Source: Candidatus Micrarchaeia archaeon (GTDB lineage Archaea; Micrarchaeota; Micrarchaeia; Anstonellales; Bilamarchaeaceae). From it: a stretch of DNA of 62,010 nt. Numbering within the stretch: the stretch's first letter is position 1; every line of letters starts with the position of its first letter. Positions 1 to 62,010 of this stretch are shown piece by piece. The position numbers and the translations under genes were made by a program. Where the stretch lies: NCBI GenBank assembly GCA_033853355.1, contig JAWOLP010000003.1:1-62010 (forward strand). The letters run 5' to 3'. The notes beneath the pieces were generated by a model. It saw only the letters and a list, made by a program, of their open reading frames with translations. It was not told where the DNA came from and searched no databases.

Positions 1-201
1 ATCGAAATAAGGGGCTTATGGGAGGGCCTCGTGCCGCCATGCGGCTCGTGCCCGTTCCGCGTCTCCGGCTCCATCCAGAACGTGCCGCCGGGCACTTACG
101 ACATCTCGTTCGTGTCAGAGGTGCGCCAAATCGAAGGGCGCCGTGTTTTAATGGATGATGACCGCCTGGTGGGCAGGGCGAGCGTGACCGTTTCCCCATG
201 A
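1..201 (+). CDS. 3' end of an unidentified CDS entering from upstream (partial)
   Basis: Frame 1 is open from base 1 to the TGA at 199-201 (IEIRGLWEGLVPPCGSCPFRVSGS...RASVTVSP*). It is absent from the ORF track because it has no start in the window. No family recognised. Confidence 0.4.
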   Translation: MEIRGLWEGLVPPCGSCPFRVSGSIQNVPPGTYDISFVSEVRQIEGRRVLMDDDRLVGRASVTVSP

Positions 202-1446
202 TCACTCGCTCGATTTGAGGACCACGTTCTCGTCCACGGTCGTGACCGCGGAGATCGGCATGGTGTACCTCTTGTCGAATATGTTCTGGATGACGAGGCG
301 GCCCCGGCGCGCGTCTATCCCGACTATCTTCCCCAGGTAGGTGCCGTGCTCGGATATCGCTTCCTTCCCCTCTATCTTCATCTCCATCAGGATCTGCTTC
401 CGGTACCAGTTCACCATCGAGGTGGCGCCGTATCCGGCCACCAGGGCGACGCCGATGGCGCCCAGGAACATCCCGAAATCCACATATGGCGGATAGAGGT
501 TCACTATCCAGCTGCTGCCCACCAGCATCACGAAGGTGGTCAGCGCGGCGGCAATCGAATAGAGCAGGTACTTCGTCACCTTGAACATCTTCTTCTCGCT
601 AATGGCGTCGAAGCTCTTGCCCACCATGATGAGCAGGAGGCCTATGAAGACTATCCATACCGTGCTGCCGATGGCGTAGGCGATCGCCTTCTCCGCGGAG
701 AAGCCCAGCGTCGACGAGTTCTGCACGGCCTGATAGCCTACGAAGGCGGCTATCGAGAAGACCGCCAGGGCGCCGATGTAGCCCACCCAGCTCGTCCTCT
801 CGAAGGAGAACCTGAAGTCCTTTATGACGCCCCCCACGATCTCGTCCACGCCGAATATGCGGGCGAGGAGGAAGATGCCGACTATCACGCCGACCGGCTG
901 CCACCCAAGGCCCAGATAGCTCGATAGCGAGAGCAGGAGTATGAGCGCCGCCGGTATGCCGATGATTATCCGCGCGAAATACGGGTCCTTGAGCTTCTCG
1001 AGCAGCACGAAATACGTCTTCTCCAGCTCCTTGGCCTGCTTGATGAAGACGATCTTGGTGGAGTCGACCTTGATGCGGGATTTTATTATCGGGAGTATCT
1101 CCTCGTCGGAGGCGCCGTCGGAAATCAGGATGCAGGAAGCGGGATTGAGCTCGGCCGCTATCTTGTCGAACTGCGAGCTGATCTCCTTGTCCGCGGCGAA
1201 GCCGAGCTTCCGATCGCCCGTGAGCGTCACCACCTCGACATCCAGGCCGTCGGTGCGCATCCGATCGTAGGTCTTTATCGCGTAGTATATCGCGTTCGAG
1301 TCGGGATCCTCAGGATCGGCGAGGGAGAGCGCCAGCGCGCCCTCCAGGTTCTTCTCCCGGCCCACAAGCGGGCCGCTGACCTTGGCCTTCTCGAAGAGGT
1401 CGTTGTCGCGGTCTATGCAGAGCACGAGGATAGGTCTTTGCTTCAC
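202..1446 (-). CDS. DUF373-family archaeal integral membrane protein
   Basis: The N-terminal soluble domain begins ILVLCIDRDNDLFEKAKV, as in DUF373 proteins, and is followed by about 7 hydrophobic helices and a C-terminal beta-rich tail. I prefer the GTG start at 1446 (VKQRPILVLC) because a TATA-like TTATTTAAA at about 1469-1477 lies about 27 nt upstream. The ORF track extends to 1620, and an alternative ATG lies at 1515. Confidence 0.75.
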   Translation of the reverse strand: MKQRPILVLCIDRDNDLFEKAKVSGPLVGREKNLEGALALSLADPEDPDSNAIYYAIKTYDRMRTDGLDVEVVTLTGDRKLGFAADKEISSQFDKIAAELNPASCILISDGASDEEILPIIKSRIKVDSTKIVFIKQAKELEKTYFVLLEKLKDPYFARIIIGIPAALILLLSLSSYLGLGWQPVGVIVGIFLLARIFGVDEIVGGVIKDFRFSFERTSWVGYIGALAVFSIAAFVGYQAVQNSSTLGFSAEKAIAYAIGSTVWIVFIGLLLIMVGKSFDAISEKKMFKVTKYLLYSIAAALTTFVMLVGSSWIVNLYPPYVDFGMFLGAIGVALVAGYGATSMVNWYRKQILMEMKIEGKEAISEHGTYLGKIVGIDARRGRLVIQNIFDKRYTMPISAVTTVDENVVLKSSE

Positions 1447-1549
1447 GGAAGGAATTCCGCCTTTTTCATTTAAATAAGTGTCCCTCCCCCCGCTTTTATA
1501 AATTCTTCTTTCCATGATAATATCCTCTAATCCATCCAGAGGAATCCAC

Positions 1550-2272
1550 ATGGAAAAGAAGCTAGTCCTACCAGGCGAGCACCTCTCCAGCGCGGAAGAG
1601 GCCGAGCCGGGAGAGAACACGTATTCGGAGAACGATGAGGTCTACTCGGCAGCGGCCGGCGAGGACGTCAGCGAGACCGGCCGGGCGTCGGTGCGCATAA
1701 AGGGCCGCCTGCTGAGGCAGCCCGGAGTCGGCATGGTCGTCTATGGCGTCGTGATAAAGGCCAGCCTCAACAAGGCCGTCGTCGGGTGCATCAGCTCGAG
1801 CGAGGTCGAGGGCGAGGGGCGGGGCGTGCAGTTCGATGCCGTCCTGCCGGTCACCGCCATCAGGCGCGACTACGTCCGCGACATCCGCGACGAGGTCAAG
1901 ATAGGCGACATCATCAAGGCGAGGATCGACAGCGTCGAGAAGACCGGCTTCGAGATCAGCCTGAAGGCCCCCGACTGCGGTGTGGTCGTGGCGTTCTGCC
2001 CCCGCTGCAGGGAGAGGATGGGCCTGACCGAGAGGATATTCATCTGCGGCAACTGCGGCTGGAAGGAGAGGCGGAAGCTCCCGCTCAAGGAGGGCGAGGC
2101 GCCTCCGCCGGAGGAGCCGCGCGAGCGCTTCGGCGGGGGCAGGTTCCGCGGCGAGCGCGGAGGCTTCCGCAGGGGCGGGGACCGTGGCGGTCGCTTCCAC
2201 GGCGGCCGGCCGTTCGGCGGCGGCGACCGGGGCAGCGGCGGCTTCCGCAGGCGCGAGAGGCCATCATACTGA
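1550..2272 (+). CDS. csl4: Exosome complex RNA-binding subunit Csl4 with a C-terminal RGG-rich tail
   Basis: Start MEKKLVLPGEHL, then an S1-like beta domain and a CPRC...CGNCG zinc ribbon. It sits next to rpoL, as in the archaeal exosome neighbourhood. The tail reads RFGGGRFRGERGGFRRGGDRGGRFHGGRPFGGGDRGSGGFRRR. The ATG at 1550 is preferred over 1514 because the TATA at 1496-1502 predicts a transcript start near 1525. Confidence 0.8.
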   Translation: MEKKLVLPGEHLSSAEEAEPGENTYSENDEVYSAAAGEDVSETGRASVRIKGRLLRQPGVGMVVYGVVIKASLNKAVVGCISSSEVEGEGRGVQFDAVLPVTAIRRDYVRDIRDEVKIGDIIKARIDSVEKTGFEISLKAPDCGVVVAFCPRCRERMGLTERIFICGNCGWKERRKLPLKEGEAPPPEEPRERFGGGRFRGERGGFRRGGDRGGRFHGGRPFGGGDRGSGGFRRRERPSY

Positions 2273-2304
2273 CAGCCCGCTAACGGGGCATGCGAGGGTT
2301 ATGA

Positions 2305-2580
2305 ATGGAAGTGAAGATCTTGATCAACGAGAAGAACACGCTGGAGCTGGAGCTCGCCGGCGGCGACCAGTCGCTGGCCCAGCTGCTCGCCGAGAGGCTC
2401 AACGAGGACAAGGACGTGGAGTTCGCCTCATACAAGGTCGAGCACCCGATCGTCGGCAACCCGAAGCTCTTCCTGAGGACCAGGAAAGGCGAGCCGGCGA
2501 AGCTCGTCCTGGAGAAGCTCGCCGAGATAAAGAAAGAGGTCTCTGAATTCAGGAGCCAGTTCTCGGACATCGTGAAATGA
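2305..2580 (+). CDS. rpoL: DNA-directed RNA polymerase subunit L (Rpo11)
   Basis: 91 aa, MEVKILINEKNTLELELAGGDQSLAQLLAERL...YKVEHPIV. The size, motif pattern and position beside csl4 are all typical. Confidence 0.85.
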   Translation: MEVKILINEKNTLELELAGGDQSLAQLLAERLNEDKDVEFASYKVEHPIVGNPKLFLRTRKGEPAKLVLEKLAEIKKEVSEFRSQFSDIVK

Positions 2581-2581
2581 C

Positions 2582-3577
2582 ATGCCGGACATGAAAGAGA
2601 GGCTCAAGAAACCCCAAGTCCAGGCCGTCGTGCTCCTGGGGAGCCTCCTCCTCTTCGTGATAACGAACGCGTTCCTGCGGGACAGCCCGCTCTCATTCGT
2701 GCCTCCCCTCATCGCCGCGATCATCGTGGTCGAGATCGTGGTCTTCGTGGCCATGGAGGTCAAGGACGGCGCCAAGCAGCACGGCTGGACCCACGAGGTC
2801 GTGGACACCCTGATCGCGCTTTTCGTGGCCGTGGCCATCTGGTTCGGGCTCTCGATAGTCCTCAACACGAGCTCCCCGATATCAGGGGTCGTCTCCTGCA
2901 GCATGCTCCCGAACCTGCAGAGGGGGGACTTCGTGATCGTCCAGGGCGTGCCGATAAAGGCATACGACATAAACATGACGCAGGCCCAGCTCGATTCGCT
3001 CAGCGGGCCGTCCCAGTTGACCTATCCGGGCGGAAACGCCACGATCGCCGGCTCCATCTTCCCCTACTGCCTACAGAGCACGCAGAGCGGCATGTGCCAG
3101 GCTTTCATACACGACCCATCCTCGTTCGTCGAGAGGAAAGGCGCCTTCACGTACAAGTACTCCAGCTGCGCGATCGCCTTCTCCGGAGGCAGCACGCAGT
3201 CCGAGCCATGCCTGACCTCCATAGTATTCGACGGGAACGAATACCAGACGAACTTCTCGAACGACATCGTGGTGTACCAGCCCAACCCCGGCGACTATTT
3301 CGCCCAGGTCGGCGACATCGTCCACCGGGTGATGTTCAGGATAAACGTGGACGGGAAATACTACTACCTCACGCGGGGGGACAACAACCCGATACTCGAC
3401 CTCCAGGTCTATGATTACCCAAGCAATCTCGGCAACCACCCCGTCCCGCAGGACCGCCTCAGGGGCAAGGTCATCGGGCGCATCCCCTACCTCGGCTACT
3501 TCAAGCTCTTCCTCTCAGGCTATTTCAAGGAGGACCCGCAGTGCAAGACGCAGCTCTCGTTCGATCATGCGACGTGA
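2582..3577 (+). CDS. Archaeal/ER-type signal peptidase I (S26B, Sec11-like) with a large insertion
   Basis: N-terminal TM helices. Box motifs are [20 protein letters not shown] (nucleophile Ser), VHRV (His) and [12 protein letters not shown] (GDNN box). A Cys-containing insertion of about 100 aa lies between the first two boxes. Confidence 0.7.
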
Positions 3578-3915
3578 TGCACATGACGATAGGATGGGAG
3601 GATTTCGAGCGCGTCGAGCTGCGTGTGGGCACGATCGTCAAGGCGGAGGATTTTCCCGAGGCGCGCAAGCCGGCTTACAAGCTTCTCATCGATTTCGGGG
3701 AATTCGGGATGAAGCGTTCGAGCGCGCAGATAACCGCGCTCTACCGGAAGGAGGACCTGATCGGGAGGCAGGTCATCTGCGTGACCAACTTCGCTCCGAA
3801 GCAAGTGGCCAATTTCATCTCAGAAGTCCTGACGACCGGCTTCGTCCTGCCTGACGGCGATGTCGTGCTTTCGGAGCCGGAGCGGAAAGTCCCGAACGGC
3901 TCAAGGCTGGCCTGA
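3577..3915 (+). CDS. tRNA-binding domain protein (CsaA/Trbp111-like OB fold)
   Basis: [42 protein letters not shown]...[21 protein letters not shown] matches the CsaA pattern. Its ATG overlaps the upstream stop (TGATG), suggesting translational coupling. Confidence 0.8.
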
Positions 3916-4119
3916 TTCCGACTTCTCGCACTTGACGCCTCGCATCCAAGATTCCTGTTTTCTAATGAGGGCTCGGCGTGGGCTAAGGCATAAGCAGGTT
4001 GAGCACCCATAAACCGCACAGAAGCCATGGGTGCGAGCGATTGACTGGCAGCGAAAGAAAAGTGCCTTGGCCGATTGCGGGCGCCCCCGGAGCAACACAG
4101 AAGACCTGGCTGCCCGCAA

Positions 4120-4950
4120 TCAACCGTAGTGCGAGCCCGCGAAGTCGCTCGTGATTATCTCCTTGAGCCTGCCGCGGATGTGCTCCTTCTCGCTGTCGGG
4201 TATCTGGAGCCCTCCGACCTTGTCCTCCCAGTCCGTCAGCGCGCTGACGACGCGGTTGAACGTCCGCTCGTTGTCCGTGTATTGGGCGTATTCGAGCAGT
4301 GCCGATAGGGCGTAGCGGGATTCCGACTCGCCCAGCGCCTCGAGGATGGCGGCGCGCATCATGTGGCTGGCCTCGTTCTCCACCGAGCAGAGGTGGGAGA
4401 AATGGTATGTGAGGACCTTCGCCGAATCGTCGCCCTTCAGCCTCCCGAGCATCCTTATGACCTCGATCAGGCCTTCCAGCGAGGTGTTGTAGTTGAACAT
4501 CGCGCGATAGACCTGGATCCTTATCTGGGCCGGATCCTGGGCCGGGTTCTTCATCTTGAAATACTCGTAGGTGTGGATGACCTTCAGGTCGACCGCCGTC
4601 GAGATGAGCTCGTGGATCATGTAGAGCAGCAGCTGCTTGATCGTGTCGTTGCCCTTCGCGTAGACCCCCTCCAGCTTCGCGACGGCTTCGGTCTTGGTCT
4701 TGCTGTCCACGGCCACAGGATAGAACTTGACCGAGAAGAGCGCTCCCTCGATCTCCTTTATCGCCAGCTGCATCTCGTTCTGCGCCGCGGCCGTCTGCCC
4801 GGGCGGCGGCTCGTTGGGCGGGTTCCGCGCCACTCCCTCCTCCACGACCTTCTGGGGGGCTGGCGGGGGCGCCACGGCTTTCTTATCCCTGGAAGTGTCC
4901 TTTTTTGCCAATCTATCACCTTTTCGCGTGCGGTTATAAATGTAACCCAC
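4120..4950 (-). CDS. Hypothetical protein with a C-terminal HEAT/PBS-lyase-like repeat
   Basis: MMRAAILEALGESESRYALSALLEYAQYTDNERTFNRVVSAL resembles a HEAT-like repeat. The N-terminus is Pro-rich. The start is uncertain: the track uses the GTG at 4950, but a TTG at 4911 sits 26 nt from the TATA at 4934-4940. Confidence 0.55.
   Translation of the reverse strand: MGYIYNRTRKGDRLAKKDTSRDKKAVAPPPAPQKVVEEGVARNPPNEPPPGQTAAAQNEMQLAIKEIEGALFSVKFYPVAVDSKTKTEAVAKLEGVYAKGNDTIKQLLLYMIHELISTAVDLKVIHTYEYFKMKNPAQDPAQIRIQVYRAMFNYNTSLEGLIEVIRMLGRLKGDDSAKVLTYHFSHLCSVENEASHMMRAAILEALGESESRYALSALLEYAQYTDNERTFNRVVSALTDWEDKVGGLQIPDSEKEHIRGRLKEIITSDFAGSHYG
4934..4940. promoter_or_regulatory. Single TTATAAA TATA box shared by two divergent leaderless genes
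   Basis: It lies inside the larger palindrome GGTTAtaaatgTAACC. Its centre is 28 nt from the GTG at 4965 (plus) and 26 nt from the TTG at 4911 (minus). Confidence 0.5.
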
Positions 4951-4964
4951 TGATTTAAACCGGT

Positions 4965-5522
4965 GTGTTCGTGGAGCTCTATTTCGCTACATCAAACAAG
5001 GACAAATTCGCCGAGGCCGCTGAATTCTTCAAGCCGCTGGACGTGACCCTGAAGCACTTCCCCTTCGAGTACCGCGAGATACGCTCGGACAGCCTGGAGG
5101 AGATCGCCAGGGACGCGGTCGCGGCCGCCCGCAAGCGGTGCCGGATGCCCGTCTTCGTGGAGGATTCCGGCATTTTCATCGACGCGCTCAACGGCTTCCC
5201 GGGCACGTACTCGGCCTGGGTCCAGAAGAAGCTCGGCAACAAAGGCGTCCTGAAGCTGATGGCGGAGGCCTCCGACCGCTCGGCGGTCTTCGAGGCGTGC
5301 ATAGCTTACCACGATGGCGCCTCGGTTTCGACATTCAGGGGCAGGTGCCCAGGGACGCTGACTGAGGAGGAGCGCGGGAGCGGCGGTTTCGGGTACGACC
5401 CCATCTTCGTGCCGCAAGGCGAGGACCAGACGTTCGCCGAAAACAAAGAATTAAAAAACAAGCTCTCACATAGATATAAATCTCTTTTAGAATTCTCCAG
5501 GAGTCTCAAATCCAGACGGTGA
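4965..5522 (+). CDS. Non-canonical purine NTP pyrophosphatase (Ham1/ITPase family)
   Basis: ATSNKDKFAEA...VEDSGIFIDALNGFPGTYSA...GFGYDPIF...KNKLSHRYKS are the Ham1/RdgB signature blocks. The GTG start lies 28 nt from the TATA centre. Confidence 0.85.
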   Translation: MFVELYFATSNKDKFAEAAEFFKPLDVTLKHFPFEYREIRSDSLEEIARDAVAAARKRCRMPVFVEDSGIFIDALNGFPGTYSAWVQKKLGNKGVLKLMAEASDRSAVFEACIAYHDGASVSTFRGRCPGTLTEEERGSGGFGYDPIFVPQGEDQTFAENKELKNKLSHRYKSLLEFSRSLKSRR

Positions 5523-5544
5523 ATTCTTCTTAAGGTGTCATGAC

Positions 5545-6000
5545 ATGGCAAGGTTGCACTCAAAGAAAAAGGGCAAATCGGGCACGAAGAGGCCCAAGAG
5601 CAACGTAGCGCCCGAATGGTCTCCGCTAAAGCCCGCGGAGCTGCGCGAGGTCATACTCAAGATGGCGCGCGAAGGCGCGACGCCGGCCAGGATCGGCCTG
5701 ACGCTCCGCGACCAGCATGGCGTCGCCAATGCGCGTGCCCAGCTCGGCGTGTCCCTCAAGGCTTTCCTGAAGAAGGAGAAAGCCCTCGGCGAATACCCAG
5801 AGGACCTCCTCAACCTGATCAAGAAGGCCGTCCGGATGAGCGGCCACATCAAGGCCTCGAAGAACGACGTCCACAACCAGGTCAAGCTCGGCCATGTGGA
5901 GTCCAAGATCCAGAGGCTAGCCAAATACTATTCGTCGAAGGGCATGATCCCTGCAGGCTGGAGATACGACCGCGAGAAGGCGGCCCTGCTGGTGAAGTGA
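5545..6000 (+). CDS. rps15: 30S ribosomal protein S15 (uS15, archaeal/eukaryotic S13 type)
   Basis: MARLHSKKKGKSGTKRP...LRDQHGV...HNQVKLGHVESKIQRLAKYY. An AGGTG Shine-Dalgarno-like element lies at 5532-5536. Confidence 0.9.
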   Translation: MARLHSKKKGKSGTKRPKSNVAPEWSPLKPAELREVILKMAREGATPARIGLTLRDQHGVANARAQLGVSLKAFLKKEKALGEYPEDLLNLIKKAVRMSGHIKASKNDVHNQVKLGHVESKIQRLAKYYSSKGMIPAGWRYDREKAALLVK

Positions 6001-6027
6001 TAGGCCGTCGCTATCGGTGAAACACTT

Positions 6028-6621
6028 ATGGCTGGAAAGAAAGTCAAGACAGTGGACAAGTGGAAAGCGAAGAAATGGTACTCGGTCAAGGCTCCGGCCA
6101 TGTTCGAGAACAAGGAGCTCTGCGAGGTCGTCGCTTCGGACGACAACCGCCTCGTCAACCGCATAGTCAGGAACTCGCTCCTCGAGCTGGGCATGGGCGG
6201 CGCGTCGCAGATGGCCATGTTCACGACGCTCAAGTTCAGGATAAAGGACGTCAACGGCAACGACGCCAACACCATGCTCCTGGGCCATGAGATCGCCCCC
6301 TCGTTCATCCGCACATTCGCGCGGAGGGGCAAGTCGCTGATACACCAGGTCGTCGACGAGAAGACGAAGGACAACGAGTCGCTGCGTCTCAAGATAATCG
6401 CCGTTACCGGCGCGCGCGTCAGCCAGAACACCAAGAGGAACCTCCGCAACATCATAGTCGAGGAATCCAAGAAGGGCATCGCGGAGAAGAATTTCGACGA
6501 GGTCATCCAGGACGTCATTTACGGCCGGTTCTCCTCGAGGATATTCGGCAGGCTGAAGCAGATCACGAAGATGAGGCGCGTCGAGATCCGCAAGTCCGAG
6601 CGCGGCGAAGCCTTCAAATGA
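6028..6621 (+). CDS. rps3ae: 30S ribosomal protein S3Ae (eS1)
   Basis: KVKTVDKWKAKKWYSVKAPAMFE...LKFRIKDV...IRKSE is the typical eS1 pattern. Confidence 0.9.
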   Translation: MAGKKVKTVDKWKAKKWYSVKAPAMFENKELCEVVASDDNRLVNRIVRNSLLELGMGGASQMAMFTTLKFRIKDVNGNDANTMLLGHEIAPSFIRTFARRGKSLIHQVVDEKTKDNESLRLKIIAVTGARVSQNTKRNLRNIIVEESKKGIAEKNFDEVIQDVIYGRFSSRIFGRLKQITKMRRVEIRKSERGEAFK

Positions 6622-6721
6622 AACTTTCCTCCTGCATTTCTTAGGGTAAAGTTTCATCAAACTTCATGAGGCTCTTCTTTTCACTTTTATCCTATCACAT
6701 GATCGGTTCGTTGGTAATCCC

Positions 6722-7060
6722 ATGATCCCCGGAGGAATGGACCCGAAGAAGATGCAGGCTATGATGCGCCAGATGGGCATCAAGAGCGAGGAGATCGACG
6801 CTGTCAAGGTGACGATCGAGACCTCGGACGGCAAGACAATCTCGATAGACCAGCCGCAGGTCACAAAGATAACGATGCAGGGGCAGTCCTCCTTCCAGAT
6901 CGCCGGCAATATCCGCGTGGAGGAGAAGTCCTCGGAGGAGGACCTGAAGCTCATCATGGAGCAGACCGGCTGCACCGAGGAAGAGGCGAAGGCGGCCCTG
7001 GAGAAGAGCGGCGGCGACATAGCCCAGGCCATCGTCTCGCTCACCGAAGGCAAAGAATAA
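6722..7060 (+). CDS. nac: Nascent polypeptide-associated complex protein (NAC) with a UBA tail
   Basis: MIPGGMDPKKMQAMMRQMGIK..., then a NAC beta-barrel, then the UBA-like LIMEQTGCTEEEAKAALEKSGGDIAQAI. Confidence 0.9.
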   Translation: MIPGGMDPKKMQAMMRQMGIKSEEIDAVKVTIETSDGKTISIDQPQVTKITMQGQSSFQIAGNIRVEEKSSEEDLKLIMEQTGCTEEEAKAALEKSGGDIAQAIVSLTEGKE

Positions 7061-7084
7061 AAATCTTGGGCGAGTTGTGCTGAC

Positions 7085-7663
7085 ATGGCGATAAGGCGCG
7101 AACTGCTACTGATAGTTGTGCTGCTTATCGTCATCGCGCTGCTTGTGAAGCTGGTCGAGTTCTTCCAGGTGAACGTCGTCGAGGGCGACGCGAGCAAGTT
7201 CGTGCTCGAGGACCTCCGGTCGAAATACCCGACCGCCGACATCTCGATCCTCCAGATCACCCCGATGACCAACGACAACGGCCAGCGCTATTTCCAGGTG
7301 GAGGCGAAGGTGACGCAGGATCCCGACACGCCATGCCCTGAGCGCTCGCACATCTACTACAACTATCCGGCCCAGAACTTCGTGCCGCAGCCCCCTGACG
7401 TGATCACCCACAACTGCGTCGTGTGCGCTGAAGGCATATGCACCATAGCGTTCCCGGAGGAGGCTATAATCGCCTCGCACACGTTCCAGGGCACCGGCGC
7501 GGTGCAATCGTACCTCACGCGATACCCGAACGCGATCCCGGCCGTAGCCGAGAAGGCGGATTCGTGGGAAGTCACGTGGAGCTCCCAGTCCGCGAACCAG
7601 TCCTATGTGGTGGATATCCGGCGGGACGGCACCATATCCGGGGTCCAGGCCGTCCCGTCTTGA
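7085..7663 (+). CDS. Hypothetical N-terminally anchored extracytoplasmic protein
   Basis: A single N-terminal hydrophobic helix (LLLIVVLLIVIALLV) followed by a Cys-containing soluble domain. No family recognised. Its 3' end overlaps the convergent HAD gene. Confidence 0.55.
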   Translation: MAIRRELLLIVVLLIVIALLVKLVEFFQVNVVEGDASKFVLEDLRSKYPTADISILQITPMTNDNGQRYFQVEAKVTQDPDTPCPERSHIYYNYPAQNFVPQPPDVITHNCVVCAEGICTIAFPEEAIIASHTFQGTGAVQSYLTRYPNAIPAVAEKADSWEVTWSSQSANQSYVVDIRRDGTISGVQAVPS

Positions 7664-8268
7664 GCCGGCCCGGCCAGGCAGACGATCCTCTCGGCCTGCT
7701 GCACATACGGGTTGTCCTTTATCCGTCCGGCGAATACCTTCTCGCCCGCTATCCTGGCCTCCCCGCCCTCGAAGAATCCGTTGACGTGCCTCCTGGGGAA
7801 CCTGCTGAGCATGGCCTCGTAGCTCCACCAGACCGGGTAGGGCGATATGAGCGCGCCGAGGATCGAGCGGAGGGCCCCTCCTCCTTCTGCCCCGAAGGGC
7901 GCGATGATTGTGACGATGTCGAGGTCGGTCGGGATGTCTATCTCGCTGTTGCCGATGGCGATCATGCGGTCCTGCGCCTCCGCGCGGTCGATGCGCATGC
8001 ATTCCGCGGCTGGCCCGTAGACCTTGCCGGGCCCTCCCTTCCACACGAGCGAGCGGTCGAATATCCGCGCGAAGATGCCGCCCAGGCCGGCGGCCTCGAT
8101 GCCTTGCCGGGCATAATCCGCTTCAGCCCCTGTCGTGATCACGTTAAGGCAGCCCCTCCCGCCGAGGTCCTCTATGAGCGGCCTCATGCCTTTCGCGGCC
8201 TTCTTGCCGGGGCCCCTGAAATCGCCGAGCGTCTCGTCCATGTCCCAGCAGAGGTATCTTCGCATCAT
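7603..8268 (-). CDS. HAD-superfamily hydrolase-like protein
   Basis: MMRRYLCWDMDETLG carries the DxDxT motif I of HAD phosphatases. I chose the ATG at 8268; the upstream part of the 380-aa track ORF is Arg/Gly shadow sequence overlapping rtcA. Confidence 0.6.
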   Translation of the reverse strand: MMRRYLCWDMDETLGDFRGPGKKAAKGMRPLIEDLGGRGCLNVITTGAEADYARQGIEAAGLGGIFARIFDRSLVWKGGPGKVYGPAAECMRIDRAEAQDRMIAIGNSEIDIPTDLDIVTIIAPFGAEGGGALRSILGALISPYPVWWSYEAMLSRFPRRHVNGFFEGGEARIAGEKVFAGRIKDNPYVQQAERIVCLAGPAQDGTAWTPDMVPSRRISTT

Positions 8269-8306
8269 TGTCGTAGATAGTAGGACATACTGATTATAAA
8301 TGGGCC

Positions 8307-9269
8307 TCAAGCCACCGACACGACGCCGTCGGATATCGCGATGCGCCTGTCCATGAAGCGGCCGATCACGTGCGCGTTCGTGCGGAGATGCTCGCTGGCC
8401 GAGCTGGTCGAGTACCTGCTCCCGCCCTCCGCGACCGCCGCGTAGAGGAGGAGCTGGTCGGCGAGGTGGACGTCCACGTCGCCCTTCTCGAGCGCCAGCG
8501 CGTCGATCGCCTCCTGGGCCACGGCCTCCGCCCTCTTGCCCTTTTCCCCGAGCGAATACGCCCCCCGGCTCCCTTTCCAGGCCGTGACCGCGTTCCCGGG
8601 CGAAAGGGACTCGTCCTGCCTCACCCGCACGGCCTCGTTGCCGTTCTGGACGAAAACCTTCTTCTCCCTGATCGCTATGCTCTCGGGCAGGCCTGCGAGC
8701 CGTATCACGGCCTCCACCGCCTCCCCGCGGTCCCATCCGGAGCATCCGCGCAGGGCCGCCGGCTTGACAGAGACCGCGATCTCCCCGCCTCCTTTGGGAT
8801 AGAACCCCGCCCTCCGCATGCTGCAGCCGATCTGCGCCCCGAAGCGCCCTGCCGCCGGCACGAACACCCGCTCGAAGTAGTCGTAGCCGGGCGATTTCAT
8901 CACGTGGGTGCCCCCTTTTATCACGAGCTCGCTCTCCTTGGAGGCTTTGAGGAGGATCGGGATCAGCGTCTGCGCGACGAGCGTGACCGAGCCCGCGGTG
9001 CCTATATCGAACTCGTACCTTCCTCCGACGATCGGGCCGGGCTCGAATTCCAGCCTGGCGCTCCCTATCTCGGCTCCCCTCAGCGTGCCGCGGCAGATGC
9101 TGCGGACCGCCTTGCAGGACATGAGATGCTGGGGCTGGAGGCCTGGATTCGGGCGCTTTGCCCTTATGTCCGTTATCGCGACCGCCGTGCCCGTGATTGC
9201 CGAGAGCGTGAGGGCCGTGCGTATTATCTGCCCGCCGCCTTCGCCATGAGAACCGTCTATCTCGATCAC
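8307..9269 (-). CDS. rtcA: RNA 3'-terminal phosphate cyclase
   Basis: IEIDGSHGEGGGQIIRTALTLSAITG...RAKRPNPGLQPQHL...HLADQLLLY are the RtcA family blocks. GTG start. Confidence 0.9.
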   Translation of the reverse strand: MIEIDGSHGEGGGQIIRTALTLSAITGTAVAITDIRAKRPNPGLQPQHLMSCKAVRSICRGTLRGAEIGSARLEFEPGPIVGGRYEFDIGTAGSVTLVAQTLIPILLKASKESELVIKGGTHVMKSPGYDYFERVFVPAAGRFGAQIGCSMRRAGFYPKGGGEIAVSVKPAALRGCSGWDRGEAVEAVIRLAGLPESIAIREKKVFVQNGNEAVRVRQDESLSPGNAVTAWKGSRGAYSLGEKGKRAEAVAQEAIDALALEKGDVDVHLADQLLLYAAVAEGGSRYSTSSASEHLRTNAHVIGRFMDRRIAISDGVVSVA

Positions 9270-9636
9270 GCCATCACCCCTCTCGCGAAGGCGGGCTTTG
9301 AACGGAGTTCAAACAGGCCGTCTTCCCCGTAAGAGCAGTCTATTCCCATGAAGCCCATGCATCGCACCGCCGCTATGTATACGCAAGAACCTGAGTCTAT
9401 ACGGCTGAAGTTTAATGAACTTTTACCCGGAGTAAGACTGGAGGAAAAGTTCGTAAGAAGAAATAGGCCGACGCATCTCTGCGCCGGCAAGGCGACCAGT
9501 TATCCTCCCATGCACTTTCAAAAAGAGCGTGAGTAGATATACCTTACTTCCACAAACTATATAAACTTTGCGTCATTCTGTGTTATTCCGCTGAATTTAC
9601 GGTTTCTTCTTCGTTCTACGACACCAGCCGTGCAAG

Positions 9637-10110
9637 CTAGCCGGCCCCTATCAGCTTGTTGTAGACCTTCACCGCGAGATCCTCCTGCTCGGCCAGCTCG
9701 CCCTTCACGAAGACGCTGCGGGTGGCGTCGATGAATGTCAGGAACTTCTTCCCCTCCTTCTCCTCAAGTGAGAGGTAGCGGCGCTGCACCCATGCAGGGG
9801 CCGGAAGGCCGTGGTCAAAGCAGAACGAAGGCGAATCCTCCTCCTTGGAGGGAAACGGCTGCACGCTCAGCTCATCGAAGAACTCCAGCTTCTCGTTCAT
9901 TCCGCGCAGGAGGCGCGGGGGGAGCCTGAGCATGCGCTGGACAGACGGCTTGAGGGTGAAGCCCGCCTTCTCGGCCTCTTCCAGGGCCTCCTTCCTGCCT
10001 ATGGTCTCCGTCGCCCTCCGCGCCGGAAAGTGCAGCACAGCGTTCCGCTCCCTCTCGCCCTCCTTGTCATGGTTCCCGGCGGAACGCCTCCTCGAGCCTG
10101 CCATGCCCAC
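9637..10110 (-). CDS. Hypothetical protein, paralog of 43897-44364 (left border of the accessory locus)
   Basis: Basic N-terminus. The C-terminal block SVQPFPSKEEDSPSFCFDHGLPAPAWVQRRYLSLEEKEGKKFLTFIDATRSVFVKGEL aligns with SVQPFPYHDSDSPARCADSGSSPPSWVKTWYMAIIDEEGSREIVLFYRPKNVFVKCRL of the other copy. Confidence 0.6.
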   Translation of the reverse strand: MGMAGSRRRSAGNHDKEGERERNAVLHFPARRATETIGRKEALEEAEKAGFTLKPSVQRMLRLPPRLLRGMNEKLEFFDELSVQPFPSKEEDSPSFCFDHGLPAPAWVQRRYLSLEEKEGKKFLTFIDATRSVFVKGELAEQEDLAVKVYNKLIGAG

Positions 10111-10246
10111 ATTCCTCTCCGCAAATTTAAAAAGCGGAGCGAACGGCCATTTTGATCATATAGAAATCCGAATTACGACACCCCAACGGCCTCCCGGGGA
10201 AAACCAAACTTTAAATCCTGGGAGGCAGAAATCAACCCTGGTCTCT

Positions 10247-10885
10247 ATGCCGTCGAAAAATAAAAAAAGCGGAGAGGGGAAAAGGAAAGGCCAAACGCGG
10301 CCTTCCGCGCCCCGTATTAAAAAAGGTTCGCAGCAAAGGAAGACCATGCTCGAGAGGAAGGAAGGCGTCGTGATCCCGATCTCCAGGGCGAGGCAGGATC
10401 GCGGCTTCCGGGGAAAAGGGGAGCTGAACGAGCCACGGAGCGAGATCCCGAAGGAAACATGTTTCGCCGTCCTCGAATCCGAAAGCAGGGCGCAGCTGGG
10501 CGATTCCCTGAAGTCGCTTATGAACGTGCCGGCAAGGCTCTACGCGGTGCCTGCCGACGGCGCGGTCTCTTACTCGTCCGAACCGGAGAGGAGCATCGCG
10601 AAGATGGCGGGAGCGATCCTGCGCGGATTCCCGCTTCCGACGTCCCTGCCCGACTACGGCATCCACCTCTCAGTCCAGGGGAGCAGCCTATTCTGCACGC
10701 TCGTCGACCGGTCACGGAAGATAATCGTCCAGGCGGAGGTCAGCAGCCAGTATTCGGATTCCGGCTCCTGGAGCTCTTTCGAGTACGCCGTGAGGGACGC
10801 TGTGACGCAGGCCGAATCCATGCAGGCCCGGTCTGCGACTTTCGGCTACGTGATAAACAAGGGCGGCATAATCACGGTCGTCTGA
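10247..10885 (+). CDS. Hypothetical protein
   Basis: Only the 3' two-thirds of track ORF 9845-10885 is non-overlapping. The ATG at 10247 lies about 30 nt after a TATA-like CTTTAAATCC; an alternative ATG lies at 10346 (MLERKEGVV). No family recognised. Confidence 0.5.
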   Translation: MPSKNKKSGEGKRKGQTRPSAPRIKKGSQQRKTMLERKEGVVIPISRARQDRGFRGKGELNEPRSEIPKETCFAVLESESRAQLGDSLKSLMNVPARLYAVPADGAVSYSSEPERSIAKMAGAILRGFPLPTSLPDYGIHLSVQGSSLFCTLVDRSRKIIVQAEVSSQYSDSGSWSSFEYAVRDAVTQAESMQARSATFGYVINKGGIITVV

Positions 10886-10945
10886 ACCTTTCCGCCGTCG
10901 GAAGGCGCATCAACGGTTTTAAAGCGTGCCGTACATACTTATGAC

Positions 10946-11497
10946 ATGGCGAGAGACAGCTCGGGACGCGACAAGCTCACTATGGTCGTCAGGCAGCCGC
11001 TCGGCCCTTCGCCGGCGCCGCAGGCGAGGAACAACAAGCAGCCGCTTCCGGATTCGAATGTCAGGAAGCTGAGCCCCCAGGAAGTGCTTTCGAGCATCAG
11101 GGATTTCGCGTCGGGCTGGAACGACCGGGCGAGGGATGCCCTCGGCGTGAACTCGGATCTCAATTACATGCGCAACGACATCGCGGGCACGGTCATGTTC
11201 TCCAAGGAGAAGGATTTCGGCATCACCGGTGTCATGGCCGACATGGAGCACGGCCGCATATCCCGCCCATCGACAGAATACGGGATGCTCTTCTATTCCA
11301 ATGGCACTGGGGAATATATGGTGCTCGCGGACATGAGCCGCCGGATCGTGGTGAGGGAGCAGATAGTCAACTACCACGACAAGCCCCTCAAGAAGGACTG
11401 GGGGATCGTGGTGGAAGCCATCGACCGCGCCGAGAAGATGGCCAAGGCGAACCCGGGCAAAGTGGCAGTCTCCGACGGCTCGGTATTCCTCGTCTGA
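10946..11497 (+). CDS. Hypothetical protein
   Basis: 183-aa ORF with ordinary amino-acid composition. No family recognised. Confidence 0.55.
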   Translation: MARDSSGRDKLTMVVRQPLGPSPAPQARNNKQPLPDSNVRKLSPQEVLSSIRDFASGWNDRARDALGVNSDLNYMRNDIAGTVMFSKEKDFGITGVMADMEHGRISRPSTEYGMLFYSNGTGEYMVLADMSRRIVVREQIVNYHDKPLKKDWGIVVEAIDRAEKMAKANPGKVAVSDGSVFLV

Positions 11498-11599
11498 GCC
11501 GGCGCAGGCCCGCGGGTGTGGCGGCCCGACCCTCATTGTTATTTTCAGTGATAATTAATGTTTATAAATCGTTCCATACACTATTTTGGATAGAACACC

Positions 11600-12322
11600 A
11601 TGGCCACACCGACCCATCGCTCCACGGCCCAGCTAGGGAGTCTGAAAGACGAGCGGAGCTTCCGGGCGGCCCTGATCTCGCTCGCTAAAAACGGGGATCC
11701 GACTCTGATATCCGAACTCTCCGAGAACCGGGCCATGATGGACACGCGGGACTCCCACAAGAAGACCCTGCTCATGATGGCCTCAGAGCGGGGCCATCTC
11801 GCCCTGGCCGGCTCCCTCCTCTCGATCGGCGCCGATCCGCGCGCGCTCGATGATCACCGCAACTCCGCCCTCATCCTCGCATCATTCGGCGGCCACGGCG
11901 ATGTGGCCAAGCTCCTCGCTCCCGTGTCGGAGATGGCCCAAAGAAACGGCTTCGGCTGGAACGGCCTGATGGGGGCGGCGGTCTCCGGTGACGTGGACCT
12001 GATCTCGTTCCTGGTCGCCAGGGGCGCAGATCCGAAAGATGCCGACGCTGGCGGAAGGACCCCGCTGATGAAAGCGGTGCGCTACAACCGGCTCGATGCC
12101 GTAAGGTTCCTGGCCCCGATCTCGCCGATAGACGCGGCCGACGTCGATGGCGACACCGCACTGCTCAAAGCCTGCCGCTACGGCCTTGCAGAGATAGCCC
12201 GCGTATTGAGGCTCCACGGGGCCGACCCTCTGGCGGAGGATCTCCGCGGCGAGAGCTGCATAAAGAAAGCCAGGAAACACGGCTTCCTCGAGCTCGCCGA
12301 GAGCCTGCTAAAGCCCCTTTAA
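11600..12322 (+). CDS. Ankyrin-repeat protein
   Basis: About 5-6 tandem ~33-aa ankyrin repeats, for example KKTLLMMASERGHLALAGSLLSIGADP, RNSALILASFGGHGDVAKLL, GRTPLMKAVRYNRLDAVRFL and GDTALLKACRYGLAEIARVLRLHGADP. Confidence 0.8.
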   Translation: MATPTHRSTAQLGSLKDERSFRAALISLAKNGDPTLISELSENRAMMDTRDSHKKTLLMMASERGHLALAGSLLSIGADPRALDDHRNSALILASFGGHGDVAKLLAPVSEMAQRNGFGWNGLMGAAVSGDVDLISFLVARGADPKDADAGGRTPLMKAVRYNRLDAVRFLAPISPIDAADVDGDTALLKACRYGLAEIARVLRLHGADPLAEDLRGESCIKKARKHGFLELAESLLKPL

Positions 12323-12673
12323 TGATTCCCGCACCGCCTTCACGAGTTCAGAATCCTGGCCGAAACGGAAGAAATCCACTTTCACTTTCTCCCCGTCCTT
12401 ATAGCTCACCCTGATCCTTCCATCCTGGGTGCTGATGCTCCATGTCCTGCCGCTGTGGCCGACCGAGAATCCTGCAACCGCGTCGGGATATTCCGCCAAT
12501 GCCTTCGAGTTGACCTTTTCGGCGATCGCCTGAGCCGCATCAACCTTGGCCTGCGGCCCGCCTTTTATCGGCGAGAGGTCTATCTCCATCGAAAATGTGG
12601 GCTTCAGCTTCTCCAATTCCTTCCGGATGTCCGGAGACGCCGTCCCCTCCGGCTTGCGCTCTTTCCTTTTCAT
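12308..12673 (-). CDS. Small hypothetical protein directly downstream of giant ORF 1
   Basis: 121 aa, starting 11 nt after the giant ORF stop on the same strand, so probably co-transcribed. It overlaps the convergent ankyrin gene by 15 nt. Confidence 0.6.
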   Translation of the reverse strand: MKRKERKPEGTASPDIRKELEKLKPTFSMEIDLSPIKGGPQAKVDAAQAIAEKVNSKALAEYPDAVAGFSVGHSGRTWSISTQDGRIRVSYKDGEKVKVDFFRFGQDSELVKAVRESLKGL

Positions 12674-12684
12674 TCACACCACTC

Positions 12685-15600
12685 TCATTGGGGATTACCC
12701 TGTATCGCCTGGTTCCTTAGCATGAGGAAATACATAAGGGAATCCCTCATGCGGACCCCGCCGTGCGTATCCAGCCTTCCGTAATCCTGGTTGTTCCGTA
12801 TGAAGCTGTTGTTCGCCCCTGCGCTCTCTACGTTGTCTATGAGCTGCTGCGGGGTGTTGTAGTTGGGCAGGAACTCGTAGCCGCTCGCCACGTGGAAGTA
12901 TTGTATGTCCACATGGACCCGCTCGCCGTAAACCGATTCGAGAAGGGCTTTTGTGAACGGCAGGAGCGTCCTCGAGCTCGAGTCCACCAGCACTCCGTCG
13001 AAGACGACGGGCGAGCCGGGGTTTATCACGCCAGACCTCTCCAGATAGCCGAGCATCTGCGTGCATGCGGCATCGAATTGCGGATCGCTAGCCCTCCTCG
13101 CCACTATCTGCCGCACAAGGCTGGCATTGAAGCTCGCGAACCGATCCCCGCTGGCTGACGCGCTCTCTTGCCTGGCCGTCTCCACCATCCCTCCCACGGT
13201 GCGGTCGAAGAACGCGGTCGCTTCCACAGGATCCACACGCCCTGCGGCGGTCCTTCCGACGCCGGCCTGCCCGAACGCCACCCGGTTCAGCAGCACCCCC
13301 CTGGGCGGGTCTATCCCCAGCGCCTGCGAAAGGACGGCGTCGGCGGCCATGAACCCTCCGCCATCGCGCCAGAGATATACACGGTTCCTGCCGCTGTTGT
13401 CATGGACGACAGCCTCCGCCATCCGGACGACCTGGCCGGCGAGATCCTGCATCCTCACGTCTCCGACCCTCATGGCCGTGATGTCGACCGCCCCGACACC
13501 GAGCTGCTCGGAGATCCTGTTCGCGATGAATTGCATCTGGGCATCAGTCAGCCTAGTGTTCGGCGCGGACCTGACGAAGTCCATGACCGAGGCCAGCAGC
13601 GCACCGGAATCGTTGATGTCGCCGAACCTCCCGAAGTTCGTGCGTAGCTGCTGGGGGATGGCGCTCTCGATGTGCTGCCTGTACTCCTCTATCGTCCTAT
13701 ACTGGCTCTGAGCGTTGAACTCGTTCTCCAGGACGCGGTTGTATATGCCATCCCTGTACGCCGCGTACCTCTGGGCCAGGACGAACGATAGCACCCCCGA
13801 CTCGCTCGTCCTTACCGCCCTCGTCCCAAAGACCGGGTCGGTGACTTCCCATAGCATCGCGTCGTTCAGGCGGTAGACCCTTCCCGGGGCGCTCTCGTCC
13901 CTGACGACGAGCCTGCCGCCCTCCTCGACGGTTATCTCGGACAGCCTCTGATCGTAATAGTTGACCCGGCGCAGGTCCCTCAGCCCCGCGTCCCGCGCCC
14001 TCTCAAGGGTGCTGCCCGGCGCGACGGCCGGCTCGGGACCCATCCTCAGCTCCATGTCGAGCAGCTCGTTCGATACCCGTCCGGCAGCCGCGCGAAGCTT
14101 GGACTCCTGCGTGAGGAAATTCGGGTTCCTCCTGAACTGCTCTATCTGGCCCCGGACCACCCTCGGGAGCAGGTTGAACCTCTCGACCGCCGCCGGGTCG
14201 TTGGCTATGAGCCTACGGGCGAAATCCGCGATGCCTTCCGGCTCCTCGAGGTTCAGCGTCCGCCGGGCCATGTTCAGCACGGCTTCCCTCCCCTGCTGCG
14301 ATCCAAGCACCATCTCCCGCGCTGATGCGAGGTCTGCCGGCGCGATCCCCGCGTTGCGCTGGAGGTACGCGTCCAGCTCGGCCATGCCGCCCGGCCTCCC
14401 GATCATCGGGATGATGTCGGCGTAATGCGGCTCTATCACCGCCTGCATCCTCAAGGCCGGGTCCGCGATGAGGGCATCGAACCGGCTCCTCATCGCCTCC
14501 GGCATGATCTCGCGAAGGGCCACCGCCTGCGGGTCCCCTCTCACCACCGCGCGGGCGAACGCCGAGACATCCTCCTCGCTAGTTATCCGCAGCTGCCTGC
14601 CCTCTATCGTCACGCCCTCCTCCATGGTGGCCGCCACGATCTGCTGCTGCTGCTCGGGAGGGAGGCTATTGAAGCGCGCACGCGCGATCTCATCCCCTGC
14701 AATGATGCGGCGACCGATCTCCACCTGGCCGCCGCGGTCGAGCGTTATCTCGTTGGCCGCCCTGCCTTCCATCCCACTTACGTGGAGGACCTGTGGCGCC
14801 CCGCCGCCACCGGACGACCTGATCCTGATGCTTCCGTCATCCCTCATCACGGGGCCGTCGATGACGCTCCTCTCCACATGCCTCCGGAACGGCCCGCCAG
14901 GATCGAAGAAGTTGCTCCCCATGGCCCTCGCAGGCTCCATGCCTTCCTGGGGCTGCGCCGGTTGCCCGACCTCTCTCCCTACGACGCGGAGAGGCGGCTG
15001 CTGCTGGGGGATGCCCATGTTCGCGGCCTCCGCCTGCTGCGTGGGGAGGATCTGGTCCACCGCGCCATTGATCTCCATCCGCGCCCCCTCCACCTGCGCA
15101 TAGCCTGGGCCGCGGATGCCCTGCTCCCTCCTTTCGCCGAGGTACCTGTTGAGCGCTTCCGGAGTCTGGGCGTTGTTGCGGAACCTCCTGCTGCCGGCCA
15201 GCCTGTTCACCGCGTCCCTCACGGGTTGGGGCAGCATGGCGAGCTGGTCAGTCGCCTCCTGGTCCCTGACCGCCCCGGATTCGGTTGGCATGACCCTCCT
15301 CGCGAACTGGGCCAGCCCGTTCACGTCGCCGAGCCGGAGGCTTATGGCCAGATCGGCCCCGACCATGTCTTTCTCCTGCTGCGTCGGAAGGGAGTTGAAG
15401 CGATTTACGGCCTGGCGCCTCACCTCAGGATCGGTGCTCGCGAGCCTCGAGGCGAGCTCGCCCCTCTGCTCCGGGACATTCATGTCGAGCCTCGGCGTCG
15501 GTATCTGCGAGATGTTGACCGGCACCACCGGCGTGACATCCTCGGGCCCGAGGCGCGGGCCGGGCCCTCCGCCTCCGGGCGGGCGGCCTCCTCCTCCGCC

Positions 15601-18600
15601 TCCCCTTCCGCCGCCCTCCATCACCTGAAGCCCTACCAGGTCGCCTAAGTCGGCCAGGCGGGGCATCGGTTCGGTCACCGCTGTGATCCTTCCGGTCTGG
15701 CGGTCTATCGTGAGCGTGAACTCGACGGCATTCGCGCGCCGCTCCGGCGGCACTTCGCCCTCGCCGACCTGCACGACCCGCCCATTCGTGCGGTCGTAAT
15801 ATCCGCGGACCTCGAGCGGGCCGGTCCCGATGGCGTTGATGTTCTCGAGGCCCTTGATTATCCCGACTGCGTTCCCGACGGCCAGCTCGAAAGGCTCCCT
15901 CTCTCCGGTGAAATGGCCCCTGACGTATCCCCTCTGCCGGTCGTTGAGCGGCGCGGCCGTCAGCGCGCTCTCATAGGTCTGCGCGCTCATCGGATGGATC
16001 AGGTCGGAACCATGCACCTCTATCCGCCCCGGCGACGCGACAGGCGGAGCCCCTCCCATCCTGATAGTCCCTCCAGGGCCGCCTTGCGGCGGAACCGGCT
16101 GGGCTTGCCCAGGCGTGCCAGGGATCTCGCCAGGCGGAGGAGGCGGCGCGGAAGCACGGTTGATATTGCCCTGGCTGACATGCGGCTGCGGGTCGACTGG
16201 ATGGGGAGCGGCGACCGCATCGGCGGGAGCAGCCGGGTGCAGGTTCCCAGGCGCGGGCTGCGGCGGCGGGTTGTTCGGGCGGACGGCGTTCTCGCGGTCG
16301 AGTATCCATCCCCCTATCTCGACGAACTGGTTGTTCATGAACCCCTGCCCCGCGTGCATGAGGCCGTTGAAGACGGGCACCGGGCCGACCGCTGTCGAAT
16401 TTATCCCGGTCAGCTCGCTGAAGCCAGGATCCCCTCTGAGGATGCCGAGAGTGAAGACCTCTGGGGGCAGTTCCGTGCGGTTGGCGGCGAAAGTCGATGG
16501 AGGTATGTCCCTGCGCGCCCTGATCAGGGGGACGCCGGCCTCCTGAAGCTGGACGGCGAGAGGATCGTTCGCGGCGATGACGCCGACCCTCTTCACGACC
16601 GCCCCTCCCGCGCCTGTGTAATCTATCACCCCGACCCTCGGCCCGGCCTCCGGCGGGAGAGCTGCGACGATCTCCGGCGTGACCTGGAAGACCAGCATCT
16701 CCTCTCCGGGCCTGAACATGTTCAGGATCCCAGGATGGATGTTCGCGAGGTTGCTGCCGTAGGAGATCTCGTACGAAGGCCTGTTCTCGGAGCGTCCGTC
16801 ATCATAGATGACGAAGCTGATGGGGTCGCCTGACTGGGGCGAGTTGAACTGCGCTGCCCCGCCCGGGCTCCTGATCATCCCTATCTCGACTGGGCCGAGG
16901 GGGTACCCCATGCCCATGGGCTCTCCTGCGTGGGAGTTGAAGCGCCTCGTAATGTCGGCGCGGTATGTGGCATTGTTCCCGAATTCTGTCCAGAACCTCC
17001 GCCCGCCGGCCGCCATCCCGCCGTTGAAATCGCCGGTTATGCTTATGGCGCCGTGGGGATCCCTGCTGATCTGGACGTTCCCGAAGGCCTCGTGGACGAG
17101 GTCGGGGACGCTACGGCCGGTGACATGGCTGAGGACGTCGAACATCCTGTGGAGGTCGGTGTTCCCGAACCTGTGGTTCATGTTCCCGAACCAGTAGTTG
17201 CCGCCGATCTCCTGGGCCATGTACACGCCGGCCGCGTCGGTATCGATTCCGCCGACAGTCGGGTTCTCTATCCTGAGCGTGCCGTCAGGATCGCGGACTA
17301 CGTTGGTCCCCTCTCTCCTCATCTGGGCGATCTGTGCGTCGCTGAGGGGCTGGGTGATCTCGAGATCCATGACACGGAGGTTTATCTCATGGCGGTCCCA
17401 CAGCCCTATCGCGTACGAGCCGGTGAGCGTGAAGCCGAGCTCCTCCCAGAATCTCGCCCTCACCGCCTGGTCCGGCGATGTGAGAGTCCCCATCACCCTC
17501 TCGTAGAGCTGTATCTGCTGTGGAGTGAACCTGTCGATCATCTGCTGGGCCTGCGCCCTTTCCGCCTCGTTCGTGGAGGTCCTCAGCGTCTCGTATGCGC
17601 TGCGGAGCTCGAGGACCTGCCGGATGCCCATCTCGGCCCTCGCCCTCACCTCGATGTCTAGGTTCCCCCTCCTTATAGTCCCCCTGAAGTCGCCCATGCT
17701 CTCGAGGATGCCGTATCGCGTGCCCGTGCCGTCGGCCATCGTGTAGCGCATGTCGCCTTCCGCCGTGGCTGTGTGGATCTCGGGCGCAGGTATGCCGGTC
17801 GCGCGCGAGTATTCGGCTCCTGCGGCATCGGGCAGCAGGTTCTGCCTCTTCACGTAAAGCGTCCGCATCTCGGTCACGTTCTCGCGCACCCCGCCCGGCC
17901 GCTCGACCTGCCTCGTTACCTCGACCCTCACCTCGTATGCTCCTACCGCGCCGTTATGGAACTCGATAGAGTGTATCCGGCCCACGGCGTTCTCCCCGGG
18001 CGGATACATGCCGCGGATTATGTCCGCGACGTGCCCGGGCATGTCGCCGGACAACAGCATGCCGAAAAGGAAGTGGTCGTCCTCGGGCCTGTTGAAGCCG
18101 CGGTAGGGCTCCGATACCCAGCTGCGGTCCGGCATGTTCGCCCAGGCGAAGGGCTCGAGCTCTATGCCCAGCCGCCGGGCCAGCGCCCCGCGCGCCTCCT
18201 GGATGTTATTGGCGTTCGCATAAATCTGCGTGAGCTCGTTCCTTCCGATGCCATAGATCCTGCCTATGGCATCGCCCACGGGCCCGCGCGAGAGGCTGCC
18301 GAGTTCGTTCAGGTACGTGGCGCCTTCATGCAGGCCGCGCCTATGGAGCTCCCCTACGACCGCCTCCTGCTGCTCGGGTTGCAGCCTCGAAAACTCCTGG
18401 GCGACTATGTCGAGGTGGTTTGCGTCCATCGTGCTGAAATGGTCTATTATCATCCTGCCTGCCAGCGCGCCCGCGCGGTTCTCCAGTCCCTGGCTGCGCA
18501 TCTGCGCCAGGGTCTCCTGCTGCCTCTCGATCGGCATCCTGGCGAAATCCTCCTGCGCCTGCCGCACGCGGGCCGGGTTGCCGCTCCTGTACGCTTCCAC

Positions 18601-21600
18601 TACGTCGGCAGGTTCCGGCCTGCGGATCGAGGAGAGGTAATCCGCCTCTGCCCTCCGCCCGAAGAATCTCAGCTCCGTGATCACCTGGTCCTGATGGGCG
18701 CGGTCCAGTCTCCTGAACCCGCCTTCGGCGTTGGACCTGGCGGCGCCGTCGTTCGTCTGGAACGCGTCGGTTATCTGATCGACTCCCATGCGGGCCGGGA
18801 CGAGGTCTGGATGTCCTTCGATGGCCGACCGGGCCCTGGCCAGCATGGCCGTGCGCTCATTCCTGCCCACTCCCGACTCCGGCCGGAACGCGGCATCGTC
18901 TATGAATCTTCCTGCAGCTTCGAACGCGTCATTGAGCTGCTGGCCGTAGCGGGTCTGGGCATACCTGATGTAAGCCGCCTGCACGTCCGGGCCGGGCCAC
19001 TCCGCCCGGCCTATCACTCCCTGCGGGTCGGCCCCTATCACCGTCACCCTGTCGCTGAAGACCCTGACATACAGGTTGACTCCGTCCGGCGTGCTCACCG
19101 CGACGTCGACATGGGCCCTTATCCCGGCCTGGGGCGTCCCCTGGTTCTCGACCGGGTCGAAAGCGCCTATGACCCCTTCCATGCGCGCAGGCGGCTGCTC
19201 CCTTGTCCCGACGGTCCTCGCGAGCATCGCGCCGAACATGTAATCCTCGGGCGTCGGGGATCCGGGCCTGCCGTTCTGCGCGGCGCGCGCCCTGGCTGCG
19301 TCGTTGACGAACCTGTACGCCGCAGCGGCGTTCCTTGCATTCCCGTAGCCGAGCGCGGCCGCCTCCATCTGTGTCGGCGGAGCGGCCTGCCTCGCGGCCA
19401 GCGCGAGATCGGACACGTCCGTTATCGGCCGGCCTCCCGCGGCGTATTCGCGGGCCATAGCCCTGAACTCGGCAGCCTGGTTGTACGCCGCCATCTGCTG
19501 ATCGTGAGGGAGGGTCTCGGGTGAGACGGTGCCGTTCTGGGTGAGATACCTTATGGTCAACGCTTCGACCGGATCGGCCGGCATGTTGCCGCTCTGGCGG
19601 TACGCCTCGTATGTCGCCTGCACCCCTTGCGCCTCGAACGCCCCGTGGATATGCTGTGAATACGCCTGGGCGAGCGCGTCCTCGTCGAAGGCATTCGGCC
19701 TGGCCGTGATGAACTCGCCGACGAGCCGCTGGACTTCGGGGGGCATTGTATGGAAGTGCATCAGCGCGTCTACTGCCCTTGGACCAAGATTTCTCATAGC
19801 GAGCGCTTCAAATGCATTCGGACGTATCCCATACCGCGCGAAAAATTCATCCGAAGCTGCCGTCCCCCTTGTCTGTATCTCATTTGTAATCCGGCCTGAG
19901 AAATCCCTGGCTAAGGCCGTCTCGTCGTGGGCGCCGGCCCTTTGCGCGATGAAGTCTCTTATGAGCCCCTGGACTTCTGGGGGGAACTTGTTGAAAAGGG
20001 CAACCGCATCATCGTGTCCGGCTGCGGCATTGTTCGTATATACCTCTGTGAATTCAACAAGCCCCGGCCTTCCACCCGGACCTGGCGCCCCCGCAACCCA
20101 CTGCAAGGCAGTACTTACGCCCCCTACCTCATTCTGGGCATTCGTGAGTTCGACGCTGAATTCGATCAGGCCATGCCTGCGCGTCCCCTGCGCCAGCATG
20201 CCGTCGACAGTGCGCCTATAACCCTCGATCGCGTTCCTTCCAGCCTCGTTAATTCCTGCGATGTCAGCAGCGGCGCCGGGATCGTTGTTGATCGCCCTCG
20301 CCGCAAGGTTGCCGAGCTCCCCCGGACCGCTCAGCGCCCTCTCATGCACAACCGGTGCCGGCTGAGGCTCCACATGTGCCTCTTCCGGCGCCCTTCCTGC
20401 GCGCGCCGGGGTGGTGACCTCCTCGTGCGCTGCCGGGGATGGCGGCCTGACCCTCTGCGGGGTGGTCGTTTCCTCATGGGCCGCCGGGGCCGGAGGCTGC
20501 CCTGCCTGCCGCAGCGCATACGCCTCGAAAGCGTATGGCTCTGCCCTCCTCGCGAGGACCTCCCGGGCGGCAGCTATGAGCTCGGGCGATGGATTCCGCA
20601 GATCCTCGAGCGCCCTTCTGTTGGCCGCCCGGATCTCCGAAAAGCTGGCTCCCTCCGGAAGGCGGTATCTCTCCATCATGACATTGCTGAACTCAAAAGC
20701 CGGATCGTCCGCGTTTATCGCGTGGGCGTTCTCGAGCCCTTCGCGATACCTCGCGAGGAACGCGTTCACCTCTGCGTCAGAGACTTCCCTCACGGCCGCC
20801 CTTTCGGCGGGTGGCGGCGACGGCCTCCGCCCTCTGCTTGGGGTGGTGACTCCCTGCTCCTGCGGCGGCGGGGCGGCCGGCTGCACCTCCTCTATCATGC
20901 CGGGCGTGACCTCCTGCGGCAGCGGCGGGGGCTGCGGGCCCCTCCTCCTCGAAGCGGATGTCGGCTCCCCCTCCACTATCTCTATCTCCGGGGCGGATGG
21001 CTCATGCGCAGGCGCTCCCGGCCTGACCGCCTCGCCGGTCGCCGACTCGATGGCCCTCGCGGCCATCTCCCTCCGTGCCGCCTGGTCCGCGCCTGCGAAA
21101 GCGGGGTCCCTGGCTAACGCCTCGGCGATCTCATAGCCGGGCGTGTCGCGCGAGACGCTCTCCCCGCGAGCGATCCTTTCCGCGACTCCGGTGATCCTTG
21201 TGGACAGCTCGGTGTTGACCATGTCGCGCTGGCCCGCCACGAATTCGCCCTGGCCAGCAGCCAGCTGGTCCGAGACCCTGGCCTGCTCGTCGGCGTGCAT
21301 CGCGACGCGCCCGTCCGCGCGTTCCACGATCCTGAGCCTGCCTCCCTGGAGCACCATGTCCCCGATGTTCGGATTCTCCGCGCTGTTGTACGCGTTGAAG
21401 CCTATGCCGAACGGCTGGCCGTCATAAGACTGTATCTCCGCGTTCGCCCGCGCCCTCATCTCAGGCGTGTCGGCCGGCAGCCTCGCTCCCCGCTCGGCCT
21501 GCGGGCTGAAGAAGTCCGAGTGCAGCTGCGAAAGGCTGACCGCCCCGCCCTGCATCAGCGGTCCGCCCGTCCCGCCGATACCCTGCGCCTGCTGCGACGC

Positions 21601-24600
21601 GCGGGTCAGGTCGAGCATGAACGCCGCCGTGCCGTCGGCGAAATCCCTGTTGAAGACCGAAAGATCCGTGCGCCCTGTCTCGGGGCGGGAATATATCCTT
21701 GTCCCGACGCCGTCGGTGTCTATGGGCTGGAATGTGATGTTAACCTGGTTGTCCGAGCCGCGGCTGAGAGAGAAGGCGCTGTTCCTCCGATAGCGGTCCA
21801 TCAGGCCTGCCCGCCTGGACATCTCCTGGTAGGCGCGCCATGCCTCGGCGATCCTCTGCCTGCCCTGCGGCGTCGAAAGCAGCTCGTAGAACGCCCTGTG
21901 CACCGGATTGTTCGGGTCGGGATGGGCGAGGATGTCGGTCACCATCTCGATGCCCTCGACCCTCTGCGTCTGCACCCTGCCGTCGGGGAGCCTGATCTCC
22001 ACGTCCCTGCCGACCAGCGTGCGGATATCCTCTATTATGCCGAATTCCTGCCGCGCCTGGGCAGGCGCCCCGGTTATCGGGTCGGTGTAAGCGACCCCGG
22101 TATCATATGAGAATCCGGAGTGTATGCCGCTGGACATCAAGCCCTCTGCCTGGGCCATCCTCGCGCCGAAGGCCGCGGGAGCGACATCCTCGGCTTTCAC
22201 GAACAAGTGCCTGCCGCCGGAAAGCTCCACCCTGTAGATGCCTCTCAGCCCTCCGAGATGGGTGACTCCGGTTATGGTCGCATCCTCGAATCCCGGCAAG
22301 CCGGCTATGCGCTGCTGCAGGTTGCCCCTCACGACGAGGTCGAAGAGGCCGTTCGCGTTCGCCTCGAGCGTCGCCCGCTCGGTCTGGAGAGCCGTGCGCC
22401 TGTTGTTGAGCTCCCTCTCGAGCGGCGCCCTCGCCGGGTCGTCAGGCGCCAGGTCGTTCACGCGCTGCTGCAGCGATTCCACTATCTGCTCGTTCCTCGC
22501 GATGCTGTCCCGCTGCGCGGCGAAAGGCCTCACTCCCATCCCGTCGAGCACCCTGAGCCTGCCTTCCGCGCCTCCCTGCCCGTAATCATGCGCGATCGAA
22601 TCGACCAGGTCGGGATCCATGTTCCTGGAGCGGCCGAACTCGCGGATGGCGGCGACGTCGCTGGCCGCGACATCCTCAGGCCTGCGGGCGCTCCGCGCCG
22701 CGGCGATGCTGTCCTCGCGCCGGCGGGCGACCCTTGACGCCTCCCATTCGTTCCCGATCCTTTCGCGGACCTGCGGATCGCGGGTCCTCATCGCAAGGTC
22801 GAGCGCCCCGGCCAGCTCATCCCGTCCCGTCCGCTTGAGCGCCTCTATCCTCTGGGCCGAATCGGGCATGGCTCCGAGCTCCCTCGCCTGCGCGAGCATC
22901 TCGGCTGAAGTGTCCGGCGTCGGCCTCATCCTGGCGATCCCGTCGTAAGCCCTCTCGAGGGTCCTCTCGACGGGCTCTCCCTCCGGCGCGCGGGCGATCT
23001 CATCGGCGAAAATCGCCCTCTCGACCGGCGAGGCGGTCTCGAATATCCTCGATACCGTGCTCGTCGTGCTAGTCAGCCTCTCGACCGCGGCCGCCCTCGG
23101 GTCGCGCGCGGCCTCCCATTCCTGGAGCCTGGCCCTTGCATCAGTCCTCGACATGTCGCCCCTCTTGCCCATGAGGGCCTCGGCGACATCAAGGACTTCC
23201 CTGCTCTGCGGCGGCATCCCTGATTCGACCTGCGCCCGCTGTCGGGCGACCTCGGCGGTAGTAATATCTTCCACGTTATGCGCTATCTCCTCTCCTCTCG
23301 CCGCCGGCCCTCCCCTCCCGCCCCCTCTGGGCGCCGCGACCGGTCCGCCCCCGCCTTCGCCGATCGCCGGCGGAGCGCCCTCCCCTCCGCCTCCCCTGCG
23401 CCTGCCTCCCGGGGTCGTGACCTCCTCTGGAGTCGCCGTCGGCGTCACCCTCCGGCCTCCCGGGGTCGTGACCTCTTCAGGCCCGGCCCTGCGGGCAACC
23501 GGCTGACCCTCCGGGGGCCTGGTCGGCACAAGCGTCGGCTGCTCCTCGACGGGGAGTCCGGTGGTGCCTTCCCTCACGGCCGCGGCCGGGACCTCTCCTG
23601 CGCGCACCGGAAGCAGGGTGCCTTCGGGTATGCCTGTGTCCCTTTCGAAGCGCCTGAAAGCGCCCTCGATCTCCTGGGCGCGCGCCGGGTCTGTCTGCCG
23701 TATCTCATCGAGCCTCGCGGCGGCGCGGGTTTCGCGGTTGCCCACCAGCATGTAGCGCCGTGTCACCTCTCCCATCGGATCCTCGGCGCGCACGTTGGGC
23801 TCGACCTCCCTCATGAATCCTTCCATCGCGCGGAGGTCGGCCTGCGCCTGGGCCCTTGCCTGGGGTTGCGCCGCGGCATCGGTCGCGGTCGCGGTGAGCC
23901 TGGCAAGATGATCGTTTATGAGGACATTGTTGCCGGTCCAGCGGGCGCTGTCGGCTTCCCTGGTCGGGCTGAAGGTCGAGTGCGGCTCGTCGGCTGCGCG
24001 ATAGAGCCCTCCGGCGTCCATCAGGACGACGTCGCCGGCCCTCACCTCCCTCCCGTTTATCGTCGTGTGCCAGTTCTCGATGAACTGCCTCCGCGCGGCC
24101 CCGCTCAGGCCTGTTGGTATCTGCGCCTCCGGCGGGAAGACTACTATGAACTGGAAATCATGCATGCCATATCCGTTGGCCTCGAGGGTCTCCCCTATCC
24201 TCTGTATCTGCTGGTACGTCTCAGGCCTGACGAACTCCCTTATCTGCGTGGGGTTCATGTCCCCTATGTACATGCCAGGCAGGAGGTCCATCGCGATCGC
24301 GATGTTGCCATCCACGTTGACGAAGCGGTAGAATCCCGGCCCGACAGGCAGCTCCCTCCCGTCAGGGGATCTGTACGTCATGCCTCCTATGGTGTCGAGG
24401 TTGCCTGCCTCGCCCATCGTCGACGGACGCCCTTCCGCAGCCGGGCGGCCCGTGACGAACCCGAAGAGGTTCTCCCACTGCTCCGCGGTCGGAGGCTGCC
24501 CCCTGTTGAACGGATCCTTGAATACCTTGACGGCCACCCTCCTGGGCTGGCCGTCCACCATTATCTCCGCCTCCCAGACGCCGGCGGTCGAGCCGACCGA

Positions 24601-27600
24601 ATCCTCGGTATTGTCTATCCTCCGGAGAAGCCTGGCCCTCGGGGCTTCTGAGAGGGTCGTGGTCGAGCCGTCCCGGAGAGTGATCCTCCGGCTCTGGTAT
24701 TCCGTCGGCATCCCCTGGAAGCCCTGCTCGCCCAGATGCTCCTCGACCGCCAGAGGGACCGCATTCGGCCTGGCTGCCTCGTCGCGGACGAAAGCCTCGG
24801 CCGCCTCCCTGCTCATGCCGCGGGCGCTCATCAGCTCCTGCGCCCGCGCCTGCTGCTGCGCGGTGAGCGGCTGCGCCTCCTGGCGCACGGCCTCGTTCGG
24901 AGCCCTCGGGACGGTCCTGCCCTCCTCGTGCGCGGCCGGCGGGGCTGTCGGCGCGAGCGCCTCCTCCCTCTCCCTGGCCAGCGAATCGAATCCCCTCGCG
25001 CGGTCCTCGAGCGCAGCGGCCCTCGCCTCTATCCTGGCGACGTCCTCCTCCATCTGGCTCCTTCTTCTCGCCAGCAGCTCCGGATCGTTCGCGAGGCGCG
25101 TCTCCTCCTCCCTGAATGACGACCTTGTCTGCTCGGCCTGATCGTGCAGCCCCCGCGCCTCCGCTCTCGCTCCGGCGGCCCTCTCCCTTATATCCGCGGG
25201 AGTGGCCCTCCGCCTATATGCGGCATCGATGCGGTCGGCGCTGTGCTCGAGCGCCGTGGCCCTGTTCTCGAGAGCTGTCGCACTCTCCAGCATCCCTTGC
25301 CTTTCGACATCGGAGTGGACAGTGCTCTGCGCGTCGCGCCTCAGCTCGAACGCCTGGTCCCTCATCCCCTGGGCATCGTTTCGGCGCCCCTCGGCATGCT
25401 CGGCAAGGTCCCTGGGGACCAGCTCCGGGCTCTCGATGACCGGCCTCACTTCGGTCGCATATCCCGCGTCCATCACTCTGGGATCCGCGGCGATGTCCGC
25501 GACATAGCTGGCCTTGCCCAACGCAAGCCTCAGCTCGGTCGGGGTGTCAGGGCCGCCCTGCGCCCTTGCCGCCCTCGCGAATTCAGGGTCGAACACGAGG
25601 TCGGAGACCTGGCTCCGGATCCTCTCCGGCACGTTCGCCAGGATCTCGTTGCGCCGCGCTTCGGGAAGGCTCGCGAAATCGGGATTCTCGCGGAGGATGC
25701 GTTCTGTATGAAATATCATGTCGCTGGCGGTCTCGACATGCTGCTGGGTGTACGTTATCGCCTCCTCGCCGCGCCCGATGGTGTAGGTCGCCTGCCCGTC
25801 CGGCGCGACCGCGCGCGAGGTGAAATTCGCGCTCTCTACGCGCGCGCGGAAAGCGCTCATGTCGGCCTCCGTCCTCCGCGTCTCCGCGGCGGCGCGCAGG
25901 CTCTCCATCCGCGTTCTCGGCTGGGCCTGCGGGGCCGGAGGCGCAGCCGCGCGCGTGGACGCTGTGAAAGCGTCGGCGGGTTCGGCTCCGCCGAGCCGGG
26001 CCCTGATGTAAGCCCGCTGCGCGTTGTCCAGAGGGAACGGCTGGCCGTTGTTCCCGCTCCTCTCGAATTCTTCGATCGAACTCACTCCACCGCTGTTCAT
26101 GGCCCGCTCGAACGCCTGGTAATTGTTCTCGCTCCTCGCTGATTCTATGGTGCGCCTGCCCGCTGGGCTCGCCGCGTACTCCTCGAAATTCCGCACCCCT
26201 CCCGCCGCGCGGGTGGCGTTGTAGTCCGACAGCACGCCGCGCTCGATGCTCGGGGCCAATGGGCGGTCCCCGAGGCTCGCCCTGTACGTGGTCCTCTCCG
26301 CGATCGGCATCCGGCCGATCTCGCCCTGGAGCCTGGAATAGTCGAGGGCCATGGCGTGCACTTCGCCGGACTGCATCGGGACCCCCAGCAGGCCGGCCTC
26401 TATGACCTGCCTCCATCTGGGGACGTACCTGGGGATGCCCTCCTCGCCGGGGGCCGAGCGTAGCTGCGCATATCTGGCCGCCACGAGCGGCTGGATGACC
26501 GTCTGGAAGCCGTAGAAGCTGGCCTCCCACCATGTCATGTCGCCGTTCTGGACGCTCCGTATCATCGAGGGCATCTGATATGCGAACTGCCCCGCGCCGC
26601 TCACGGCCAGCGCGTTGCCGGTAAGATGGATCGCCCTCTGCGCGATGCTGAGGTCCTCCGCTCCCCACGCCAGCTGCCATGCGCGCTGGCCGAACGAGAG
26701 GGTCCTCGTCGCCTGCGCCGCGGCGCTGGTCCCCTCCGTCCATGTGTTTATCGCCTCGATGGTCGCCCTGCTCGCGCCGGCCAACCTCGCCGCGTTCACC
26801 GCCTGCTCGGTCTCGTTCATCAGCGTGGCGGCCTCGTTCAGCGCGGCGGCTCCCCTTCCGGCGGCGGCCAATTCTCCTGCGAACGGGAGGACCGTCGTGA
26901 CGACCCCGACGCTCACTGTGAATATCGAACCTGCAGTCCACTTGCCCATCTGCTCCCGCTGCTCTATGCCCTCGGCGATGCCCATCGCGCCGACTCCGGC
27001 TGTGAGGACCAGCGACGCGCCGCCGGTCGCCGGGGCGGCCACGATGCCGACCGTCGCGACGGCGAATTTCCCGACGGCCACGGTAACGCGGTAAGCGCTC
27101 CTGTAGCGGCCCATGCTCGCCCTCGCATCGACCGTGGTCTGGTCGTTCGTGTCGACCCACTGCCCCTGCTGGTTCTGCACGAACGGGACGCTCGAGGCGA
27201 GCAACGTGGCCGAGCGGTCCAGGTCGGGGGCTTCGAACTGGATCTCTCCGGTGGCGGTGGAGACCGGAACGATATTCAGCCTGCCGATCGCGGAGAGGCC
27301 GGAATCCCTCGCGCTCCCCTGCCTCGCGGACATCCTGTCGAAGAAGACCTGCTGCGGGTCGGCGCCCCAGGGCGAATCGTGCGCGAATATCACGCTCTCC
27401 ACTTCGCCGTCGAGCTGCATGAACTGCGAATACGCCTCGTTCAGGGCGGCCGTCTGCTGCGGCGTGTTGTGCAGCCTGGAGAGGCCCCAGTATCCCTCGC
27501 CCTCGGCGTGGGTGGTGCTCAGCGAGCCGTCGTTGCCGTGCCACACCCTGCCGACGCCGAGCGTCGCGAGCTCGAGCGTGGTCCGGTCCTCCGCCCTCTG

Positions 27601-30600
27601 CTCCATCACCGGCCGCACGTGGTCCCAAATATCGTCATCGGCGAAAGATGTCAGCTCCCTGGCCTCGCGGTAGTTGAGGCCGCCGAGCTCGTCGGCGAAC
27701 CCAATCGACCTCCCCCCGCGGCCGCCCATGCCGAAATTGCCGCGGAGGTCTGAATATACCGTGATGTAAGCGTAGCCGCCGTGCCGCGAATCGTCGTGCC
27801 ACTCGCGCGGCTGGCCCCTGAACTCGTAGATCGGCGCGGCGACCGCCTCGTTGCGCACGAGCATGTCATAGAACCGGAAGTCGTTCTGCTCGGACGTCGC
27901 TGCCATCGCGCCCTCGAACCTCCGGGCCGCGAACTCGCGGTAGGCCTCGTCCGTGTATCTGTGCGGGGCCCATCCGTGCGCCCTCTCCTCGTCCCTCATC
28001 TCCTCGCTGGTCTCGAGGCGGTATCTCTGCGACTGGTCGGCTGAGCGCAGGTCCTGCTGTCCGGCCCGGATGAATTTCCTGGCATACTCCCACCCTACGA
28101 CCCTCTGCTGGTGCCTCGCGCCGACCTCGAGGGTGGTGGCCGCGGCCTCGAGCTGGGCATCTATCGAGGAGTCCCAACCCTGGAGATGGGACTGCCTGGC
28201 CGCGTTCAATCCGCTCCTGAAGTCCGCGGCATTGGACGAGAGCGCGCCGTATATCTCTCCGCTCAGCTGCTGCGCCCGCCTCCAGTCGGGCGTACCTGTC
28301 ATGGAAGCGAGCAGGTCGGAATGCATCTGGGCGTATGTCCTCCCGTTCGGCCCTATCTCGTTCATCCGGTCGGCCGGGATGCCCTCTATCATGACCATCG
28401 CGAGATACGGGTTCACCTGCAGGATCGAGCCGCCGGCGAGGAGGCGGTCCCTCGCGTCCTCATTGGCCGCCCTCGCGCTGTCCCAGTCCCCCCCGTCGCG
28501 CCTCATGCTGCCGGCAAGATAGCTGATTGGTTGCTGCAGGGCGTTGTTCCGATCCTCGACCTCTCCGCGGCCCCGCACGTCGTCTTCGTCGGTGGGCATG
28601 GCTTCCTGGAATTCGTCGCCGGCATGGTTCGCGCTGTTCCTGCTGGACCAGGCGGCGATCGTGGTCCTGGTGACGTTGACGTCCTGCCGTGTGATCGCCG
28701 CTGCCCTCGACATCTCGCCCTCGACCTGGCCGAGGCCCGCTTCAGCGGCGTCGTACTGGCCGCTCTCGATGAGCGCCTGGTTCCTCGCGAAACGCCCGTC
28801 ATAGTCGACGGCATGGTAATAGAACAGATCCCCGCCGCCGACGACATCGCCCATCCTCCTCTGGCGCTGCGTGTTCGGATCGTAGACCTCGCGGTTGAGC
28901 AGCTCGTCCATCATCCCCTGCCGCTGCGCGTCCCCTTCAGGGCCAGCCGGTATGTTCGAGAGCCGCTGGCGCAGCTGCTCCCTCTCCGAGCTCGGCGGGA
29001 GATGGCTGATCAGCGTGTCGATGACTTCGGGGCGCGGAGTGACGCCGAGCCATGGCACCGTGGTCGTCTGGCCGGGCTGGCTCACAGGCGCCTCGGTAGA
29101 GACCACGCCTATGAACGGATTGTCCGGGCTCATCTCGCCGTACTGGCGCCTGAAGTTCGCGTCGTCTATCCAGACCTGCTGGCGGCCGCTAGCGGCCCGG
29201 ATGCCGAGCCTCGTCCTCCGCAGCATGCTGTTCGACGCGTCGAACCTCTCGGCGTACGCGAGGTTTATCCCGCTCGTCGCGTTGCGGTCGTGCTGGGACG
29301 CATCGTAGTAATCGTGACCGGAATCGTCCGTCGTCCTGGTGTTGGTGGCGTAGCCGACCTGCCTGTACACTTCCTGGAGCAGCGCGAGGTCGTTGCCGGC
29401 ATCCGTGAGGTTCTGCCTGAAGCCTTCCCTCGTGGCCGGATCCTCGACGCGGTCTATCATCTGGTTGATCAGGCCCTTTATCGTCTCGACGTTCTGGGCC
29501 TGGAGCTGCCTTCCCTGCGCCACGAGGCTCTGGGTCTGCCTGGTCTTCGACAGCTCCTGGTTGATGACCGCGGTCCCGACTTGCAGGGTCCGCTGCGCGA
29601 GCAGGAACCGATCCGGGTTTATCACCGGGATCGGCGCTCCCTGCGCGGGGGTCGGCGGGGGCTGGCCTGGCGGATACGGATGGCCCTGCTCGTCCACCGG
29701 CTCCCCGAGGAGGTTCACCCTCTGGCCGGTCCCGAGGCCGATGAAGGTCCGGACGGCCACCGTCGCGTCGAACCTCCCGCTCTCGCGGTGCCTGGACGCG
29801 ACCGAGGTCATGCTGGTGTCGAGGGATGCCACGCCGTCCCTTATCCCCGTGGCGGTGCGTATGAGCAGCTCGCCGTTCTGGCTGTGCTGGAGCACCTGCT
29901 GCTGGAGCAGGAAGCGGTAAAGCTGGCGCGTGCGCCCTTCGTCGGTTCCGGCCTCTTCCCGCAACCGGTTCGCCCTCGCCTGCATCTGCGGGGGGAGCTG
30001 CGGTATCAGCTCGCCGATGCGCCGGTTCACGTCTGCGATCGGCGCGGAATCGACGTTGTTCAGCTCGGTGGAGAATGTGAGGGCGGCGTTCTGCTCGGCC
30101 CTTCCCTGGAAGTATATCCTCTCTGCCGCGGCCCTGGATGTGCCCATGAAAGCGGGGTCGGCGAGCGCCTCCTGCCTCCGGTAGAACCTTTCCGCGACCT
30201 GGTCCCCGCGCGCGTGCGCCAGGTCGCCCTGGCGGTGCAGCCTCGCGGCCTCCCGCCTCCATGCGGCCTCGGACCTGGCGTTCTGCGCATCGCTCCTGCC
30301 GAAGACCCCTGTGGTGAGGAACTCGAGGTCCTCCGAGTTCCTAAGGTGAGTGGTGATCGCCCCCTGCCTCGTGTTGAGCTCGTTCAGCCCGCGGTCCGTG
30401 GCGGCCTGGTCGGTCCCGCCGCCGAGAGCCTGCGCGACCGAGCCGCCGCTTAGGATCGCCCTCGGTATCGGGAGGTCTGTCACCCGCGAGAGGTCCGCCC
30501 TCCAGGTGGTCCCGATCTGGCTTATCCTCCTCCCGCTGATCCGGAAATCCCTGCTTCCGAAATAATTGCCGAGCTGCCCCTCCACGTAATTCATGGCTTC

Positions 30601-33033
30601 GGTGCGCTGAGTCTGGCGCTCCGGCGTGAGCCGGTCGGCCGGCACGCTCGCCATCCTCGCGTAGGTCACGGCCATGTCGAAGACGGCGTTGTAAGCGGTG
30701 GGATCCTCGCTCCGCGCGGCGCGGAGCGCCAGGTCGAAGTAGGCGCGGCTGTTTATTATCGCGCGGTAATTCCTGCCGGCGACGAGCGCGCTCTCGTAGA
30801 TGCCCCTCTGCTCGTAGACCGCGAGCACCCTGCCCGCGGCCGTGCGCTCCAGCTCGCCGGCGCTCATCTGCCTGCACGCTTCGAGCAGGCCGCGCTTGTC
30901 CTCGGTGGTGGTGAGCTTCGTGTAAGTGGTGGCGGCGTTCCGGTACGCGGTGCCGTCGTCCAGCCTTCCGGCTATGGTGGCGTCGATCGAGTATGTGAAT
31001 ATCTGCCCGAGGGCGGCCCGGTCCCCCCTGTTGTTGCGTATCGTCGTGACCATGGCCGTGCCGGTCGCCATCAGGTCGTCGGCCCTCTGCTGGACCGCGG
31101 CGTTGGCGTCGACATGGGCGAGGTAGGTGATCGCGGCCTCGTCATCGGCGAGGTTCAGGCTCTGGTCGCGCCGGGCCTCGGCGATCCGCCCCCTCATCAC
31201 CGCCGCGTACTGGGGATCCGAGCCCATCCTCGCGGCCATCCGCTGCCTCGTCGCATCTATCTCCTCCTGGGTGGCAGGCTCCTGGCCGGCGGCGAGCCGC
31301 GAGTTTATCCTCTCGAGCTCGGCTATCGCCCTCTCCATTCCGGGCCTCGCTTCCGCCGGGAGCCTGGGCAGCTCCGCCCTGAACTCCGCAGCGCGGTTCG
31401 AGCCGTCTATGTAAAGCATGACCGCCTGGATGTACTCAGGCCCCTGGGTCTCGAGATTGTGCGAGAGGGCCTCGGCATCCCTGCGCTTGTTCTCGTCCCC
31501 GCTGATGTACATCTCGGCGAGCGAGGACTGCGCCATCGCGATCCTCGGATCGCCGCCGCTCGAGAGCAGCGTGAGCCCGCGGTTGTAGATCGTCGTCGCG
31601 CCCTGGCGGACCGGATCGGCCACGTTCGAGCCCCTCCCCATCCGCGCGTTCATGCTCTTCTCTATCTCCACGGCCGCCCGCGCCCTCTGGAGATCGTCCG
31701 CCGTGGATTCCGCACCCAGCCTCCCGGATATGCCCTGGAGGAGGGTCGCGGTCTGGCCGCTCTCCCTCTCAGCGGCCCTGTTCAGCTCGCCGCTCAGCGA
31801 GCGCGAGAGGGTCCCCCTCAGCGTGCCCATCGCGGTCTGCACGTCCGCGGGCTCCATCCCCTCCCTCGTCGCCGCGGCGGCCTGGGCGACCACGTCCCTC
31901 CTGAAATTTGCCGAAGCTCGGTCCGGATGGTTCCGGATCTCTTCGGCCGCGAACATCATGACGTTGAAATCCCCGTAGCTCCCGCCCCGCGCGAGCATGT
32001 TGATCGCCGAGACGAACACCGCCTGCGCCTGGGGCCTTATCGCTTCCGGCGTGTCGTTGAGCTCGGTGACGGCGAGCTTGTAGGCGTTCACCCTCATCGC
32101 GAGGCGGCGCATCTCCTCGTCCGTGACCTGCTCGGGGTGCTCCCTGAGCCTGGTCTCCATGTCTCCTATGTCCCGCATTATCGCGAGGCCGGCATCCCGG
32201 AGCGGCCCGGTGGTCCCCTGGGCGAGCTCCTCTATGCGCTCCCCTTCCCGCCCGAAGGCCCAGGCAGCCCTCGTCCGCCGGTCGTCCTGGGCGCTCCTGA
32301 TCCCGTTCTCGACGTTGTCGAGCCTGGTCCCCGCCTCGGCGAGCCCCTGCGCGTCCATCGTCTGGCCCTGGCTTATGAAATTGACCGCCGAGCCAAGGGC
32401 TCCGAGCGCCTGCGCGCCGTCCCGGCTCATGAGGAAGTCCCTGTTCGAGAGGAACATGTTGACGCCGCGCATCATCGCGTCCCCCCTCTCCGTCTGCCCC
32501 GCGCCGTAAGCGTTCAGCGCGAACGTGACGTCCGAGAGGAGCGCGGTCGAGAGCTGGTTCGGCAGCCCGGCGACGTTTATCTGGCGCACCGCCGAGATAG
32601 CCTCGGGCAGGTGCTCCACCTGGCGCTGCGTCCGGCGGAATATCTCCGCCGCCTGGTCAGGATGCCCGGTCTCGAGGAGCTGCTTCGCGCGGTCGAGGTC
32701 CTGCTCCCACTGCTGGATGCGCGTCTCGACCCCGCCGAGCTGCTGGTGGGCCATGACGTCGAGGCCGGCTCTCATCTCGTCTATCCTGGAGCCGAGCCTC
32801 GCGCGCTCCTGCCGGTCGTTCAGCCCGAACCTCCGGTCGATGTCGCGGCCGACCGCGACGGCCGAGGCGGCGCTCCTCTCAGCGGCCTCGAGCGTGGTCA
32901 TGACCTGCGCGGTCGGAGGAGTCCTCTGGGCCTGCGGCGCGGCGAGCTGCCTCATTATGTCCTCGGCGGCCTCAAGGGGCCTGGCCGAGAAACCGCCTCC
33001 TCCCTCCCTTTCTCTCTGCGCTTGGGGTGACAT
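12685..33033 (-). CDS. Giant (6,782 aa) multi-domain membrane protein with three kinase-like modules
   Basis: A single uninterrupted 20,349-nt ORF. Every other long ORF in this span is a shadow with Arg/Pro/Gly-dominated composition. It contains the helical N-terminal third, a TM cluster, a coiled coil, PKL modules, Gly/Arg/Pro linkers and internal repeats listed under findings. Confidence 0.9.
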   Translation of the reverse strand: MSPQAQREREGGGGFSARPLEAAEDIMRQLAAPQAQRTPPTAQVMTTLEAAERSAASAVAVGRDIDRRFGLNDRQERARLGSRIDEMRAGLDVMAHQQLGGVETRIQQWEQDLDRAKQLLETGHPDQAAEIFRRTQRQVEHLPEAISAVRQINVAGLPNQLSTALLSDVTFALNAYGAGQTERGDAMMRGVNMFLSNRDFLMSRDGAQALGALGSAVNFISQGQTMDAQGLAEAGTRLDNVENGIRSAQDDRRTRAAWAFGREGERIEELAQGTTGPLRDAGLAIMRDIGDMETRLREHPEQVTDEEMRRLAMRVNAYKLAVTELNDTPEAIRPQAQAVFVSAINMLARGGSYGDFNVMMFAAEEIRNHPDRASANFRRDVVAQAAAATREGMEPADVQTAMGTLRGTLSRSLSGELNRAAERESGQTATLLQGISGRLGAESTADDLQRARAAVEIEKSMNARMGRGSNVADPVRQGATTIYNRGLTLLSSGGDPRIAMAQSSLAEMYISGDENKRRDAEALSHNLETQGPEYIQAVMLYIDGSNRAAEFRAELPRLPAEARPGMERAIAELERINSRLAAGQEPATQEEIDATRQRMAARMGSDPQYAAVMRGRIAEARRDQSLNLADDEAAITYLAHVDANAAVQQRADDLMATGTAMVTTIRNNRGDRAALGQIFTYSIDATIAGRLDDGTAYRNAATTYTKLTTTEDKRGLLEACRQMSAGELERTAAGRVLAVYEQRGIYESALVAGRNYRAIINSRAYFDLALRAARSEDPTAYNAVFDMAVTYARMASVPADRLTPERQTQRTEAMNYVEGQLGNYFGSRDFRISGRRISQIGTTWRADLSRVTDLPIPRAILSGGSVAQALGGGTDQAATDRGLNELNTRQGAITTHLRNSEDLEFLTTGVFGRSDAQNARSEAAWRREAARLHRQGDLAHARGDQVAERFYRRQEALADPAFMGTSRAAAERIYFQGRAEQNAALTFSTELNNVDSAPIADVNRRIGELIPQLPPQMQARANRLREEAGTDEGRTRQLYRFLLQQQVLQHSQNGELLIRTATGIRDGVASLDTSMTSVASRHRESGRFDATVAVRTFIGLGTGQRVNLLGEPVDEQGHPYPPGQPPPTPAQGAPIPVINPDRFLLAQRTLQVGTAVINQELSKTRQTQSLVAQGRQLQAQNVETIKGLINQMIDRVEDPATREGFRQNLTDAGNDLALLQEVYRQVGYATNTRTTDDSGHDYYDASQHDRNATSGINLAYAERFDASNSMLRRTRLGIRAASGRQQVWIDDANFRRQYGEMSPDNPFIGVVSTEAPVSQPGQTTTVPWLGVTPRPEVIDTLISHLPPSSEREQLRQRLSNIPAGPEGDAQRQGMMDELLNREVYDPNTQRQRRMGDVVGGGDLFYYHAVDYDGRFARNQALIESGQYDAAEAGLGQVEGEMSRAAAITRQDVNVTRTTIAAWSSRNSANHAGDEFQEAMPTDEDDVRGRGEVEDRNNALQQPISYLAGSMRRDGGDWDSARAANEDARDRLLAGGSILQVNPYLAMVMIEGIPADRMNEIGPNGRTYAQMHSDLLASMTGTPDWRRAQQLSGEIYGALSSNAADFRSGLNAARQSHLQGWDSSIDAQLEAAATTLEVGARHQQRVVGWEYARKFIRAGQQDLRSADQSQRYRLETSEEMRDEERAHGWAPHRYTDEAYREFAARRFEGAMAATSEQNDFRFYDMLVRNEAVAAPIYEFRGQPREWHDDSRHGGYAYITVYSDLRGNFGMGGRGGRSIGFADELGGLNYREARELTSFADDDIWDHVRPVMEQRAEDRTTLELATLGVGRVWHGNDGSLSTTHAEGEGYWGLSRLHNTPQQTAALNEAYSQFMQLDGEVESVIFAHDSPWGADPQQVFFDRMSARQGSARDSGLSAIGRLNIVPVSTATGEIQFEAPDLDRSATLLASSVPFVQNQQGQWVDTNDQTTVDARASMGRYRSAYRVTVAVGKFAVATVGIVAAPATGGASLVLTAGVGAMGIAEGIEQREQMGKWTAGSIFTVSVGVVTTVLPFAGELAAAGRGAAALNEAATLMNETEQAVNAARLAGASRATIEAINTWTEGTSAAAQATRTLSFGQRAWQLAWGAEDLSIAQRAIHLTGNALAVSGAGQFAYQMPSMIRSVQNGDMTWWEASFYGFQTVIQPLVAARYAQLRSAPGEEGIPRYVPRWRQVIEAGLLGVPMQSGEVHAMALDYSRLQGEIGRMPIAERTTYRASLGDRPLAPSIERGVLSDYNATRAAGGVRNFEEYAASPAGRRTIESARSENNYQAFERAMNSGGVSSIEEFERSGNNGQPFPLDNAQRAYIRARLGGAEPADAFTASTRAAAPPAPQAQPRTRMESLRAAAETRRTEADMSAFRARVESANFTSRAVAPDGQATYTIGRGEEAITYTQQHVETASDMIFHTERILRENPDFASLPEARRNEILANVPERIRSQVSDLVFDPEFARAARAQGGPDTPTELRLALGKASYVADIAADPRVMDAGYATEVRPVIESPELVPRDLAEHAEGRRNDAQGMRDQAFELRRDAQSTVHSDVERQGMLESATALENRATALEHSADRIDAAYRRRATPADIRERAAGARAEARGLHDQAEQTRSSFREEETRLANDPELLARRRSQMEEDVARIEARAAALEDRARGFDSLAREREEALAPTAPPAAHEEGRTVPRAPNEAVRQEAQPLTAQQQARAQELMSARGMSREAAEAFVRDEAARPNAVPLAVEEHLGEQGFQGMPTEYQSRRITLRDGSTTTLSEAPRARLLRRIDNTEDSVGSTAGVWEAEIMVDGQPRRVAVKVFKDPFNRGQPPTAEQWENLFGFVTGRPAAEGRPSTMGEAGNLDTIGGMTYRSPDGRELPVGPGFYRFVNVDGNIAIAMDLLPGMYIGDMNPTQIREFVRPETYQQIQRIGETLEANGYGMHDFQFIVVFPPEAQIPTGLSGAARRQFIENWHTTINGREVRAGDVVLMDAGGLYRAADEPHSTFSPTREADSARWTGNNVLINDHLARLTATATDAAAQPQARAQAQADLRAMEGFMREVEPNVRAEDPMGEVTRRYMLVGNRETRAAARLDEIRQTDPARAQEIEGAFRRFERDTGIPEGTLLPVRAGEVPAAAVREGTTGLPVEEQPTLVPTRPPEGQPVARRAGPEEVTTPGGRRVTPTATPEEVTTPGGRRRGGGGEGAPPAIGEGGGGPVAAPRGGGRGGPAARGEEIAHNVEDITTAEVARQRAQVESGMPPQSREVLDVAEALMGKRGDMSRTDARARLQEWEAARDPRAAAVERLTSTTSTVSRIFETASPVERAIFADEIARAPEGEPVERTLERAYDGIARMRPTPDTSAEMLAQARELGAMPDSAQRIEALKRTGRDELAGALDLAMRTRDPQVRERIGNEWEASRVARRREDSIAAARSARRPEDVAASDVAAIREFGRSRNMDPDLVDSIAHDYGQGGAEGRLRVLDGMGVRPFAAQRDSIARNEQIVESLQQRVNDLAPDDPARAPLERELNNRRTALQTERATLEANANGLFDLVVRGNLQQRIAGLPGFEDATITGVTHLGGLRGIYRVELSGGRHLFVKAEDVAPAAFGARMAQAEGLMSSGIHSGFSYDTGVAYTDPITGAPAQARQEFGIIEDIRTLVGRDVEIRLPDGRVQTQRVEGIEMVTDILAHPDPNNPVHRAFYELLSTPQGRQRIAEAWRAYQEMSRRAGLMDRYRRNSAFSLSRGSDNQVNITFQPIDTDGVGTRIYSRPETGRTDLSVFNRDFADGTAAFMLDLTRASQQAQGIGGTGGPLMQGGAVSLSQLHSDFFSPQAERGARLPADTPEMRARANAEIQSYDGQPFGIGFNAYNSAENPNIGDMVLQGGRLRIVERADGRVAMHADEQARVSDQLAAGQGEFVAGQRDMVNTELSTRITGVAERIARGESVSRDTPGYEIAEALARDPAFAGADQAARREMAARAIESATGEAVRPGAPAHEPSAPEIEIVEGEPTSASRRRGPQPPPLPQEVTPGMIEEVQPAAPPPQEQGVTTPSRGRRPSPPPAERAAVREVSDAEVNAFLARYREGLENAHAINADDPAFEFSNVMMERYRLPEGASFSEIRAANRRALEDLRNPSPELIAAAREVLARRAEPYAFEAYALRQAGQPPAPAAHEETTTPQRVRPPSPAAHEEVTTPARAGRAPEEAHVEPQPAPVVHERALSGPGELGNLAARAINNDPGAAADIAGINEAGRNAIEGYRRTVDGMLAQGTRRHGLIEFSVELTNAQNEVGGVSTALQWVAGAPGPGGRPGLVEFTEVYTNNAAAGHDDAVALFNKFPPEVQGLIRDFIAQRAGAHDETALARDFSGRITNEIQTRGTAASDEFFARYGIRPNAFEALAMRNLGPRAVDALMHFHTMPPEVQRLVGEFITARPNAFDEDALAQAYSQHIHGAFEAQGVQATYEAYRQSGNMPADPVEALTIRYLTQNGTVSPETLPHDQQMAAYNQAAEFRAMAREYAAGGRPITDVSDLALAARQAAPPTQMEAAALGYGNARNAAAAYRFVNDAARARAAQNGRPGSPTPEDYMFGAMLARTVGTREQPPARMEGVIGAFDPVENQGTPQAGIRAHVDVAVSTPDGVNLYVRVFSDRVTVIGADPQGVIGRAEWPGPDVQAAYIRYAQTRYGQQLNDAFEAAGRFIDDAAFRPESGVGRNERTAMLARARSAIEGHPDLVPARMGVDQITDAFQTNDGAARSNAEGGFRRLDRAHQDQVITELRFFGRRAEADYLSSIRRPEPADVVEAYRSGNPARVRQAQEDFARMPIERQQETLAQMRSQGLENRAGALAGRMIIDHFSTMDANHLDIVAQEFSRLQPEQQEAVVGELHRRGLHEGATYLNELGSLSRGPVGDAIGRIYGIGRNELTQIYANANNIQEARGALARRLGIELEPFAWANMPDRSWVSEPYRGFNRPEDDHFLFGMLLSGDMPGHVADIIRGMYPPGENAVGRIHSIEFHNGAVGAYEVRVEVTRQVERPGGVRENVTEMRTLYVKRQNLLPDAAGAEYSRATGIPAPEIHTATAEGDMRYTMADGTGTRYGILESMGDFRGTIRRGNLDIEVRARAEMGIRQVLELRSAYETLRTSTNEAERAQAQQMIDRFTPQQIQLYERVMGTLTSPDQAVRARFWEELGFTLTGSYAIGLWDRHEINLRVMDLEITQPLSDAQIAQMRREGTNVVRDPDGTLRIENPTVGGIDTDAAGVYMAQEIGGNYWFGNMNHRFGNTDLHRMFDVLSHVTGRSVPDLVHEAFGNVQISRDPHGAISITGDFNGGMAAGGRRFWTEFGNNATYRADITRRFNSHAGEPMGMGYPLGPVEIGMIRSPGGAAQFNSPQSGDPISFVIYDDGRSENRPSYEISYGSNLANIHPGILNMFRPGEEMLVFQVTPEIVAALPPEAGPRVGVIDYTGAGGAVVKRVGVIAANDPLAVQLQEAGVPLIRARRDIPPSTFAANRTELPPEVFTLGILRGDPGFSELTGINSTAVGPVPVFNGLMHAGQGFMNNQFVEIGGWILDRENAVRPNNPPPQPAPGNLHPAAPADAVAAPHPVDPQPHVSQGNINRASAPPPPPGEIPGTPGQAQPVPPQGGPGGTIRMGGAPPVASPGRIEVHGSDLIHPMSAQTYESALTAAPLNDRQRGYVRGHFTGEREPFELAVGNAVGIIKGLENINAIGTGPLEVRGYYDRTNGRVVQVGEGEVPPERRANAVEFTLTIDRQTGRITAVTEPMPRLADLGDLVGLQVMEGGGRGGGGGGRPPGGGGPGPRLGPEDVTPVVPVNISQIPTPRLDMNVPEQRGELASRLASTDPEVRRQAVNRFNSLPTQQEKDMVGADLAISLRLGDVNGLAQFARRVMPTESGAVRDQEATDQLAMLPQPVRDAVNRLAGSRRFRNNAQTPEALNRYLGERREQGIRGPGYAQVEGARMEINGAVDQILPTQQAEAANMGIPQQQPPLRVVGREVGQPAQPQEGMEPARAMGSNFFDPGGPFRRHVERSVIDGPVMRDDGSIRIRSSGGGGAPQVLHVSGMEGRAANEITLDRGGQVEIGRRIIAGDEIARARFNSLPPEQQQQIVAATMEEGVTIEGRQLRITSEEDVSAFARAVVRGDPQAVALREIMPEAMRSRFDALIADPALRMQAVIEPHYADIIPMIGRPGGMAELDAYLQRNAGIAPADLASAREMVLGSQQGREAVLNMARRTLNLEEPEGIADFARRLIANDPAAVERFNLLPRVVRGQIEQFRRNPNFLTQESKLRAAAGRVSNELLDMELRMGPEPAVAPGSTLERARDAGLRDLRRVNYYDQRLSEITVEEGGRLVVRDESAPGRVYRLNDAMLWEVTDPVFGTRAVRTSESGVLSFVLAQRYAAYRDGIYNRVLENEFNAQSQYRTIEEYRQHIESAIPQQLRTNFGRFGDINDSGALLASVMDFVRSAPNTRLTDAQMQFIANRISEQLGVGAVDITAMRVGDVRMQDLAGQVVRMAEAVVHDNSGRNRVYLWRDGGGFMAADAVLSQALGIDPPRGVLLNRVAFGQAGVGRTAAGRVDPVEATAFFDRTVGGMVETARQESASASGDRFASFNASLVRQIVARRASDPQFDAACTQMLGYLERSGVINPGSPVVFDGVLVDSSSRTLLPFTKALLESVYGERVHVDIQYFHVASGYEFLPNYNTPQQLIDNVESAGANNSFIRNNQDYGRLDTHGGVRMRDSLMYFLMLRNQAIQGNPQ
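17200..18000 (-). other. Atypical PKL module B of giant ORF 1 (DRHxxN catalytic loop)
   Basis: MRTLYVKRQNLLPDAAGAEYSRATGI ... YAIGLWDRHEINLRVM (codons at 17380-17397) ... VGGIDTDAAGVY (17221-17253). The DRHxxN plus (I/V)D pattern is the PI3K/PI4K-type kinase signature. Confidence 0.5.
21650..22300 (-). other. Atypical PKL module A of giant ORF 1 (degenerate catalytic loop)
   Basis: GGRHLFVKAEDVAPAAFGARMAQAEGL ... GLMDRYRRNSAFSL ... FQPIDTDGVG. It is colinear with module B, but the His of DRHxxN is replaced (DRYRRN). Confidence 0.4.
23990..24600 (-). other. Protein-kinase-like (PKL) domain K1 of giant ORF 1
   Basis: GSTAGVWEAEIMVDGQPRRVAVKVFKD (Gly-loop plus VAxK Lys), IAIAMDLLPG (hinge), GMHDFQFIV (catalytic Asp) and GDVVLMDAGG (metal-binding Asp). 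This is a RIO/Bud32/APH-like pattern. Confidence 0.55.
26850..27095 (-). other. Transmembrane module of giant ORF 1 (AAPxTGGxS motif)
   Basis: YRVTVAVGKFAVATVGIVAAPATGGASLVLTAGVGAMGIAEGI...WTAGSIFTVSVGVVTTVLPFAGELAAAG is the only strongly hydrophobic cluster in the protein. It is homologous to 38650-39170. Confidence 0.65.
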
Positions 33034-33037
33034 GGGA

Positions 33038-33394
33038 TCACTTCGCGTAGTTGTAGCAGATGTCGCTGAATTCCCTGAGGATCTCGACCCTCGAGTTCAT
33101 GTCCTCTTTCTTGGCCATGGCGAGGAGCATCTTCTTCTCCCAGTTGGCCAGCGCGTCGTGGAAATACCGCAGGCGCTCTATGCGCGGCTTGTAATCCACA
33201 GGCTTGTCCTTCGATGCATCCCAGACCGCGATCGCGTTCTCGATCGCCGAGAGGGCCTTGTTCGCCTTCTCAAGGGCGTCCTTCTCGAGTCCTTCGACGT
33301 CGGAGAAATCGTACTGCTGCGCGCGGCTCTTGGCTGCGGCCGCCGGCGCTTTCTGTGGAGCTGCTTTCTTCACGACCATTCGATGCACCGCCAT
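33038..33394 (-). CDS. Small helical partner protein of giant ORF 1 (paralog of 35084-35419)
   Basis: 118 aa. Its stop lies 4 nt before the giant ORF ATG. LEKANKALSAIENAIAVWDASKDKPVDYKPRIERLRYFHDALANWEKK...VEILREFSDICYNY aligns with the partner of giant ORF 2. An alternative start (M6, 33379) fits the TATA at about 33402-33415 better. Confidence 0.75.
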   Translation of the reverse strand: MAVHRMVVKKAAPQKAPAAAAKSRAQQYDFSDVEGLEKDALEKANKALSAIENAIAVWDASKDKPVDYKPRIERLRYFHDALANWEKKMLLAMAKKEDMNSRVEILREFSDICYNYAK

Positions 33395-33401
33395 TTTCCG
33401 G

Positions 33402-33438
33402 ATATATTATATAGTATTCTATCGGTGCGTTTAAATAG
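33402..33438 (-). promoter_or_regulatory. Putative promoter of the partner / giant ORF 1 / small ORF operon
   Basis: On the minus strand the region reads CTATTTAAAC...ACTATATAATATATCC immediately upstream of the partner gene. It is the only AT-rich stretch between the HEAT gene stop and the partner start. Confidence 0.45.
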
Positions 33439-33523
33439 TGATTCACGAAAAAACGTCCTGAAAGCCGGCCCTCTCCGGTTGCAGGCGGCGCGATCGCCGC
33501 GAGCCCGAAAATGACCGGTGAAT

Positions 33524-34381
33524 TCACATCCTTCCGGCCAGCGCGAGCGCGTACGTCCGGTCATCCTCATCGAGCGATTTCGAGCCGATGACCTGGAGGT
33601 TGCCCTTCATGCCGAGGGAGGCGAGGGCGTCCATCGCCTTCCTGCGCAGCTCGCGGTCGGCCGAGTGGGCCGCGAAGGCGTTCATCATGTTGAGGTTCCC
33701 CCGGTATCTCCTGAAATCCTTGGCGAGCGAGGCGAGGCAGAAATCCCTCACGTCCGGATGGAACGCCGAGGAGGCGAGATGCTCGACCGCGGCCCTGTTG
33801 CCGCTCTCGACGAAATGCCTGGCCACCTTCATCCTGATCCCCGCGTCCTCCGAAGAATTGGCGAGTGCGAAGAGGGGAGCCGCGTCGTTCTCCCGCACGA
33901 GCGAATCCGCCTGCGCCTCCAGCACCCGCATGGCGTTATGCCGCGAGCGCGGGTCCGCGGACCTCTGCCTGTATTCGAGGAGCTCGGAGCGGAGCCTCAT
34001 GGCAGAGAGGCGCTCCAGCGCCCCTGATGCGATGTCCCCGTGCCCGCTGGACATGCATGCTATCAGCGACCGCCAGTCCTTCCTCGAGGCTAGCTCGTCC
34101 AGCGAGGCCTTCCTCAGGCTTCCGTCCTCTGATGAGAGGCACTGCTGGACCAGGTAAGCCGCGTCGCGCCCCCCCAGAGGGCCTGCATCGCCGGCGGTCG
34201 CGCCGAAAGCGGACGGGGCCGCGATGCTCTCCAGCATGGGGGCCGGCGGCTGGCGCGGCCTGAAATCGTCGATGCGCAGGACCTTCCCACCCTCACGCCT
34301 CCCCCAGAGCCTCATACCGTCTTTCTTAGGATGCGAACGTATTACAATGCCTTCCAATTCCCCGCTCCCGCCCCGTGCCAT
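33524..34381 (-). CDS. HEAT-repeat protein
   Basis: Repeated HEAT-like units: DPRSRHNAMRVLEAQ, DAGIRMKVARHFVESG, HPDVRDFCLASLAK, DRELRRKAMDALASLG and DEDDRTYALALAGRM. The ATG at 34381 (MARGGSG) is chosen because the AT-rich TATA region 34392-34412 lies inside the longer track ORF. Confidence 0.65.
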   Translation of the reverse strand: MARGGSGELEGIVIRSHPKKDGMRLWGRREGGKVLRIDDFRPRQPPAPMLESIAAPSAFGATAGDAGPLGGRDAAYLVQQCLSSEDGSLRKASLDELASRKDWRSLIACMSSGHGDIASGALERLSAMRLRSELLEYRQRSADPRSRHNAMRVLEAQADSLVRENDAAPLFALANSSEDAGIRMKVARHFVESGNRAAVEHLASSAFHPDVRDFCLASLAKDFRRYRGNLNMMNAFAAHSADRELRRKAMDALASLGMKGNLQVIGSKSLDEDDRTYALALAGRM

Positions 34382-34391
34382 GCGTTTTTTG

Positions 34392-34446
34392 TGTTTAAAT
34401 ATGTTTAAAAAAGATTTGTTAGCGCTTGCTAACATATTAAATAGCC
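34392..34446. promoter_or_regulatory. AT-rich bidirectional control region of the giant-protein locus, with a palindrome
   Basis: TTTAAATA (34394-34401) and TTTAAAAAA (34404-34412) lie between the divergent starts at 34381 and 34447. The palindrome TGTTAGC-GCTT-GCTAACA occupies 34417-34434, between the TATA and the plus-strand start. Confidence 0.5.
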
Positions 34447-35079
34447 ATGAACAGAATGCTTCTCATGGCTGGCGAATCCGTTGACTCCGGGCGGCTCGAA
34501 CTCATGCTCGCCGGGGCTGAGGGCAACGTCGAGGGGGCGTACGGTTTCTTCTCGATGATGCTCAAGAACGACGAGAAGCGGGCGCCTGAATCCTTGCGCG
34601 AGGACAAGCTGTCATCGGTCAAGGCCGACATGGACGGGGCGGACCGGAACGTGGCCGCCCTCTTCAGGCTGGTCGTCGAGCGGTACTTCGAGGACCAGGC
34701 GGCCGGGATCGCCCCTGCCGGAGGCTATTCCGCCGACAACCAGTCCAGGCTGATCAAGGCGAGCGTCCTCCTGCTCATGAGCGTCCGCGTCCGCCGGATG
34801 GAGCATCTCGCGCGAGCGGGCTCCACCATCTCTTTCCTCTCGATGCTCAAGAGCCTCAGCGCCAAGCTCCTCTCGTTCAGCGCAAGCGCCCCGGAGCAGC
34901 CGCTTGAGAACGTCTACGCTTTCTACCATTACGACGCCTACCCGCTCCTGCGGGCGCTTTGCGAGGCCAGCGGGCTGGGCTACTCCCGAGAGCTCGGCGC
35001 TGCGCTCGCAGAGCCGCAGATCAAAGGCGACATCTCGCGGATGCTGGACGAAGCGCTCAAAGGATATTACAAAGGATGA
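34447..35079 (+). CDS. Hypothetical protein (first gene of the giant ORF 2 operon)
   Basis: 210 aa with helical composition. No family recognised. It ends 4 nt before the small partner gene. Confidence 0.6.
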   Translation: MNRMLLMAGESVDSGRLELMLAGAEGNVEGAYGFFSMMLKNDEKRAPESLREDKLSSVKADMDGADRNVAALFRLVVERYFEDQAAGIAPAGGYSADNQSRLIKASVLLLMSVRVRRMEHLARAGSTISFLSMLKSLSAKLLSFSASAPEQPLENVYAFYHYDAYPLLRALCEASGLGYSRELGAALAEPQIKGDISRMLDEALKGYYKG

Positions 35080-35083
35080 CTCT

Positions 35084-35419
35084 ATGGCCAGAAGAATCGC
35101 GGTCCCCTCGCGCGGGGCACGGAGCCAGCGCGCCTTGCCTGGGCACGTGGACGAGGGCAACATCGACAGCGTGGAGGAGGAGACGCTGGAGAAGGTCGGA
35201 AAGACCCTCTCGGCGCTCGAGCTGGCTCTCGCGAGCTGGGATGCGGCGAAGGAGAAGCCGGAGTCCCTGCGGCCCAAGTTCGCCAAATACCGCCTCCTCC
35301 ATGACATGCTCATCCAGTGGCAGAAGAAGGCCCAGAGAGCGGCAGGGAAGAAGGCCGCCTTCGAAAAGAAGGTCGCGGTCCTCTGGGATTTCGTGGACAT
35401 CTGCCGCGACTATTCCTGA
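35084..35419 (+). CDS. Small helical partner protein of giant ORF 2 (paralog of 33038-33394)
   Basis: 111 aa, LEKVGKTLSALELALASWDAAKEKPESLRPKFAKYRLLHDMLIQWQKK...VAVLWDFVDICRDY. Its stop lies 9 nt before the giant ORF 2 start, and GAGGTG at 35417-35422 serves as the Shine-Dalgarno element for that start. Confidence 0.75.
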   Translation: MARRIAVPSRGARSQRALPGHVDEGNIDSVEEETLEKVGKTLSALELALASWDAAKEKPESLRPKFAKYRLLHDMLIQWQKKAQRAAGKKAAFEKKVAVLWDFVDICRDYS

Positions 35420-35428
35420 GGTGTCTTC

Positions 35429-38400
35429 TTGGGAACCCCTAACATGAGGCCGGAAGAAGCTGCGAGAGATGCAGACGCGGCCATCGCGCAGCAGCTGCGC
35501 CCCCAGGCGCGCGCGGTCGTCCCCCAGCTCACCCCCTCCGGCTTCGCCTCGCGCGCGGACGAGCAGGTCGGCTCGCTCTCGCAGCACGCGTCCTCGCTCG
35601 GGCGCACGCTCCCCTCACGGATCACGGACGTCGGCGCATTCCTCGCCTCAGAGCCGCTGCGCTCGGCACGAGCGGGCCTGGAGCAGGGCATCGGCATGAT
35701 GCAGGGCACGGTCACCTCCAACCCGCCGCTCGATCCGTCGGTCTTCTTCCCGAACCGCCTGGAGCGGTCGGCCTTCCTCCGCGACGGCTCCCCATTCCTG
35801 ATCATCGACCCGGCCCACGACGCCCGGTTCGCCGACTTCCTGTCCGGGAGGAGCGGCTCGTACCGCGGAAGCGGGCGGGCGGAGTCTGAGTGGGTGGCCG
35901 CGCACGCGGCGGAGCTGGAGCGGCGGGGCATCCGGGTGGAGCGGGGCCAGGGCGACTCGTTCACGCTCACGAACGGCGCCTTCGACCGCTCGCTCTCGGG
36001 AGGCGTCCTCAGCGGGCCGGACTTCGAGCGGTTCATCGCGGCAGGGGTGCCCTCGATCAGCGGGGAGGATCCGGCCAAGGCGAGATGGCTCTCGGAGCAC
36101 GCGGACATCCTCATCGAGCACGGGATCGACGTGCAGGTCGAGGGGAACCGCTTCACGCTGCGGAACAGCGGATTCCGCACCATCGGAGTGGACCCTTCCC
36201 AGTTCGAGGGCAGCGGCTTCCGCGGCACCGCCTTCGACTCGTTCGTCGACGGCCGCGCCCCGACGTTCGAGGGCAACAACCTCGCCCAGGCCAGATGGAT
36301 AGCCGAGCGCCAGCAGCAGCTCATGCAGTCGGGGATACACGTCTACCTTTCCCTGAACCAGCGGGGGGAGCCCAGCGGGCGCTTCGTCCTCCAGAACACA
36401 GCCTTCCTGCCTCCATCGGCCGGCACGTCCCAGCGCGAGGCCCTCTCGAGGAGCCTCGACGACGCGCGGGCCGATATGGGGATGGCCGACACCTACTTCG
36501 CCCGGGCCGGGGAGCTGTGGCGGACCGGGAGGCCGCAGGATCAGCAGCGGGCGAGGGAGCTCGCGTCCGCCGGCATGCAGCTGATAGACCGGGCGCAGCG
36601 CCTCCTCGGCTCGGTCGCCGCGTATGTCGAGACCTCGAGGGTCGTCTATGACCGGCGCGCCGAGATCGAGTCCCTCCCGCCCGACGAGAAGCGCCGCTGC
36701 CTCTCGCTGATAGAGAACGCCGACGCCCTCATCGCGCAGAGCCGGACCGCGGACGACGCCGCGGCGCGCATCGAATACACGCGCCGCGCCGGTTTCCTCC
36801 TCCAGATGGTCGGCGCGACCCTCTATCTCCGCCAGACCGAAGGCATGCTCCCCCCGCAGGTCCGCACCGATGCCGCAGGCTTCCTCAGCTCGGCGATGGA
36901 CATCTATTCGCAGGGCACCTCCGATTCCCTCGAACGGGCGTCCTTCATGCTGGGCCAGGCGAACTCCTTCCTGACGTTCTCGATAGAGCGGGCCGGCATC
37001 CAGGCCCAGTACGACGAAGTCCGGAACCTCGACGCCTACGTGGACGTCACGAGGATGCCGCTATTCCAGACGTCCGGGCGCTTCGACGAGGAAAAGTTCC
37101 AGAGGCTCACCGGCGTGACGTACGCGCAGTACCGGGACGGCATACGCGGCCAGAGCCGGAGGGGGATCGCCACGGTGGCCGCGGCCCTCTACCGCCGCTC
37201 CCTCGACCATTACGACTCCGCGCTCGCGGAGATGCGTGGGCTGATCGCATACTCGGCCGCGAACGAGACGCCGGACAACGGCAGGGTCAGGGCGTCGCTG
37301 GAGACGATCCAGCGCGAGCACGAGATAGGCAGCCTCAACTTCGTCCGGACCGCGCAGCTGGATCCCCTGATATCGTCCGCCCGGACGCTGTCCTCGGTCG
37401 TCCAGCGCCTTCCGACCGAGCGCGACATCGGCGCCCTCTACATGAGCGCGGAAGGGTCGGCCGAGCTGCGCGACTCGCGCGCCGCGGCGATGCGGGCGTA
37501 CTCGCGCGAGCTCGGCACGATAAGCGCCGGCTTCCTCTACCTGCTCTCGGCCCAGAACTCCGAGGGGGCGGAGCGCGAGTCGCTTGAAGGCTCCGCGCGG
37601 GCGGTCCTCTCAAGGGCCGGGGCCGAGAACCAGGCATTCATGGACGCGGCCAACGCGTTCAACGACATGTTCAGCAAGACCTCCTCGTTCATCGCGCACG
37701 TGCAGGGCTCGCTCCTCGACGGGGAGACCGCGTCGCTCTATGGCGAAGAGCTCCTGAGGATCGGGGGCGACCACCTGCAGCAGCTCCTGCAGAACCCGGA
37801 CCTCTCCCGCCCGTATTTCCTGCGCGCCGTGACGGACCCGTCGTTCCTGCCCAGCCTCCCTCACCGCGACGAGCTGATGAGCAACGTCACGCGGCTCGGA
37901 AGGGGCGACCGCCAGAACGCGATCGCGATACTGACAGCCCTCTACGACCCGAACGCGACGCCCGAGCAGGTCCGCAACGCGCTCGGCCTGCTCTCCGCCG
38001 GCGAGATGACGATCGAGACCGCGGCGATGCCGCCCGGGGGGATGCCCCCCGAAGGGATGTCTCGCGAGGACCGCATGCGCGAGTACGGGACCGTCACCAG
38101 GGCTATGCCGGTCCTCGATGCGCTGCGCGAGGTGAACCCGGAGCTCGCGGCGCGGTTCGAGAGGATGCGGGAGCATCCGGAGAGCTTCTCGATCGACCAG
38201 CGCAGGGAGCTGATACTCGCTCTCGTGCGCATGGTCGGCGACGAGCCTGTGAACCGCGCCCTAGACCACATCGAGACATACCTCCGGGACACGTTCAGGG
38301 AAGTCTTCACGGCCCACGCGCAGGACCTCTACGACCGCGCGCGGAACATGGAGCCGAACGCGAGAGGCATGCAGGAAGACGCGAGGCTGATCCTCTCCCG

Positions 38401-41400
38401 CCTGCGGCCCAGCGACATCACGATAAACCGCAGCGGCGGAAGGACCACCGTCGAGCTCGCGGACCCATTGGCCCGCGACGCATACGCGAGGCTCATGGAC
38501 GGCGCCGCAGCCGTGCAGTCCATACCGGAGGAGATGGCGAGCCTCGTGCCCAGGCTGATGGAGAGGCTCGGTCCGGTCTCGCGCGAGGCCGCCACGCGCG
38601 TGGCGGACGCGGAGAGGATATACCAGGAGAGGGTCGACGAGGCCGAGGCGCGGAGAAGGACGATAATCGTCTGCGCGGTCATCGGCGGCCTCATCGCGGC
38701 GCCATTCACCGGCGGCATGAGCGTCTGGGCGGCTGTGGGGACCATAAGCCTGGGCGTCGGGATAGGGATGGGGATCCCCTCGGTCGCCTTCGCGGTGGAG
38801 GATTACGTGAAGGTCAGGGACGACCCGAATGCCACGCCCGAGCAGGTGTCCGCGGCCCGCAACCACATGTGGCGCGAGATCGGGTTCAACGCGGTGATGC
38901 TGCTCCCGGTCGTCGGCCAGGCCGGGCGGGCATGGGCCGTCGGCCGTGGGCTCTTCACGCTGGCGCGGATAGGGTACGGCCTCGAGATCGCCGGAGGCAT
39001 AGGCATGGTCGGCTTCGGCGCATACCAGACGTACGAGGGCGTCCAGATGATCCGGCATGGCGATACCGGCTGGGGGATATTCAACGCGGCCACCGGGGCG
39101 CTGTTCATGTTCGGAGGCGCCCATGCGGCGTACAGCGGCGCGCGGAGCTGGGGATCCCTCGGCAGGCTCGCGCCGGCCATGCTCGCTCCGGAGGCCATAG
39201 CCAGGGACGTCACAGCGCTGGAGGAAGGGGCGGCGGCTTTCCGGCGAGTGGCCGCGGGCGAGCAAATCTCGATCTCCGCCGACCGGCTCGCCGAGATCAA
39301 TGCGGCCGGCCGCAGGCTCAGGGACATGGTGCAGGCTGGGATGCGGCTCGAGCCGGCCCAGATGCAGGCCCTCAACGCGTACCGCGCCCTCATGGAGGTC
39401 CAGCCTGCCAGGGACCTGCGCACCTTGCGGACGATGAGCGAAGGCACCTCGTTCCGGCGGGCGGCGCGCGGGGCTTACGAGACGATCCTGCGGAGGAACC
39501 GGCTCGCCTCGACCGAGGAATTCGTCGATGCGATAGCGGCGAGGGACCGCCTGCGCGCGCTGGGCCGCATCCGGCCGAACACGCCGGCCGAGGCCGAAGC
39601 CCTCAGGAACTTCGACCGCTACGTCGCGGCCCAGGCGAACACGGACGCCCAGGCGCTCTCCTCGTTCGGCCAGAGGGTGAGGGCGGGGGGCGCTCCGCTC
39701 AGCGTGGGCGAAATCGCGGCGGCGCGCACGGCATACGACCGGCTCTCGCTCGGCGTGCAGGAGGCCGGGACGGCGACGCCCCAGCAGGTCGCCGCGATGC
39801 GGGCCTACCGCACCGCGATGAGCGAGGTCGGCCGCTCGAGGATGGCGCAGGACGCGCAGGGGCTCGCCTCGGGGATAGCCCCCGCGATCGAGGCGACGAC
39901 CGACTCGCAGGAGATCGCGCGCTCGGTCATACGGGCGAGGCTCCTCCGCGGCGACGGCGAGTTCCTCATCCCAGGCGAGACGATCGCGGGCTACCGGCTG
40001 AGCGTGGGCGACATAGAGGGCGAGATACGCGCCCTGGGCCGGGATTTCGCCCTCAGCGGGAATCCCCAGCAGGTGCTCACGATCGCGGGCGACAAGCAGC
40101 TCCTCAACCAGATAAACGACGTGTTCGGCAGGGATGGCGGCAACGTCTCGCTGTCGCTCTACCGCTCGGCGATCCAGGACGGGGTCGGCTCGTCCATCCG
40201 CGGCATGCGGGGGGCCCGCGCCTTCTTCGTGCGCTCCGCCGAGAGCGGGGACGAGGTCACCGTCTACATAATGGGCCGCAACCTGCGCGGGCTCGACCCG
40301 GCCGCGGTGTCCAGGTCGCTCGAGGAGGCGACCGGATCCGTGGCGGCTCAGGCGGCGGCCGCGCGGATAAGGGGCGACGTCACCCTCGCGGACGCGTTCG
40401 AGAGGTGGACGGGCAGCAGGGACGTCCGGCTTTTCGTGAGCGGGGATTTCAGGTTCTCCTCAGTCGAGGATTTCACGCTCGCCGCTTCGATGGACGAGAG
40501 CTCGCTGACCAGGATGGTGACGCATGCCGAGGAGATCCCGACCTACCGGCGCGTGGCGGACTCGCTCAACCTGAGCCCTGACGCGGTCGCTGCCGAGATA
40601 CGCATGCCGGCCGGGACCACGAGCGCGATAACCGATGCCGAAGTGAGGAGGAACGCGGCCGCGCTGGCCGGAGGGGAAGAGAGCTTCAGCCGCCTCCCGC
40701 CCGCCGACCAGACCGCATACCTGCGCGAGGCCCGCAGCAGGATAACGTTCCAGTCGGCCGACGCGGTGGAGTTCAGGTTCACGATCACCGATCCGGCGGC
40801 CCAGGCGGTCGTGCGGCAGGAGATGGCGACGGCCACCAGGAAAGCCTACGCCGAAGTGGCCACGAACTCGTTCGCTGGCACCGGGCTGAACACCTTCCTG
40901 GGCCACCCCCGCGCGAACGCGATCTACAATGCGCGCAACGACGCGATAGCGTCGGTGGTGCAGGCCGGGCTTCCGGACGGCGTGAGGATCAGGACGTTCG
41001 GCAATTTCGGGCCGGTCCTCATCGAAGGCGGCACGCCGGTCCAGCGCCTGTCGGTCATGCGGAGCATCGAGCAGGCGACGCGGGCCAACCTCAGGTCGCT
41101 GGCTGCGGGAGGGAGGAGCCTCGGGCTCGACGTCCAGGTGGTCGGCGTGAGCATAAGCGCGCCGATGAACTACGATTCCATAAGCGCCGCGCTCATCTCC
41201 AGCCGTCTGGGCATCGGCCACACCGTGAGCCTGCCCTCCCTGGAGAGCGCGACTTTCGGGATAGGGTTCATCCGCGGGCCTCGGGGGCTGTCCGATTTCG
41301 CCCACCTCGACCGCCTCAGCGACCGCATCTACGGCGACCTGATGGCGGCCGTGCCGGAGGCTTCGAGGGCCAGGTACCCCAGCATGCAGGAGTTCGCCGA

Positions 41401-43858
41401 GATACGCTCGATCGCGCGGGCGAACCCGTCCATCCGGAACGCGGAGGCGATGCTCGCCTACCTACGGGCGAACAACCCCTCCCTTTTCGGGAAATACCTC
41501 GCTTTCGTCGAAGAGCAGGGCGGGGAGTTCGCAGCCAGGGCCAGGACGGCGATCGGGCTGCCCATACCGCAGGCGACGCCGGTGACCGTCCTCGCCAGGG
41601 AAGCGAGGCCGCTCTCGACGCGCACGCCGGCCGAGATCCAGGCCGACCTCGAGCCGCGCATACGCGCGCAGATGGACGGCGTGAGCGGCGTGCAGAGGAC
41701 GCAGGTCACGGTGACGAGGGACCGGATAAGCATCCAGAACGAGGCCGGAGAGAGCGTGCCTGCGGAGCGGACCCGCGCGCACGTCGAGCTCTTCGCGCGC
41801 GACGGCAGATCCCTGGGCGTGGCGGAATTCGAGGTGGTCCCTGCCGCCGACGGCGAGGGCGTCGCGTTCTTCCACCGCGTGGAGCTCGATCCGTCGGTCC
41901 GCGGCCAGAGGATCGCGGAGCGGCTCAGCGACGCGATGGAGGATTCGCTGCGGGGCATGGGCATACATCGCTACGTCCTCCGCGCGGAGCGCGATGGCCT
42001 GACCTACTGGCCCTCACAAGGATACCAATGGGTCGGGAACGAAGGCGGGCTAAGGGCTGTCGACCGGACCGCGAACGCCCCCCTCACATGGGAAGGCGGC
42101 TCGCCGATCCTCGATTACCAGGCCGGCGGAAGGACCCAGCCGGGCATGTTCCGCAGGTGGCTCAGCACGCCCGAGGGCCAGGCGTGGCGGCCGCCTCACA
42201 ACCAGTCGGTCGAGGAGTTCATGCGGCTGGCCGGCGACAACCTCGCCAACTACCCTTACGATTTCACGCTCTACCTCGGAAGCCAGGGAGTGGACAACAT
42301 CCAGATGAAGTTCGTGAGGTGGGCATTCGAGACCGGCTGGGCGCCCCACGCGAGATTCGATCCATGGTTTTTCCTGCGGTTCAACGGCAACAACCCCCAA
42401 TTCTATCCGGACGAGTTCCTGCTTTTCCTGGGCACCAGGGAAAACAGCATCCGCGGCATCCAGCAGAGGTTCGTGGAATGGGCCTCCCACAACAACTGGC
42501 GCAGCGCCACCGGCGAGGCCGCAGACGCGTTCGCCGCCCGCGCGGGCTACCGCCTCAGCCTCTATCCGCCGGAATTCCGGCTCTCCATAGCGAGGGAGGT
42601 GCCGTACACCAGGCCGGCCGTGATCACCGAACTGCCCGCGGACCTGCACGGGATGCCGGCCGAGTTCGCGCATCTGCGCGTTGACCCGGTCCATGGAAGG
42701 CAGCCGGTCCGCCTCCTGCGGCCAATCGATTCGGTCAACGGCTCCTCGGGGGTCGTCTACCTGGGCGAGATGGAATTCGAGGGACGTACGGTGCAGGTGG
42801 CGGTCAAGATATACCGCGACGCGATCGACTCCAGCATACGCTCCACAGTGAATTACACGACCAGGCTTTACCAGCGCTACCTCGCCGCACGGGCCGCGAA
42901 TCCAGCGAACTGGGCCGCCGCAGCGCAGATGAGCCGCGAGGACACGGAGATCATCGGAGAGGTGCTCAGGAGGATGACGGGCGGCCGCACGGCCGAGCAG
43001 GCGATTTTCGAGGCGGCGACCGTGAGGGAATGGGGACAGTCCAGGGCCGCCAAGCTGTTCGGCGAAGTTCAGCGCGCGGAGACGGCCGCACGCCTCGGCA
43101 TCGGGCCGAGGGTGATGGGCCTTGTCGACGTGGGCAACGGGAACATGGCGTTCGCGATGGAGCGGGTCGTCGGAGTCGACCGCGCGGAGATGTCCGTGGA
43201 CCAGCTGTCCAGGATAGCCAGGCAGAACGGCATAAGCCTGCCCGAGCAGCTGGACCGGACGATGAGATCGCTCGCGGAAGCGGAATCAGCCCTCGCCAGG
43301 GACGAGGGCAGGGTGGACGCGTCGGGGGTGCGCGTCGGGTACGACGTGGGAGACTTCCAGTTCGCCGTCCTGACCCGCAGGCAGTTCATAAACGGCAGGT
43401 GGCGCGAGCCGGGCGATGTCGTCGTATGGGACGTGAGCGGCTTGAAAGAGATCCAGGTGCCGGACGAGGCCGCGGTGGGCCGGCGCGTTTCCGCGAGGGT
43501 CGTCGAGGAGAGGGCGAGCCTCGAGGGGAATCTCGGAGCGACATACTTCAGGGAAAACATCGGCGCGAGGGGCACCGCGCTGCAGGATCCGTACCTCCAG
43601 GCACTCGTGCTATCCGCGACCGGCAGGCCGGCTTTCGACGCCGACGCGTTCCGGGCCTTCGTGGAGATCGGCAGCAGCCAGCAGGAGAGGCAGCGGGCGG
43701 TCAGCGCGATAATCACCGACACTGCCAGGACGGACCCGGCACGCGCGGCCCGGATGTTCCAGGCCCTCCGGCGGGCGGAGGCCGAGTCCGGAGTCAGGAT
43801 AATACCGCAAAACGTCACCTTCGCGCAGATTTCGTCCTCGCGAGCTCCGGCCCCCTGA
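35429..43858 (+). CDS. Giant (2,809 aa) multi-domain membrane protein with GGDEF-like, GNAT-like and kinase-like modules
   Basis: An uninterrupted 8,430-nt ORF. The TTG at 35429 has a GAGGTG Shine-Dalgarno element 6 nt upstream; the first ATG is at 35444. Domain evidence is given in separate entries. Confidence 0.9.
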   Translation: MGTPNMRPEEAARDADAAIAQQLRPQARAVVPQLTPSGFASRADEQVGSLSQHASSLGRTLPSRITDVGAFLASEPLRSARAGLEQGIGMMQGTVTSNPPLDPSVFFPNRLERSAFLRDGSPFLIIDPAHDARFADFLSGRSGSYRGSGRAESEWVAAHAAELERRGIRVERGQGDSFTLTNGAFDRSLSGGVLSGPDFERFIAAGVPSISGEDPAKARWLSEHADILIEHGIDVQVEGNRFTLRNSGFRTIGVDPSQFEGSGFRGTAFDSFVDGRAPTFEGNNLAQARWIAERQQQLMQSGIHVYLSLNQRGEPSGRFVLQNTAFLPPSAGTSQREALSRSLDDARADMGMADTYFARAGELWRTGRPQDQQRARELASAGMQLIDRAQRLLGSVAAYVETSRVVYDRRAEIESLPPDEKRRCLSLIENADALIAQSRTADDAAARIEYTRRAGFLLQMVGATLYLRQTEGMLPPQVRTDAAGFLSSAMDIYSQGTSDSLERASFMLGQANSFLTFSIERAGIQAQYDEVRNLDAYVDVTRMPLFQTSGRFDEEKFQRLTGVTYAQYRDGIRGQSRRGIATVAAALYRRSLDHYDSALAEMRGLIAYSAANETPDNGRVRASLETIQREHEIGSLNFVRTAQLDPLISSARTLSSVVQRLPTERDIGALYMSAEGSAELRDSRAAAMRAYSRELGTISAGFLYLLSAQNSEGAERESLEGSARAVLSRAGAENQAFMDAANAFNDMFSKTSSFIAHVQGSLLDGETASLYGEELLRIGGDHLQQLLQNPDLSRPYFLRAVTDPSFLPSLPHRDELMSNVTRLGRGDRQNAIAILTALYDPNATPEQVRNALGLLSAGEMTIETAAMPPGGMPPEGMSREDRMREYGTVTRAMPVLDALREVNPELAARFERMREHPESFSIDQRRELILALVRMVGDEPVNRALDHIETYLRDTFREVFTAHAQDLYDRARNMEPNARGMQEDARLILSRLRPSDITINRSGGRTTVELADPLARDAYARLMDGAAAVQSIPEEMASLVPRLMERLGPVSREAATRVADAERIYQERVDEAEARRRTIIVCAVIGGLIAAPFTGGMSVWAAVGTISLGVGIGMGIPSVAFAVEDYVKVRDDPNATPEQVSAARNHMWREIGFNAVMLLPVVGQAGRAWAVGRGLFTLARIGYGLEIAGGIGMVGFGAYQTYEGVQMIRHGDTGWGIFNAATGALFMFGGAHAAYSGARSWGSLGRLAPAMLAPEAIARDVTALEEGAAAFRRVAAGEQISISADRLAEINAAGRRLRDMVQAGMRLEPAQMQALNAYRALMEVQPARDLRTLRTMSEGTSFRRAARGAYETILRRNRLASTEEFVDAIAARDRLRALGRIRPNTPAEAEALRNFDRYVAAQANTDAQALSSFGQRVRAGGAPLSVGEIAAARTAYDRLSLGVQEAGTATPQQVAAMRAYRTAMSEVGRSRMAQDAQGLASGIAPAIEATTDSQEIARSVIRARLLRGDGEFLIPGETIAGYRLSVGDIEGEIRALGRDFALSGNPQQVLTIAGDKQLLNQINDVFGRDGGNVSLSLYRSAIQDGVGSSIRGMRGARAFFVRSAESGDEVTVYIMGRNLRGLDPAAVSRSLEEATGSVAAQAAAARIRGDVTLADAFERWTGSRDVRLFVSGDFRFSSVEDFTLAASMDESSLTRMVTHAEEIPTYRRVADSLNLSPDAVAAEIRMPAGTTSAITDAEVRRNAAALAGGEESFSRLPPADQTAYLREARSRITFQSADAVEFRFTITDPAAQAVVRQEMATATRKAYAEVATNSFAGTGLNTFLGHPRANAIYNARNDAIASVVQAGLPDGVRIRTFGNFGPVLIEGGTPVQRLSVMRSIEQATRANLRSLAAGGRSLGLDVQVVGVSISAPMNYDSISAALISSRLGIGHTVSLPSLESATFGIGFIRGPRGLSDFAHLDRLSDRIYGDLMAAVPEASRARYPSMQEFAEIRSIARANPSIRNAEAMLAYLRANNPSLFGKYLAFVEEQGGEFAARARTAIGLPIPQATPVTVLAREARPLSTRTPAEIQADLEPRIRAQMDGVSGVQRTQVTVTRDRISIQNEAGESVPAERTRAHVELFARDGRSLGVAEFEVVPAADGEGVAFFHRVELDPSVRGQRIAERLSDAMEDSLRGMGIHRYVLRAERDGLTYWPSQGYQWVGNEGGLRAVDRTANAPLTWEGGSPILDYQAGGRTQPGMFRRWLSTPEGQAWRPPHNQSVEEFMRLAGDNLANYPYDFTLYLGSQGVDNIQMKFVRWAFETGWAPHARFDPWFFLRFNGNNPQFYPDEFLLFLGTRENSIRGIQQRFVEWASHNNWRSATGEAADAFAARAGYRLSLYPPEFRLSIAREVPYTRPAVITELPADLHGMPAEFAHLRVDPVHGRQPVRLLRPIDSVNGSSGVVYLGEMEFEGRTVQVAVKIYRDAIDSSIRSTVNYTTRLYQRYLAARAANPANWAAAAQMSREDTEIIGEVLRRMTGGRTAEQAIFEAATVREWGQSRAAKLFGEVQRAETAARLGIGPRVMGLVDVGNGNMAFAMERVVGVDRAEMSVDQLSRIARQNGISLPEQLDRTMRSLAEAESALARDEGRVDASGVRVGYDVGDFQFAVLTRRQFINGRWREPGDVVVWDVSGLKEIQVPDEAAVGRRVSARVVEERASLEGNLGATYFRENIGARGTALQDPYLQALVLSATGRPAFDADAFRAFVEIGSSQQERQRAVSAIITDTARTDPARAARMFQALRRAEAESGVRIIPQNVTFAQISSSRAPAP
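35822..36405 (+). repeat. Three tandem ~55-aa protein repeats at the N-terminus of giant ORF 2
   Basis: ARFADFLSGRSGSYRGSGRAESEWVAAHAAELERRGIRVERGQGDSFTLTNGAF / PDFERFIAAGVPSISGEDPAKARWLSEHADILIEHGIDVQVEGNRFTLRNSGF / TAFDSFVDGRAPTFEGNNLAQARWIAERQQQLMQSGIHVYL...GRFVLQNTAF. Confidence 0.7.
38650..39170 (+). other. Transmembrane module of giant ORF 2 (AAPxTGGxS motif)
   Basis: RRRTIIVCAVIGGLIAAPFTGGMSVWAAVGTISLGVGIGMGIPSVAF ... FNAVMLLPVVGQAG ... YGLEIAGGIGMVGFGAY ... GIFNAATGALFMFGGAHAAY, about 4-6 hydrophobic helices. Confidence 0.65.
39955..40450 (+). other. GGDEF/palm-type nucleotide-cyclase-like module (degenerate signature SGDEV)
   Basis: LTIAGDKQLLNQINDVFGRDGGNVSL (40075-40146) matches the D-x5/6-IND-x-FG-x-D-x-G-[DN]-x-x-L block of GGDEF domains. 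FFVRSAESGDEVTVYIMG (40223-40276) occupies the R-x-GG[DE]EF-x-h-h-h position. Confidence 0.4.
41650..42040 (+). other. GNAT-like acetyltransferase module
   Basis: GVAFFHRVELDPSVRGQRIAERLSDAMEDSLRGMGIHRYVLRAERDGLTYWPSQGYQW fits GNAT motif A (R/Q-x-x-G-x-G/A followed by a helix) and motif B. Confidence 0.45.
42710..43460 (+). other. Protein-kinase-like (PKL) domain of giant ORF 2, homologous to K1 of giant ORF 1
   Basis: GSSGVVYLGEMEFEGRTVQVAVKIYRD, NMAFAMERVVG, VGDFQFAVL and GDVVVWDVSGL are colinear with VAVKVFKD / AIAMDLLPG / HDFQFIV / GDVVLMDAGG. Confidence 0.55.
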
Positions 43859-43896
43859 CCGGCAGCAATTTTAACGTAGCCGCAGATAAGCTGGCC

Positions 43897-44364
43897 ATGG
43901 AGAAATCCGCAAGAAAAGGGAGCAAAAGCGCGGACATCGCCCGGCTGCCGATCACGCACAAGGAGAAGACGGACCCGGGCCATTCGTTCCTCTCGCGCGA
44001 GGAGCTGCTCTCTTTCCTGAAAGGGGCCGGATTCGTTCCCACCCCCCGGCTCGGGGGGCAGCTGAAGATCCCATCCTATGTGGTGCGCGGCAAGTACGAG
44101 AGGATCGAGTTCTCGGACACACGGAGCGTCCAGCCCTTCCCTTACCACGACTCGGATTCACCGGCGCGCTGCGCGGATAGCGGCTCGTCGCCGCCTAGCT
44201 GGGTGAAGACCTGGTACATGGCGATCATCGATGAGGAAGGCTCGCGCGAGATCGTCCTCTTCTACCGCCCCAAGAACGTCTTCGTGAAATGCAGGCTCGA
44301 CCAGGCCGAGAATGTCATACCGGCCGAGATGTACCGGCGGACGATCGAAGGCAGCCAAGACTGA
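43897..44364 (+). CDS. Hypothetical protein, paralog of 9637-10110 (right side of the accessory locus)
   Basis: The ATG at 43897 lies inside the longer shadow-extended track ORF 43030-44364. It is 155 aa with the shared SVQPFP...DSP...P(S/A)WV...VFVK block and starts 38 nt after the giant ORF 2 stop. Confidence 0.65.
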   Translation: MEKSARKGSKSADIARLPITHKEKTDPGHSFLSREELLSFLKGAGFVPTPRLGGQLKIPSYVVRGKYERIEFSDTRSVQPFPYHDSDSPARCADSGSSPPSWVKTWYMAIIDEEGSREIVLFYRPKNVFVKCRLDQAENVIPAEMYRRTIEGSQD

Positions 44365-44366
44365 GC

Positions 44367-45419
44367 TCACTCGCCCTCGGTCGCCGCGCCCTGCGCGACC
44401 CTGAGCTGGAAGATTTTTTTCGGGGCGCTGCTTATGTACCCGGGCCCCCTCGGATGGACGGCATGGCCAGCCGGCTGGGGTGGCGCCTCCTGGCGGACCT
44501 GGCGATGGGCCTCATGCGTCCCAGCCTCAGGATAGACGGGCGCTGCGGCTGGCTGATGGAACGCCGCCATGAGCCGATGCTCGCCGGAGAAATGGCGCAC
44601 ATCCGAGTCCCCGGCTGAGTGTTCCATCGCGTTGCGGCCTTCCACAGCTATCTGCGGGACGTTGGAATGGGAAAATGAAGGAGCCTGGGCTTGGCGGTGG
44701 AGGGGGTAAGGCAGGAGGTAGGGCATTTCGTGGAGCGGAGCGGCCTCAGGCTCGCGCGCATGGACGGCGCAGACGATCCTTGGCGCCGCATGCTCCTCTA
44801 TCACCTGCGGAAGATGAACGACTGGGGGTTTCGGAACGATGGGTCCGGGGGCCGGGACATCCTGCGGCACGCCCTCCTCGCCTGCGTGACTTAAGTGGGC
44901 GGGGGGCTCGCGCGTGGGTGCCGCTGCTTGCGATCCCTCGTGCGGCTGGGGCGGGCGGGGCTCGGCTGACCGGATCGCGCCGATCACAGCCTCCTCGCGG
45001 GGCTCCAAGCCGGGCATTCTCCGCTCCGGCTCGCCGTGGGCGGCCATCAAAGCGTGCATCGCTTCCGGATGCTCCTTCCCAGAGGCTGTCCTGAAGTGAG
45101 CTTTCCTCGGAGCCTTGAGCTCCTCCATCCTCAGCGCCATGAACGGCGCGCTCTGGCGCGCAGGCGCCTCGACCATGGGTAGATCCCTGCCGGTGAGCCG
45201 GTAATAGTTCCAGCTCCTCCCCTCCACGGCCTGGGAGGCCCGCAGGTATCCTTTGCCGCGAGCGCTCTTGTTGTAAGCGTAACCCGAGAAAAGGAGGGGG
45301 TTCTTGCGCGATAGCTTGAACCTCTTCCCTTCCAGCGGGTCCACGACTCGCTGGGGCTCAGGCGTCCTGCGCTTGGCCTCGCGCTGGAGCGGCTTAGTCC
45401 TGAAAGTGAGCTCTCTCAT
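44367..45419 (-). CDS. Hypothetical His/Pro-rich protein
   Basis: The longest ORF in this span. It has a basic N-terminal domain and a C-terminal half rich in H, P and A. No family recognised; the coding call rests on length only. Confidence 0.45.
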   Translation of the reverse strand: MRELTFRTKPLQREAKRRTPEPQRVVDPLEGKRFKLSRKNPLLFSGYAYNKSARGKGYLRASQAVEGRSWNYYRLTGRDLPMVEAPARQSAPFMALRMEELKAPRKAHFRTASGKEHPEAMHALMAAHGEPERRMPGLEPREEAVIGAIRSAEPRPPQPHEGSQAAAPTREPPAHLSHAGEEGVPQDVPAPGPIVPKPPVVHLPQVIEEHAAPRIVCAVHAREPEAAPLHEMPYLLPYPLHRQAQAPSFSHSNVPQIAVEGRNAMEHSAGDSDVRHFSGEHRLMAAFHQPAAAPVYPEAGTHEAHRQVRQEAPPQPAGHAVHPRGPGYISSAPKKIFQLRVAQGAATEGE

Positions 45420-45464
45420 CGGACAGGTGAGTATCGCTCATCCTTTTAAATGTTCGCGCAGGCC

Positions 45465-46799
45465 CTACGGTGCTAGACGAACTCCCTTCCCCGCGAGGTA
45501 TCCGCCGGCGAAGAGAAGGAACTCGTTGGCCTTCCCCTCCGGGATGCTCGCGCCAGCCGCTGTGCGGTGCCCCCCGCCCACGCCCCCGAGCGCAGCGGCC
45601 GCCTCCTTCATCAGCTCGCCGAGATTCAGGCCTGCCCCGACAAGCGCCCTGGGAGCCCGGCCCGACACCTTGATGGTCCTGTTGTCCCCGAGCGAGACGC
45701 CGATCACCGGCTTGGTCCATCTCTGGTCGAGCCCCATGCCGCAGACCACCCCTATGATCCCCTCGTCTATCACGCCCCTGCCGTCCACGAAGTAGAACGG
45801 GCCGAGGTCGACCATGTGGGCGGAAGCGAACGCTATCCCCTCCCGCAGCATCTTCCGGTGGAGCTGGAGGAGCGCCCGCGCCTCGGCGTACGCGCTTTCG
45901 TCGCCGAGGCATACCCTCACCCCGACATCAGGCTTCGAATGCCTTCCGCACGCGTTGAGCAGGGTGCTGAACTCGTTGGCCTCGTAGGTCTCGTTCTTGG
46001 GCCGCTGCGGGAAGACATAGCTCTCCCCTATCAGGGAGCCCCCGTCCCCGGGCCGCCCCATCAGGATCTTCGCAAGGGCGCTCACGAGCGACCTCTTCTC
46101 GTCATCGGAGAGGTCGGCATACGTCCTCCTCAGGCCCTTCTGGTCCTCGGGCGGGATCCTCAGTTCTGCGAGCAGCTCCGCGGCGCGGTCCTCCCTGTAT
46201 GTTATCCCCGGCAGGAACGGGTCGTCGGAATAGGCGAGGAACTGGACGAGGGGCCTGCAATACCTTCCGTAGAAAGCCAGGTCCTCCTCCACCCTCACCG
46301 TGCCCGCCTCCATCCCCTTCCCCAGGACCCATCTGTTCATGCCGTGCAGCGGAGACATCATGTCGCCGACCGCGCCGACGATGGCCAGGTCGGCGTCCAC
46401 CCCGAAGACGCAGAAAGCCGTGCCCGAGGCGCTCAGCTCTGTGCCGCCGTCGAGGCCGTGCAGGAGCGGGTTGGCCTGCGGCTTCGATATCCCCTCGGTC
46501 TGATGGTGGTCTATTATGGCGACGTCCTTCAGCTCGTCCACGCGCCTGTTCCCTCCTCCCAGATCCACGAATATCAATTCGCGCTCGCGCGCGTATCTCC
46601 CGATGGCCTCGTCGTCGAGCTTCTTTATGCACTCGCTGCGGACCTTGCGTCCTTCCTTCCGGAAAGCGCTTATCACGAGCGAGCCGGAGCTGAGGCCGTC
46701 GGCGTCGTAATGGTGCACCACTAGCGGGTCCGAGAACGAGAACGATATCCTCCTGACCTCGGTGCAGCGCTCGAGGAAATCCGCTTCTCCCATTCGCAC
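45465..46799 (-). CDS. DHH-family phosphoesterase, archaeal RecJ/GAN (Cdc45-like)
   Basis: DHH motifs VVHHYDADGLSSG, FVDLGGG and IIDHHQ, plus DHHA1-type GGGHRTAAGASI. Confidence 0.8.
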   Translation of the reverse strand: MRMGEADFLERCTEVRRISFSFSDPLVVHHYDADGLSSGSLVISAFRKEGRKVRSECIKKLDDEAIGRYARERELIFVDLGGGNRRVDELKDVAIIDHHQTEGISKPQANPLLHGLDGGTELSASGTAFCVFGVDADLAIVGAVGDMMSPLHGMNRWVLGKGMEAGTVRVEEDLAFYGRYCRPLVQFLAYSDDPFLPGITYREDRAAELLAELRIPPEDQKGLRRTYADLSDDEKRSLVSALAKILMGRPGDGGSLIGESYVFPQRPKNETYEANEFSTLLNACGRHSKPDVGVRVCLGDESAYAEARALLQLHRKMLREGIAFASAHMVDLGPFYFVDGRGVIDEGIIGVVCGMGLDQRWTKPVIGVSLGDNRTIKVSGRAPRALVGAGLNLGELMKEAAAALGGVGGGHRTAAGASIPEGKANEFLLFAGGYLAGKGVRLAP

Positions 46800-46855
46800 G
46801 CTTTCCGCGGCGATGTTTTTAATGAATGTCCTATATTTACTCCCAAGTGATCCCT

Positions 46856-48292
46856 ATGAAGCTAGACAAGTCTGACTTCTCAGAATGGTACAACACGATA
46901 ATCAAGGATGCCCAGCTCTGCGACCTGCGCTACGGGATAAAGGGTTTCGTGGTGTTCATGCCCTGGGCGGTCATGACCATGAACCGCATGTACGCCATGT
47001 ACGAGGAGGCGGTCGAGGCGACGGGCCACGTCCCCGCTCTCTTCCCGGCGCTCATCCCGGAGGAATACTTCAAGCGGGAGGGCGAGCACGTGAAGGGGTT
47101 CGTGCCGGAGGTCTTCTGGGTGACCGAGGCCGGCAACAACAAGCTCGAGGAGAAATACGCGATGAGGCCGACCTCCGAGACCGCGATGTACTCCATGTAC
47201 GCGCTCTGGATACACGGCACGCGCGACCTGCCGCTCAAAGTCTACCAGCGCTGCCAGGTTTGGCGCTACGAGACGAAAGCCACCAAGCCCTTCATCCGGA
47301 GCAGGGAGTTCCACTGGATCGAGGCGCACGACTGCTTCGCCACGCGCGAGCAGGCGATGGCTCAGGTACGGGAGGACATGAAGATGGCTGAGGACGTCAT
47401 ACACGGCCAGTTCTGCGTGCCGTTCCTCTTCTTCAGGAGGCCCCAGTGGGACAAGTTCGCCGGGGCCGAGGACACGTACGCGGCCGACACCCTGATGCCC
47501 GACGGGCGCGCGCTCCAGCTGCCTTCGACGCACATGCTGGGCACTCACTTCTCCAAGGCGTTCGGCATAAAATATACCGACGACAAAGGCAAGGAGGAAT
47601 ACGTTTGGCAGACATGCTACGGCCCGGCCATCTCGCGCATCTACGCAGCTGTGATCGCGACCCACGGGGACAACAAGGGGCTTGTTCTTCCCGTCCGTCT
47701 CGCGCCGGTGCAGGTCGTCATCATCCCCATTATAAAAGAGGAGACGAAAGAGAAGGTCCTCGAAAAGTGCAGGGAGGTCGAGAAGCTGATCGGCTGCTGC
47801 TTCGTGGTGAAGGTCGACGACTCCGACCGCACCCCCGGCTTCAAGTTCAACGAGTGGGAGATGAAGGGCGTGCCGATCCGGGTGGAGATCGGCATGCGGG
47901 ACGTCGAGAGCGACAGCGTCGTCGTGGTCCGCAGGGACACCGGCGAGAAGCTCAAAGTGGCCACCAAGGACCTCGATGCGAAGCTCGACGAGGTCGCCCA
48001 GGCGATGGACAAGAGCATACGGGAGAAGGCCGACAAGTGGTTCGCCGACAAGCTGAGCTTCGCCGATTCGATGGATGAGCTCGGCGGGAAGCTGGACAAG
48101 CACGGCTTCGTGCGCGTGCCTTTCTGCACCGACGCGATGGAGGCCGAGAAGTGCGCGGATGTGGTCAAGGACAAGCACCAGGCCAACATGCGAGGCTCGC
48201 TCTTCGGCTCGGACGCGAAGCCGGAAGGGAAGAAGTGCATCGTCTGCGGGAACCCGGCGACGATATTCCTCTATGCGGCGCGGCAATACTAG
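46856..48292 (+). CDS. proS: Proline--tRNA ligase (archaeal/eukaryotic type)
   Basis: FSEWYNTIIKDAQLCDLRYGIKGFVVFMPW...MRPTSET...FHWIEAH...class II motifs, and a C-terminal zinc-binding CIVCG...Y. The ATG at 46856 is preferred over 46826 because of a GTGATC Shine-Dalgarno-like element at 46846-46851 and TATA-like sequence at 46812-46840. Confidence 0.9.
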   Translation: MKLDKSDFSEWYNTIIKDAQLCDLRYGIKGFVVFMPWAVMTMNRMYAMYEEAVEATGHVPALFPALIPEEYFKREGEHVKGFVPEVFWVTEAGNNKLEEKYAMRPTSETAMYSMYALWIHGTRDLPLKVYQRCQVWRYETKATKPFIRSREFHWIEAHDCFATREQAMAQVREDMKMAEDVIHGQFCVPFLFFRRPQWDKFAGAEDTYAADTLMPDGRALQLPSTHMLGTHFSKAFGIKYTDDKGKEEYVWQTCYGPAISRIYAAVIATHGDNKGLVLPVRLAPVQVVIIPIIKEETKEKVLEKCREVEKLIGCCFVVKVDDSDRTPGFKFNEWEMKGVPIRVEIGMRDVESDSVVVVRRDTGEKLKVATKDLDAKLDEVAQAMDKSIREKADKWFADKLSFADSMDELGGKLDKHGFVRVPFCTDAMEAEKCADVVKDKHQANMRGSLFGSDAKPEGKKCIVCGNPATIFLYAARQY

Positions 48293-48506
48293 CCCCTTCC
48301 TTCCTATCCCACAACGGAAAAATGCTCGCGAAACCATCTCATGTTCGCGCTCTCATTAGTTCCTGCTCCGGGTAAACCGCCGAAACTTCCTAAAGCGCTG
48401 CCCGCGGGTGCCCATGCTTAAAACACCTCATGGTAAATTCTGTTTAAATATGGCTTTAAAAACCGATGCGTGAATTATTATCTACATTCTTTGGCGAGAT
48501 GAGACC

Positions 48507-49019
48507 ATGAGCGCTTTGACCACGAAACCGAACGAGCCTGCGAAGGAAGCGAAAAGGATCAAAGCCGAGCCCTTGACCGATTCCGGACTGATCGTCCGCC
48601 GGCTCGGCGAGCCCGGCGAAGTCGCATGCATATTCATCTTCGGCGAACCGGGTCAATCCTTACGACCCATCTTCCTGCGATTGCATTCCGCGGCGATAGA
48701 AAAAGATCTCATAGTGCGCCGAACCGAGCCGGCTGCAAATGAAACCCCTCTTGAAAACTGCGATGCGGTCGACAGCGCTGACATCTTTGCGCGACCCGGT
48801 AAAGGGGCGTCCGAGTATCTGGGTCGCATCACCCTCATGGCCAACTCCGCGACGAAAGCTGAAACCACTCTCGTAATCGAGCCTTCGAACCCCACATCCG
48901 AGAATCCCCTCGCGGTCATCCTTGGCAAGGCGATCTGCGAAAGATACCGGCGGATCGACGATGTACCGGAGTTGTCGGGAGACGACATCTCTTCGCCAGG
49001 GGAGCATGAAGAAATATAA
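48507..49019 (+). CDS. Hypothetical protein (lower-GC segment)
   Basis: 170-aa ORF with normal composition. The competing minus-strand ORFs are Ser/Arg-rich. No family recognised. Confidence 0.4.
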   Translation: MSALTTKPNEPAKEAKRIKAEPLTDSGLIVRRLGEPGEVACIFIFGEPGQSLRPIFLRLHSAAIEKDLIVRRTEPAANETPLENCDAVDSADIFARPGKGASEYLGRITLMANSATKAETTLVIEPSNPTSENPLAVILGKAICERYRRIDDVPELSGDDISSPGEHEEI

Positions 49020-49105
49020 CGACCGCGGTGCATGCTGCCAGTCCTCTGCCTTCACTCCGGTGAGTGTGTCAAAAAAGGTATTAAAAAGGATTATCGTCAA
49101 ATCGA

Positions 49106-49327
49106 TTGACCATGAAGGAGCTTTTGTACCGCAGAGGGCGCGCCGTCGCCGAGGATCAGGAGCGGCGCGTCGAAGCCATGCGCAGCCCCGGGCACGATTT
49201 CCAGGCGCTTGTCTGGTATCTCCAGAAGAACGGCGACCCGAAGCCGCTCGAAGACATGCTGCGCAAGAGGGAGCTTCACGGCAAGAACAGGAGATTCGCC
49301 GAGCGCGCGCTCTGCAGCATGGATTAG
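49106..49327 (+). CDS. Small hypothetical protein
   Basis: 73-aa ORF with a charged helical composition. Called on ORF evidence only. Confidence 0.3.
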   Translation: MTMKELLYRRGRAVAEDQERRVEAMRSPGHDFQALVWYLQKNGDPKPLEDMLRKRELHGKNRRFAERALCSMD

Positions 49328-49343
49328 GGCGGCGCAGGGGGCT

Positions 49344-50405
49344 TCACAGCCCGCTGAAGCGGCGCACGAATCCGCCGAACTCCCCCGGCGAGGCGTCCCT
49401 CCCATTCATCCCTTCGAACTCATCCCTTCTCGAGCAGATGAATCTCTCTATATGCGTCCTCTCCCGATCAGGCCACCTGGCTTCCTCATCCAGCCTGTCT
49501 AGAATGCCTATGACCGTTTCAGGTTCGCAGAGGCCGGCGACCCTGTCGCTGAACGTATCCCCATATTTCCTCTCGGCAAACTCGTGCATATCGAATATTA
49601 AGCGGTAGTAGTCCTCCACCATTTTCGCTTCGCTCGCTATCAGTTTTTCCAGCTCGACGTTCTGCCTCAGAAGCTTGCGCCTGAGGAATTCGCAGTGCGA
49701 TATCGCGCCCCCTCTCGCCGGCATCTCCAACCGTTTTCCATCAGGGTAGAACTCGTCCATCCTCGACAAGATGGATCCCAGCTCGTTGCGTATCCTCATC
49801 CGCAACGCCCGGCCCTCCACCAGGGTTGCGACTGCGGCTGCGGTCCCGACCACGGATGCCAAGCACACCGTGCCGGTTATGAGGAGAGAAGGCAATGCCG
49901 CCAGCGCTTGCGACCCGGTCCGTCCAGCATATTCCATCCCGTCTATCAGCTGCCCCGCGAAATGCGTCGTGAGGATTGGCCCGGCAACGCTGGCGGCGCA
50001 TGACCATCGAAATACTCCTGGGGCCTGGAGGAGCGTGAAAAGCGCCTCCCCCCATGGCACCTTCTTCCACTTTTCGTATCTAACGTTGGCGTATCCAAAT
50101 ATCCTGCCTTGCGCGGCATCGACCGCCTGCTTCAGCTCCGGAGGGTAAAAATCCTCATGGATCGCCTGAGGCCCGGTGCTGACCCACGTCTGGTTCCCGT
50201 TGTGCACGCCCCCTCTGAACGGCCTGTAAAGCCTCGCGGATGCGGCGAGTTGCAGATCGACAAGCACGGACTCCCCTATTATGCCTCTGATGCTCGCCTT
50301 CTCCTGGCCCATCCTTTCCGCTCCGCGGGCCTTGAGATTCCTCAAGAAACGGAGCGAGCCATATCTTTCCACCGCTATGGGCATGCCGCTCGGTACGACT
50401 TCCAT
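49344..50405 (-). CDS. Hypothetical membrane protein
   Basis: 353 aa with a central hydrophobic pair (ILTTHFAGQLI..., LAALPSLLITGTVCLASVVGTAAAVATLV). A TATA-like GTTTATAAATG lies about 35 nt upstream. Confidence 0.55.
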   Translation of the reverse strand: MEVVPSGMPIAVERYGSLRFLRNLKARGAERMGQEKASIRGIIGESVLVDLQLAASARLYRPFRGGVHNGNQTWVSTGPQAIHEDFYPPELKQAVDAAQGRIFGYANVRYEKWKKVPWGEALFTLLQAPGVFRWSCAASVAGPILTTHFAGQLIDGMEYAGRTGSQALAALPSLLITGTVCLASVVGTAAAVATLVEGRALRMRIRNELGSILSRMDEFYPDGKRLEMPARGGAISHCEFLRRKLLRQNVELEKLIASEAKMVEDYYRLIFDMHEFAERKYGDTFSDRVAGLCEPETVIGILDRLDEEARWPDRERTHIERFICSRRDEFEGMNGRDASPGEFGGFVRRFSGL

Positions 50406-50611
50406 GTCAATCGTCAGATATTATCCCTTGTTGTGTTTATAAATGTTCATTATTGGTAATACTGCGCTGTGCGCTGAAAGCCGAAACCAGCCGGGAGGCG
50501 GGATGCGGTAAAGAAGGGGTGGGCGGTTGTGAAGTTCGCTTCGCCACTTCATTTCCTCCAAATCCCTCTTAGGCAAGACGTGAAACCGGAAACTGAGAAC
50601 AAAGGGGATTT

Positions 50612-50684
50612 TGGGCCCGCGCGGGATCGAACCGCGAATCTCCACTGTGTGAGAGTGGCGTCTTAACCATTCGACTACGGGCCC
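50612..50684 (-). tRNA. tRNA-Val (anticodon CAC)
   Basis: The reverse complement folds as a cloverleaf: GGGCCCG-UA-GUCG..AGAC-G-CCACU-CUCACAC-AGUGG-AGAUU-CGCGG-UUCGAUC-CCGCG-CGGGCCC-A. No CCA is encoded. Confidence 0.9.
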
Positions 50685-50720
50685 TCTAAGAAAAGACATT
50701 CTGAATTTGCAGATAGGCTT

Positions 50721-50730
50721 TTTTAATATA
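50721..50730. promoter_or_regulatory. TATA element between the divergent tRNA-Val and tRNA-Gln genes
   Basis: TTTTAATATA has its centre about 25 nt upstream of the tRNA-Gln 5' end and about 42 nt from the tRNA-Val 5' end. Confidence 0.5.
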
Positions 50731-50750
50731 ACGAGGCACTCCTTCTCCAT

Positions 50751-50954
50751 AGCCCCGTCGTCTAGTCCGCCTTTTGGTAAAAGGCGGCCCAAAACCGGGT
50801 CGTCAAGGCGGCGGAAAACGGTCAAGGATAGGGGACTTTGGTGGGGCCTTTTGACCTCTATGGGCTCTTGGGCAAAACGCCCGCGAAAAGCCTTGAGGAG
50901 ATCAGAGGGCTCCGAAGCCATCCCTTGACACCGGTTCGAATCCGGTCGGGGCTA
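50751..50954 (+). tRNA. tRNA-Gln (anticodon UUG) interrupted by two introns
   Basis: Proposed exons are 50751-50769, 50821-50841 and 50920-50954, giving the 75-nt AGCCCCGUCGUCUAGUCCG|GUCAAGGAUAGGGGACUUUGG|AUCCCUUGACACCGGUUCGAAUCCGGUCGGGGCUA. It has the A1-U72 pair typical of archaeal tRNA-Gln, anticodon loop CUUUGGA and T-loop UUCGAAU. A TATA lies at 50721-50730 and a T7 tract follows directly. The 37/38 intron has a perfect BHB motif; the D-loop insert boundaries are uncertain. Confidence 0.75.
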
Positions 50955-50961
50955 TTTTTTT
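50955..50961 (+). terminator. Oligo-T terminator after tRNA-Gln
   Basis: A T7 tract follows the discriminator base directly. Oligo-T is the known archaeal termination signal. Confidence 0.6.
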
Positions 50962-51099
50962 CAGCTTTTCCTACTGCTTCTCTAAGGTTAAAAGCCGGCG
51001 AAACGTCCTGAGGTAAACCGATTTGTCTATAGGAAGGCAAATCGAGTGCCCAAAAGGCTATTCTGTTAAATTTTAATGCCTTGACCTTGTTGTCCTCTC

Positions 51100-52746
51100 A
51101 TGGCCAAAGCGAAAGGGAAGGCGTCCGCGAAGAAATCCGCCCCTAAGAAAGCGAGAAAGCCCGCGCCGGCCAAGGCGAAAGCGAAGAAAACGGTCCCGCT
51201 TAAAAAAGCAAGAGCGAAAATCGCGAAGCCTACGATGGCCGCGAAGAAACTCGTTTTGAAGAAGCCCGCTCCGAAGAAGACCGCCCCAAAAAAACCTGCC
51301 GCTAAAAAAGCCCCGAAAAAAGCGCCAGCGCCGAAAATAACAAAGCCGCCCGCGCTGCAGCCCAAGGCGCTAATCAAAGAAGCAGCCAAACCCATCCTCC
51401 TCCAGCAGGCGCCGTCCGTACCGCTCCTGCCGCCTCCCCCGAAAGAGGGACCTTCGCCCGCCCCGAGGCCGGTTCAGGCCCCTGCGCAACCGGCGAAGGC
51501 GGAAGCTCCCAAGCCGATCACGCCCGTGAAAGCGCCTCCTTCACCGAAAAAAGAGCAGCCTCCCCCGGAAGCGATAGAGCCGATATTCCCTTCAGAGGAG
51601 AAAGCCGCGCCCCCGAAAACGCTGCCCCCGAAACCCGAACCGGCGGTCCCGGCGAAGAAAGCGCCTCCAGAGGCGTTGAAAGCGGTTCCTGTCCCTCCTC
51701 CGCAGCAGAAAACCGCGCCGGAGAAGACGGAAGCTCCAAAACCTCCACCCCCAAAAACGCCGCCAGCGCCTGCGGAAAAGGAAGCACGGCCGGAAGCGCT
51801 GAAACCCGCTCCTCCTTCGGCGGCACAACCGCCGCCTAAGCCGCCCGAAGAGAAGGCCGCGCCGGAGAAGATAGAAGCTCCGAAACCGCCCGTGCCAGCG
51901 CAAGCGGCGCTTCCCAAGCCTTCCGAAGCAACGCCCTCTCCGCCGCCGGTTCCAAAAGCGCCTATCAATGGCCTGCACCCGCTCTCGCCGGCCCTGGACA
52001 TGCTTCCGGACTGGGAGGACCGCCTGCGCCTCCGGAGGACGATCTTCGAGGACGGCCTTGAATTCTTCGAGGCGGGCAAGGGATCGGCCGAAGCCAACGA
52101 AGCCTATATCATGCTCAACCAGAGCCACAAGACGGCGCACTCGGACCTCCACGACTATCTCCTCATCTGCGCGAAAGACCGCTCAGGGAAGATCGTCGGG
52201 GCGATGGACGGCCACGCCCTCGGAGACACGCTTGTGATAGGCCGCTCGTTCTCAGCCTCGACGAAGACGAGGGAGCTGCACATACTTCTCTACGCGGCTG
52301 CGCTCGCCGGCAGGAATCCTTCCTTCGTCGTTACATACACGAAGCTCGGCGATTTCTCCATCGACACCGCCGGCAGGCTGATACTATTCGGACGCGGGAT
52401 GGGGATGTCGGCGATACCGCTCAAGACCACCCACCTCATCTTCGTGCGGCGCATGCGCAAGGAGCTCGACCCGATTTCGAGCGGCCCTGAGATAGCTGCG
52501 ATACTCGAGAAGCTGAAGATATTCGGGGAACTCGACCTCGACGCTCATATCGGCGAGTTCTCGTCGAAAAGCGTCGTCCCCCTCATCCCGCTGCCGCTCT
52601 CGCCTGATTCACGGGAGCACCTGCACGAGCTGAGGGACGTTGTCAATTCGCTGGGGTTGCCGGCCGGGCAGCTGGAAGCGGTGATGGCCACCCTGAGGGC
52701 CGACTACGTGTCGGGCAGGAAAGACATCACGCCGCAGGCGCTCTAG
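51100..52746 (+). CDS. Hypothetical protein with a Lys/Ala/Pro-rich N-terminal half and a globular C-terminal domain
   Basis: The N-terminus reads AKGKASAKKSAPKKARKPAPAKAKAKK...KKPAAKKAPKKAPAPK (histone-H1-like low complexity). About 200 aa of Pro-rich PPPK/PEKxEAPKPP repeats follow, then a C-terminal domain of about 260 aa with no family recognised. Confidence 0.65.
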   Translation: MAKAKGKASAKKSAPKKARKPAPAKAKAKKTVPLKKARAKIAKPTMAAKKLVLKKPAPKKTAPKKPAAKKAPKKAPAPKITKPPALQPKALIKEAAKPILLQQAPSVPLLPPPPKEGPSPAPRPVQAPAQPAKAEAPKPITPVKAPPSPKKEQPPPEAIEPIFPSEEKAAPPKTLPPKPEPAVPAKKAPPEALKAVPVPPPQQKTAPEKTEAPKPPPPKTPPAPAEKEARPEALKPAPPSAAQPPPKPPEEKAAPEKIEAPKPPVPAQAALPKPSEATPSPPPVPKAPINGLHPLSPALDMLPDWEDRLRLRRTIFEDGLEFFEAGKGSAEANEAYIMLNQSHKTAHSDLHDYLLICAKDRSGKIVGAMDGHALGDTLVIGRSFSASTKTRELHILLYAAALAGRNPSFVVTYTKLGDFSIDTAGRLILFGRGMGMSAIPLKTTHLIFVRRMRKELDPISSGPEIAAILEKLKIFGELDLDAHIGEFSSKSVVPLIPLPLSPDSREHLHELRDVVNSLGLPAGQLEAVMATLRADYVSGRKDITPQAL

Positions 52747-53585
52747 CCCCCGAACAGCTTCTTGAGCCTTCCGAGGATCCCTTCCTTCTTGGGTTCCTCT
52801 TCCTTTCCGCGGCCCTCTTCTTTCTCTTCAGCCGCTTTCCCGCGCTCCTCCGTTTCCTTCCCGGCCGGTTCCTCTTTCTTTTGGGGAGGCGCCTCTTCCT
52901 TTTTCGCCGGTTTTTTCTCCTCTTTCGCAGGAACAGCTTTCGCTTCTTTCTTCGCGGCTTTTTTCGGGGCCGCCTTCTTGGCCTCTTTCTTCGGGGCCTT
53001 CTCCTTGGCCGGAGCCTTCATTGGGGGCTTCTTCGCTTCCGGCTCCTTCTCAACGGCTTTCCTCTCCTTCTTCGTTATCGATCCGCGCGCCTCTTCGAGG
53101 AGCTTTTCGAACACCTCGCCCCTGCTGTCCGGGTCCAGCTCGAGTATCTCGCCGCTGTTCCCGAACTTGTCCACGAACTGCTCGTGCAGCGCGGCGATGA
53201 GCGGGGTGTCGGACTCGATTATGCGGTCGAGGAGCCTCGCGAACTGCCTGCTCTTCATCTCCATCACGCCGATCTCGTCGATGACGAAGACGTCGTACTG
53301 GTCGAAGCCCTCCATGGCCGGGACCGCTATGCTCTCGAACGAGCGTACGTCGACATGGTATTTGCTGACCTTGGGCCCGTCGCCCTTAACATTAGCCAGC
53401 TCCGCCACCTTCCCGCTCTGGACGTCCATGACGCGGAAAGCGGTCCTGGTGCCATGGTGGCGTTCCTCTGGCGACACGAACCCGCCCACCCTGAGCCCGC
53501 CTTTCTTGAGCTCTGCAACAAGTTCCTTGAGCAGGGTCGTCTTCCCGGATTTCGGTTGTCCAGTGATGAAGAAGTTCCTCGGCAT
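52743..53585 (-). CDS. Nucleoside-triphosphatase THEP1 family (P-loop) with a Lys-rich C-terminal tail
   Basis: MPRNFFITGQPKSGKTTLLKEL (Walker A), YDVFVIDEIGVME (Walker B) and TPLIAALH. The tail reads KKPPMKAPAKEKAPKKEAKKAAPKKAAKKEAKAVPAKEEKKPAKKEE. The ATG at 53585 lies 27 nt from the TATA centre; the track start is 53609. Its stop overlaps the convergent gene's stop in the palindrome CTAG. Confidence 0.8.
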   Translation of the reverse strand: MPRNFFITGQPKSGKTTLLKELVAELKKGGLRVGGFVSPEERHHGTRTAFRVMDVQSGKVAELANVKGDGPKVSKYHVDVRSFESIAVPAMEGFDQYDVFVIDEIGVMEMKSRQFARLLDRIIESDTPLIAALHEQFVDKFGNSGEILELDPDSRGEVFEKLLEEARGSITKKERKAVEKEPEAKKPPMKAPAKEKAPKKEAKKAAPKKAAKKEAKAVPAKEEKKPAKKEEAPPQKKEEPAGKETEERGKAAEEKEEGRGKEEEPKKEGILGRLKKLFGG

Positions 53586-53608
53586 GGAATCTATCCCTGA
53601 ACCAAGCA

Positions 53609-53615
53609 TTATAAA
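53609..53615. promoter_or_regulatory. Single TTATAAA TATA box shared by the THEP1 gene and the lipobox-protein gene
   Basis: Its centre at 53612 is 26 nt from the ATG at 53638 (plus) and 27 nt from the ATG at 53585 (minus). Confidence 0.5.
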
Positions 53616-53637
53616 GCTGCGTTCGGCTTAGTCTAGC

Positions 53638-54237
53638 ATGCGCGCTCTCCTAGCCCTTGCCTTGGTCAGCCTCATCTTCGGATGCCTCTCGCAGGCTCCG
53701 CCAGCCGCATACAACCAGACCGTGCAGAACCAATCGGCCCCGCCGCTCCCTCCCCAGCCGTCCTGGGATCATTTCAGCGGCGTCGCGATGGCCTTCGATT
53801 ACCCGCACGGCATGAAGGTCACGGTCTCCAATTCCTCGATGCCCAGCTCAGGCACCGTGCTCGTCCAGAGCAGCGATGCCTCGCAGGGCGCGATAGTGGT
53901 GAACTTCGCAAATGTCTCGGGCGCGCTCACAGGGACCGAAGACCCCCTTTCGCTGGCCACGGGCATAATAGACTATGAGAACAGCTCCGGCTCCGACGCC
54001 ATGCTGAGCCAGGCGTCCGCGACCGGAAGCATCTCCAACTATACCTCGCCGAACGGCCTGGCCGTTGCCGAGATGCCTTTCGTGATGACCGAGGGGAACG
54101 TGACGCTCTACGGATTCGCGCTGGAGCTCCTCAGCGTCCAGGACAAGGCTTCGTACCCGACCCGGATCATCTCGTCCGACCCCAACCAGACGAAGGCTCT
54201 CCGGGACCGGTTCGTCTCTTCCTTCCAGAGCGGTTGA
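53638..54237 (+). CDS. Putative secreted/lipobox protein
   Basis: MRALLALALVSLIFGCLSQ has a signal peptide with a lipobox-like IFGC. The mature part is Ser/Asn-rich with several N-x-S/T sequons. Confidence 0.6.
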   Translation: MRALLALALVSLIFGCLSQAPPAAYNQTVQNQSAPPLPPQPSWDHFSGVAMAFDYPHGMKVTVSNSSMPSSGTVLVQSSDASQGAIVVNFANVSGALTGTEDPLSLATGIIDYENSSGSDAMLSQASATGSISNYTSPNGLAVAEMPFVMTEGNVTLYGFALELLSVQDKASYPTRIISSDPNQTKALRDRFVSSFQSG

Positions 54238-54435
54238 CAAAAGCGGGACTCCAGCTTCTCTCGGGCTCCTCGATTTTGTCGGGCTCCCTATCATGATTTT
54301 TCTTAGGATTCTCAGCCCGGCCATGCGCGACCGCCTCACCGCACCGCTCTCTTCCGGCTCCTTCCCTCCGTTCCTGATCGCGCGGCGGCCGCCACCCTCA
54401 ACTAACTTAAAAACCCGCCGCTTCCTATCCTCTCC

Positions 54436-55296
54436 ATGCTCCGCGTGACATTCCTCGGCACTTCCGGAAGCATCCCGACCGTCGAGCGCGGGATGCCTGG
54501 GATCTCGATAAAATACGAGAGCGAGCTGATGCTCTGGGACTGCGGCGAGGGCACGCAGCGACAGCTCATGCGCTACAAGGTCGGCTACGGAAGCATCGAC
54601 TCTGTCTTCATCACCCACCCCCATCTCGACCATTACCTCGGCATATTCGGCCTCCTCGAGACGCTGAAGCTCTCCTCGCCCTCGCCGCGCCCGCTGCGCA
54701 TATTCCTGCCGCGAGGCCTCGACATAGAAGGCTACCCGTTCGCATCCGTCGAGAAGATGAAGGCGGGCGAGATCTACCGCGGCCGCGAGTTCTCGGTCAG
54801 CGCTTTTTCGGTGAAGCACTGCCGCGGCGCGCACGGATTCGTGTTCCAGGAAGACGACCGGGTCAAATTCCACGAGGAGAAGGCCCATTCGCTCGGCCTG
54901 AGCGGCAGGCTTTTCCGCGACATCCAGCAGAAAGGCAAGGTCAGCACCCCACGCGGGGAGGTCCGCCTGGAAGATGTAACATGGACCAAGAAAGGGAGGA
55001 AGATCGTCTACACCGGCGACTGCGCGCCGGACGAGGGGCTGGTGGAAGCGGCCCGGGGGGCGGACCTGCTGATCCACGAGTCGACATTCGATTCTTCGAT
55101 GAAAGACGAAGCCGCCGAAAGGATGCACAGCACCGCCGCCGATGCGGCGACGGTGGCCAAGGAAGCCGGAGCCAAGATGCTCCTCCTCACCCACATAAGC
55201 CCGCGCTATTCCGATCCGACCCTCCTGCTGGAGCAGGCGAGGGCCATATTCCCGAACACCTCAGTGGCTGAGGACGGGCTCGCAATAGATATATAA
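54436..55296 (+). CDS. rnz: Ribonuclease Z (tRNA 3' endonuclease, metallo-beta-lactamase fold)
   Basis: RVTFLGTSGSIPT...LWDCGEGTQRQL...FITHPHLDHYLG...YTGDC...LIHESTF...LLLTHISPRY. Confidence 0.9.
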   Translation: MLRVTFLGTSGSIPTVERGMPGISIKYESELMLWDCGEGTQRQLMRYKVGYGSIDSVFITHPHLDHYLGIFGLLETLKLSSPSPRPLRIFLPRGLDIEGYPFASVEKMKAGEIYRGREFSVSAFSVKHCRGAHGFVFQEDDRVKFHEEKAHSLGLSGRLFRDIQQKGKVSTPRGEVRLEDVTWTKKGRKIVYTGDCAPDEGLVEAARGADLLIHESTFDSSMKDEAAERMHSTAADAATVAKEAGAKMLLLTHISPRYSDPTLLLEQARAIFPNTSVAEDGLAIDI

Positions 55297-55504
55297 TATG
55301 GCGGAGCGTAAGACGATTTGCGGTTCGGGGTCCCTTTCCAACGTCATATGTCGGAAATATCATATCTTACGACGTGAAAAAGGGCTCAATCGCCAATAAT
55401 CGTAGGTGCTATACGTTTATTGACTAACCGAAAACTAGAATTTATAAACTGGACTTTAGGTTAGGGGCTAATCTTTATAAATATTTTGCAAGAGACTACC
55501 TCAG

Positions 55505-55560
55505 AATCGAGATAGGGTCCTCCCTATCGATTGTCCGAAAGGTATTTCCTTTCGGTTTTT
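55505..55560 (+). promoter_or_regulatory. Two hairpins plus a T5 tract in the predicted S-layer 5' leader
   Basis: Hairpin 1 spans 55505-55532 (AATCGA(GA)TAGGG-TCCT-CCCTATCGATT). Hairpin 2 spans 55535-55555 (CCGAAAGG-TATTT-CCTTTCGG) and is followed by TTTTT at 55556-55560. The TATA-like CTTTATAAATATTTT lies at 55473-55487. Confidence 0.4.
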
Positions 55561-55650
55561 GGGCCGAAAGCACGGAATCACCGCCGGTAATTGTTTTTAG
55601 ACGGCCCATAAAAGTTGAGAGTAGGCGGTGAAAAACCTAGAGGTGAAGAA

Positions 55651-58600
55651 ATGAAAGTGAATCTGAAGAAGATGGGCGCGATTGTCGCCGGTGCGACTAT
55701 CCTGGCCAGCTCTGCGGCGTTTGCCGGACTCATGTTCGGTTCGACGACGCTGGTTGATGCCAATGGAGCGCCAGTAGCGAAGGTCGTTGTGGGAAGCAAG
55801 GCTGCCCCGAGCGACGGTGTCGCAGCAGCTTTGATCGCGGGCAAGATAGTCAGCGAGGCTTACAAGAGCCAGACCCTGACTGCCCAGGTTTCGGGCACCG
55901 CCGCTTGCACCCCTGGTAACGCTACCGGGAATGCGACTGGCACGTGCACTGTGAGCAACAAGAAAGCGCAGCTCCAGATAACCGTACCGGGCGCGACCGC
56001 GGCAGGGACTTATTCCTTCAACAACCTGATCGGCGACTGGCTGAACAGGAGACTCCTGGACAGGGAAGACAACGTCGACCCGAACAACGCCAATGAAGGC
56101 TACGCGATCGGCGGCTCCGACACCTCGGACAACGCCAACCCCTTCACTGACGGCACTGCCTCAGGCAGCATCGGCCCGACGGAAGAGTTCATGTACAGGA
56201 TCAGCGGCACCGTCTACTCGACGTTCGCCGACCAGACCATAACCGATGCCGACTCGGGCAACACCTATGTCGAGCACCAGGACATGTGGATAAAGGGCAA
56301 CAACAGGTACGACAGCGACCCGAAGGACGTCGTCGGCAACGTCGACTTCCTCGCGTACACGCTGAAGTTCGATGGGCCTGGCAGCGACCAGCTCGGTATA
56401 CCGGAATGTACCAAGGCGGACAACCTTGACTTCTCGGTGTGCAAGGAGACCGGCTCGCAGACCAACATCGATGACGCGACGGAGACGCACCGCGTGAAGG
56501 TGTGGTTCCTCGGCGACCAGTGGATCATCAGCGAGATGAACGCTCCGCTGGACCCGAACCCCGGCTTGGCTAGCCAGCCTGGCGACCTGACCAACGAGAA
56601 CCTCCTCGCCCACGGCGGTGAGGTGAAGCTGGCCAAGGAAGCCGTCGCAGGCATCCTGAACCAGGGCGAATCGCTCCCGGCTGACAACCTGAAGTTCCAG
56701 CTGGACGACCTCGAAGCCCACGGTGACGTGACCTCGGCCATTATATCCATCCTGGATGCGAATGGCAACATCCTGAAGAAGGACAAGGTCAACCCGGGCG
56801 AGACGAAGGAGTTCAACGTGAACGGGAAGGACTACAGGTTCCACGTGTACAAGGTGGCTCCTGGTTATACCTTCGGTGCGAAGTGGGCTGATGTAGCCAT
56901 CTTCTCTGAAGAGCTGAAGCTCGACGATGGCCAGAAGCTCGACTCCGACAACGGCCACAACAACGGCTGGAAGGTGTCCCTCGGCTGGAAGAACAAGGAT
57001 GCCCAGAGCGGCGTCGCAGGCACCTCGGACCCTGCAAACCCGGAGAACCCCGATACCCTGAGGACGATCGTCCTCTACTCGGACAGCCCGGAGCAGATCT
57101 CCAGCAGCGGCGACAGCAGGCTCAGGGAGGGCGACTACCTGCAGATAGTGCAGGACCCGACCGCCTGGCAGCTCAGCTACAAAGGGCTTGACCTCACGTC
57201 GAACGACATGAGCCAGCTCAAGTTCGAGCTGAAGTCCACCGACATGACCATCCCGCAGTCCTCAGGCCCGATCCTGGGCATGAGCAACTCGAGGGTCGCG
57301 TGCAGGATATACGCCCCGTACGTGAAGGTCACCTCGGGCGACTCGAGCGGCGTGTTCGAGGTCACCAGGACCGACGGCGGAGGAACGATCTCCGACAACG
57401 AATTCCTCGTTGCCCTGAATGAAGGTACGAGGACCGGGGACACGTCGAACTCCGAAGCCACGAGCAACAACCTCGGCAACAACGTGGTCGCTGCCCAGCC
57501 GGCCGCAGCAATCTGCGACACGGACGGTGGAGTCGTCGTGAACGGGAACGGCATCATCGCCAACACCGGTGCTGATGTGGCATTCCTGTCTGGCACGATC
57601 TTCATGAAGGAGTCTGCCTCAGGCACGAACTACGGCATGGCGAACTACGCCAGCCCGGGCACTGAGATCGGCTTCCAGAAGATCGGCGATGGGAACAACC
57701 ACTTCTCGCCCCCTGAAGGAGGCGCGATCGTGGTGCAGAGGGCCCAGAACTCGGTCTGGGGCAACGATGTTACCCAGACTGACCTGCTGATCGGTACCCT
57801 GCTCGCGTCGAGCTCGCAGGTTGGTCCGACCCCCACATTCGTGGGAACCGGCAACAACGTGCCTTCGGTGCTGTTCGGCATCGGTGAGAAGGCTGGCTCC
57901 GACACCGCCAACCCGTTCGTCGACTACTACATGTTCGGCATGGGTGGAACCAGCACCTCGTCCGTAAGCGACGCGACCTTCGACATCGACAACCAGGTCA
58001 TGGGTACGCTCGGCACGATAACCTTCGACTCTTCGAACACGAAGGTTCTCTACGGCCACGCGACCTCGCAGGGAGCTGGTTCAGGCACCCCGTACTACTG
58101 CAGTGCGGCATCTGCCGTGTGCGCTGGTCCGACGTTCGTGAAGACCGGTCCTGTGGACTCCGGCCTGGAACTCGTCGATGATGGACACATCACCGAGAGG
58201 GGCTCGTCCTTCAGGACTAGGGACAAGAGCGACGTGACCTTCAACATGGCTGAGAAGCTCGGCCACGCGCAGTGGTTCCTGGCCCCGACGGCGACGAACA
58301 CCTCGAGCGGTGACACGACCGTGGTTACCCTCGGCGAGGGCGACCAGACGACCATCAACGGCGTGACCGTGAAGGTCCTGCAGATCACCGAAGATGTCGG
58401 TGCCTGCAGCGCCGGCACCGGTGCGGTTTCGTGCACGGCTGACATGAGCGGCGTTTCGGCTGTCATAATGCCGAACAACGCGCCGTCCGTGACTGTCGCG
58501 ATGCCCTACACGGGCACCTATGGCAACCTGGTCATCCTCGACACGGATGCCGTGGGCGTCAACACCCTCATTTCGGTGGGTGGCGACAAGGTCAACTCGG

Positions 58601-58761
58601 TGACCGCAGACCTGCTCCAGGGCTCGGCCGTCGACTGGACCGCGACCCCGCAGGTCGTCCGCGAAGTCGTGCAGGGATCGAAGATCGTCGTGGCAGGGAA
58701 GGAAGCGTCCGACACCCTCGCTGCGGCCCAGACCTTCGTCTCGCAGGTCAAGCACGTCTGA
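55651..58761 (+). CDS. S-layer (surface) protein
   Basis: MKVNLKKMGAIVAGATILASSAAFA is a signal peptide. It is followed by KVVVGSKAAPSDGVAAALIAGKI, typical of the archaeal S-layer N-terminal domain. The body is Thr/Ser/Gly/Asn/Asp-rich with many N-x-S/T sequons. An AGGTGA Shine-Dalgarno element lies at 55641-55646, an AT-rich promoter region upstream and a T-rich terminator downstream. Confidence 0.8.
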   Translation: MKVNLKKMGAIVAGATILASSAAFAGLMFGSTTLVDANGAPVAKVVVGSKAAPSDGVAAALIAGKIVSEAYKSQTLTAQVSGTAACTPGNATGNATGTCTVSNKKAQLQITVPGATAAGTYSFNNLIGDWLNRRLLDREDNVDPNNANEGYAIGGSDTSDNANPFTDGTASGSIGPTEEFMYRISGTVYSTFADQTITDADSGNTYVEHQDMWIKGNNRYDSDPKDVVGNVDFLAYTLKFDGPGSDQLGIPECTKADNLDFSVCKETGSQTNIDDATETHRVKVWFLGDQWIISEMNAPLDPNPGLASQPGDLTNENLLAHGGEVKLAKEAVAGILNQGESLPADNLKFQLDDLEAHGDVTSAIISILDANGNILKKDKVNPGETKEFNVNGKDYRFHVYKVAPGYTFGAKWADVAIFSEELKLDDGQKLDSDNGHNNGWKVSLGWKNKDAQSGVAGTSDPANPENPDTLRTIVLYSDSPEQISSSGDSRLREGDYLQIVQDPTAWQLSYKGLDLTSNDMSQLKFELKSTDMTIPQSSGPILGMSNSRVACRIYAPYVKVTSGDSSGVFEVTRTDGGGTISDNEFLVALNEGTRTGDTSNSEATSNNLGNNVVAAQPAAAICDTDGGVVVNGNGIIANTGADVAFLSGTIFMKESASGTNYGMANYASPGTEIGFQKIGDGNNHFSPPEGGAIVVQRAQNSVWGNDVTQTDLLIGTLLASSSQVGPTPTFVGTGNNVPSVLFGIGEKAGSDTANPFVDYYMFGMGGTSTSSVSDATFDIDNQVMGTLGTITFDSSNTKVLYGHATSQGAGSGTPYYCSAASAVCAGPTFVKTGPVDSGLELVDDGHITERGSSFRTRDKSDVTFNMAEKLGHAQWFLAPTATNTSSGDTTVVTLGEGDQTTINGVTVKVLQITEDVGACSAGTGAVSCTADMSGVSAVIMPNNAPSVTVAMPYTGTYGNLVILDTDAVGVNTLISVGGDKVNSVTADLLQGSAVDWTATPQVVREVVQGSKIVVAGKEASDTLAAAQTFVSQVKHV

Positions 58762-58800
58762 ATTTAATTTTTTATTTTCCTTTTTCTCTTTTTTATCCAA
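58762..58800 (+). terminator. T-rich terminator region after the S-layer gene
   Basis: AATTTAATTTTTTATTTTCCTTTTTCTCTTTTTTATCC has several T5-T6 tracts immediately after the stop. Confidence 0.6.
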
Positions 58801-58912
58801 AAAACCCCTAATCTTTTCCATGTGAAATCTCGCATCAGCCCGAGCCATGGCTGGGGCTGAAGAAACGATCGAAGCCGTGGATCTTCCGGGCGGCGGGAGG
58901 CGGAAACGGCGC

Positions 58913-60127
58913 TCAGCTTTTGCGGTATATGACTATCATATCCGAGCTCTTGGAGGTCTCGTATATATGCCTCCAGAGGGCCATCGCCTCGTCATCCGAT
59001 ATGGCGAAAGAGGACGAAACGGAATCGAGTATCTGCCGCACTGTGGCCTTGCCGTCTATCCGGTCGAGGACGGCCTTGTGGCGCCGGTCGATGCGCAGCG
59101 GGCGCCGGTACATCATGCCCTGCACCGTGAGCTCCGCGTACATCCCCTCCGGGATGTCGCCTATCCGCGGCTTCTGGCCGATGAAGATGGGGACGCTGGC
59201 CCCATCGTAAGGATCCGGAGGCTCGGCCTTGTTCGAGGCCTTCACCGCGAAGAAGGAATGGTTCATTATCCTGCTGTTCAGCAGCTCGGCCAGCTCCTCC
59301 TTCTCCGAGCCTGAGAGGCCCGTAGCCCACCCTTCCCTGCCACCCAGGTAGAATCCAGGATCATAAAGCACCCTGTCCCTGAACCTCAGCAGCCGCAGGC
59401 CGGCGCCGGCCAGGAAGCTGCGGAGGCCGGGCACGTCGAACGAGCCTGTGCCGGATGGCGGGAGCATGGCGTCGTACCTCAGCTCCGGGTATGAGCCGAG
59501 CAGCTTGACCCAGTTGAAATCCGGGAGGCTCGCCCTCACCTCCTCGATGCGCGCCGCATCCATCCCCTTCCCTTTCCCGATGATCCTCACGAGCTTCTGC
59601 ATTATCGGGATCGGCAGCCTGCCGTATCTCGCATAGACGGATATCCCCATCCCCCCGTCGTCCTTCAGGCGGGCGCTGAGGGCCTTCAGGCCGCCCTCCG
59701 GGTCCTCCAGGTTCGGCAGCACCCCGCTGCAGACTATGTAATCGAAATCGCCCAGGTCGGGCCCTATGTCTAGGATGGAGCGCCTGACGAAAGTCAATCC
59801 GTCCAGGCCGCGGATGCGCGCCCTTTCGGAGGCCACCCCCAGGGCTTTCTCCGAGAAGTCGAGCCCCACGACCTCGGCGCCGCTCCCCCGCAGCTGCTCG
59901 GCGAGATGGATGCACGCGTCTCCGGTCCCGCAGCCAGCGTCCAGGACGCGGAACCCCTTCCCCAGGGGCCTCCGGCCCCCCCAGAACACGCTGCTTATGA
60001 GCCGGAGCTGGCTGAGGTCCGTCTCAACGAGGCGGGCCCTCTCGTCCTCGGGGTTCCTCTCCGGGTAGGGGTGGTCTGAATAGACTCTGTCTGGTCCGGA
60101 TGCCATATCTGAGGTTGGCATCGCCAT
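58913..60127 (-). CDS. Class I SAM-dependent methyltransferase
   Basis: FRVLDAGCGTGDACIHLA (motif I), VVGLDFSEKAL (motif II) and FDYIVCSGVL. An additional C-terminal domain of about 200 aa has no family recognised. Confidence 0.75.
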   Translation of the reverse strand: MAMPTSDMASGPDRVYSDHPYPERNPEDERARLVETDLSQLRLISSVFWGGRRPLGKGFRVLDAGCGTGDACIHLAEQLRGSGAEVVGLDFSEKALGVASERARIRGLDGLTFVRRSILDIGPDLGDFDYIVCSGVLPNLEDPEGGLKALSARLKDDGGMGISVYARYGRLPIPIMQKLVRIIGKGKGMDAARIEEVRASLPDFNWVKLLGSYPELRYDAMLPPSGTGSFDVPGLRSFLAGAGLRLLRFRDRVLYDPGFYLGGREGWATGLSGSEKEELAELLNSRIMNHSFFAVKASNKAEPPDPYDGASVPIFIGQKPRIGDIPEGMYAELTVQGMMYRRPLRIDRRHKAVLDRIDGKATVRQILDSVSSSFAISDDEAMALWRHIYETSKSSDMIVIYRKS

Positions 60128-60168
60128 TCTTTAAAAAACGTTCTTCCTATTATAAAACGTGGATTATT

Positions 60169-60783
60169 ATGAATCAATTTCACCAGAAGAAGCCCGGGGA
60201 GCAGAATGAGAGGCGCTACGCCGCGACGAGGAACCCGCTGACGAGGTACCTCCCGCTGGTCGCGACGGTGGCGATCGCCCTTTCGCCTATGAGCGGCACG
60301 GCAGAAGGGAGGCGCCCTTCCAGGCCGGCCCAGTGCTCCGCGAGCGTGCAGACCGGCCAGATCCCTTCCGGCGTCTCGAGGGGCGCCCGGGCGACGGTCT
60401 TCAACACCCCACTGCTCCGCGATAACTCCTATCTATCCCTCACCCTTCCGGAGAGCTATCTCGGCCAGGTGCGCTCCACCGCGATGGCCAGGCCCGAAGC
60501 GGAGAGGCAGGGCCTCGTGGCCGACCTGCTGCAGAACAATATCCAGATCGCGCTTTCGGTGATCGGCTCAGGCACCCGCGCGACGTTCTCCTGCGCGCCC
60601 CTGGACGGGACGATCCCGGCCCGGCCCCAGGCCTCGGCAGCTCCGAGCGCCCGCCCGGCCCAATCGGCCCGCCCCGCATCCAGCGCAAGGCCCGCCCCCT
60701 CTGCTGTCCCGTCCGCGACGGCCCAGCCGGATGCCAGCGCCGCCCCGCAGAGACAGGACCGCGGAAGGACGATTACCCCATGA
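60169..60783 (+). CDS. Hypothetical protein with an N-terminal hydrophobic segment and an Ala/Pro/Ser-rich tail
   Basis: The ATG at 60169 follows the TATA-like TATTATAAAAC (60149-60159). LPLVATVAIALSPMSG is hydrophobic. The tail repeats SA(R)PA units: PSARPAQSARPASSARPAPSAVPSA. Confidence 0.5.
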   Translation: MNQFHQKKPGEQNERRYAATRNPLTRYLPLVATVAIALSPMSGTAEGRRPSRPAQCSASVQTGQIPSGVSRGARATVFNTPLLRDNSYLSLTLPESYLGQVRSTAMARPEAERQGLVADLLQNNIQIALSVIGSGTRATFSCAPLDGTIPARPQASAAPSARPAQSARPASSARPAPSAVPSATAQPDASAAPQRQDRGRTITP

Positions 60784-60826
60784 GCCCTTTAATGCCTTTA
60801 TATACTTTCCCCTACTAATTTTCTCC

Positions 60827-62010
60827 ATGGGACAGACTCCTCTTTTCCAGGTCGAAGCACACAGGGCCACACTCACACCGGCAGCGGCCAGGGACCAGAT
60901 GCAGAACCCCCTCACCACTTCCCGGAGGGGAGAGGTGCAGGGCCTCACCATAACAGTCCCGCTCATCACCGAGAGGAACAGCTACCTCGTGGTCCGCCTG
61001 CCGGCGAATGTCGTCCAGGACCTGCTCACGCATGTCCAGACGCTTCCGGAGGAGCAGCGCCGCAACTATCTCTCCGAATGGATAATCAGGAACCAGCAAT
61101 CGGTGCTCGATTCATACATCCGCAGCGGCCGCACGTCCAGGCCCTTCAGGTACGACGTCGTCCCTTCCAGGATAGAGCCGGGAGTGGGAGAGACCGTCCC
61201 GAGGAGGGTGGAGCCTCCCCAGGCCCCGCCGGTGGCCAATGCGGTGCCGCGGAGGGAAGAGCAATCCCCGCACCGGCTCATCGAGGTCATACATGTCTGG
61301 AACCCTACGCAGGGCGAGGTGCCCAGAGGATGGCTCGGCGCGACGCCGGACGGCTGGCGCTCCCCAGGGGCCAACGAGCTGCCACAGGAAGTGCGGACCC
61401 GCGCGAACGTCCTGCGGCCGAGGACGGGTCCGGGCCAGGTCCCGCTCGGCGACGGCAGGATCGAGGAGTTCAACGGGAGGAGATATCTTTACCTCAGCTG
61501 CTATCACACGGTCCCGGCCCCTACACACGAGGCCATAACGGTATTCGTGCAGGCGGAGCGCGCTCCGGCGCAGATGCAGGCGCCTCAAATCCCCGGCCCG
61601 CTCCCGGAGCCCCGCGAGAGGCCCGTGCCGTCGCCGCCTCCCCAGCAGAGGGAGGAGGACCGCGAGATCCGCGGAGGCAGCGGGACGAGGGCGAGCCCGT
61701 TCCGGGCCTACGTCCTCCGGGACCGCTCGAACCGGAACGACATGAGCGGCAGCGAAGTCGTGATCCCCATCAATTTCGACGTCGGCGGCAGGGTGTACTT
61801 CAATGTCAACGTCACGGTCAGCCAGATCTCGAACAGCAAGATCGACCAGACATATGGCGAAATCATCCGCATCGCCCGGCAGGCGATAGGGACCATGGAA
61901 GACTACCGGGGCGGAAGGGTCTCGCTGCGGCAGGACCTCCCGGGCTTCAGGGACAGCGTGCGGAGGAGCATGGCGGACCATCCCGACGTCCTCCGCTACA
62001 TGGAGAGCCA
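60827..62010 (+). CDS. Hypothetical protein, 5' part (runs off the window end)
   Basis: From the ATG at 60827 the frame stays open to base 62010 (394 codons, checked codon by codon). It is missing from the ORF track because no stop lies in the window. The TATA-like CTTTATATAC at 60797-60806 is about 25 nt upstream. The 289-aa minus ORF 61112-61981 is its shadow. Confidence 0.6.
   Translation, partial: MGQTPLFQVEAHRATLTPAAARDQMQNPLTTSRRGEVQGLTITVPLITERNSYLVVRLPANVVQDLLTHVQTLPEEQRRNYLSEWIIRNQQSVLDSYIRSGRTSRPFRYDVVPSRIEPGVGETVPRRVEPPQAPPVANAVPRREEQSPHRLIEVIHVWNPTQGEVPRGWLGATPDGWRSPGANELPQEVRTRANVLRPRTGPGQVPLGDGRIEEFNGRRYLYLSCYHTVPAPTHEAITVFVQAERAPAQMQAPQIPGPLPEPRERPVPSPPPQQREEDREIRGGSGTRASPFRAYVLRDRSNRNDMSGSEVVIPINFDVGGRVYFNVNVTVSQISNSKIDQTYGEIIRIARQAIGTMEDYRGGRVSLRQDLPGFRDSVRRSMADHPDVLRYMES

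Follow-up and report, generated by a model that had tools for sequence, protein, structure and literature searches.

The window analysed here, a 62,010-nucleotide stretch of DNA, carries two very large ORFs (giants 1 and 2), each directly preceded on its own strand by a small gene (small1 and small2, respectively) encoding a protein of about 110 amino acids (aa). The features considered are, in order of position:

12685 to 33033, minus strand: giant ORF 1, 6782 aa, with 0.4% Lys and 0.03% Cys
23899 to 24738, minus strand: kinase-like module of giant 1 (aa 2766-3045), located by alignment and HMM matches
32284 to 33033, minus strand: N-terminal domain of giant 1, about 250 aa, the sole part common to all type-A giants
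33034 to 33044, minus strand: small1/giant 1 junction, with an SD-like GAAGTGA at 33038-33044 that includes the stop TGA
33038 to 33394, minus strand: small1, candidate partner protein of type A, 118 aa when translated from ATG 33394
33402 to 33437, minus strand: TATA-like A/T-rich elements upstream of small1, CTATATAATATAT at 33402-33414 and TATTTAAA at 33430-33437
33524 to 34435, minus strand: gene for a HEAT-repeat protein, on the strand of small1 and upstream of it (Pfam HEAT_2, E = 5e-8)
34394 to 34413, no strand assigned: A/T-rich TTTAAATATGTTTAAAAAAG, between the divergent HEAT-repeat gene and orf210, from reading of the sequence
34447 to 35079, plus strand: orf210, 210 aa, ending 4 nt upstream of small2
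35084 to 35419, plus strand: small2, candidate partner protein of type B, 111 aa by translation
35418 to 35423, plus strand: GAGGTG Shine-Dalgarno element, formed by the last two bases of the small2 stop plus GGTG, 5 nt before TTG 35429
35429 to 43858, plus strand: giant ORF 2, 2809 aa from TTG, with 0.4% Lys
42626 to 43519, plus strand: kinase-like module of giant 2 (aa 2400-2697), homologous to that of giant 1

Re-reading of the sequence bore out the gene coordinates given in a preliminary description of this DNA, along with its gaps of 4 and 9 nt: a 4-nt spacer separates the small1 stop TGA (33038-33040) from the giant 1 ATG at 33033, and 9 nt lie between the small2 stop (35417-35419) and the giant 2 TTG at 35429. 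A family HMM run across the window recovered exactly two copies, small1 and small2, which align at 38% identity over 104 aa (BLASTP, E = 3e-25). The paralogy claimed for the two genes thus stands, but a recent duplication is excluded because each copy is closer to relatives in other genomes than to its counterpart in the window; the nearest relatives of small2 (P0041, P0051, P0039 and P0078) are 46-53% identical to it. The small1 gene had been started at ATG 33394. Translation probably begins instead at the second ATG, 33379, giving 113 aa, since GGTG (33386-33389) lies 6 nt upstream of this codon, as in most family members, and the database gene call P0001 begins at M6.

The A/T-rich elements CTATATAATATAT and TATTTAAA are likely to be the archaeal promoter of a small1-giant 1 transcript, and at other loci similar TTTATAAA/TATAAA elements are found 40-60 nt upstream of small genes. 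By the same reading, TTTAAATATGTTTAAAAAAG is likely the TATA region of an orf210-small2-giant 2 operon. With only 4 nt between it and small2, orf210 is probably the first gene of this three-gene unit; its product matched nothing in Pfam, NCBIfam or PADLOC. Its assignment to a family of about 185 aa encoded upstream of small genes elsewhere was dropped for lack of BLAST or HMM support. The HEAT-repeat gene encodes 303 aa from its first ATG, with the internal ATG 34381 a possible start, and a HEAT_2 gene precedes the small gene at locus L024 as well.

The small-protein family comprises 206 clusters at 50% identity, and each of the 150 members listed from these clusters stands alone as a protein of 72-184 aa. 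Every named locus belongs to Micrarchaeota. An AlphaFold2 model of small1 built on a 40-sequence alignment (mean pLDDT 87) agrees with the disordered N-terminus and helical bundle anticipated earlier: residues 1-29 are disordered and three helices follow at 30-60, 66-94 and 99-117, so that the small proteins are modelled as a basic, Lys-rich disordered tail and a long antiparallel three-helix bundle. Nearly all residues of the first helix are conserved, including a face formed by S49, E52, N53 and A56. Of the W-D-A motif that had been called invariant, Trp is at least 90% conserved in close relatives, but the next position is D, E, N, Q or K and the third is mostly A or S. Among 118 diverse members, conservation of at least 90% is confined to W85, L106, E37 and the start Met. 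Searches of Pfam, NCBIfam and PADLOC returned no significant family for the small proteins; at E <= 0.1 the Pfam scan gave a sub-threshold DUF2344 match for small1 and nothing for small2, and comparison with PDB sequences yielded no significant match, the best being flagellin (E 0.16). Foldseek searches of PDB and BFVD with the model likewise found no significant structural relative, the top matches being syntaxin Habc and designed three-helix bundles (all E >= 0.15). As modelled, the fold is a generic helical bundle without an informative relative. We also asked whether the giants contain repeats of which the small protein would be a free copy, and rejected this idea (family HMM E = 2.2 against giant 2, nothing against giant 1).

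To what extent small genes accompany giant genes was assessed at 21 distinct loci, representing about 21 of the 206 clusters. A giant ORF begins -4 to +21 nt past the small-gene stop in 18 of them; two of the remaining contigs end too early for ORF sizing and one has no downstream DNA. All 18 loci whose downstream ORF could be sized have an ORF of >1100 to 7058 aa directly following the small gene. Complete giants measure 1828-7058 aa, others run for >1100-3300 aa up to the end of the available sequence, and one is broken by frameshifts. Homologues lacking an adjacent giant, named in the preliminary description as evidence that would speak against a dedicated partnership, were sought and were absent from these 18 loci, with no counterexample among the 21. 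Adjacency holds even for the distant members P0170, P0150 and P0180 (profile E about 1e-12), and the partnership proposed earlier is supported to that extent.

Pairing also extends to subtype. Small2 with giant 2, P0078 with the L027 giant and P0039 with the L005 giant are matched combinations of small protein and giant N-terminus, and the association of type-B small proteins with type-B giants, which have a giant 2-like N-terminus, indicates that the pairing is older than the split into subfamilies. In comparisons between the same pairs of genomes, mean identity is 58% for the small-protein core versus 29% for the giants. By this measure the giants evolve at twice the rate of the small protein, which suggests that the latter is held in check by something less variable than the body of the giant. 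A regulator, or any operon partner inherited together with the giant, would also show conserved adjacency and co-diversification.

SD-like GGTG, GTGA or GGAG sequences occur at or beside the small-gene stop in most of the 18 junctions compared, and the TGAGGTG arrangement of small2 recurs in L020 and L022. For giant 2, the TTG start at 35429 remains favoured on the grounds of SD spacing and of the called starts in L025 and L005, which are TTG and GTG, respectively, and adjoin the small-gene stop; the in-frame ATG 35444 could serve as an alternative. Because small gene and giant lie on the same strand, -4 to +21 nt apart, with the giant's ribosome-binding site overlapping the small-gene stop, the two very probably share one mRNA with coupled translation, and their products would appear together in place and time. 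The same junctions bear on whether stop read-through or frameshifting fuses the small ORF to the giant as its N-terminal domain. Small2 and giant 2 do share one frame with a single TGA between them, and the same is true of L025 and L027. However, the frame is shared at just 7 of 20 junctions, the proportion of one in three that chance would give, and this statistic largely refutes a read-through fusion. Gaps of 1, 2, 4, 5, 7, 11 and -4 nt are found, the stops TGA, TAG and TAA are all used, and the beginning of the giant is marked by conserved SD-like elements and start codons. We regard a single fused protein as barely credible.

Giant 1 matched no significant family in Pfam, NCBIfam or PADLOC, and a scan of its sequence detected neither a transmembrane (TM) segment nor a signal-peptide-like or hydrophobic N-terminus. 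Giant 2 has one marginal TM-like segment and a weak Pfam match to GNAT at aa 2122-2184. When giant 1 was compared with the giants of L003, L006 and L010 by BLASTP, the match was confined to aa ~13-250, and an alignment of this N-terminal domain across type-A giants shows conserved motifs. Downstream of it, modules recur in differing combinations from giant to giant. A conserved N-terminal domain followed by variable, shuffled modules is a polymorphic effector- or toxin-like architecture, and the domain of about 250 aa in giant 1 is a candidate docking region for small1. Type-B giants have an N-terminal region that differs from that of type A and tracks the small2 subtype; the giant 2 N-terminus, for instance, resembles that of the L027 giant, whose small gene is the small2-like P0078. 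The L022 and L024 giants, which lie beside the most distant family members, have N-termini without visible likeness to type A or B, so one conserved docking peptide is not demonstrated.

One recurrent module is kinase-like. The giant 2 and giant 1 versions are 24% identical over 298 aa (BLASTP, E = 2e-8), and the motifs G-S-x-G-V, VAVK, (H)DFQF and GDVVxxD(A/V)(G/S)G are kept in four giants. The VAVK Lys is retained in giant 1 and conserved with L014 and L019, in proteins otherwise free of Lys. Searches of Pfam and PDB sequences gave no kinase match for the module. Its AlphaFold2 model reached a pLDDT of only 47, and the Foldseek top 50 were nearly all protein kinases, yet with E >= 0.03 and TM-scores of about 0.2.

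Effector-like genes often lie next to a gene for a small neutralising protein. The mosaic, effector-like appearance of the giants, with their enzyme-like modules, raises the question of whether the small protein provides immunity to the producer cell by neutralising an enzymatic module there, for example the kinase-like or the GNAT-like one. We consider this highly improbable, given that the small protein is conserved regardless of which modules the giant carries. The small proteins of L003, L006 and L010 are 66-70% identical to small1 beside giants that match giant 1 only in the N-terminal 250 aa, and several partnered giants are without the kinase-like module. Gene order is also unusual for such a function: the small gene is upstream of the giant, and immunity genes usually lie downstream of the toxin and vary with it.

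We favour the view that the protein of about 110 aa serves the giant encoded right after it as a dedicated partner, and assign this reading a probability of roughly 55%. In the mechanism we envisage, the bundle would bind the giant's N-terminal region, namely the domain of about 250 aa in type A and the distinct region in type B. Binding would begin once this region leaves the ribosome, minutes before the chain of 2800-6800 residues is complete. The small protein may then hold or cap the N-terminal 'handle' as a chaperone, or, as an adaptor, pass the giant on to conserved cellular machinery, and it would be released as a helper rather than kept as a permanent subunit. Release is suggested by amino acid composition: Lys makes up 11-13% of the partners versus 0.4% of giants 1 and 2, from which it appears to have been purged, and the partner therefore probably ends up in a different environment from the giant, an argument that holds only for the Lys-free class, as Lys content is normal in about half of giants.

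That contrast also weighs on the alternative of a permanent light chain or cap, in which the small protein would stay on the N-terminal domain of the giant as a structural subunit, much as telethonin does on titin, and might join or orient giants in a larger assembly. Such a subunit would draw on the same genomic evidence as the dedicated helper; tight coupling suggests roughly equal amounts of the two proteins, and helix 1 is conserved on both faces, fitting a stable helix-helix interface. If location drives the loss of Lys from the giants, however, a permanent subunit should have been purged too, and we judge this arrangement possible but unlikely.

Slow evolution of the small protein can be read differently, as contact with conserved machinery and not with the variable giant. 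The small protein would then be an expression factor governing transcription, transcript processivity or translation of the long downstream gene, with its basic tail on nucleic acid, perhaps as an autoregulator or an anti-termination-like factor. The basic, disordered N-terminal tail would suit this role, as would the position of the small gene as first or second in its operon behind its own promoter-like region. Yet the modelled helices of 19-31 residues form an antiparallel bundle that is neither a helix-turn-helix nor another known DNA-binding fold, and Pfam and NCBIfam contain no regulator that matches. Furthermore, the subtype of the small protein follows the N-terminal protein sequence of the giant, and a regulator has no need of coupled 1:1 translation. 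Regulation of this kind seems to us improbable.

Attachment to host cells is the way of life of Micrarchaeota and other DPANN archaea, and little is known of how they manipulate those hosts. The small protein could be imagined as the targeting adaptor of an undescribed archaeal delivery route into host cells, a proposal we hold to be quite doubtful. The adaptor would dock the N-terminal handle and remain behind as the giant effectors enter the host, and these would have been stripped of Lys, catalytic Lys excepted, to escape lysine-directed tagging or degradation in the host. The effectors in such a scheme are mosaic, with kinase-like and acetyltransferase-like modules. A matching logic has been proposed for lysine deserts and lysine-poor toxins.

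Whatever its mode of action, the small partner makes the function of lysine-free giants open to experiment. Giant genes fill a sizeable share of a ~1-Mb genome without annotation; the small protein offers a marker for such loci in metagenomes and an easily expressed bait with which to map the giant's N-terminal handle and the machinery that receives it. Literature searches on giant proteins of Micrarchaeota or DPANN archaea, on lysine-poor giants and on a small partner brought up no paper describing the pair.

Several known systems invite comparison. Telethonin (titin-cap) is a small eukaryotic protein dedicated to the titin N-terminus, where it forms a beta-sheet interface to Ig domains; the parallel is one of analogy only, as telethonin and titin are not operon-linked, unlike the small protein-giant pair. 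Closer in genetic arrangement are dedicated secretion and export chaperones, such as FliS for flagellin, the type III class and Eag (DUF1795) for type VI effectors. Their genes adjoin the client gene, and the chaperones bind an N- or C-terminal segment, block premature folding or aggregation and stay behind. The micrarchaeal proteins resemble them as small dedicated helpers encoded beside the client, but have no homology or Pfam match to FliS (PF02561), and Foldseek hits to FliS-flagellin entries were insignificant (probability 0.11-0.13, TM-scores 0.24-0.26).

The SPEARE proteins of Nanohaloarchaeota are surface proteins of several thousand residues thought to mediate host interaction, with a Sec signal peptide, Ig-like and beta-propeller domains, membrane anchors and a VirB4-like ATPase; the sections of the paper covered by the search make no mention of a small partner encoded upstream (PMC10266531). 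Both groups are giant proteins of DPANN archaea, but those analysed here are without a signal peptide, TM segment or significant Pfam domain, many are Lys-free, and none of the SPEARE-type Pfam domains described there appeared in 14 giant segments. The WXG100/ESAT-6-like family differs in its two-helix hairpin and W-x-G turn, as opposed to three helices and W-[DENQK]-[AS...] with Gly rare at the third position, and its profile PF06013 matched neither small1 nor small2 (Pfam, E <= 0.1). WXG100 genes are expected near a type VII secretion ATPase (EssC/EccC), and no FtsK/SpoIIIE-type match was seen among the giants, four neighbouring genes and ten flanking ORFs scanned with Pfam or in the gene tables of related loci.

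Lap1 and Lap2 are small, all-helical proteins of about 100 aa encoded directly upstream of LXG toxins of type VIIb secretion, and bind the N-terminal domain of the toxin, stabilising and targeting it (PMC9600955, PMC10801868). These bacterial proteins form a helical hairpin, in contrast to the archaeal three-helix bundle modelled here, the small proteins have no Pfam match (DUF3130 and DUF3958 included), and the ORFs scanned included no type VII genes. LXG domains were absent from 14 giant segments searched with Pfam, and the giants reach 2000-7000 aa. The shared design is a small all-helical protein encoded directly upstream of a large polymorphic protein whose N-terminal domain is conserved and whose body varies. 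The micrarchaeal pairs may be an archaeal counterpart of what is a rule in bacteria, where large polymorphic effectors are accompanied by small helpers encoded upstream.

The paralogous small genes of the window, small1 and small2, lie directly 5' of the giant ORFs g1 and g2, and ORF listing and translation reproduced the coordinates and spacing assigned to them in the preliminary description:

33394 or 33379 to stop at 33038-33040, minus strand: small1
12685-33033, minus strand: g1, 6782 aa, starting at 33033, 4 bases past the small1 stop
33524-34435, minus strand: HEAT-repeat gene, between the two divergent units
34447-35079: orf210, a 210-aa ORF 4 nt before small2
35084-35419, plus strand: small2
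35418-35423, plus strand: GAGGTG, overlapping the small2 stop and 5 nt before the g2 TTG
35429-43858, plus strand: g2, 2809 aa, TTG start at 35429, 9 bases past the small2 stop

At the g1 junction, the sequence GAAGTGA contains the small1 stop. small1 more likely starts at its second ATG, 33379, because GGTG lies 6 nt upstream, in the GGTG-N5-9-ATG pattern that precedes most family members, the database gene call for P0001 (113 aa) begins at this codon, and the resulting N-terminus, MVVKK..., matches the family consensus M-x-K-K/R. The gap of only 4 nt between orf210 and small2 makes orf210-small2-giant2 the probable composition of the second unit. In the distant locus L024, too, a HEAT-repeat gene (9035-9610) directly precedes the small gene in the same orientation, which could be coincidence or indicate a third component. 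The window has an archaeal character, with A/T boxes resembling TATA elements upstream and a single tRNA-Val, and all related loci bearing organism names are from 'Candidatus Micrarchaeota' or 'Micrarchaeia'.

Paralogy of the small proteins, proposed from the sequence alone, was confirmed by BLASTP (38% identity over 104 residues, E = 3e-25), and a family HMM detected no copy in the window beyond these two. A word-indexed search retrieved 39 close relatives of 99-140 aa, none annotated, and a profile run exhaustively against 1.84 billion cluster representatives matched 206 clusters at E <= 1e-3; among the matches listed (150 of 206 clusters), all were stand-alone proteins of 72-184 aa. Pfam, NCBIfam and PADLOC gave no family match, the best match to PDB sequences was not significant (E = 0.16), and no description of the family was found in the literature and family libraries searched. 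AlphaFold2 (40-sequence alignment, mean pLDDT 87) models the protein as a folded bundle of helices (residues 30-60, 66-94 and 99-117) behind a disordered, basic tail (residues 1-29), in agreement with the architecture first predicted. Foldseek searches of PDB and viral models with this fold yielded generic three-helix bundles only (E >= 0.15). Residues E52, W85, L106, F109, I112 and C113 are invariant among close relatives. The turn initially described as an invariant W-D-A instead reads W-[DENQK]-[AS...], the two positions after the tryptophan being variable. Helix 1 is conserved at nearly all positions in close relatives, suggesting that the helix may pack into the core with one of its faces and against a partner with a second.

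A giant was found downstream wherever the sequence allowed it to be seen. Six close relatives precede ORFs of 7058, 5597, 2185, >2469, 2230 and >2082 aa. Ten species-representative genomes, three of them duplicates (L012 = L003, L013 = P0015 contig, L016 = L001), contributed seven new cases: five have downstream ORFs of 2182 to >3300 aa, still open where the sequence ends, one lies on a short contig that ends 476 aa into the ORF, and one (L011) has a seeming 388-aa ORF that is part of a chain of lysine-poor pieces in shifting frames across the 10 kb of downstream sequence. This L011 giant, split into at least five lysine-poor ORF pieces (10354-20354) in a long-read-derived MAG, is broken by frameshifts, either from assembly errors or as a pseudogene. 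Three distant members (profile E 1e-12 to 1e-13) precede ORFs of >1436, 2032 and >1183 aa; of two small2-like members, one precedes a complete 1828-aa ORF and the other an ORF cut at the contig end. One contig stops just past the small gene and is uninformative. In total, 18 of 21 distinct loci (two in the window) have a giant, two have ORFs truncated by contig ends, and none is a counterexample; the expectation that homologues always sit 5' of very large ORFs was sustained in the loci inspected. The distance from small-gene stop to giant start is -4 to +21 nt, and most junctions have a Shine-Dalgarno-like GGTG, GTGA or GGAG at or beside the stop. The pair is thus strictly adjacent, arranged in coupled-translation geometry and conserved family-wide. 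Were small ORF and giant instead one protein made by read-through, the frame should be kept; the 7 of 20 junctions in frame equal chance expectation. Conserved read-through is therefore not supported, and a fusion fits the data poorly.

Of 116 diverse family members, half lie nearer small2 than small1, and the relatives closest to small2 share 46-53% identity with it, versus 36-38% with small1. The giant after the small2-like P0078 (L027) has a g2-like N-terminus (MR..PEE... FFPNR... RGSG), and those after P0039 and P0051 share a [KR]P[DE][DE] opening. Partner subtype, type A (small1/g1-like) or type B (small2/g2-like), therefore goes together with the subtype of the giant's N-terminus. In the window, the two units represent two ancient lineages of one two-gene cassette and not a recent duplication.

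Compared between the same genome pairs, the small-protein core is on average 58% identical versus 29% for the giant. g1 aligns over ~2500 residues (23-31% identity) with giants of L014, L018, L001, L008 and L017, and only over residues ~13-250 with those of L003, L006 and L010; this N-terminal domain of ~250 aa has clear conserved motifs (alignment A3). g2 1500-2060 recurs in L006, L003, L010 and the second L008 giant, and g1 2766-3045 in g2 2400-2697, L014 and L019. Because modules recur in different combinations, the giants are mosaics behind a common N-terminal handle. In type-A giants, the N-terminal ~250 aa is the sole segment present in all, other blocks occurring in differing combinations; g1 4881-5573, for example, is shared with the second L008 giant. 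Near its N-terminus (aa ~150-330, window ~35880-36420, plus strand) g2 carries three tandem ~60-aa repeats (...A(R)W(L/I)xE...GIxV...F(T/V)LxNxxF), preceded by the FFPNR...RGSG segment also found in the L027 giant.

Neither giant has a signal peptide; g1 lacks a TM-like segment and g2 has one that is marginal. Lysine makes up 0.4% of the giants versus 5.3% of 16 other window ORFs, with cysteine below 0.1% and arginine at 11% in g1 and g2. Giants in L001, L008, L014, L017, L018, L019 and L027 are likewise nearly lysine-free. This state is discrete: some giants of genomes with 47-51% GC have it and others at 55-65% GC lack it, and it is therefore not an effect of base composition. Lysine deserts have been described as a way of avoiding lysine-directed tagging (PMC10665810). 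Searches of Pfam gave no significant domain in the giants, only weak matches to GNAT (g2), Peptidase_M24 and SelO (E ~1e-3). The GNAT match (g2 aa 2122-2184, window 41792-41980, plus strand) scores 21.7 bits versus a Pfam gathering score of 20.7; if real, a lysine-acetylating module within a lysine-free protein would be notable. Kinase-like motifs (G-rich loop, VAVK, (H)DFQF, GDVVxxDxG) mark the module that g1 and g2 have in common with L014 and L019:

23899-24738, minus strand: kinase-like module, g1 aa 2766-3045
42626-43519, plus strand: kinase-like module, g2 aa 2400-2697

Its model is of low confidence (pLDDT 47), and nearly all top Foldseek matches are protein kinases, none significant. 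The few lysines conserved between lysine-free giants (g1 K2836, K2839, K3613, K1186) fall in the VAVK or similar FVK motifs. A second module lies around g1 aa 3560-3900.

Several genomes share neighbours of the giant locus, with DUF350 elsewhere:

45465-46799 (minus strand) and 46826-48292 (plus strand): DHH-family phosphoesterase and prolyl-tRNA synthetase in the window, also in L006, L025 and the P0015 contig

These recurring neighbours place the cassette at a conserved chromosomal position, and it does not look like a mobile island. A second family without annotation (~165-260 aa), none of whose members was detected anywhere in the window, is encoded upstream of the small gene in divergent orientation at several loci, L008 having four paralogues in tandem:

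L001 8384-9058; L003 9122-9679; L006 5575-6369; L008 7526-9862: upstream second family

Just past the 3' end of g1, a convergent gene (11600-12322, plus strand) encodes a protein with ankyrin repeats (Ank_2, E = 2e-42), which archaea do not commonly have.

Adjacency at 18 of 21 loci without counterexample, along with co-variation of partner and giant N-terminus by subtype, supports the dedicated partnership originally proposed. The small partner would bind the N-terminal handle while the latter is leaving the ribosome and would act as a chaperone or adaptor. Alternatively, it might remain on the giant as a permanent cap, or control expression. Small partners contain 11-13% lysine versus 0.4% in giants, a hint, only as good as whatever reason lies behind the lysine purge, that the partner does not accompany the giant to where it ends up. 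A role in immunity is poorly compatible with the data.

The nearest functional parallels to a chaperone or adaptor of this kind are the Lap proteins, small and helical, which attach to the LXG domain at the N-terminus of type VII toxins (PMC9600955, PMC10801868), much as the small partner may bind its client's N-terminal domain, and the dedicated chaperones that serve other secretion systems. Tested for membership of Lap or secretion-chaperone families, the window's pair could be assigned to neither. The giants also differ from the SPEARE giants of Nanohaloarchaeota, which are Sec-dependent and Ig-rich (PMC10266531). Large mosaic proteins with a small helper encoded upstream are known from bacteria; with its family undescribed in the sources searched, we rate the small-giant pair as a new, non-homologous archaeal variant of that arrangement.

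What the first reader, a model, noticed from the sequence alone, without database searches (positions are those of the whole stretch)
39955..40450. A GGDEF-like nucleotide-cyclase module with the altered signature SGDEV inside giant 2
LTIAGDKQLLNQINDVFGRDGGNVSLSLY reproduces the first conserved GGDEF block (metal-binding Asp, then IND-x-FG-x-D-x-G-[DN]-x-x-L). FFVRSAESGDEVTVYIMG sits where R-x-GG(D/E)EF-h-h-h is expected. To my knowledge GGDEF domains are uncommon in archaea. Fusing one to a GNAT-like and a kinase-like domain on a membrane giant would be an unusual signalling combination. The altered signature could mean a changed substrate or product, a degenerate receptor domain, or a chance resemblance.
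Basis: partly seen in the sequence, partly recalled or inferred. Interest (0 to 1): 0.6.

Follow-up and report, generated by a model that had tools for sequence, protein, structure and literature searches.

The report
Divergent GGDEF-like two-palm cyclase module
A giant membrane protein of a tiny symbiotic archaeon (Micrarchaeota) carries a real but very divergent relative of the bacterial c-di-GMP synthase domain with its catalytic residues intact. It is fused to a catalytically dead second copy, and the pair defines an unannotated enzyme family that probably makes a nucleotide-derived signal.

Summary
Both quoted motifs are present in frame in the 2809-aa ORF at 35429-43858 (+), at aa 1550-1578 and 1599-1616.

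The window's own sequence gets no Pfam GGDEF hit. A family profile does link the module to GGDEF:
- Profile-profile comparison (hhalign) against GGDEF domains of related archaea gives probability 95% and P 2.8e-8. Decoy alignments give P of 0.03 or worse.
- The best PDB sequence hit is the diguanylate cyclase DosC (E 9e-4).
- The AlphaFold2 model (pLDDT 92) has GGDEF cyclase domains as its top 16 Foldseek hits.
- 15 of 40 relatives give weak Pfam GGDEF hits.

The catalytic Asp at the end of strand β1 (D1555) and the hairpin Asp-Glu (D1608/E1609) are invariant across the family. The hairpin is two residues longer than in RxGGDEF. In this copy the second guanine-reading Asp is Asn (N1572).

The pair is a fixed unit of roughly 500 aa. 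It occurs in about 70 clusters of DPANN archaeal proteins, both giants and stand-alone proteins of about 550 aa, one of them in this genome.

It most likely acts as an intramolecular two-palm nucleotidyl cyclase or transferase. The product is unknown and no activity has been shown. Canonical GGDEF domains are common in this phylum (58 of 151 genomes).

The parts
35429..43858 (+). Giant 2: a 2809-aa ORF. The database copy starts at M6, nt 35444. It contains only 12 Lys against 308 Arg.
   Evidence: 100% identical 2804-aa database protein; 48% identical 2698-aa homologue; Lys count
38654..38800 (+). Hydrophobic transmembrane cluster (aa 1076-1124). Weaker Gly-rich hydrophobic stretches follow, to about aa 1290 by eye.
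   Evidence: Kyte-Doolittle scan
39962..40492 (+). Module A: a divergent GGDEF-type palm domain (aa 1512-1688), predicted to be catalytic.
   Evidence: AF2 pLDDT 92.3, pTM 0.87, secondary structure β-α-β-β-α-β. Foldseek top 16 hits are GGDEF domains. hhalign probability 95%. DosC E 9e-4.
40088..40153 (+). β1-end and helix motif GDKQLLNQINDVFGRDGGNVSL. D1555 is the metal-binding Asp (63/63). K1556 is conserved in 61/63 and N1563 in 61/63. In G1571-N1572, position 1572 is Asp in 46/63 family members and Asn in 10/63, including this copy.
40232..40258 (+). β2-β3 hairpin RSAESGDEV (aa 1602-1610). R1602 is conserved in 58/63 and D1608-E1609 in 61/61. The hairpin is two residues longer than in RxGGDEF.
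   Evidence: A Pfam-recognised GGDEF of a relative (RKGKGADEF) has the same two-residue insertion.
40493..40756 (+). Mostly helical linker between the two palms (aa 1689-1776).
   Evidence: AF2 model of the tandem unit
40757..41206 (+). Module B: a second palm-like domain (aa 1777-1926), catalytically dead. N1813 sits where the metal-binding Asp would be, and GNFGP replaces GGDEF. It keeps invariant K1805 (70/70) and N1821 (71/71), plus G1825 and N1830.
   Evidence: hhalign against GGDEF P 1.1e-3 in the expected register. DosC matches this region weakly (E 0.44). AF2 secondary structure β-α-α-β-β-α-β. Conservation.
41231..41515 (+). C-terminal helical bundle of the conserved unit (aa 1935-2029).
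   Evidence: AF2. An identical 249-nt metatranscriptome contig lies at 41195-41443.
41792..41980 (+). GNAT acetyltransferase-like segment (aa 2122-2184) downstream in the same protein. Context only.
   Evidence: Pfam PF00583, E 2.6e-4, 21.7 bits against a cut-off of 20.7

Best explanation
Residues about 1512-1688 of giant 2 form a genuine but highly divergent palm domain of the GGDEF superfamily. It keeps the two-metal catalytic carboxylates: D1555 at the end of β1 and D1608/E1609 on the β2-β3 hairpin. It also keeps the first base-reading Asn (N1563).

It is the first half of a conserved unit of roughly 500 residues. The second half (aa 1777-1926) is a paralogous palm-like domain that has lost the carboxylates but keeps its own invariant Lys and Asn residues.

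Inference: the two palms pack into an intramolecular pseudo-heterodimer, as in Cas10 or the C1-C2 pair of mammalian adenylyl cyclase. Module A would bind the NTP-Mg donor. Module B would supply the acceptor or complementary half of the site. The unit would then make a nucleotide-derived product, a cyclic or linear di- or oligonucleotide. That product is not necessarily c-di-GMP, because the Asp that reads guanine (PleD D344) is Asn here.

Shown here: homology, predicted fold, residue conservation and the fixed tandem architecture. Inferred: catalytic activity, the division of labour between the palms and the product.
For: Homology of module A to GGDEF:
- hhalign of the 40-sequence module A alignment against 31 GGDEF domains of the same phylum gives probability 95.2% and P 2.8e-8 over 95 columns. 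D1555 aligns to the first Asp of DxD, and D-E to the D-E of GGDEF. Decoys give P of 0.03 or worse.
- In a profile search of 177,635 distinct PDB sequences, the best hit is the DosC GGDEF domain (E 9.2e-4), and other diguanylate cyclases follow.
- The AF2 model has pLDDT 92.3 and pTM 0.87. Foldseek ranks 1-16 are all GGDEF cyclases with probability 0.95-1.00.
- Pfam GGDEF is the only family that recurs among relatives: 15 of 40, best E 5.8e-4.
- The family profile hits Pfam-recognised GGDEF domains in related genomes, for example G049:C8 at E 1.8e-8. That domain shares the two-residue longer hairpin.

Selection on function:
- D1555 is conserved in 63/63, D and E in 61/61, N1563 in 61/63 and K1556 in 61/63 at 16-25% overall identity. 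In module B the Lys is conserved in 70/70 and the Asn in 71/71.
- Giant 2 has only 12 Lys in 2809 residues. Two of them are exactly these family-invariant Lys, K1556 and K1805.

Tandem unit:
- The distance between the two motifs is 220-307 residues in all 60 proteins that have both.
- AF2 of aa 1505-2030 gives pLDDT 88.6 and pTM 0.85.
- Foldseek's best hits for the unit are the two-palm proteins Cas10/Cmr2 and adenylyl cyclase 8 C1-C2.
Against: - No enzymatic activity has been measured for any member of the family.
- The Pfam GGDEF model misses the window copy entirely.
- Structural similarity is moderate: TM 0.40-0.47 and Foldseek E about 1e-3.
- The match to GGDEF ends after helix α3. The C-terminal GGDEF helix that carries the phosphate-binding Lys/Arg of PleD was therefore not identified.
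- Evidence that module B is a palm is weaker: hhalign probability 20%, P 1e-3; A against B gives P 0.027.
- The Cas10 and adenylyl cyclase matches have TM of only about 0.2. I could not inspect model coordinates, so the claim that the two palms face each other rests only on the pTM value.
- No EAL or PilZ partner was found in this 76%-complete genome.
Confidence: 0.65

Rival explanations
1. Module A is a conventional diguanylate cyclase. Two giant proteins, or two A modules, would dimerise A to A to make c-di-GMP. Module B would be only a regulatory or scaffolding appendage.
For: Most family members keep both guanine-reading residues, Asn at +8 and Asp at +17 (46/63). A/SGDEF variants are known to be active cyclases (PMC13725321, section 2.4). 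The genome and phylum use canonical GGDEF proteins.
Against: The window copy has Asn, not Asp, at +17. Module B co-occurs with A at fixed spacing in all 60 proteins where both were found, and it has invariant residues of its own, which argues for a direct role. The C-terminal half of the GGDEF domain is not recognisably conserved. No EAL or PilZ was found in this genome.
Confidence: 0.15
2. The module is a non-catalytic nucleotide-binding or purely structural palm, that is, a degenerate receptor domain like many inactive GGDEF domains.
For: The Pfam model fails on it. The signature is altered to SGDEV with a longer hairpin, and the guanine-reading Asp is replaced. Inactive GGDEF domains are known in Micrarchaeota regulators (earlier scan note e1-2922302, not checked here).
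Against: All three catalytic carboxylates are invariant across about 60 very divergent sequences, which degenerate receptor domains usually do not maintain. The protein is almost Lys-free yet keeps the family-invariant Lys next to the catalytic Asp. The clearly dead copy, module B, shows what degeneration looks like in this same family.
Confidence: 0.15
3. It is a Cas10-like or minimal-CRISPR-polymerase-like oligoadenylate synthase or template-independent polymerase, rather than a GGDEF-type dinucleotide cyclase.
For: Foldseek's best hits for the whole tandem unit are Cas10/Cmr2/Csm1 chains (E 1e-3 to 1e-2). Cas10 also pairs one active and one degenerate palm.
Against: The sequence and profile signal points specifically to GGDEF. 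No Cas10, mCpol or class III cyclase Pfam family appears even weakly among the 40 members, and there are no PADLOC defence-model hits. TM scores to Cas10 are about 0.2. The active palm comes first here and second in Cas10. The stand-alone copy sits in a housekeeping gene block, not a defence island.
Confidence: 0.05

Closest known systems
GGDEF diguanylate cyclase domains (Pfam PF00990; e.g. E. coli DosC, PleD, WspR, T. maritima TM1788)
   Same: Palm fold with the Asp at the end of β1 and the acidic pair on the β2-β3 hairpin. Gap-free match of the D...h..hN...G...G[DN]..L block. Conserved Arg before the hairpin. Best sequence-profile and structural matches.
   Different: Below Pfam detection. 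Has an invariant Lys directly after the catalytic Asp in place of a hydrophobic residue. The hairpin is two residues longer and reads [S/G]DE rather than GGDEF. The C-terminal part does not align to GGDEF. No RxxD inhibitory site precedes the motif in the sequence. Always fused to a dead second palm. Asn replaces the guanine-reading Asp in this copy.
Cas10 (Cmr2/Csm1) of type III CRISPR systems
   Same: One polypeptide with two GGDEF-related palm domains, one active and one degenerate. Top Foldseek hits for the tandem unit.
   Different: Domain order is reversed: the active palm is first here. There are no Pfam Cas10 hits or PADLOC hits, the signature is not GGDD, and TM is only about 0.2.
Mammalian membrane adenylyl cyclases (C1-C2 pseudo-heterodimer, e.g. 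AC8, PDB 8bv5)
   Same: Membrane-anchored protein in which the first cyclase-fold domain carries the metal-binding carboxylates and a second, carboxylate-less paralogue completes the unit. Foldseek rank 4 for the tandem unit.
   Different: A different branch of palm cyclases (class III). There is no Pfam Guanylate_cyc signal and the match has a low TM score.
GGDEF domains inside bacterial giant proteins (Omnitrophota 'Archaeovorins', Actinobacteria; bioRxiv 10.1101/2023.11.21.568195)
   Same: A cyclase-type domain embedded among many enzyme modules of a giant protein in an ultra-small, host-dependent organism.
   Different: Those are bacterial domains that the paper annotates as GGDEF, with pilZ genes next to them. 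This one is archaeal, below Pfam detection, tandem with a dead copy, and no PilZ was found in the genome.

Membership tests
GGDEF domain (Pfam PF00990) | Scores above the Pfam gathering threshold (23.8 bits) | tested here: not met
   No GGDEF hit at E up to 10 for the whole protein, a 566-aa segment or the 185-aa module. 15 of 40 relatives give sub-threshold hits, best E 5.8e-4.
GGDEF domain (Pfam PF00990) | Ferredoxin-like palm with the signature motif on the β2-β3 hairpin | tested here: met
   AF2 pLDDT 92.3. β1 spans aa 1547-1556 and ends at D1555-K1556. SGDE lies between strands aa 1597-1602 and 1609-1616. Foldseek top 16 hits are GGDEF structures.
GGDEF domain (Pfam PF00990) | Metal-binding Asp at the end of β1 (PleD D327) | tested here: met
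   D1555 aligns to the first Asp of DxD in hhalign and is conserved in 63/63 family members.
GGDEF domain (Pfam PF00990) | GG[D/E]EF signature two residues after a conserved Arg | tested here: inconclusive
   The sequence is R1602-SAE-SGDEV. The D-E pair is retained (61/61), the first Gly is Ser (A/SGDEF variants are active per PMC13725321), Phe is Val, and there is a two-residue insertion. A Pfam-positive GGDEF in a relative has the same insertion.
GGDEF domain (Pfam PF00990) | Guanine-reading Asn and Asp (PleD N335, D344; residue numbers from my own knowledge) | tested here: inconclusive
   N1563 is present (61/63 in the family). Position +17 is N1572 in the window; across the family it is Asp in 46, Asn in 10 and Glu in 3.
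GGDEF domain (Pfam PF00990) | C-terminal helix with phosphate-binding Lys/Arg (PleD K442, R446; from my own knowledge) | tested here: not met
   The hhalign and HMMER alignments stop after helix α3, at template column 109 of 160. No equivalent motif was recognised.
GGDEF domain (Pfam PF00990) | Diguanylate cyclase activity | not testable with these tools
   Needs a biochemical assay.
Cas10-type two-palm polymerase/cyclase | Two palm domains in one chain, one active and one degenerate | tested here: met
   Module A is described above. Module B against GGDEF gives hhalign P 1.1e-3 in register, with a palm-like secondary-structure order in AF2. Cas10 chains are the top Foldseek hits for the unit. 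Support for module B is weaker than for A.
Cas10-type two-palm polymerase/cyclase | GGDD motif in the second palm and sequence membership in Cas10 families | tested here: not met
   The active motif is in the first palm. No Cas10 or mCpol Pfam hit appears among the 40 members and there are no PADLOC hits.
Cas10-type two-palm polymerase/cyclase | Encoded within a type III CRISPR-Cas locus | not tested
   The neighbours I examined are another giant gene, HEAT-repeat, DHH/GAN and ProRS genes. No CRISPR array scan was run.
Class III nucleotidyl cyclases (Pfam PF00211) | Sequence or structural membership | tested here: not met
   No Pfam hit. Class III cyclases appear only from Foldseek rank 26, at E of 0.05 or worse.

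The most novel reading that the evidence does not exclude
The A+B unit founds a DPANN-archaeal second-messenger or effector-nucleotide synthase family. It would be a GGDEF-derived, Cas10-like intramolecular pseudo-heterodimer that makes a product other than c-di-GMP. It would be used both as a vertically inherited stand-alone enzyme and as a payload module of nearly lysine-free giant proteins that act on the host cell.
Probability: 0.25. Interest if true: 0.8.

Novelty: new variant of a known kind. Interest (0 to 1): 0.6.

Why it matters
c-di-GMP signalling has long been treated as essentially bacterial. Only in 2026 were archaeal GGDEF proteins shown to have cyclase activity (PMC13725321).

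This module shows that Micrarchaeota also carry a second, much more divergent GGDEF-derived lineage. Pfam, NCBIfam and PADLOC all miss it. It has the active-plus-dead two-palm layout otherwise known from Cas10 and from animal adenylyl cyclases.

If it is active, it offers three things:
- a candidate new nucleotide-signal synthase;
- a directly testable enzymatic handle on the function of the unexplained giant proteins of ultra-small symbiotic archaea;
- an intermediate form for thinking about how two-palm cyclases arise from GGDEF-like ancestors.

Tried and rejected
- Pfam on the whole giant and on a 566-aa segment gave no GGDEF hit. This shows how divergent the module is, but it is not evidence against homology once profiles are used.
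- A first PDB profile search with only 4 sequences gave DosC at E 0.82, not significant. It improved to 9e-4 with 40 sequences.
- phmmer of the C-terminal 730 aa against PDB found nothing useful.
- hhalign of module A against module B was weak (P 0.027). The claim that B is a paralogue of A therefore rests on B's own weak match to GGDEF and on the AF2 fold.
- The search for related loci with the 36-sequence alignment failed for lack of a conserved stretch. With the 4-sequence alignment it found one Micrarchaeota contig.
- PADLOC and NCBIfam gave no hits.
- EAL and PilZ searches in the own genome found none.
- Conserved neighbours of the stand-alone paralogue are housekeeping genes (Cbf5/TruB, cytidylate kinase-like, EMC3/TMCO1-like) plus two small proteins without Pfam hits. 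They give no functional clue.
- The 'Immunity 23 family protein' PDB hit (E 0.028) covers only the YR...SDE stretch, and I treated it as spurious.
- Chance resemblance was rejected on the decoy test.
Full report
**Observation.** Its translation contains both quoted strings. LTIAGDKQLLNQINDVFGRDGGNVSLSLY is aa 1550-1578 (nt 40076-40162), and FFVRSAESGDEVTVYIMG is aa 1599-1616 (nt 40223-40276).

An identical 2804-aa protein and a 48% identical 2698-aa homologue exist in public protein collections. The region is assembled in four soil-metagenome runs. In the run I laid on it there are only base substitutions, and none falls in the motifs. Flanking genes show the organism is an archaeon: DUF373, a DHH-CID GAN-type nuclease and an archaeal-type ProRS. 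Named relatives are Candidatus Micrarchaeota and 'Ca. ainarchaeum'. The genome held is 1.47 Mb and 76% complete.

**Is it GGDEF-like?** Pfam finds no GGDEF domain in the protein or in the excised segment, even at E up to 10. A word-indexed homologue search found only three relatives. An exhaustive HMMER search of 1.84 billion representative proteins, using a four-sequence profile of aa 1495-1905, found 72. They are giants of up to 7300 aa and a class of proteins of 480-630 aa.

All relatives carry the same two blocks. In a 40-sequence alignment of the first block, the invariant columns are D51, K52, D104 and E105. These are D1555, K1556, D1608 and E1609 in the giant.

Six independent lines link this block to GGDEF:
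- A profile from the alignment finds the GGDEF domain of E. coli DosC as its best hit among 177,635 PDB sequences (E 9.2e-4). The match spans both motifs, and other diguanylate cyclases follow.
- I built a GGDEF alignment from 31 Pfam-positive domains of the same phylum. Profile-profile comparison gives probability 95.2% and P 2.8e-8 over 95 columns. A reversed decoy gives P 0.034, and 20 column-shuffled decoys give P of 0.11 or worse.
- The window segment alone gives P 4e-4 against the same alignment.
- The alignment is gap-free from D1555 to L1575. D1555 lies on the first Asp of DxD, N1563 on the Asn of IND, G1571-N1572 on GD, and D1608-E1609 on the D-E of GGDEF. The only difference is a two-residue insertion after the conserved Arg.
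- Among the 40 members scanned individually, GGDEF is the only recurrent Pfam family: 15 members, best E 5.8e-4. No other family hits more than two.
- The family profile recovers Pfam-positive GGDEF domains in related genomes, for example G049:C8 at E 1.8e-8. That domain has the hairpin RKGKGADEF, with the same two-residue insertion, so it looks like an intermediate form.

**Structure.** AlphaFold2 on the 40-sequence alignment gives a confident model of aa 1505-1689 (pLDDT 92.3, pTM 0.87). Strand β1 ends at D1555-K1556, a long helical segment follows, and SGDE sits on the hairpin between two strands, followed by helix-strand elements. Foldseek against the PDB ranks GGDEF diguanylate cyclase domains 1 to 16 (E 1e-3 to 1.6e-2, probability 0.95-1.00, TM 0.35-0.47). 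Class III adenylyl cyclases and a Cas10 follow further down. The fold is a GGDEF-type palm, but with real deviations, especially in the C-terminal part, which also does not align at sequence level.

**A second, dead palm.** About 266 residues downstream lies a second conserved block: TRKAYAEVATNSFAGTGLNTFLGHPRANAIY ... RIRTFGNFGPVLIEGG. Its core keeps the same spacing (N at +8, G at +12, H at +13, A-N at +16/+17). However, N1813 replaces the metal-binding Asp and GNFGP replaces GGDEF.
- hhalign against GGDEF places it in exactly that register, but weakly (probability 20%, P 1.1e-3).
- A PDB profile search also matches DosC to this region, at E 0.44.
- Its own invariant residues are K1805 (70/70) and N1821 (71/71), plus G1825 and N1830.
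- The distance between the two blocks is 220-307 residues in all 60 proteins that have both, so the pair is a fixed unit.
- AlphaFold2 of aa 1505-2030 gives pLDDT 88.6 and pTM 0.85. The second domain has a β-α-α-β-β-α-β order and is followed by a helical bundle.
- Foldseek's best matches for the whole unit are the two-palm proteins: Cas10/Cmr2, type III-D Cas10, Csm1 and the C1-C2 catalytic unit of adenylyl cyclase 8. Their E values are 1e-3 to 1e-2, but TM is only about 0.2.

I could not access model coordinates. The mutual orientation of the two palms is therefore inferred only from the high pTM value.

**Evidence for function in this copy.** Across 63 aligned members at 16-25% identity:

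| Residue | Conservation |
|---|---|
| D1555 | 63/63 |
| K1556 | 61/63 |
| N1563 | 61/63 |
| G1571 | 61/63 |
| R1602 | 58/63 |
| D1608, E1609 | 61/61 |
| Position 1572 | Asp 46, Asn 10 (window included), Glu 3 |

Giant 2 is extraordinarily poor in lysine, with 12 Lys against 308 Arg in 2809 residues. Two of those 12 are exactly the family-invariant K1556 and K1805, and a third is the VAVK lysine of the kinase-like domain. That is strong evidence of purifying selection on these positions.

One 249-nt metatranscriptome contig, identical in sequence, lies inside the unit at 41195-41443. This is weak evidence of transcription, because DNA carry-over cannot be excluded.

**Distribution and context.** In 151 genomes sampled from the phylum, the module A profile matches in 19. 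Four of these matches are canonical GGDEF domains, so about 15 genomes carry the family. Canonical GGDEF occurs in 58 of the 151 and once in this genome, as a GGEEF protein on contig C10. The premise that GGDEF is rare in archaea therefore does not hold for this lineage. A 2026 paper reports diguanylate cyclase activity for archaeal GGDEF proteins, including ones from DPANN MAGs, and notes that A/SGDEF variants are active (PMC13725321).

This genome also has a stand-alone 583-aa A+B protein on contig C45. In four genomes of the family it sits in a syntenic block with Cbf5/TruB, a cytidylate-kinase-like gene and an EMC3/TMCO1-like membrane protein. That points to vertical inheritance rather than a mobile defence island. 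PADLOC and NCBIfam do not recognise the unit. No EAL or PilZ domain was found in this incomplete genome.

In giant 2 the unit lies after the hydrophobic cluster at aa 1076-1124 and before a GNAT-like segment. A kinase-like domain follows; it was not tested here and comes from an earlier scan note.

**Mechanism proposed.** Module A binds NTP-Mg through D1555 and D1608/E1609. N1563 and N1572 read the base. The invariant K1556 probably contacts the phosphates or the leaving group. Module B cannot bind catalytic metals but keeps a conserved helix-borne Asn/Asn and a Lys. It would provide the acceptor-nucleotide or complementary half of a single composite cleft, as in Cas10 or adenylyl cyclase C1-C2. 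The product would be a cyclic or linear di- or oligonucleotide.

Homology, predicted fold, conservation and the tandem architecture are shown here. Activity, the role of module B and the product are inferred.

**Rivals.** Three remain:
- a conventional A-A dimer making c-di-GMP, with B regulatory;
- a non-catalytic binding domain, disfavoured by the invariant carboxylates;
- a Cas10-like oligoadenylate synthase, disfavoured because the sequence signal is specific to GGDEF and there is no defence context.

Chance resemblance is excluded.

**Earlier scan notes.** I consulted these after the homology tests (partly) and at the end. They describe the same tandem cassette in other Micrarchaeota proteins and agree with this reading. 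They are AI notes, not independent evidence.

**Verdict.** The module is best filed as a new, unannotated variant within the GGDEF palm superfamily, not as a Pfam GGDEF member. Its active-plus-dead tandem layout is the most interesting feature.

Noticed in passing
window 35429-43858: Giant 2 is almost lysine-free, with 12 Lys against 308 Arg in 2809 aa. The surviving Lys include the invariant Lys of both palm modules (K1556, K1805) and the VAVK Lys (K2460) of the kinase-like domain.
   Followed up: partly
own genome G000:C45:45864-47615 (L043 3864-5615, minus strand): A stand-alone 583-aa paralogue of the A+B unit. In four related genomes it lies in a conserved block with Cbf5/TruB, a cytidylate-kinase-like gene and an EMC3/TMCO1-like membrane protein. 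Two adjacent conserved small proteins (184 and 186 aa) have no Pfam hits.
   Followed up: partly
own genome G000:C10:23074-23577 (L001): A canonical GGEEF protein (345 aa; Pfam GGDEF E 6.7e-38) is encoded in the same genome. Canonical GGDEF is present in 58 of 151 genomes sampled from the phylum.
   Followed up: partly
L052 513-1343 (G049:C8), minus strand: A 276-aa Pfam-positive GGDEF protein of a related archaeon has the hairpin RKGKGADEF, with the same two-residue insertion as the new family. It is the canonical domain best hit by the family profile (E 1.8e-8), so it may be an evolutionary intermediate.
   Followed up: partly
window 14000-46000: The block holding the two divergent giant genes has higher G+C (0.65-0.70) than the flanks (0.58-0.62).
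   Followed up: no
window 41195-41443: A 249-nt contig from a soil metatranscriptome run is identical to this stretch of giant 2. This is weak evidence that the gene is transcribed.
   Followed up: partly
window 37814 / 43419 and 38469 / 38854: Contigs of one DNA run join these distant positions, skipping 5604 and 384 bases, with only 24-30 matching letters on the shorter side. This is probably assembly noise or a paralogue from a related strain.
   Followed up: no
window 12685-33033 (minus strand): Giant 1 (6782 aa) does not contain the palm module. The family profile matched only giant 2 and the C45 paralogue in this genome.
   Followed up: yes

Follow-up and report, generated by a model that had tools for sequence, protein, structure and literature searches.

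The tRNA-Gln(UUG) locus

The window analyzed here is a 62,010-nt stretch of DNA from a metagenome-assembled genome (MAG) of the Micrarchaeota, which comprises 1.47 Mb in 74 contigs and is about 76% complete. At 50751-50954 on the forward strand, the strand of all features described below unless stated otherwise, we found a tRNA-Gln(UUG) gene of 204 nt with three exons and two introns. A sequence-only reading of the window had already proposed a tRNA-Gln(UUG) gene interrupted twice at this place, and the evidence bears it out. The ends of the segment form a 7-bp acceptor stem (AGCCCCG at the 5' end with CGGGGCU-A at the 3' end), adjoined by an intact T-arm (ACCGG-UUCGAAU-CCGGU), and after excision of two segments ARAGORN recognizes the full cloverleaf of tRNA-Gln(UUG). 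Both the acceptor stem and the T-arm are formed in the minimum-free-energy structure of the unspliced 204 nt, which folds at -99.3 kcal/mol (z = -4.3 against shuffled controls).

Exon 1 (50751-50765) contains the 5' strand of the acceptor stem (AGCCCCG), U8, C9, the 5' strand of the D-stem (GUCU), A14 and G15. We compared 15 Gln genes, namely the window gene, its paralog in the same genome and 13 genes from other species of the genus, after searching 60 related genomes; exon 1 has the same sequence in 14 of the 15, the intron-less gene L020 deviating at position 9. Exon 2 (50819-50841) continues with CGGUCAA, the 3' strand of the D-stem (GGAU), A26, the 5' strand of the anticodon stem (GGGGA) and C32 U33 U34 U35 G36 G37. 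Exon 3 (50920-50954) supplies A38, the 3' strand of the anticodon stem (UCCCU), the variable loop, the T-arm, the 3' strand of the acceptor stem (CGGGGCU) and the discriminator A73. The CCA is not encoded at the 3' end of the gene. The A1-U72 pair and A73 of the spliced product fit an archaeal tRNA-Gln.

A TATA-like box, TTTTTTAATATAA (50719-50731), has its midpoint some 25 nt before tRNA position 1, and its position and composition suggest an archaeal promoter. Directly after the discriminator A50954 comes a run of seven T (50955-50961), which is likely to be the transcription stop. Both signals were read from the sequence. Immediately downstream of this terminator, at 50961-51058, lies a dispersed repeat (...CTAAGGTTAAAAGCCGGCGAAACGTCCTGAGGTAAACC...AGGAAGGCAAAT...) with at least eight related copies in the genome at 79-88% identity. 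Several of these stand just downstream of other tRNA genes (C20:4089, C53:4406, C65, C67, C9, C38 and C64), and the repeat contains TATA-like and SD-like strings.

Neither ARAGORN in its default mode nor Rfam at the gathering threshold reported the Gln gene; the only tRNA gene they returned here was the neighboring tRNA-Val(CAC). The Rfam tRNA model gives the Gln gene just 24 bits, confined to its 3' half (50908-50954). The tRNA-Val(CAC) gene (50612-50684, reverse strand) points away from the Gln gene, with 66 nt between the two, and is intron-less. It scores 67 bits on Rfam and is among the few uninterrupted tRNA genes of the genome.

The spliced 73-nt product shares 70 of its 73 positions with the intron-less ortholog L020, a 73-nt tRNA-Gln(UUG) that itself scores 66.6 bits on Rfam RF00005, and two of the three differences are a compensatory pair (G29-C41 against U29-A41). 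A BLAST search of the assembly with the gene found a single Gln paralog, tRNA-Gln(CUG) at C61:1028-1150; its D-loop contains a homologous intron of 50 nt, and there is none at its anticodon. No second Gln(UUG) copy, of the kind the sequence-only reading had suggested looking for, was found in this search of the roughly 76%-complete assembly; because the assembly is incomplete, another such gene could exist. The segment 50751-50954 is a real and almost certainly functional tRNA-Gln(UUG) gene with two introns of the endonuclease type.

The anticodon-loop intron

Intron 2 (50842-50919) is 78 nt long, lies at position 37/38 and folds into a rod-like helix. It had been described as a canonical intron with a strict hBHBh' motif, and we agree with that description base for base. 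The central helix consists of C50836-G50917, U50837-A50916, U50838-A50915 and U50839-G50914. It lies between two 3-nt bulges, G50840 G50841|U50842 and C50918 C50919|A50920, and is flanked by both h and h', as the strict motif demands. Our BHB check gave 4/4 central pairs, an h of 7 bp and an h' of 12 bp for cuts at 50841/50842 and 50919/50920. The outer helix, for which at least 8 bp had been claimed, runs the full 12 bp from G50843-C50913 through A50854-U50902.

Among the other Gln genes of the genus, six have homologous introns at 37/38, with 3-4/4 central pairs, h of 6-7 and h' of 7-12. A consensus fold of six Gln introns of similar length (the window gene and five others) is again a rod, in which five pairs show compensatory changes. 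The length of 78 nt, earlier thought long for a tRNA intron, is unexceptional in this genome, in which other tRNA genes carry insertions totaling about 130-190 nt. Inspection by eye for a C/D-box guide RNA inside intron 2 showed no RUGAUGA box.

Borders of the D-loop intron

Intron 1 is best placed at 50766-50818 (53 nt), in the D-loop between positions 15 and 16, where it has a relaxed BHB. The D-loop insertion had been taken for a second intron that would need such a motif, and in this the sequence-only reading was right: a strict BHB does not fit, the 9-bp hairpin reported at 50767-50787 is present, the site is empty in four Gln genes of sister species, and the relaxed motif forms with 3/4 central pairs and an h of 3. 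Its borders fared differently. They were drawn between AGUCCG and GUCAA, so that about 51 nt would be removed and a 75-nt product left.

Four Gln genes without a D-loop intron (L020, L008, L009 and L011) all read GTCTAG|CGGTCAAGGAT, or GUCUAG|CGGUCAAGGAU in the RNA, and have a D-loop of nine nucleotides, AGCGGUCAA. The 15/16 site is empty in these 4 of the 15 Gln genes and filled in the other 11, which read GTCTAG, then the insertion, then (C/T)GGTCAAGGAT. The empty-site sequence in sister species therefore places intron 1 at 50766-50818, between G15 and C16, with a product of 73 nt. One of the four, L011 (a Gln(CUG) gene from genome G036), carries an additional insertion of about 32 nt after GGATA (around 26/27) along with its 37/38 intron.

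Borders other than 15/16 would leave the gene the same and change the tRNA, with 51 nt removed and a 75-nt product that has an 11-nt D-loop. They come in two versions. In the earlier one, an exon ending in AGUC, AGUCC or AGUCCG is joined to CGGUCAA, GGUCAA or GUCAA, respectively; in the other, the register is shifted by one base on each side, giving an intron at 50767-50817 (AGU|...|ACGG). The junction reads AGCGGUCAA with the 15/16 borders and AGUCCGGUCAA or AGUACGGUCAA with the alternatives. ARAGORN accepts the 75-nt product as tRNA-Gln(UUG), and the tRNA-Glu of this genome has a D-loop of exactly AGUCCGGUCAA, the very loop proposed for Gln, so this lineage can accommodate a D-loop of 11 nt. 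The shifted register also forms 3/4 central pairs, with an h of 4 and a clean AAA bulge, so that its 3' bulge is as good as that of the 15/16 borders or cleaner. Against these points, the earlier borders allow only 1-2/4 central pairs, and the four insertion-free Gln genes have the 9-nt loop. Further, the 15/16 borders follow a pairing rule (described below) that yields 4/4 helices in at least ten D-loop introns of several tRNA types; applied to tRNA-Val(GAC) of the same genome, where the central helix is 4/4, it predicts a product with the D-loop length of the intron-less Val(CAC) paralog. We consider other borders unlikely as a whole. The borders of the sequence-only reading were rejected on BHB geometry and the empty-site sequence and appear to be wrong; intron 1 is probably best placed at 15/16, with 53 nt removed and a 73-nt tRNA left.

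A proposed relaxed motif built by the intron tail

With the 15/16 borders, the central helix of intron 1 has 3/4 pairs with a G-A mismatch. It is formed by GGAA (50813-50816), near the 3' end of the intron, with the 5' strand of the D-stem, GUCU (50760-50763). The last six nucleotides of the intron, GGAA+AA (50813-50818), are thus a host-specific tail in which GGAA provides the central helix and AA, with C50819, the 3' bulge, a clean three nucleotides (A50817 A50818|C50819). The short h consists of C9-G, U8-G and G7-U, and h' is offset from the bulge by one base. In the minimum-free-energy structure computed for the 5' part of the precursor, the central helix forms together with a G50765-C50812 pair, h' and an inner stem; here 50767-50773 pairs with 50805-50811 in a 7-bp intron helix, and 50783-50790 with 50797-50804 in an inner stem of 8 bp. 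This predicted fold puts the 5' cut within an internal loop that is small and asymmetric. The fold competent for splicing has a competitor in the palindromic hairpin of intron 1.

A strict BHB is not formed by intron 1; the relaxed motif is present, yet 63 of 880 arbitrary site pairs in this sequence (7%) pass an equally loose filter. Because the relaxed motif is not rare by chance and the shifted register scores similarly, the support for the borders is comparative and not statistical.

The comparative support extends beyond this gene. In all 11 filled Gln sites the intron ends in a tetranucleotide that pairs with GUCU at three or more of four positions, followed by two nucleotides; in 4 of the 11 all four positions pair. 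The tetranucleotides (GGAA, GGAU, GGAC, AGGC, UGGC, CGGC, GGGG and UGAU) belong to several unrelated intron types. D-loop introns of tRNA-Val obey the same rule, GUCG being matched by CGAC+AA in four genomes and the Val(GAC) gene of this genome having the tail UGAU+UC. In tRNAs with a GCUC stem the tail at 15/16 is GAGC or GGGU. Since the pairing rule holds in Gln, Val and GCUC-stem tRNAs alike, the 3' end of an intron at 15/16 mimics the 3' strand of the D-stem.

We also considered a triple-helix reading, based on an exact mirror pair formed by AAAAGGCGG (50779-50787) and GGCGGAAAA (50810-50818). The mirror is lost in the C61 paralog and in the orthologs. This reading was not adopted, because the central helix and the bulge explain the GGAA+AA tail.

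Repeat families in the tRNA introns

Enumeration of all relaxed-BHB deletions, each then submitted to ARAGORN in intron mode, produced too many false cloverleaves. We instead combined ortholog comparison with a motif-free scan, which looks for a T-arm with a matching acceptor strand upstream. The scan delimited 28 plausible tRNA genes in the genome, of which only four are 90 nt or shorter; ARAGORN adds tRNA-His and, possibly, tRNA-Asp to the uninterrupted genes. Some 80% of the tRNA genes that could be detected are thus interrupted by insertions.

The hairpin of intron 1 had been treated as an oddity of this one D-loop. It is instead the hallmark of a repeat family found in most tRNA introns of the genome. 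We call the repeated unit module A; its copy in the Gln gene (50767-50795) consists of the hairpin CCGCCUUUU-GGU-AAAAGGCGG (50767-50787) followed by CCCAAAAC (50788-50795). The layout is a GC-rich arm of 4-5 nt, U4-5, a 3-nt loop, A4-5 and the complementary arm, then CCCAAAAC. The arms vary between copies (GCGCC, CCGCC, GCACC, CUACC, GCCC and others) yet stay complementary. Some 30 copies are present in the genome in either orientation, in the D-loops, anticodon loops and T-loops of many tRNAs.

About six copies lie in non-tRNA spacers, and the sites outside tRNA genes include positions after gene stops. One is in the 120-nt spacer between gyrB and gyrA, where module A heads an element of about 90 nt (C38:37330-37420; locus L133, about 415-533) that fills the spacer right up to the SD and ATG of gyrA. 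An arrangement like this one is seen at C64:33879, upstream of a gene that by eye resembles adenylosuccinate synthetase. An Rfam E-value scan of 14 loci, made for known ncRNAs at the non-tRNA copies, found tRNAs only. Module A also occurs right behind the discriminator of tRNA-Gly (GGTCGCA|TCCGCC...) at C45:38021-38049 and C26:11601-11620, as well as in L062 and L129; this arrangement recurs in other Micrarchaeota genomes, and the module could be a 3' trailer element there. By eye, a further locus, C22:9762-10222 (reverse strand; L142), looks like a gene for tRNA-Cys(GCA) with two introns: one of the module-A kind following the anticodon, and a long one of about 150 nt in the T-loop.

In a sample of public genomes we collected 111 exact copies of module A, all but two from Micrarchaeota-type records, including Bilamarchaeum and Bilamarchaeaceae. 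Inside delimited tRNA genes there were 33 in forward and 33 in reverse orientation, and tRNA-like flanks surround many of the other 45 as well. A bacterial bin, uncultured Ruminococcaceae bacterium UMGS1591 (L025 and L072), yielded two exact matches to the 28-nt pattern of the module; these could be chance hairpins or mis-binned contigs.

Similarity between introns extends past the hairpin. Introns of Glu, Lys and other tRNAs share 93-97% identity with the first 30-35 nt of intron 1. An 84% identity over 50 nt links bases 17-64 of the Gln gene to a portion of an intron on C74, whose host tRNA gene (Leu by eye) has the module both after the D-loop and after the anticodon. The final bases of the Gln and C74 introns differ, each set pairing with its host's own four bases upstream of the cut. 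A shared core with differing, host-pairing ends makes the intron family look like a common core plus a host-adapted tail. In reverse-oriented copies at 37/38 (Asn and Tyr) it is the 3' arm of the hairpin that pairs with positions 32-35, and the arms are changed to match.

Intron 2 has a family of its own. Its core, GGGCAAAACGCCCGCGAAAAGCCYUGAGG, reappears on C41, within an intron of a tRNA gene called Pro by the intron mode of ARAGORN, whose isotype calls for interrupted genes are unreliable. The core is also found outside delimited tRNA genes (C9 and C74:25156), and looser versions occur in introns of three tRNA genes (C25, C46 and C61:8125). Related GCGAAA...UGAGG motifs are present in intergenic regions. 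Within one genome, then, highly similar introns occupy tRNAs of different identity at different positions, and copies stand at non-homologous sites outside tRNA genes in both orientations.

Splicing machinery and proposed pathway

The genome encodes an EndA of 391 aa (on C65). It is a three-unit epsilon2 enzyme, a type of broad specificity, that matches the endonuclease of ARMAN-2 (structure 4FZ2) over its full length with E = 4.6e-133. In vitro, strict as well as relaxed motifs are substrates of the ARMAN-2 enzyme (PMC3239211). The sequence-only reading had linked the relaxed motif to an endonuclease of broad specificity in a DPANN-type lineage; the genome proves to be that of a Micrarchaeota member with an epsilon2 EndA, and so this expectation held. 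An RtcB ligase is encoded as well (559 bits). The genome thus has a splicing endonuclease and an RNA ligase suited to the task, and excision of both introns restores a canonical cloverleaf of conserved sequence. In addition to the epsilon2 EndA, a 165-aa ORF on C64 (locus L002:1291-1788) shows a weaker match, of 44 bits, to the catalytic domain of splicing endonucleases.

From the structure of the gene, its motifs, its conservation and the presence of both enzymes we infer the following pathway of transcription, cleavage and ligation. The gene would be transcribed as a precursor of about 204 nt containing both introns. The three-unit epsilon2 endonuclease would cut both, and RtcB would join the three exons into a 73-nt tRNA. 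Intron 2 would present a textbook hBHBh' to the endonuclease. In intron 1, the 5' strand of the D-stem (GUCU, positions 10-13) would pair with the GGAA of the intron, a mimic of the 3' strand of the D-stem; the 3' cut would fall in the clean 3-nt bulge AA|C, and the 5' cut, AG|U, in the small asymmetric internal loop beside the intron helix 50767-50773/50805-50811. Both introns would be copies of repeat families, intron 1 combining a conserved core of about 48 nt (the palindromic hairpin, CCCAAAAC and a second stem) with a 6-nt tail adapted to the host site. Very probably, then, 50751-50954 is a working Gln(UUG) gene processed by the epsilon2 EndA and RtcB.

It is most improbable that the locus is a decaying pseudogene, a Gln gene disrupted by two repeat insertions that stay in: standard tRNA finders do miss it, and its inserted sequences come from dispersed families that also occur in non-coding spacers, but its exons match the intron-less ortholog at 70 of 73 positions with two of the differences forming a compensatory stem change, it retains an intact strict BHB at 37/38, signals resembling a promoter and a terminator flank it, it is the sole Gln(UUG) gene in the assembly, at least three further species of the genus (L004, L006 and L014) show this layout with two introns, and with insertions in about 80% of the genome's tRNA genes, all of these cannot be dead.

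Significance of the two introns

As a working gene with two introns, the Gln gene is of the kind expected for its lineage, and its main value is for annotation, many other interrupted tRNA genes of the genome being missed or mis-called by default finders. Because such genes are missed, Micrarchaeota MAGs look tRNA-poor unless introns at 15/16, at 37/38 and in the T-loop are modeled. More notable is the membership of both introns in repeat families, which occupy most of the tRNA genes and have intergenic copies as well.

A possibility that we regard as serious, though somewhat short of probable, is that both introns are copies of small Micrarchaeota-specific hairpin cassettes that are mobile as DNA, insert in either orientation and enter intergenic spacers as well. 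In tRNA genes they would be tolerated through excision by the epsilon2 enzyme once the four bases preceding the insertion site find a pairing partner in a tail of about 6 nt or in one arm of the hairpin. If true, the genus would offer a live system for following the birth of archaeal tRNA introns from mobile DNA between sister species. With about 80% of the tRNA genes interrupted, modules shared among hosts and tails adapted to them, a D-loop site that is empty or differently filled from species to species, and copies outside tRNA genes, the genus should be useful for testing the origin and spread of archaeal tRNA introns.

Comparison with known systems

We found no paper in the open-access literature searched on sequence families of tRNA introns in Micrarchaeota. 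The nearest parallels are three, one of them bacterial.

REP, BIME and REPIN elements are palindromic intergenic repeats of bacteria that are mobilized by RAYT (Y1) transposases. The module resembles them as a short palindromic hairpin in tens of copies, in either orientation, in intergenic and intercistronic spacers, with stems that stay complementary while the sequence varies between copies. It differs in that most copies lie within tRNA genes as parts of introns, and in that no target-site duplication was seen at the Gln D-loop site when filled and empty sites were compared. Mobilization by a REP/RAYT system was considered and rejected: a search for a Y1 transposase (PF01797) gave no match in the roughly 76%-complete assembly.

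ARMAN-2 (Candidatus Micrarchaeum acidiphilum), whose tRNA introns and epsilon2 endonuclease are known from Fujishima et al. 2011 (PMC3239211) and from the structure 4FZ2 (PMC3488258), belongs to the same phylum and has the same three-unit endonuclease (E = 4.6e-133, full length). It has tRNAs with multiple introns and relaxed motifs, and 56% of its tRNA genes are disrupted (PMC3239211), compared with about 80% here. The examples that paper describes are in the T-loop (53/54 and 59/60) and 13-25 nt long, whereas intron 1 is in the D-loop at 15/16 and 53 nt long; the passages searched make no mention of shared intron sequence families. A review's list of non-canonical intron positions (PMC4090602) does not name 15/16, though the list ends in "etc."

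In the Thermoproteales, intron families common to different tRNAs have been described (Fujishima et al. 2010, via PMC4090602). These organisms belong to another phylum and have an alpha2beta2 endonuclease. The palindromic module in both orientations (33 and 33) and its presence in non-tRNA spacers set the present families apart, as we found neither feature reported for the Thermoproteales. There, too, closely similar introns are shared by tRNAs that differ in identity, whether at the canonical position or at non-canonical ones, the BHB is formed at the exon-intron junction, and introns are thought to be gained at the DNA level (PMC4090602).
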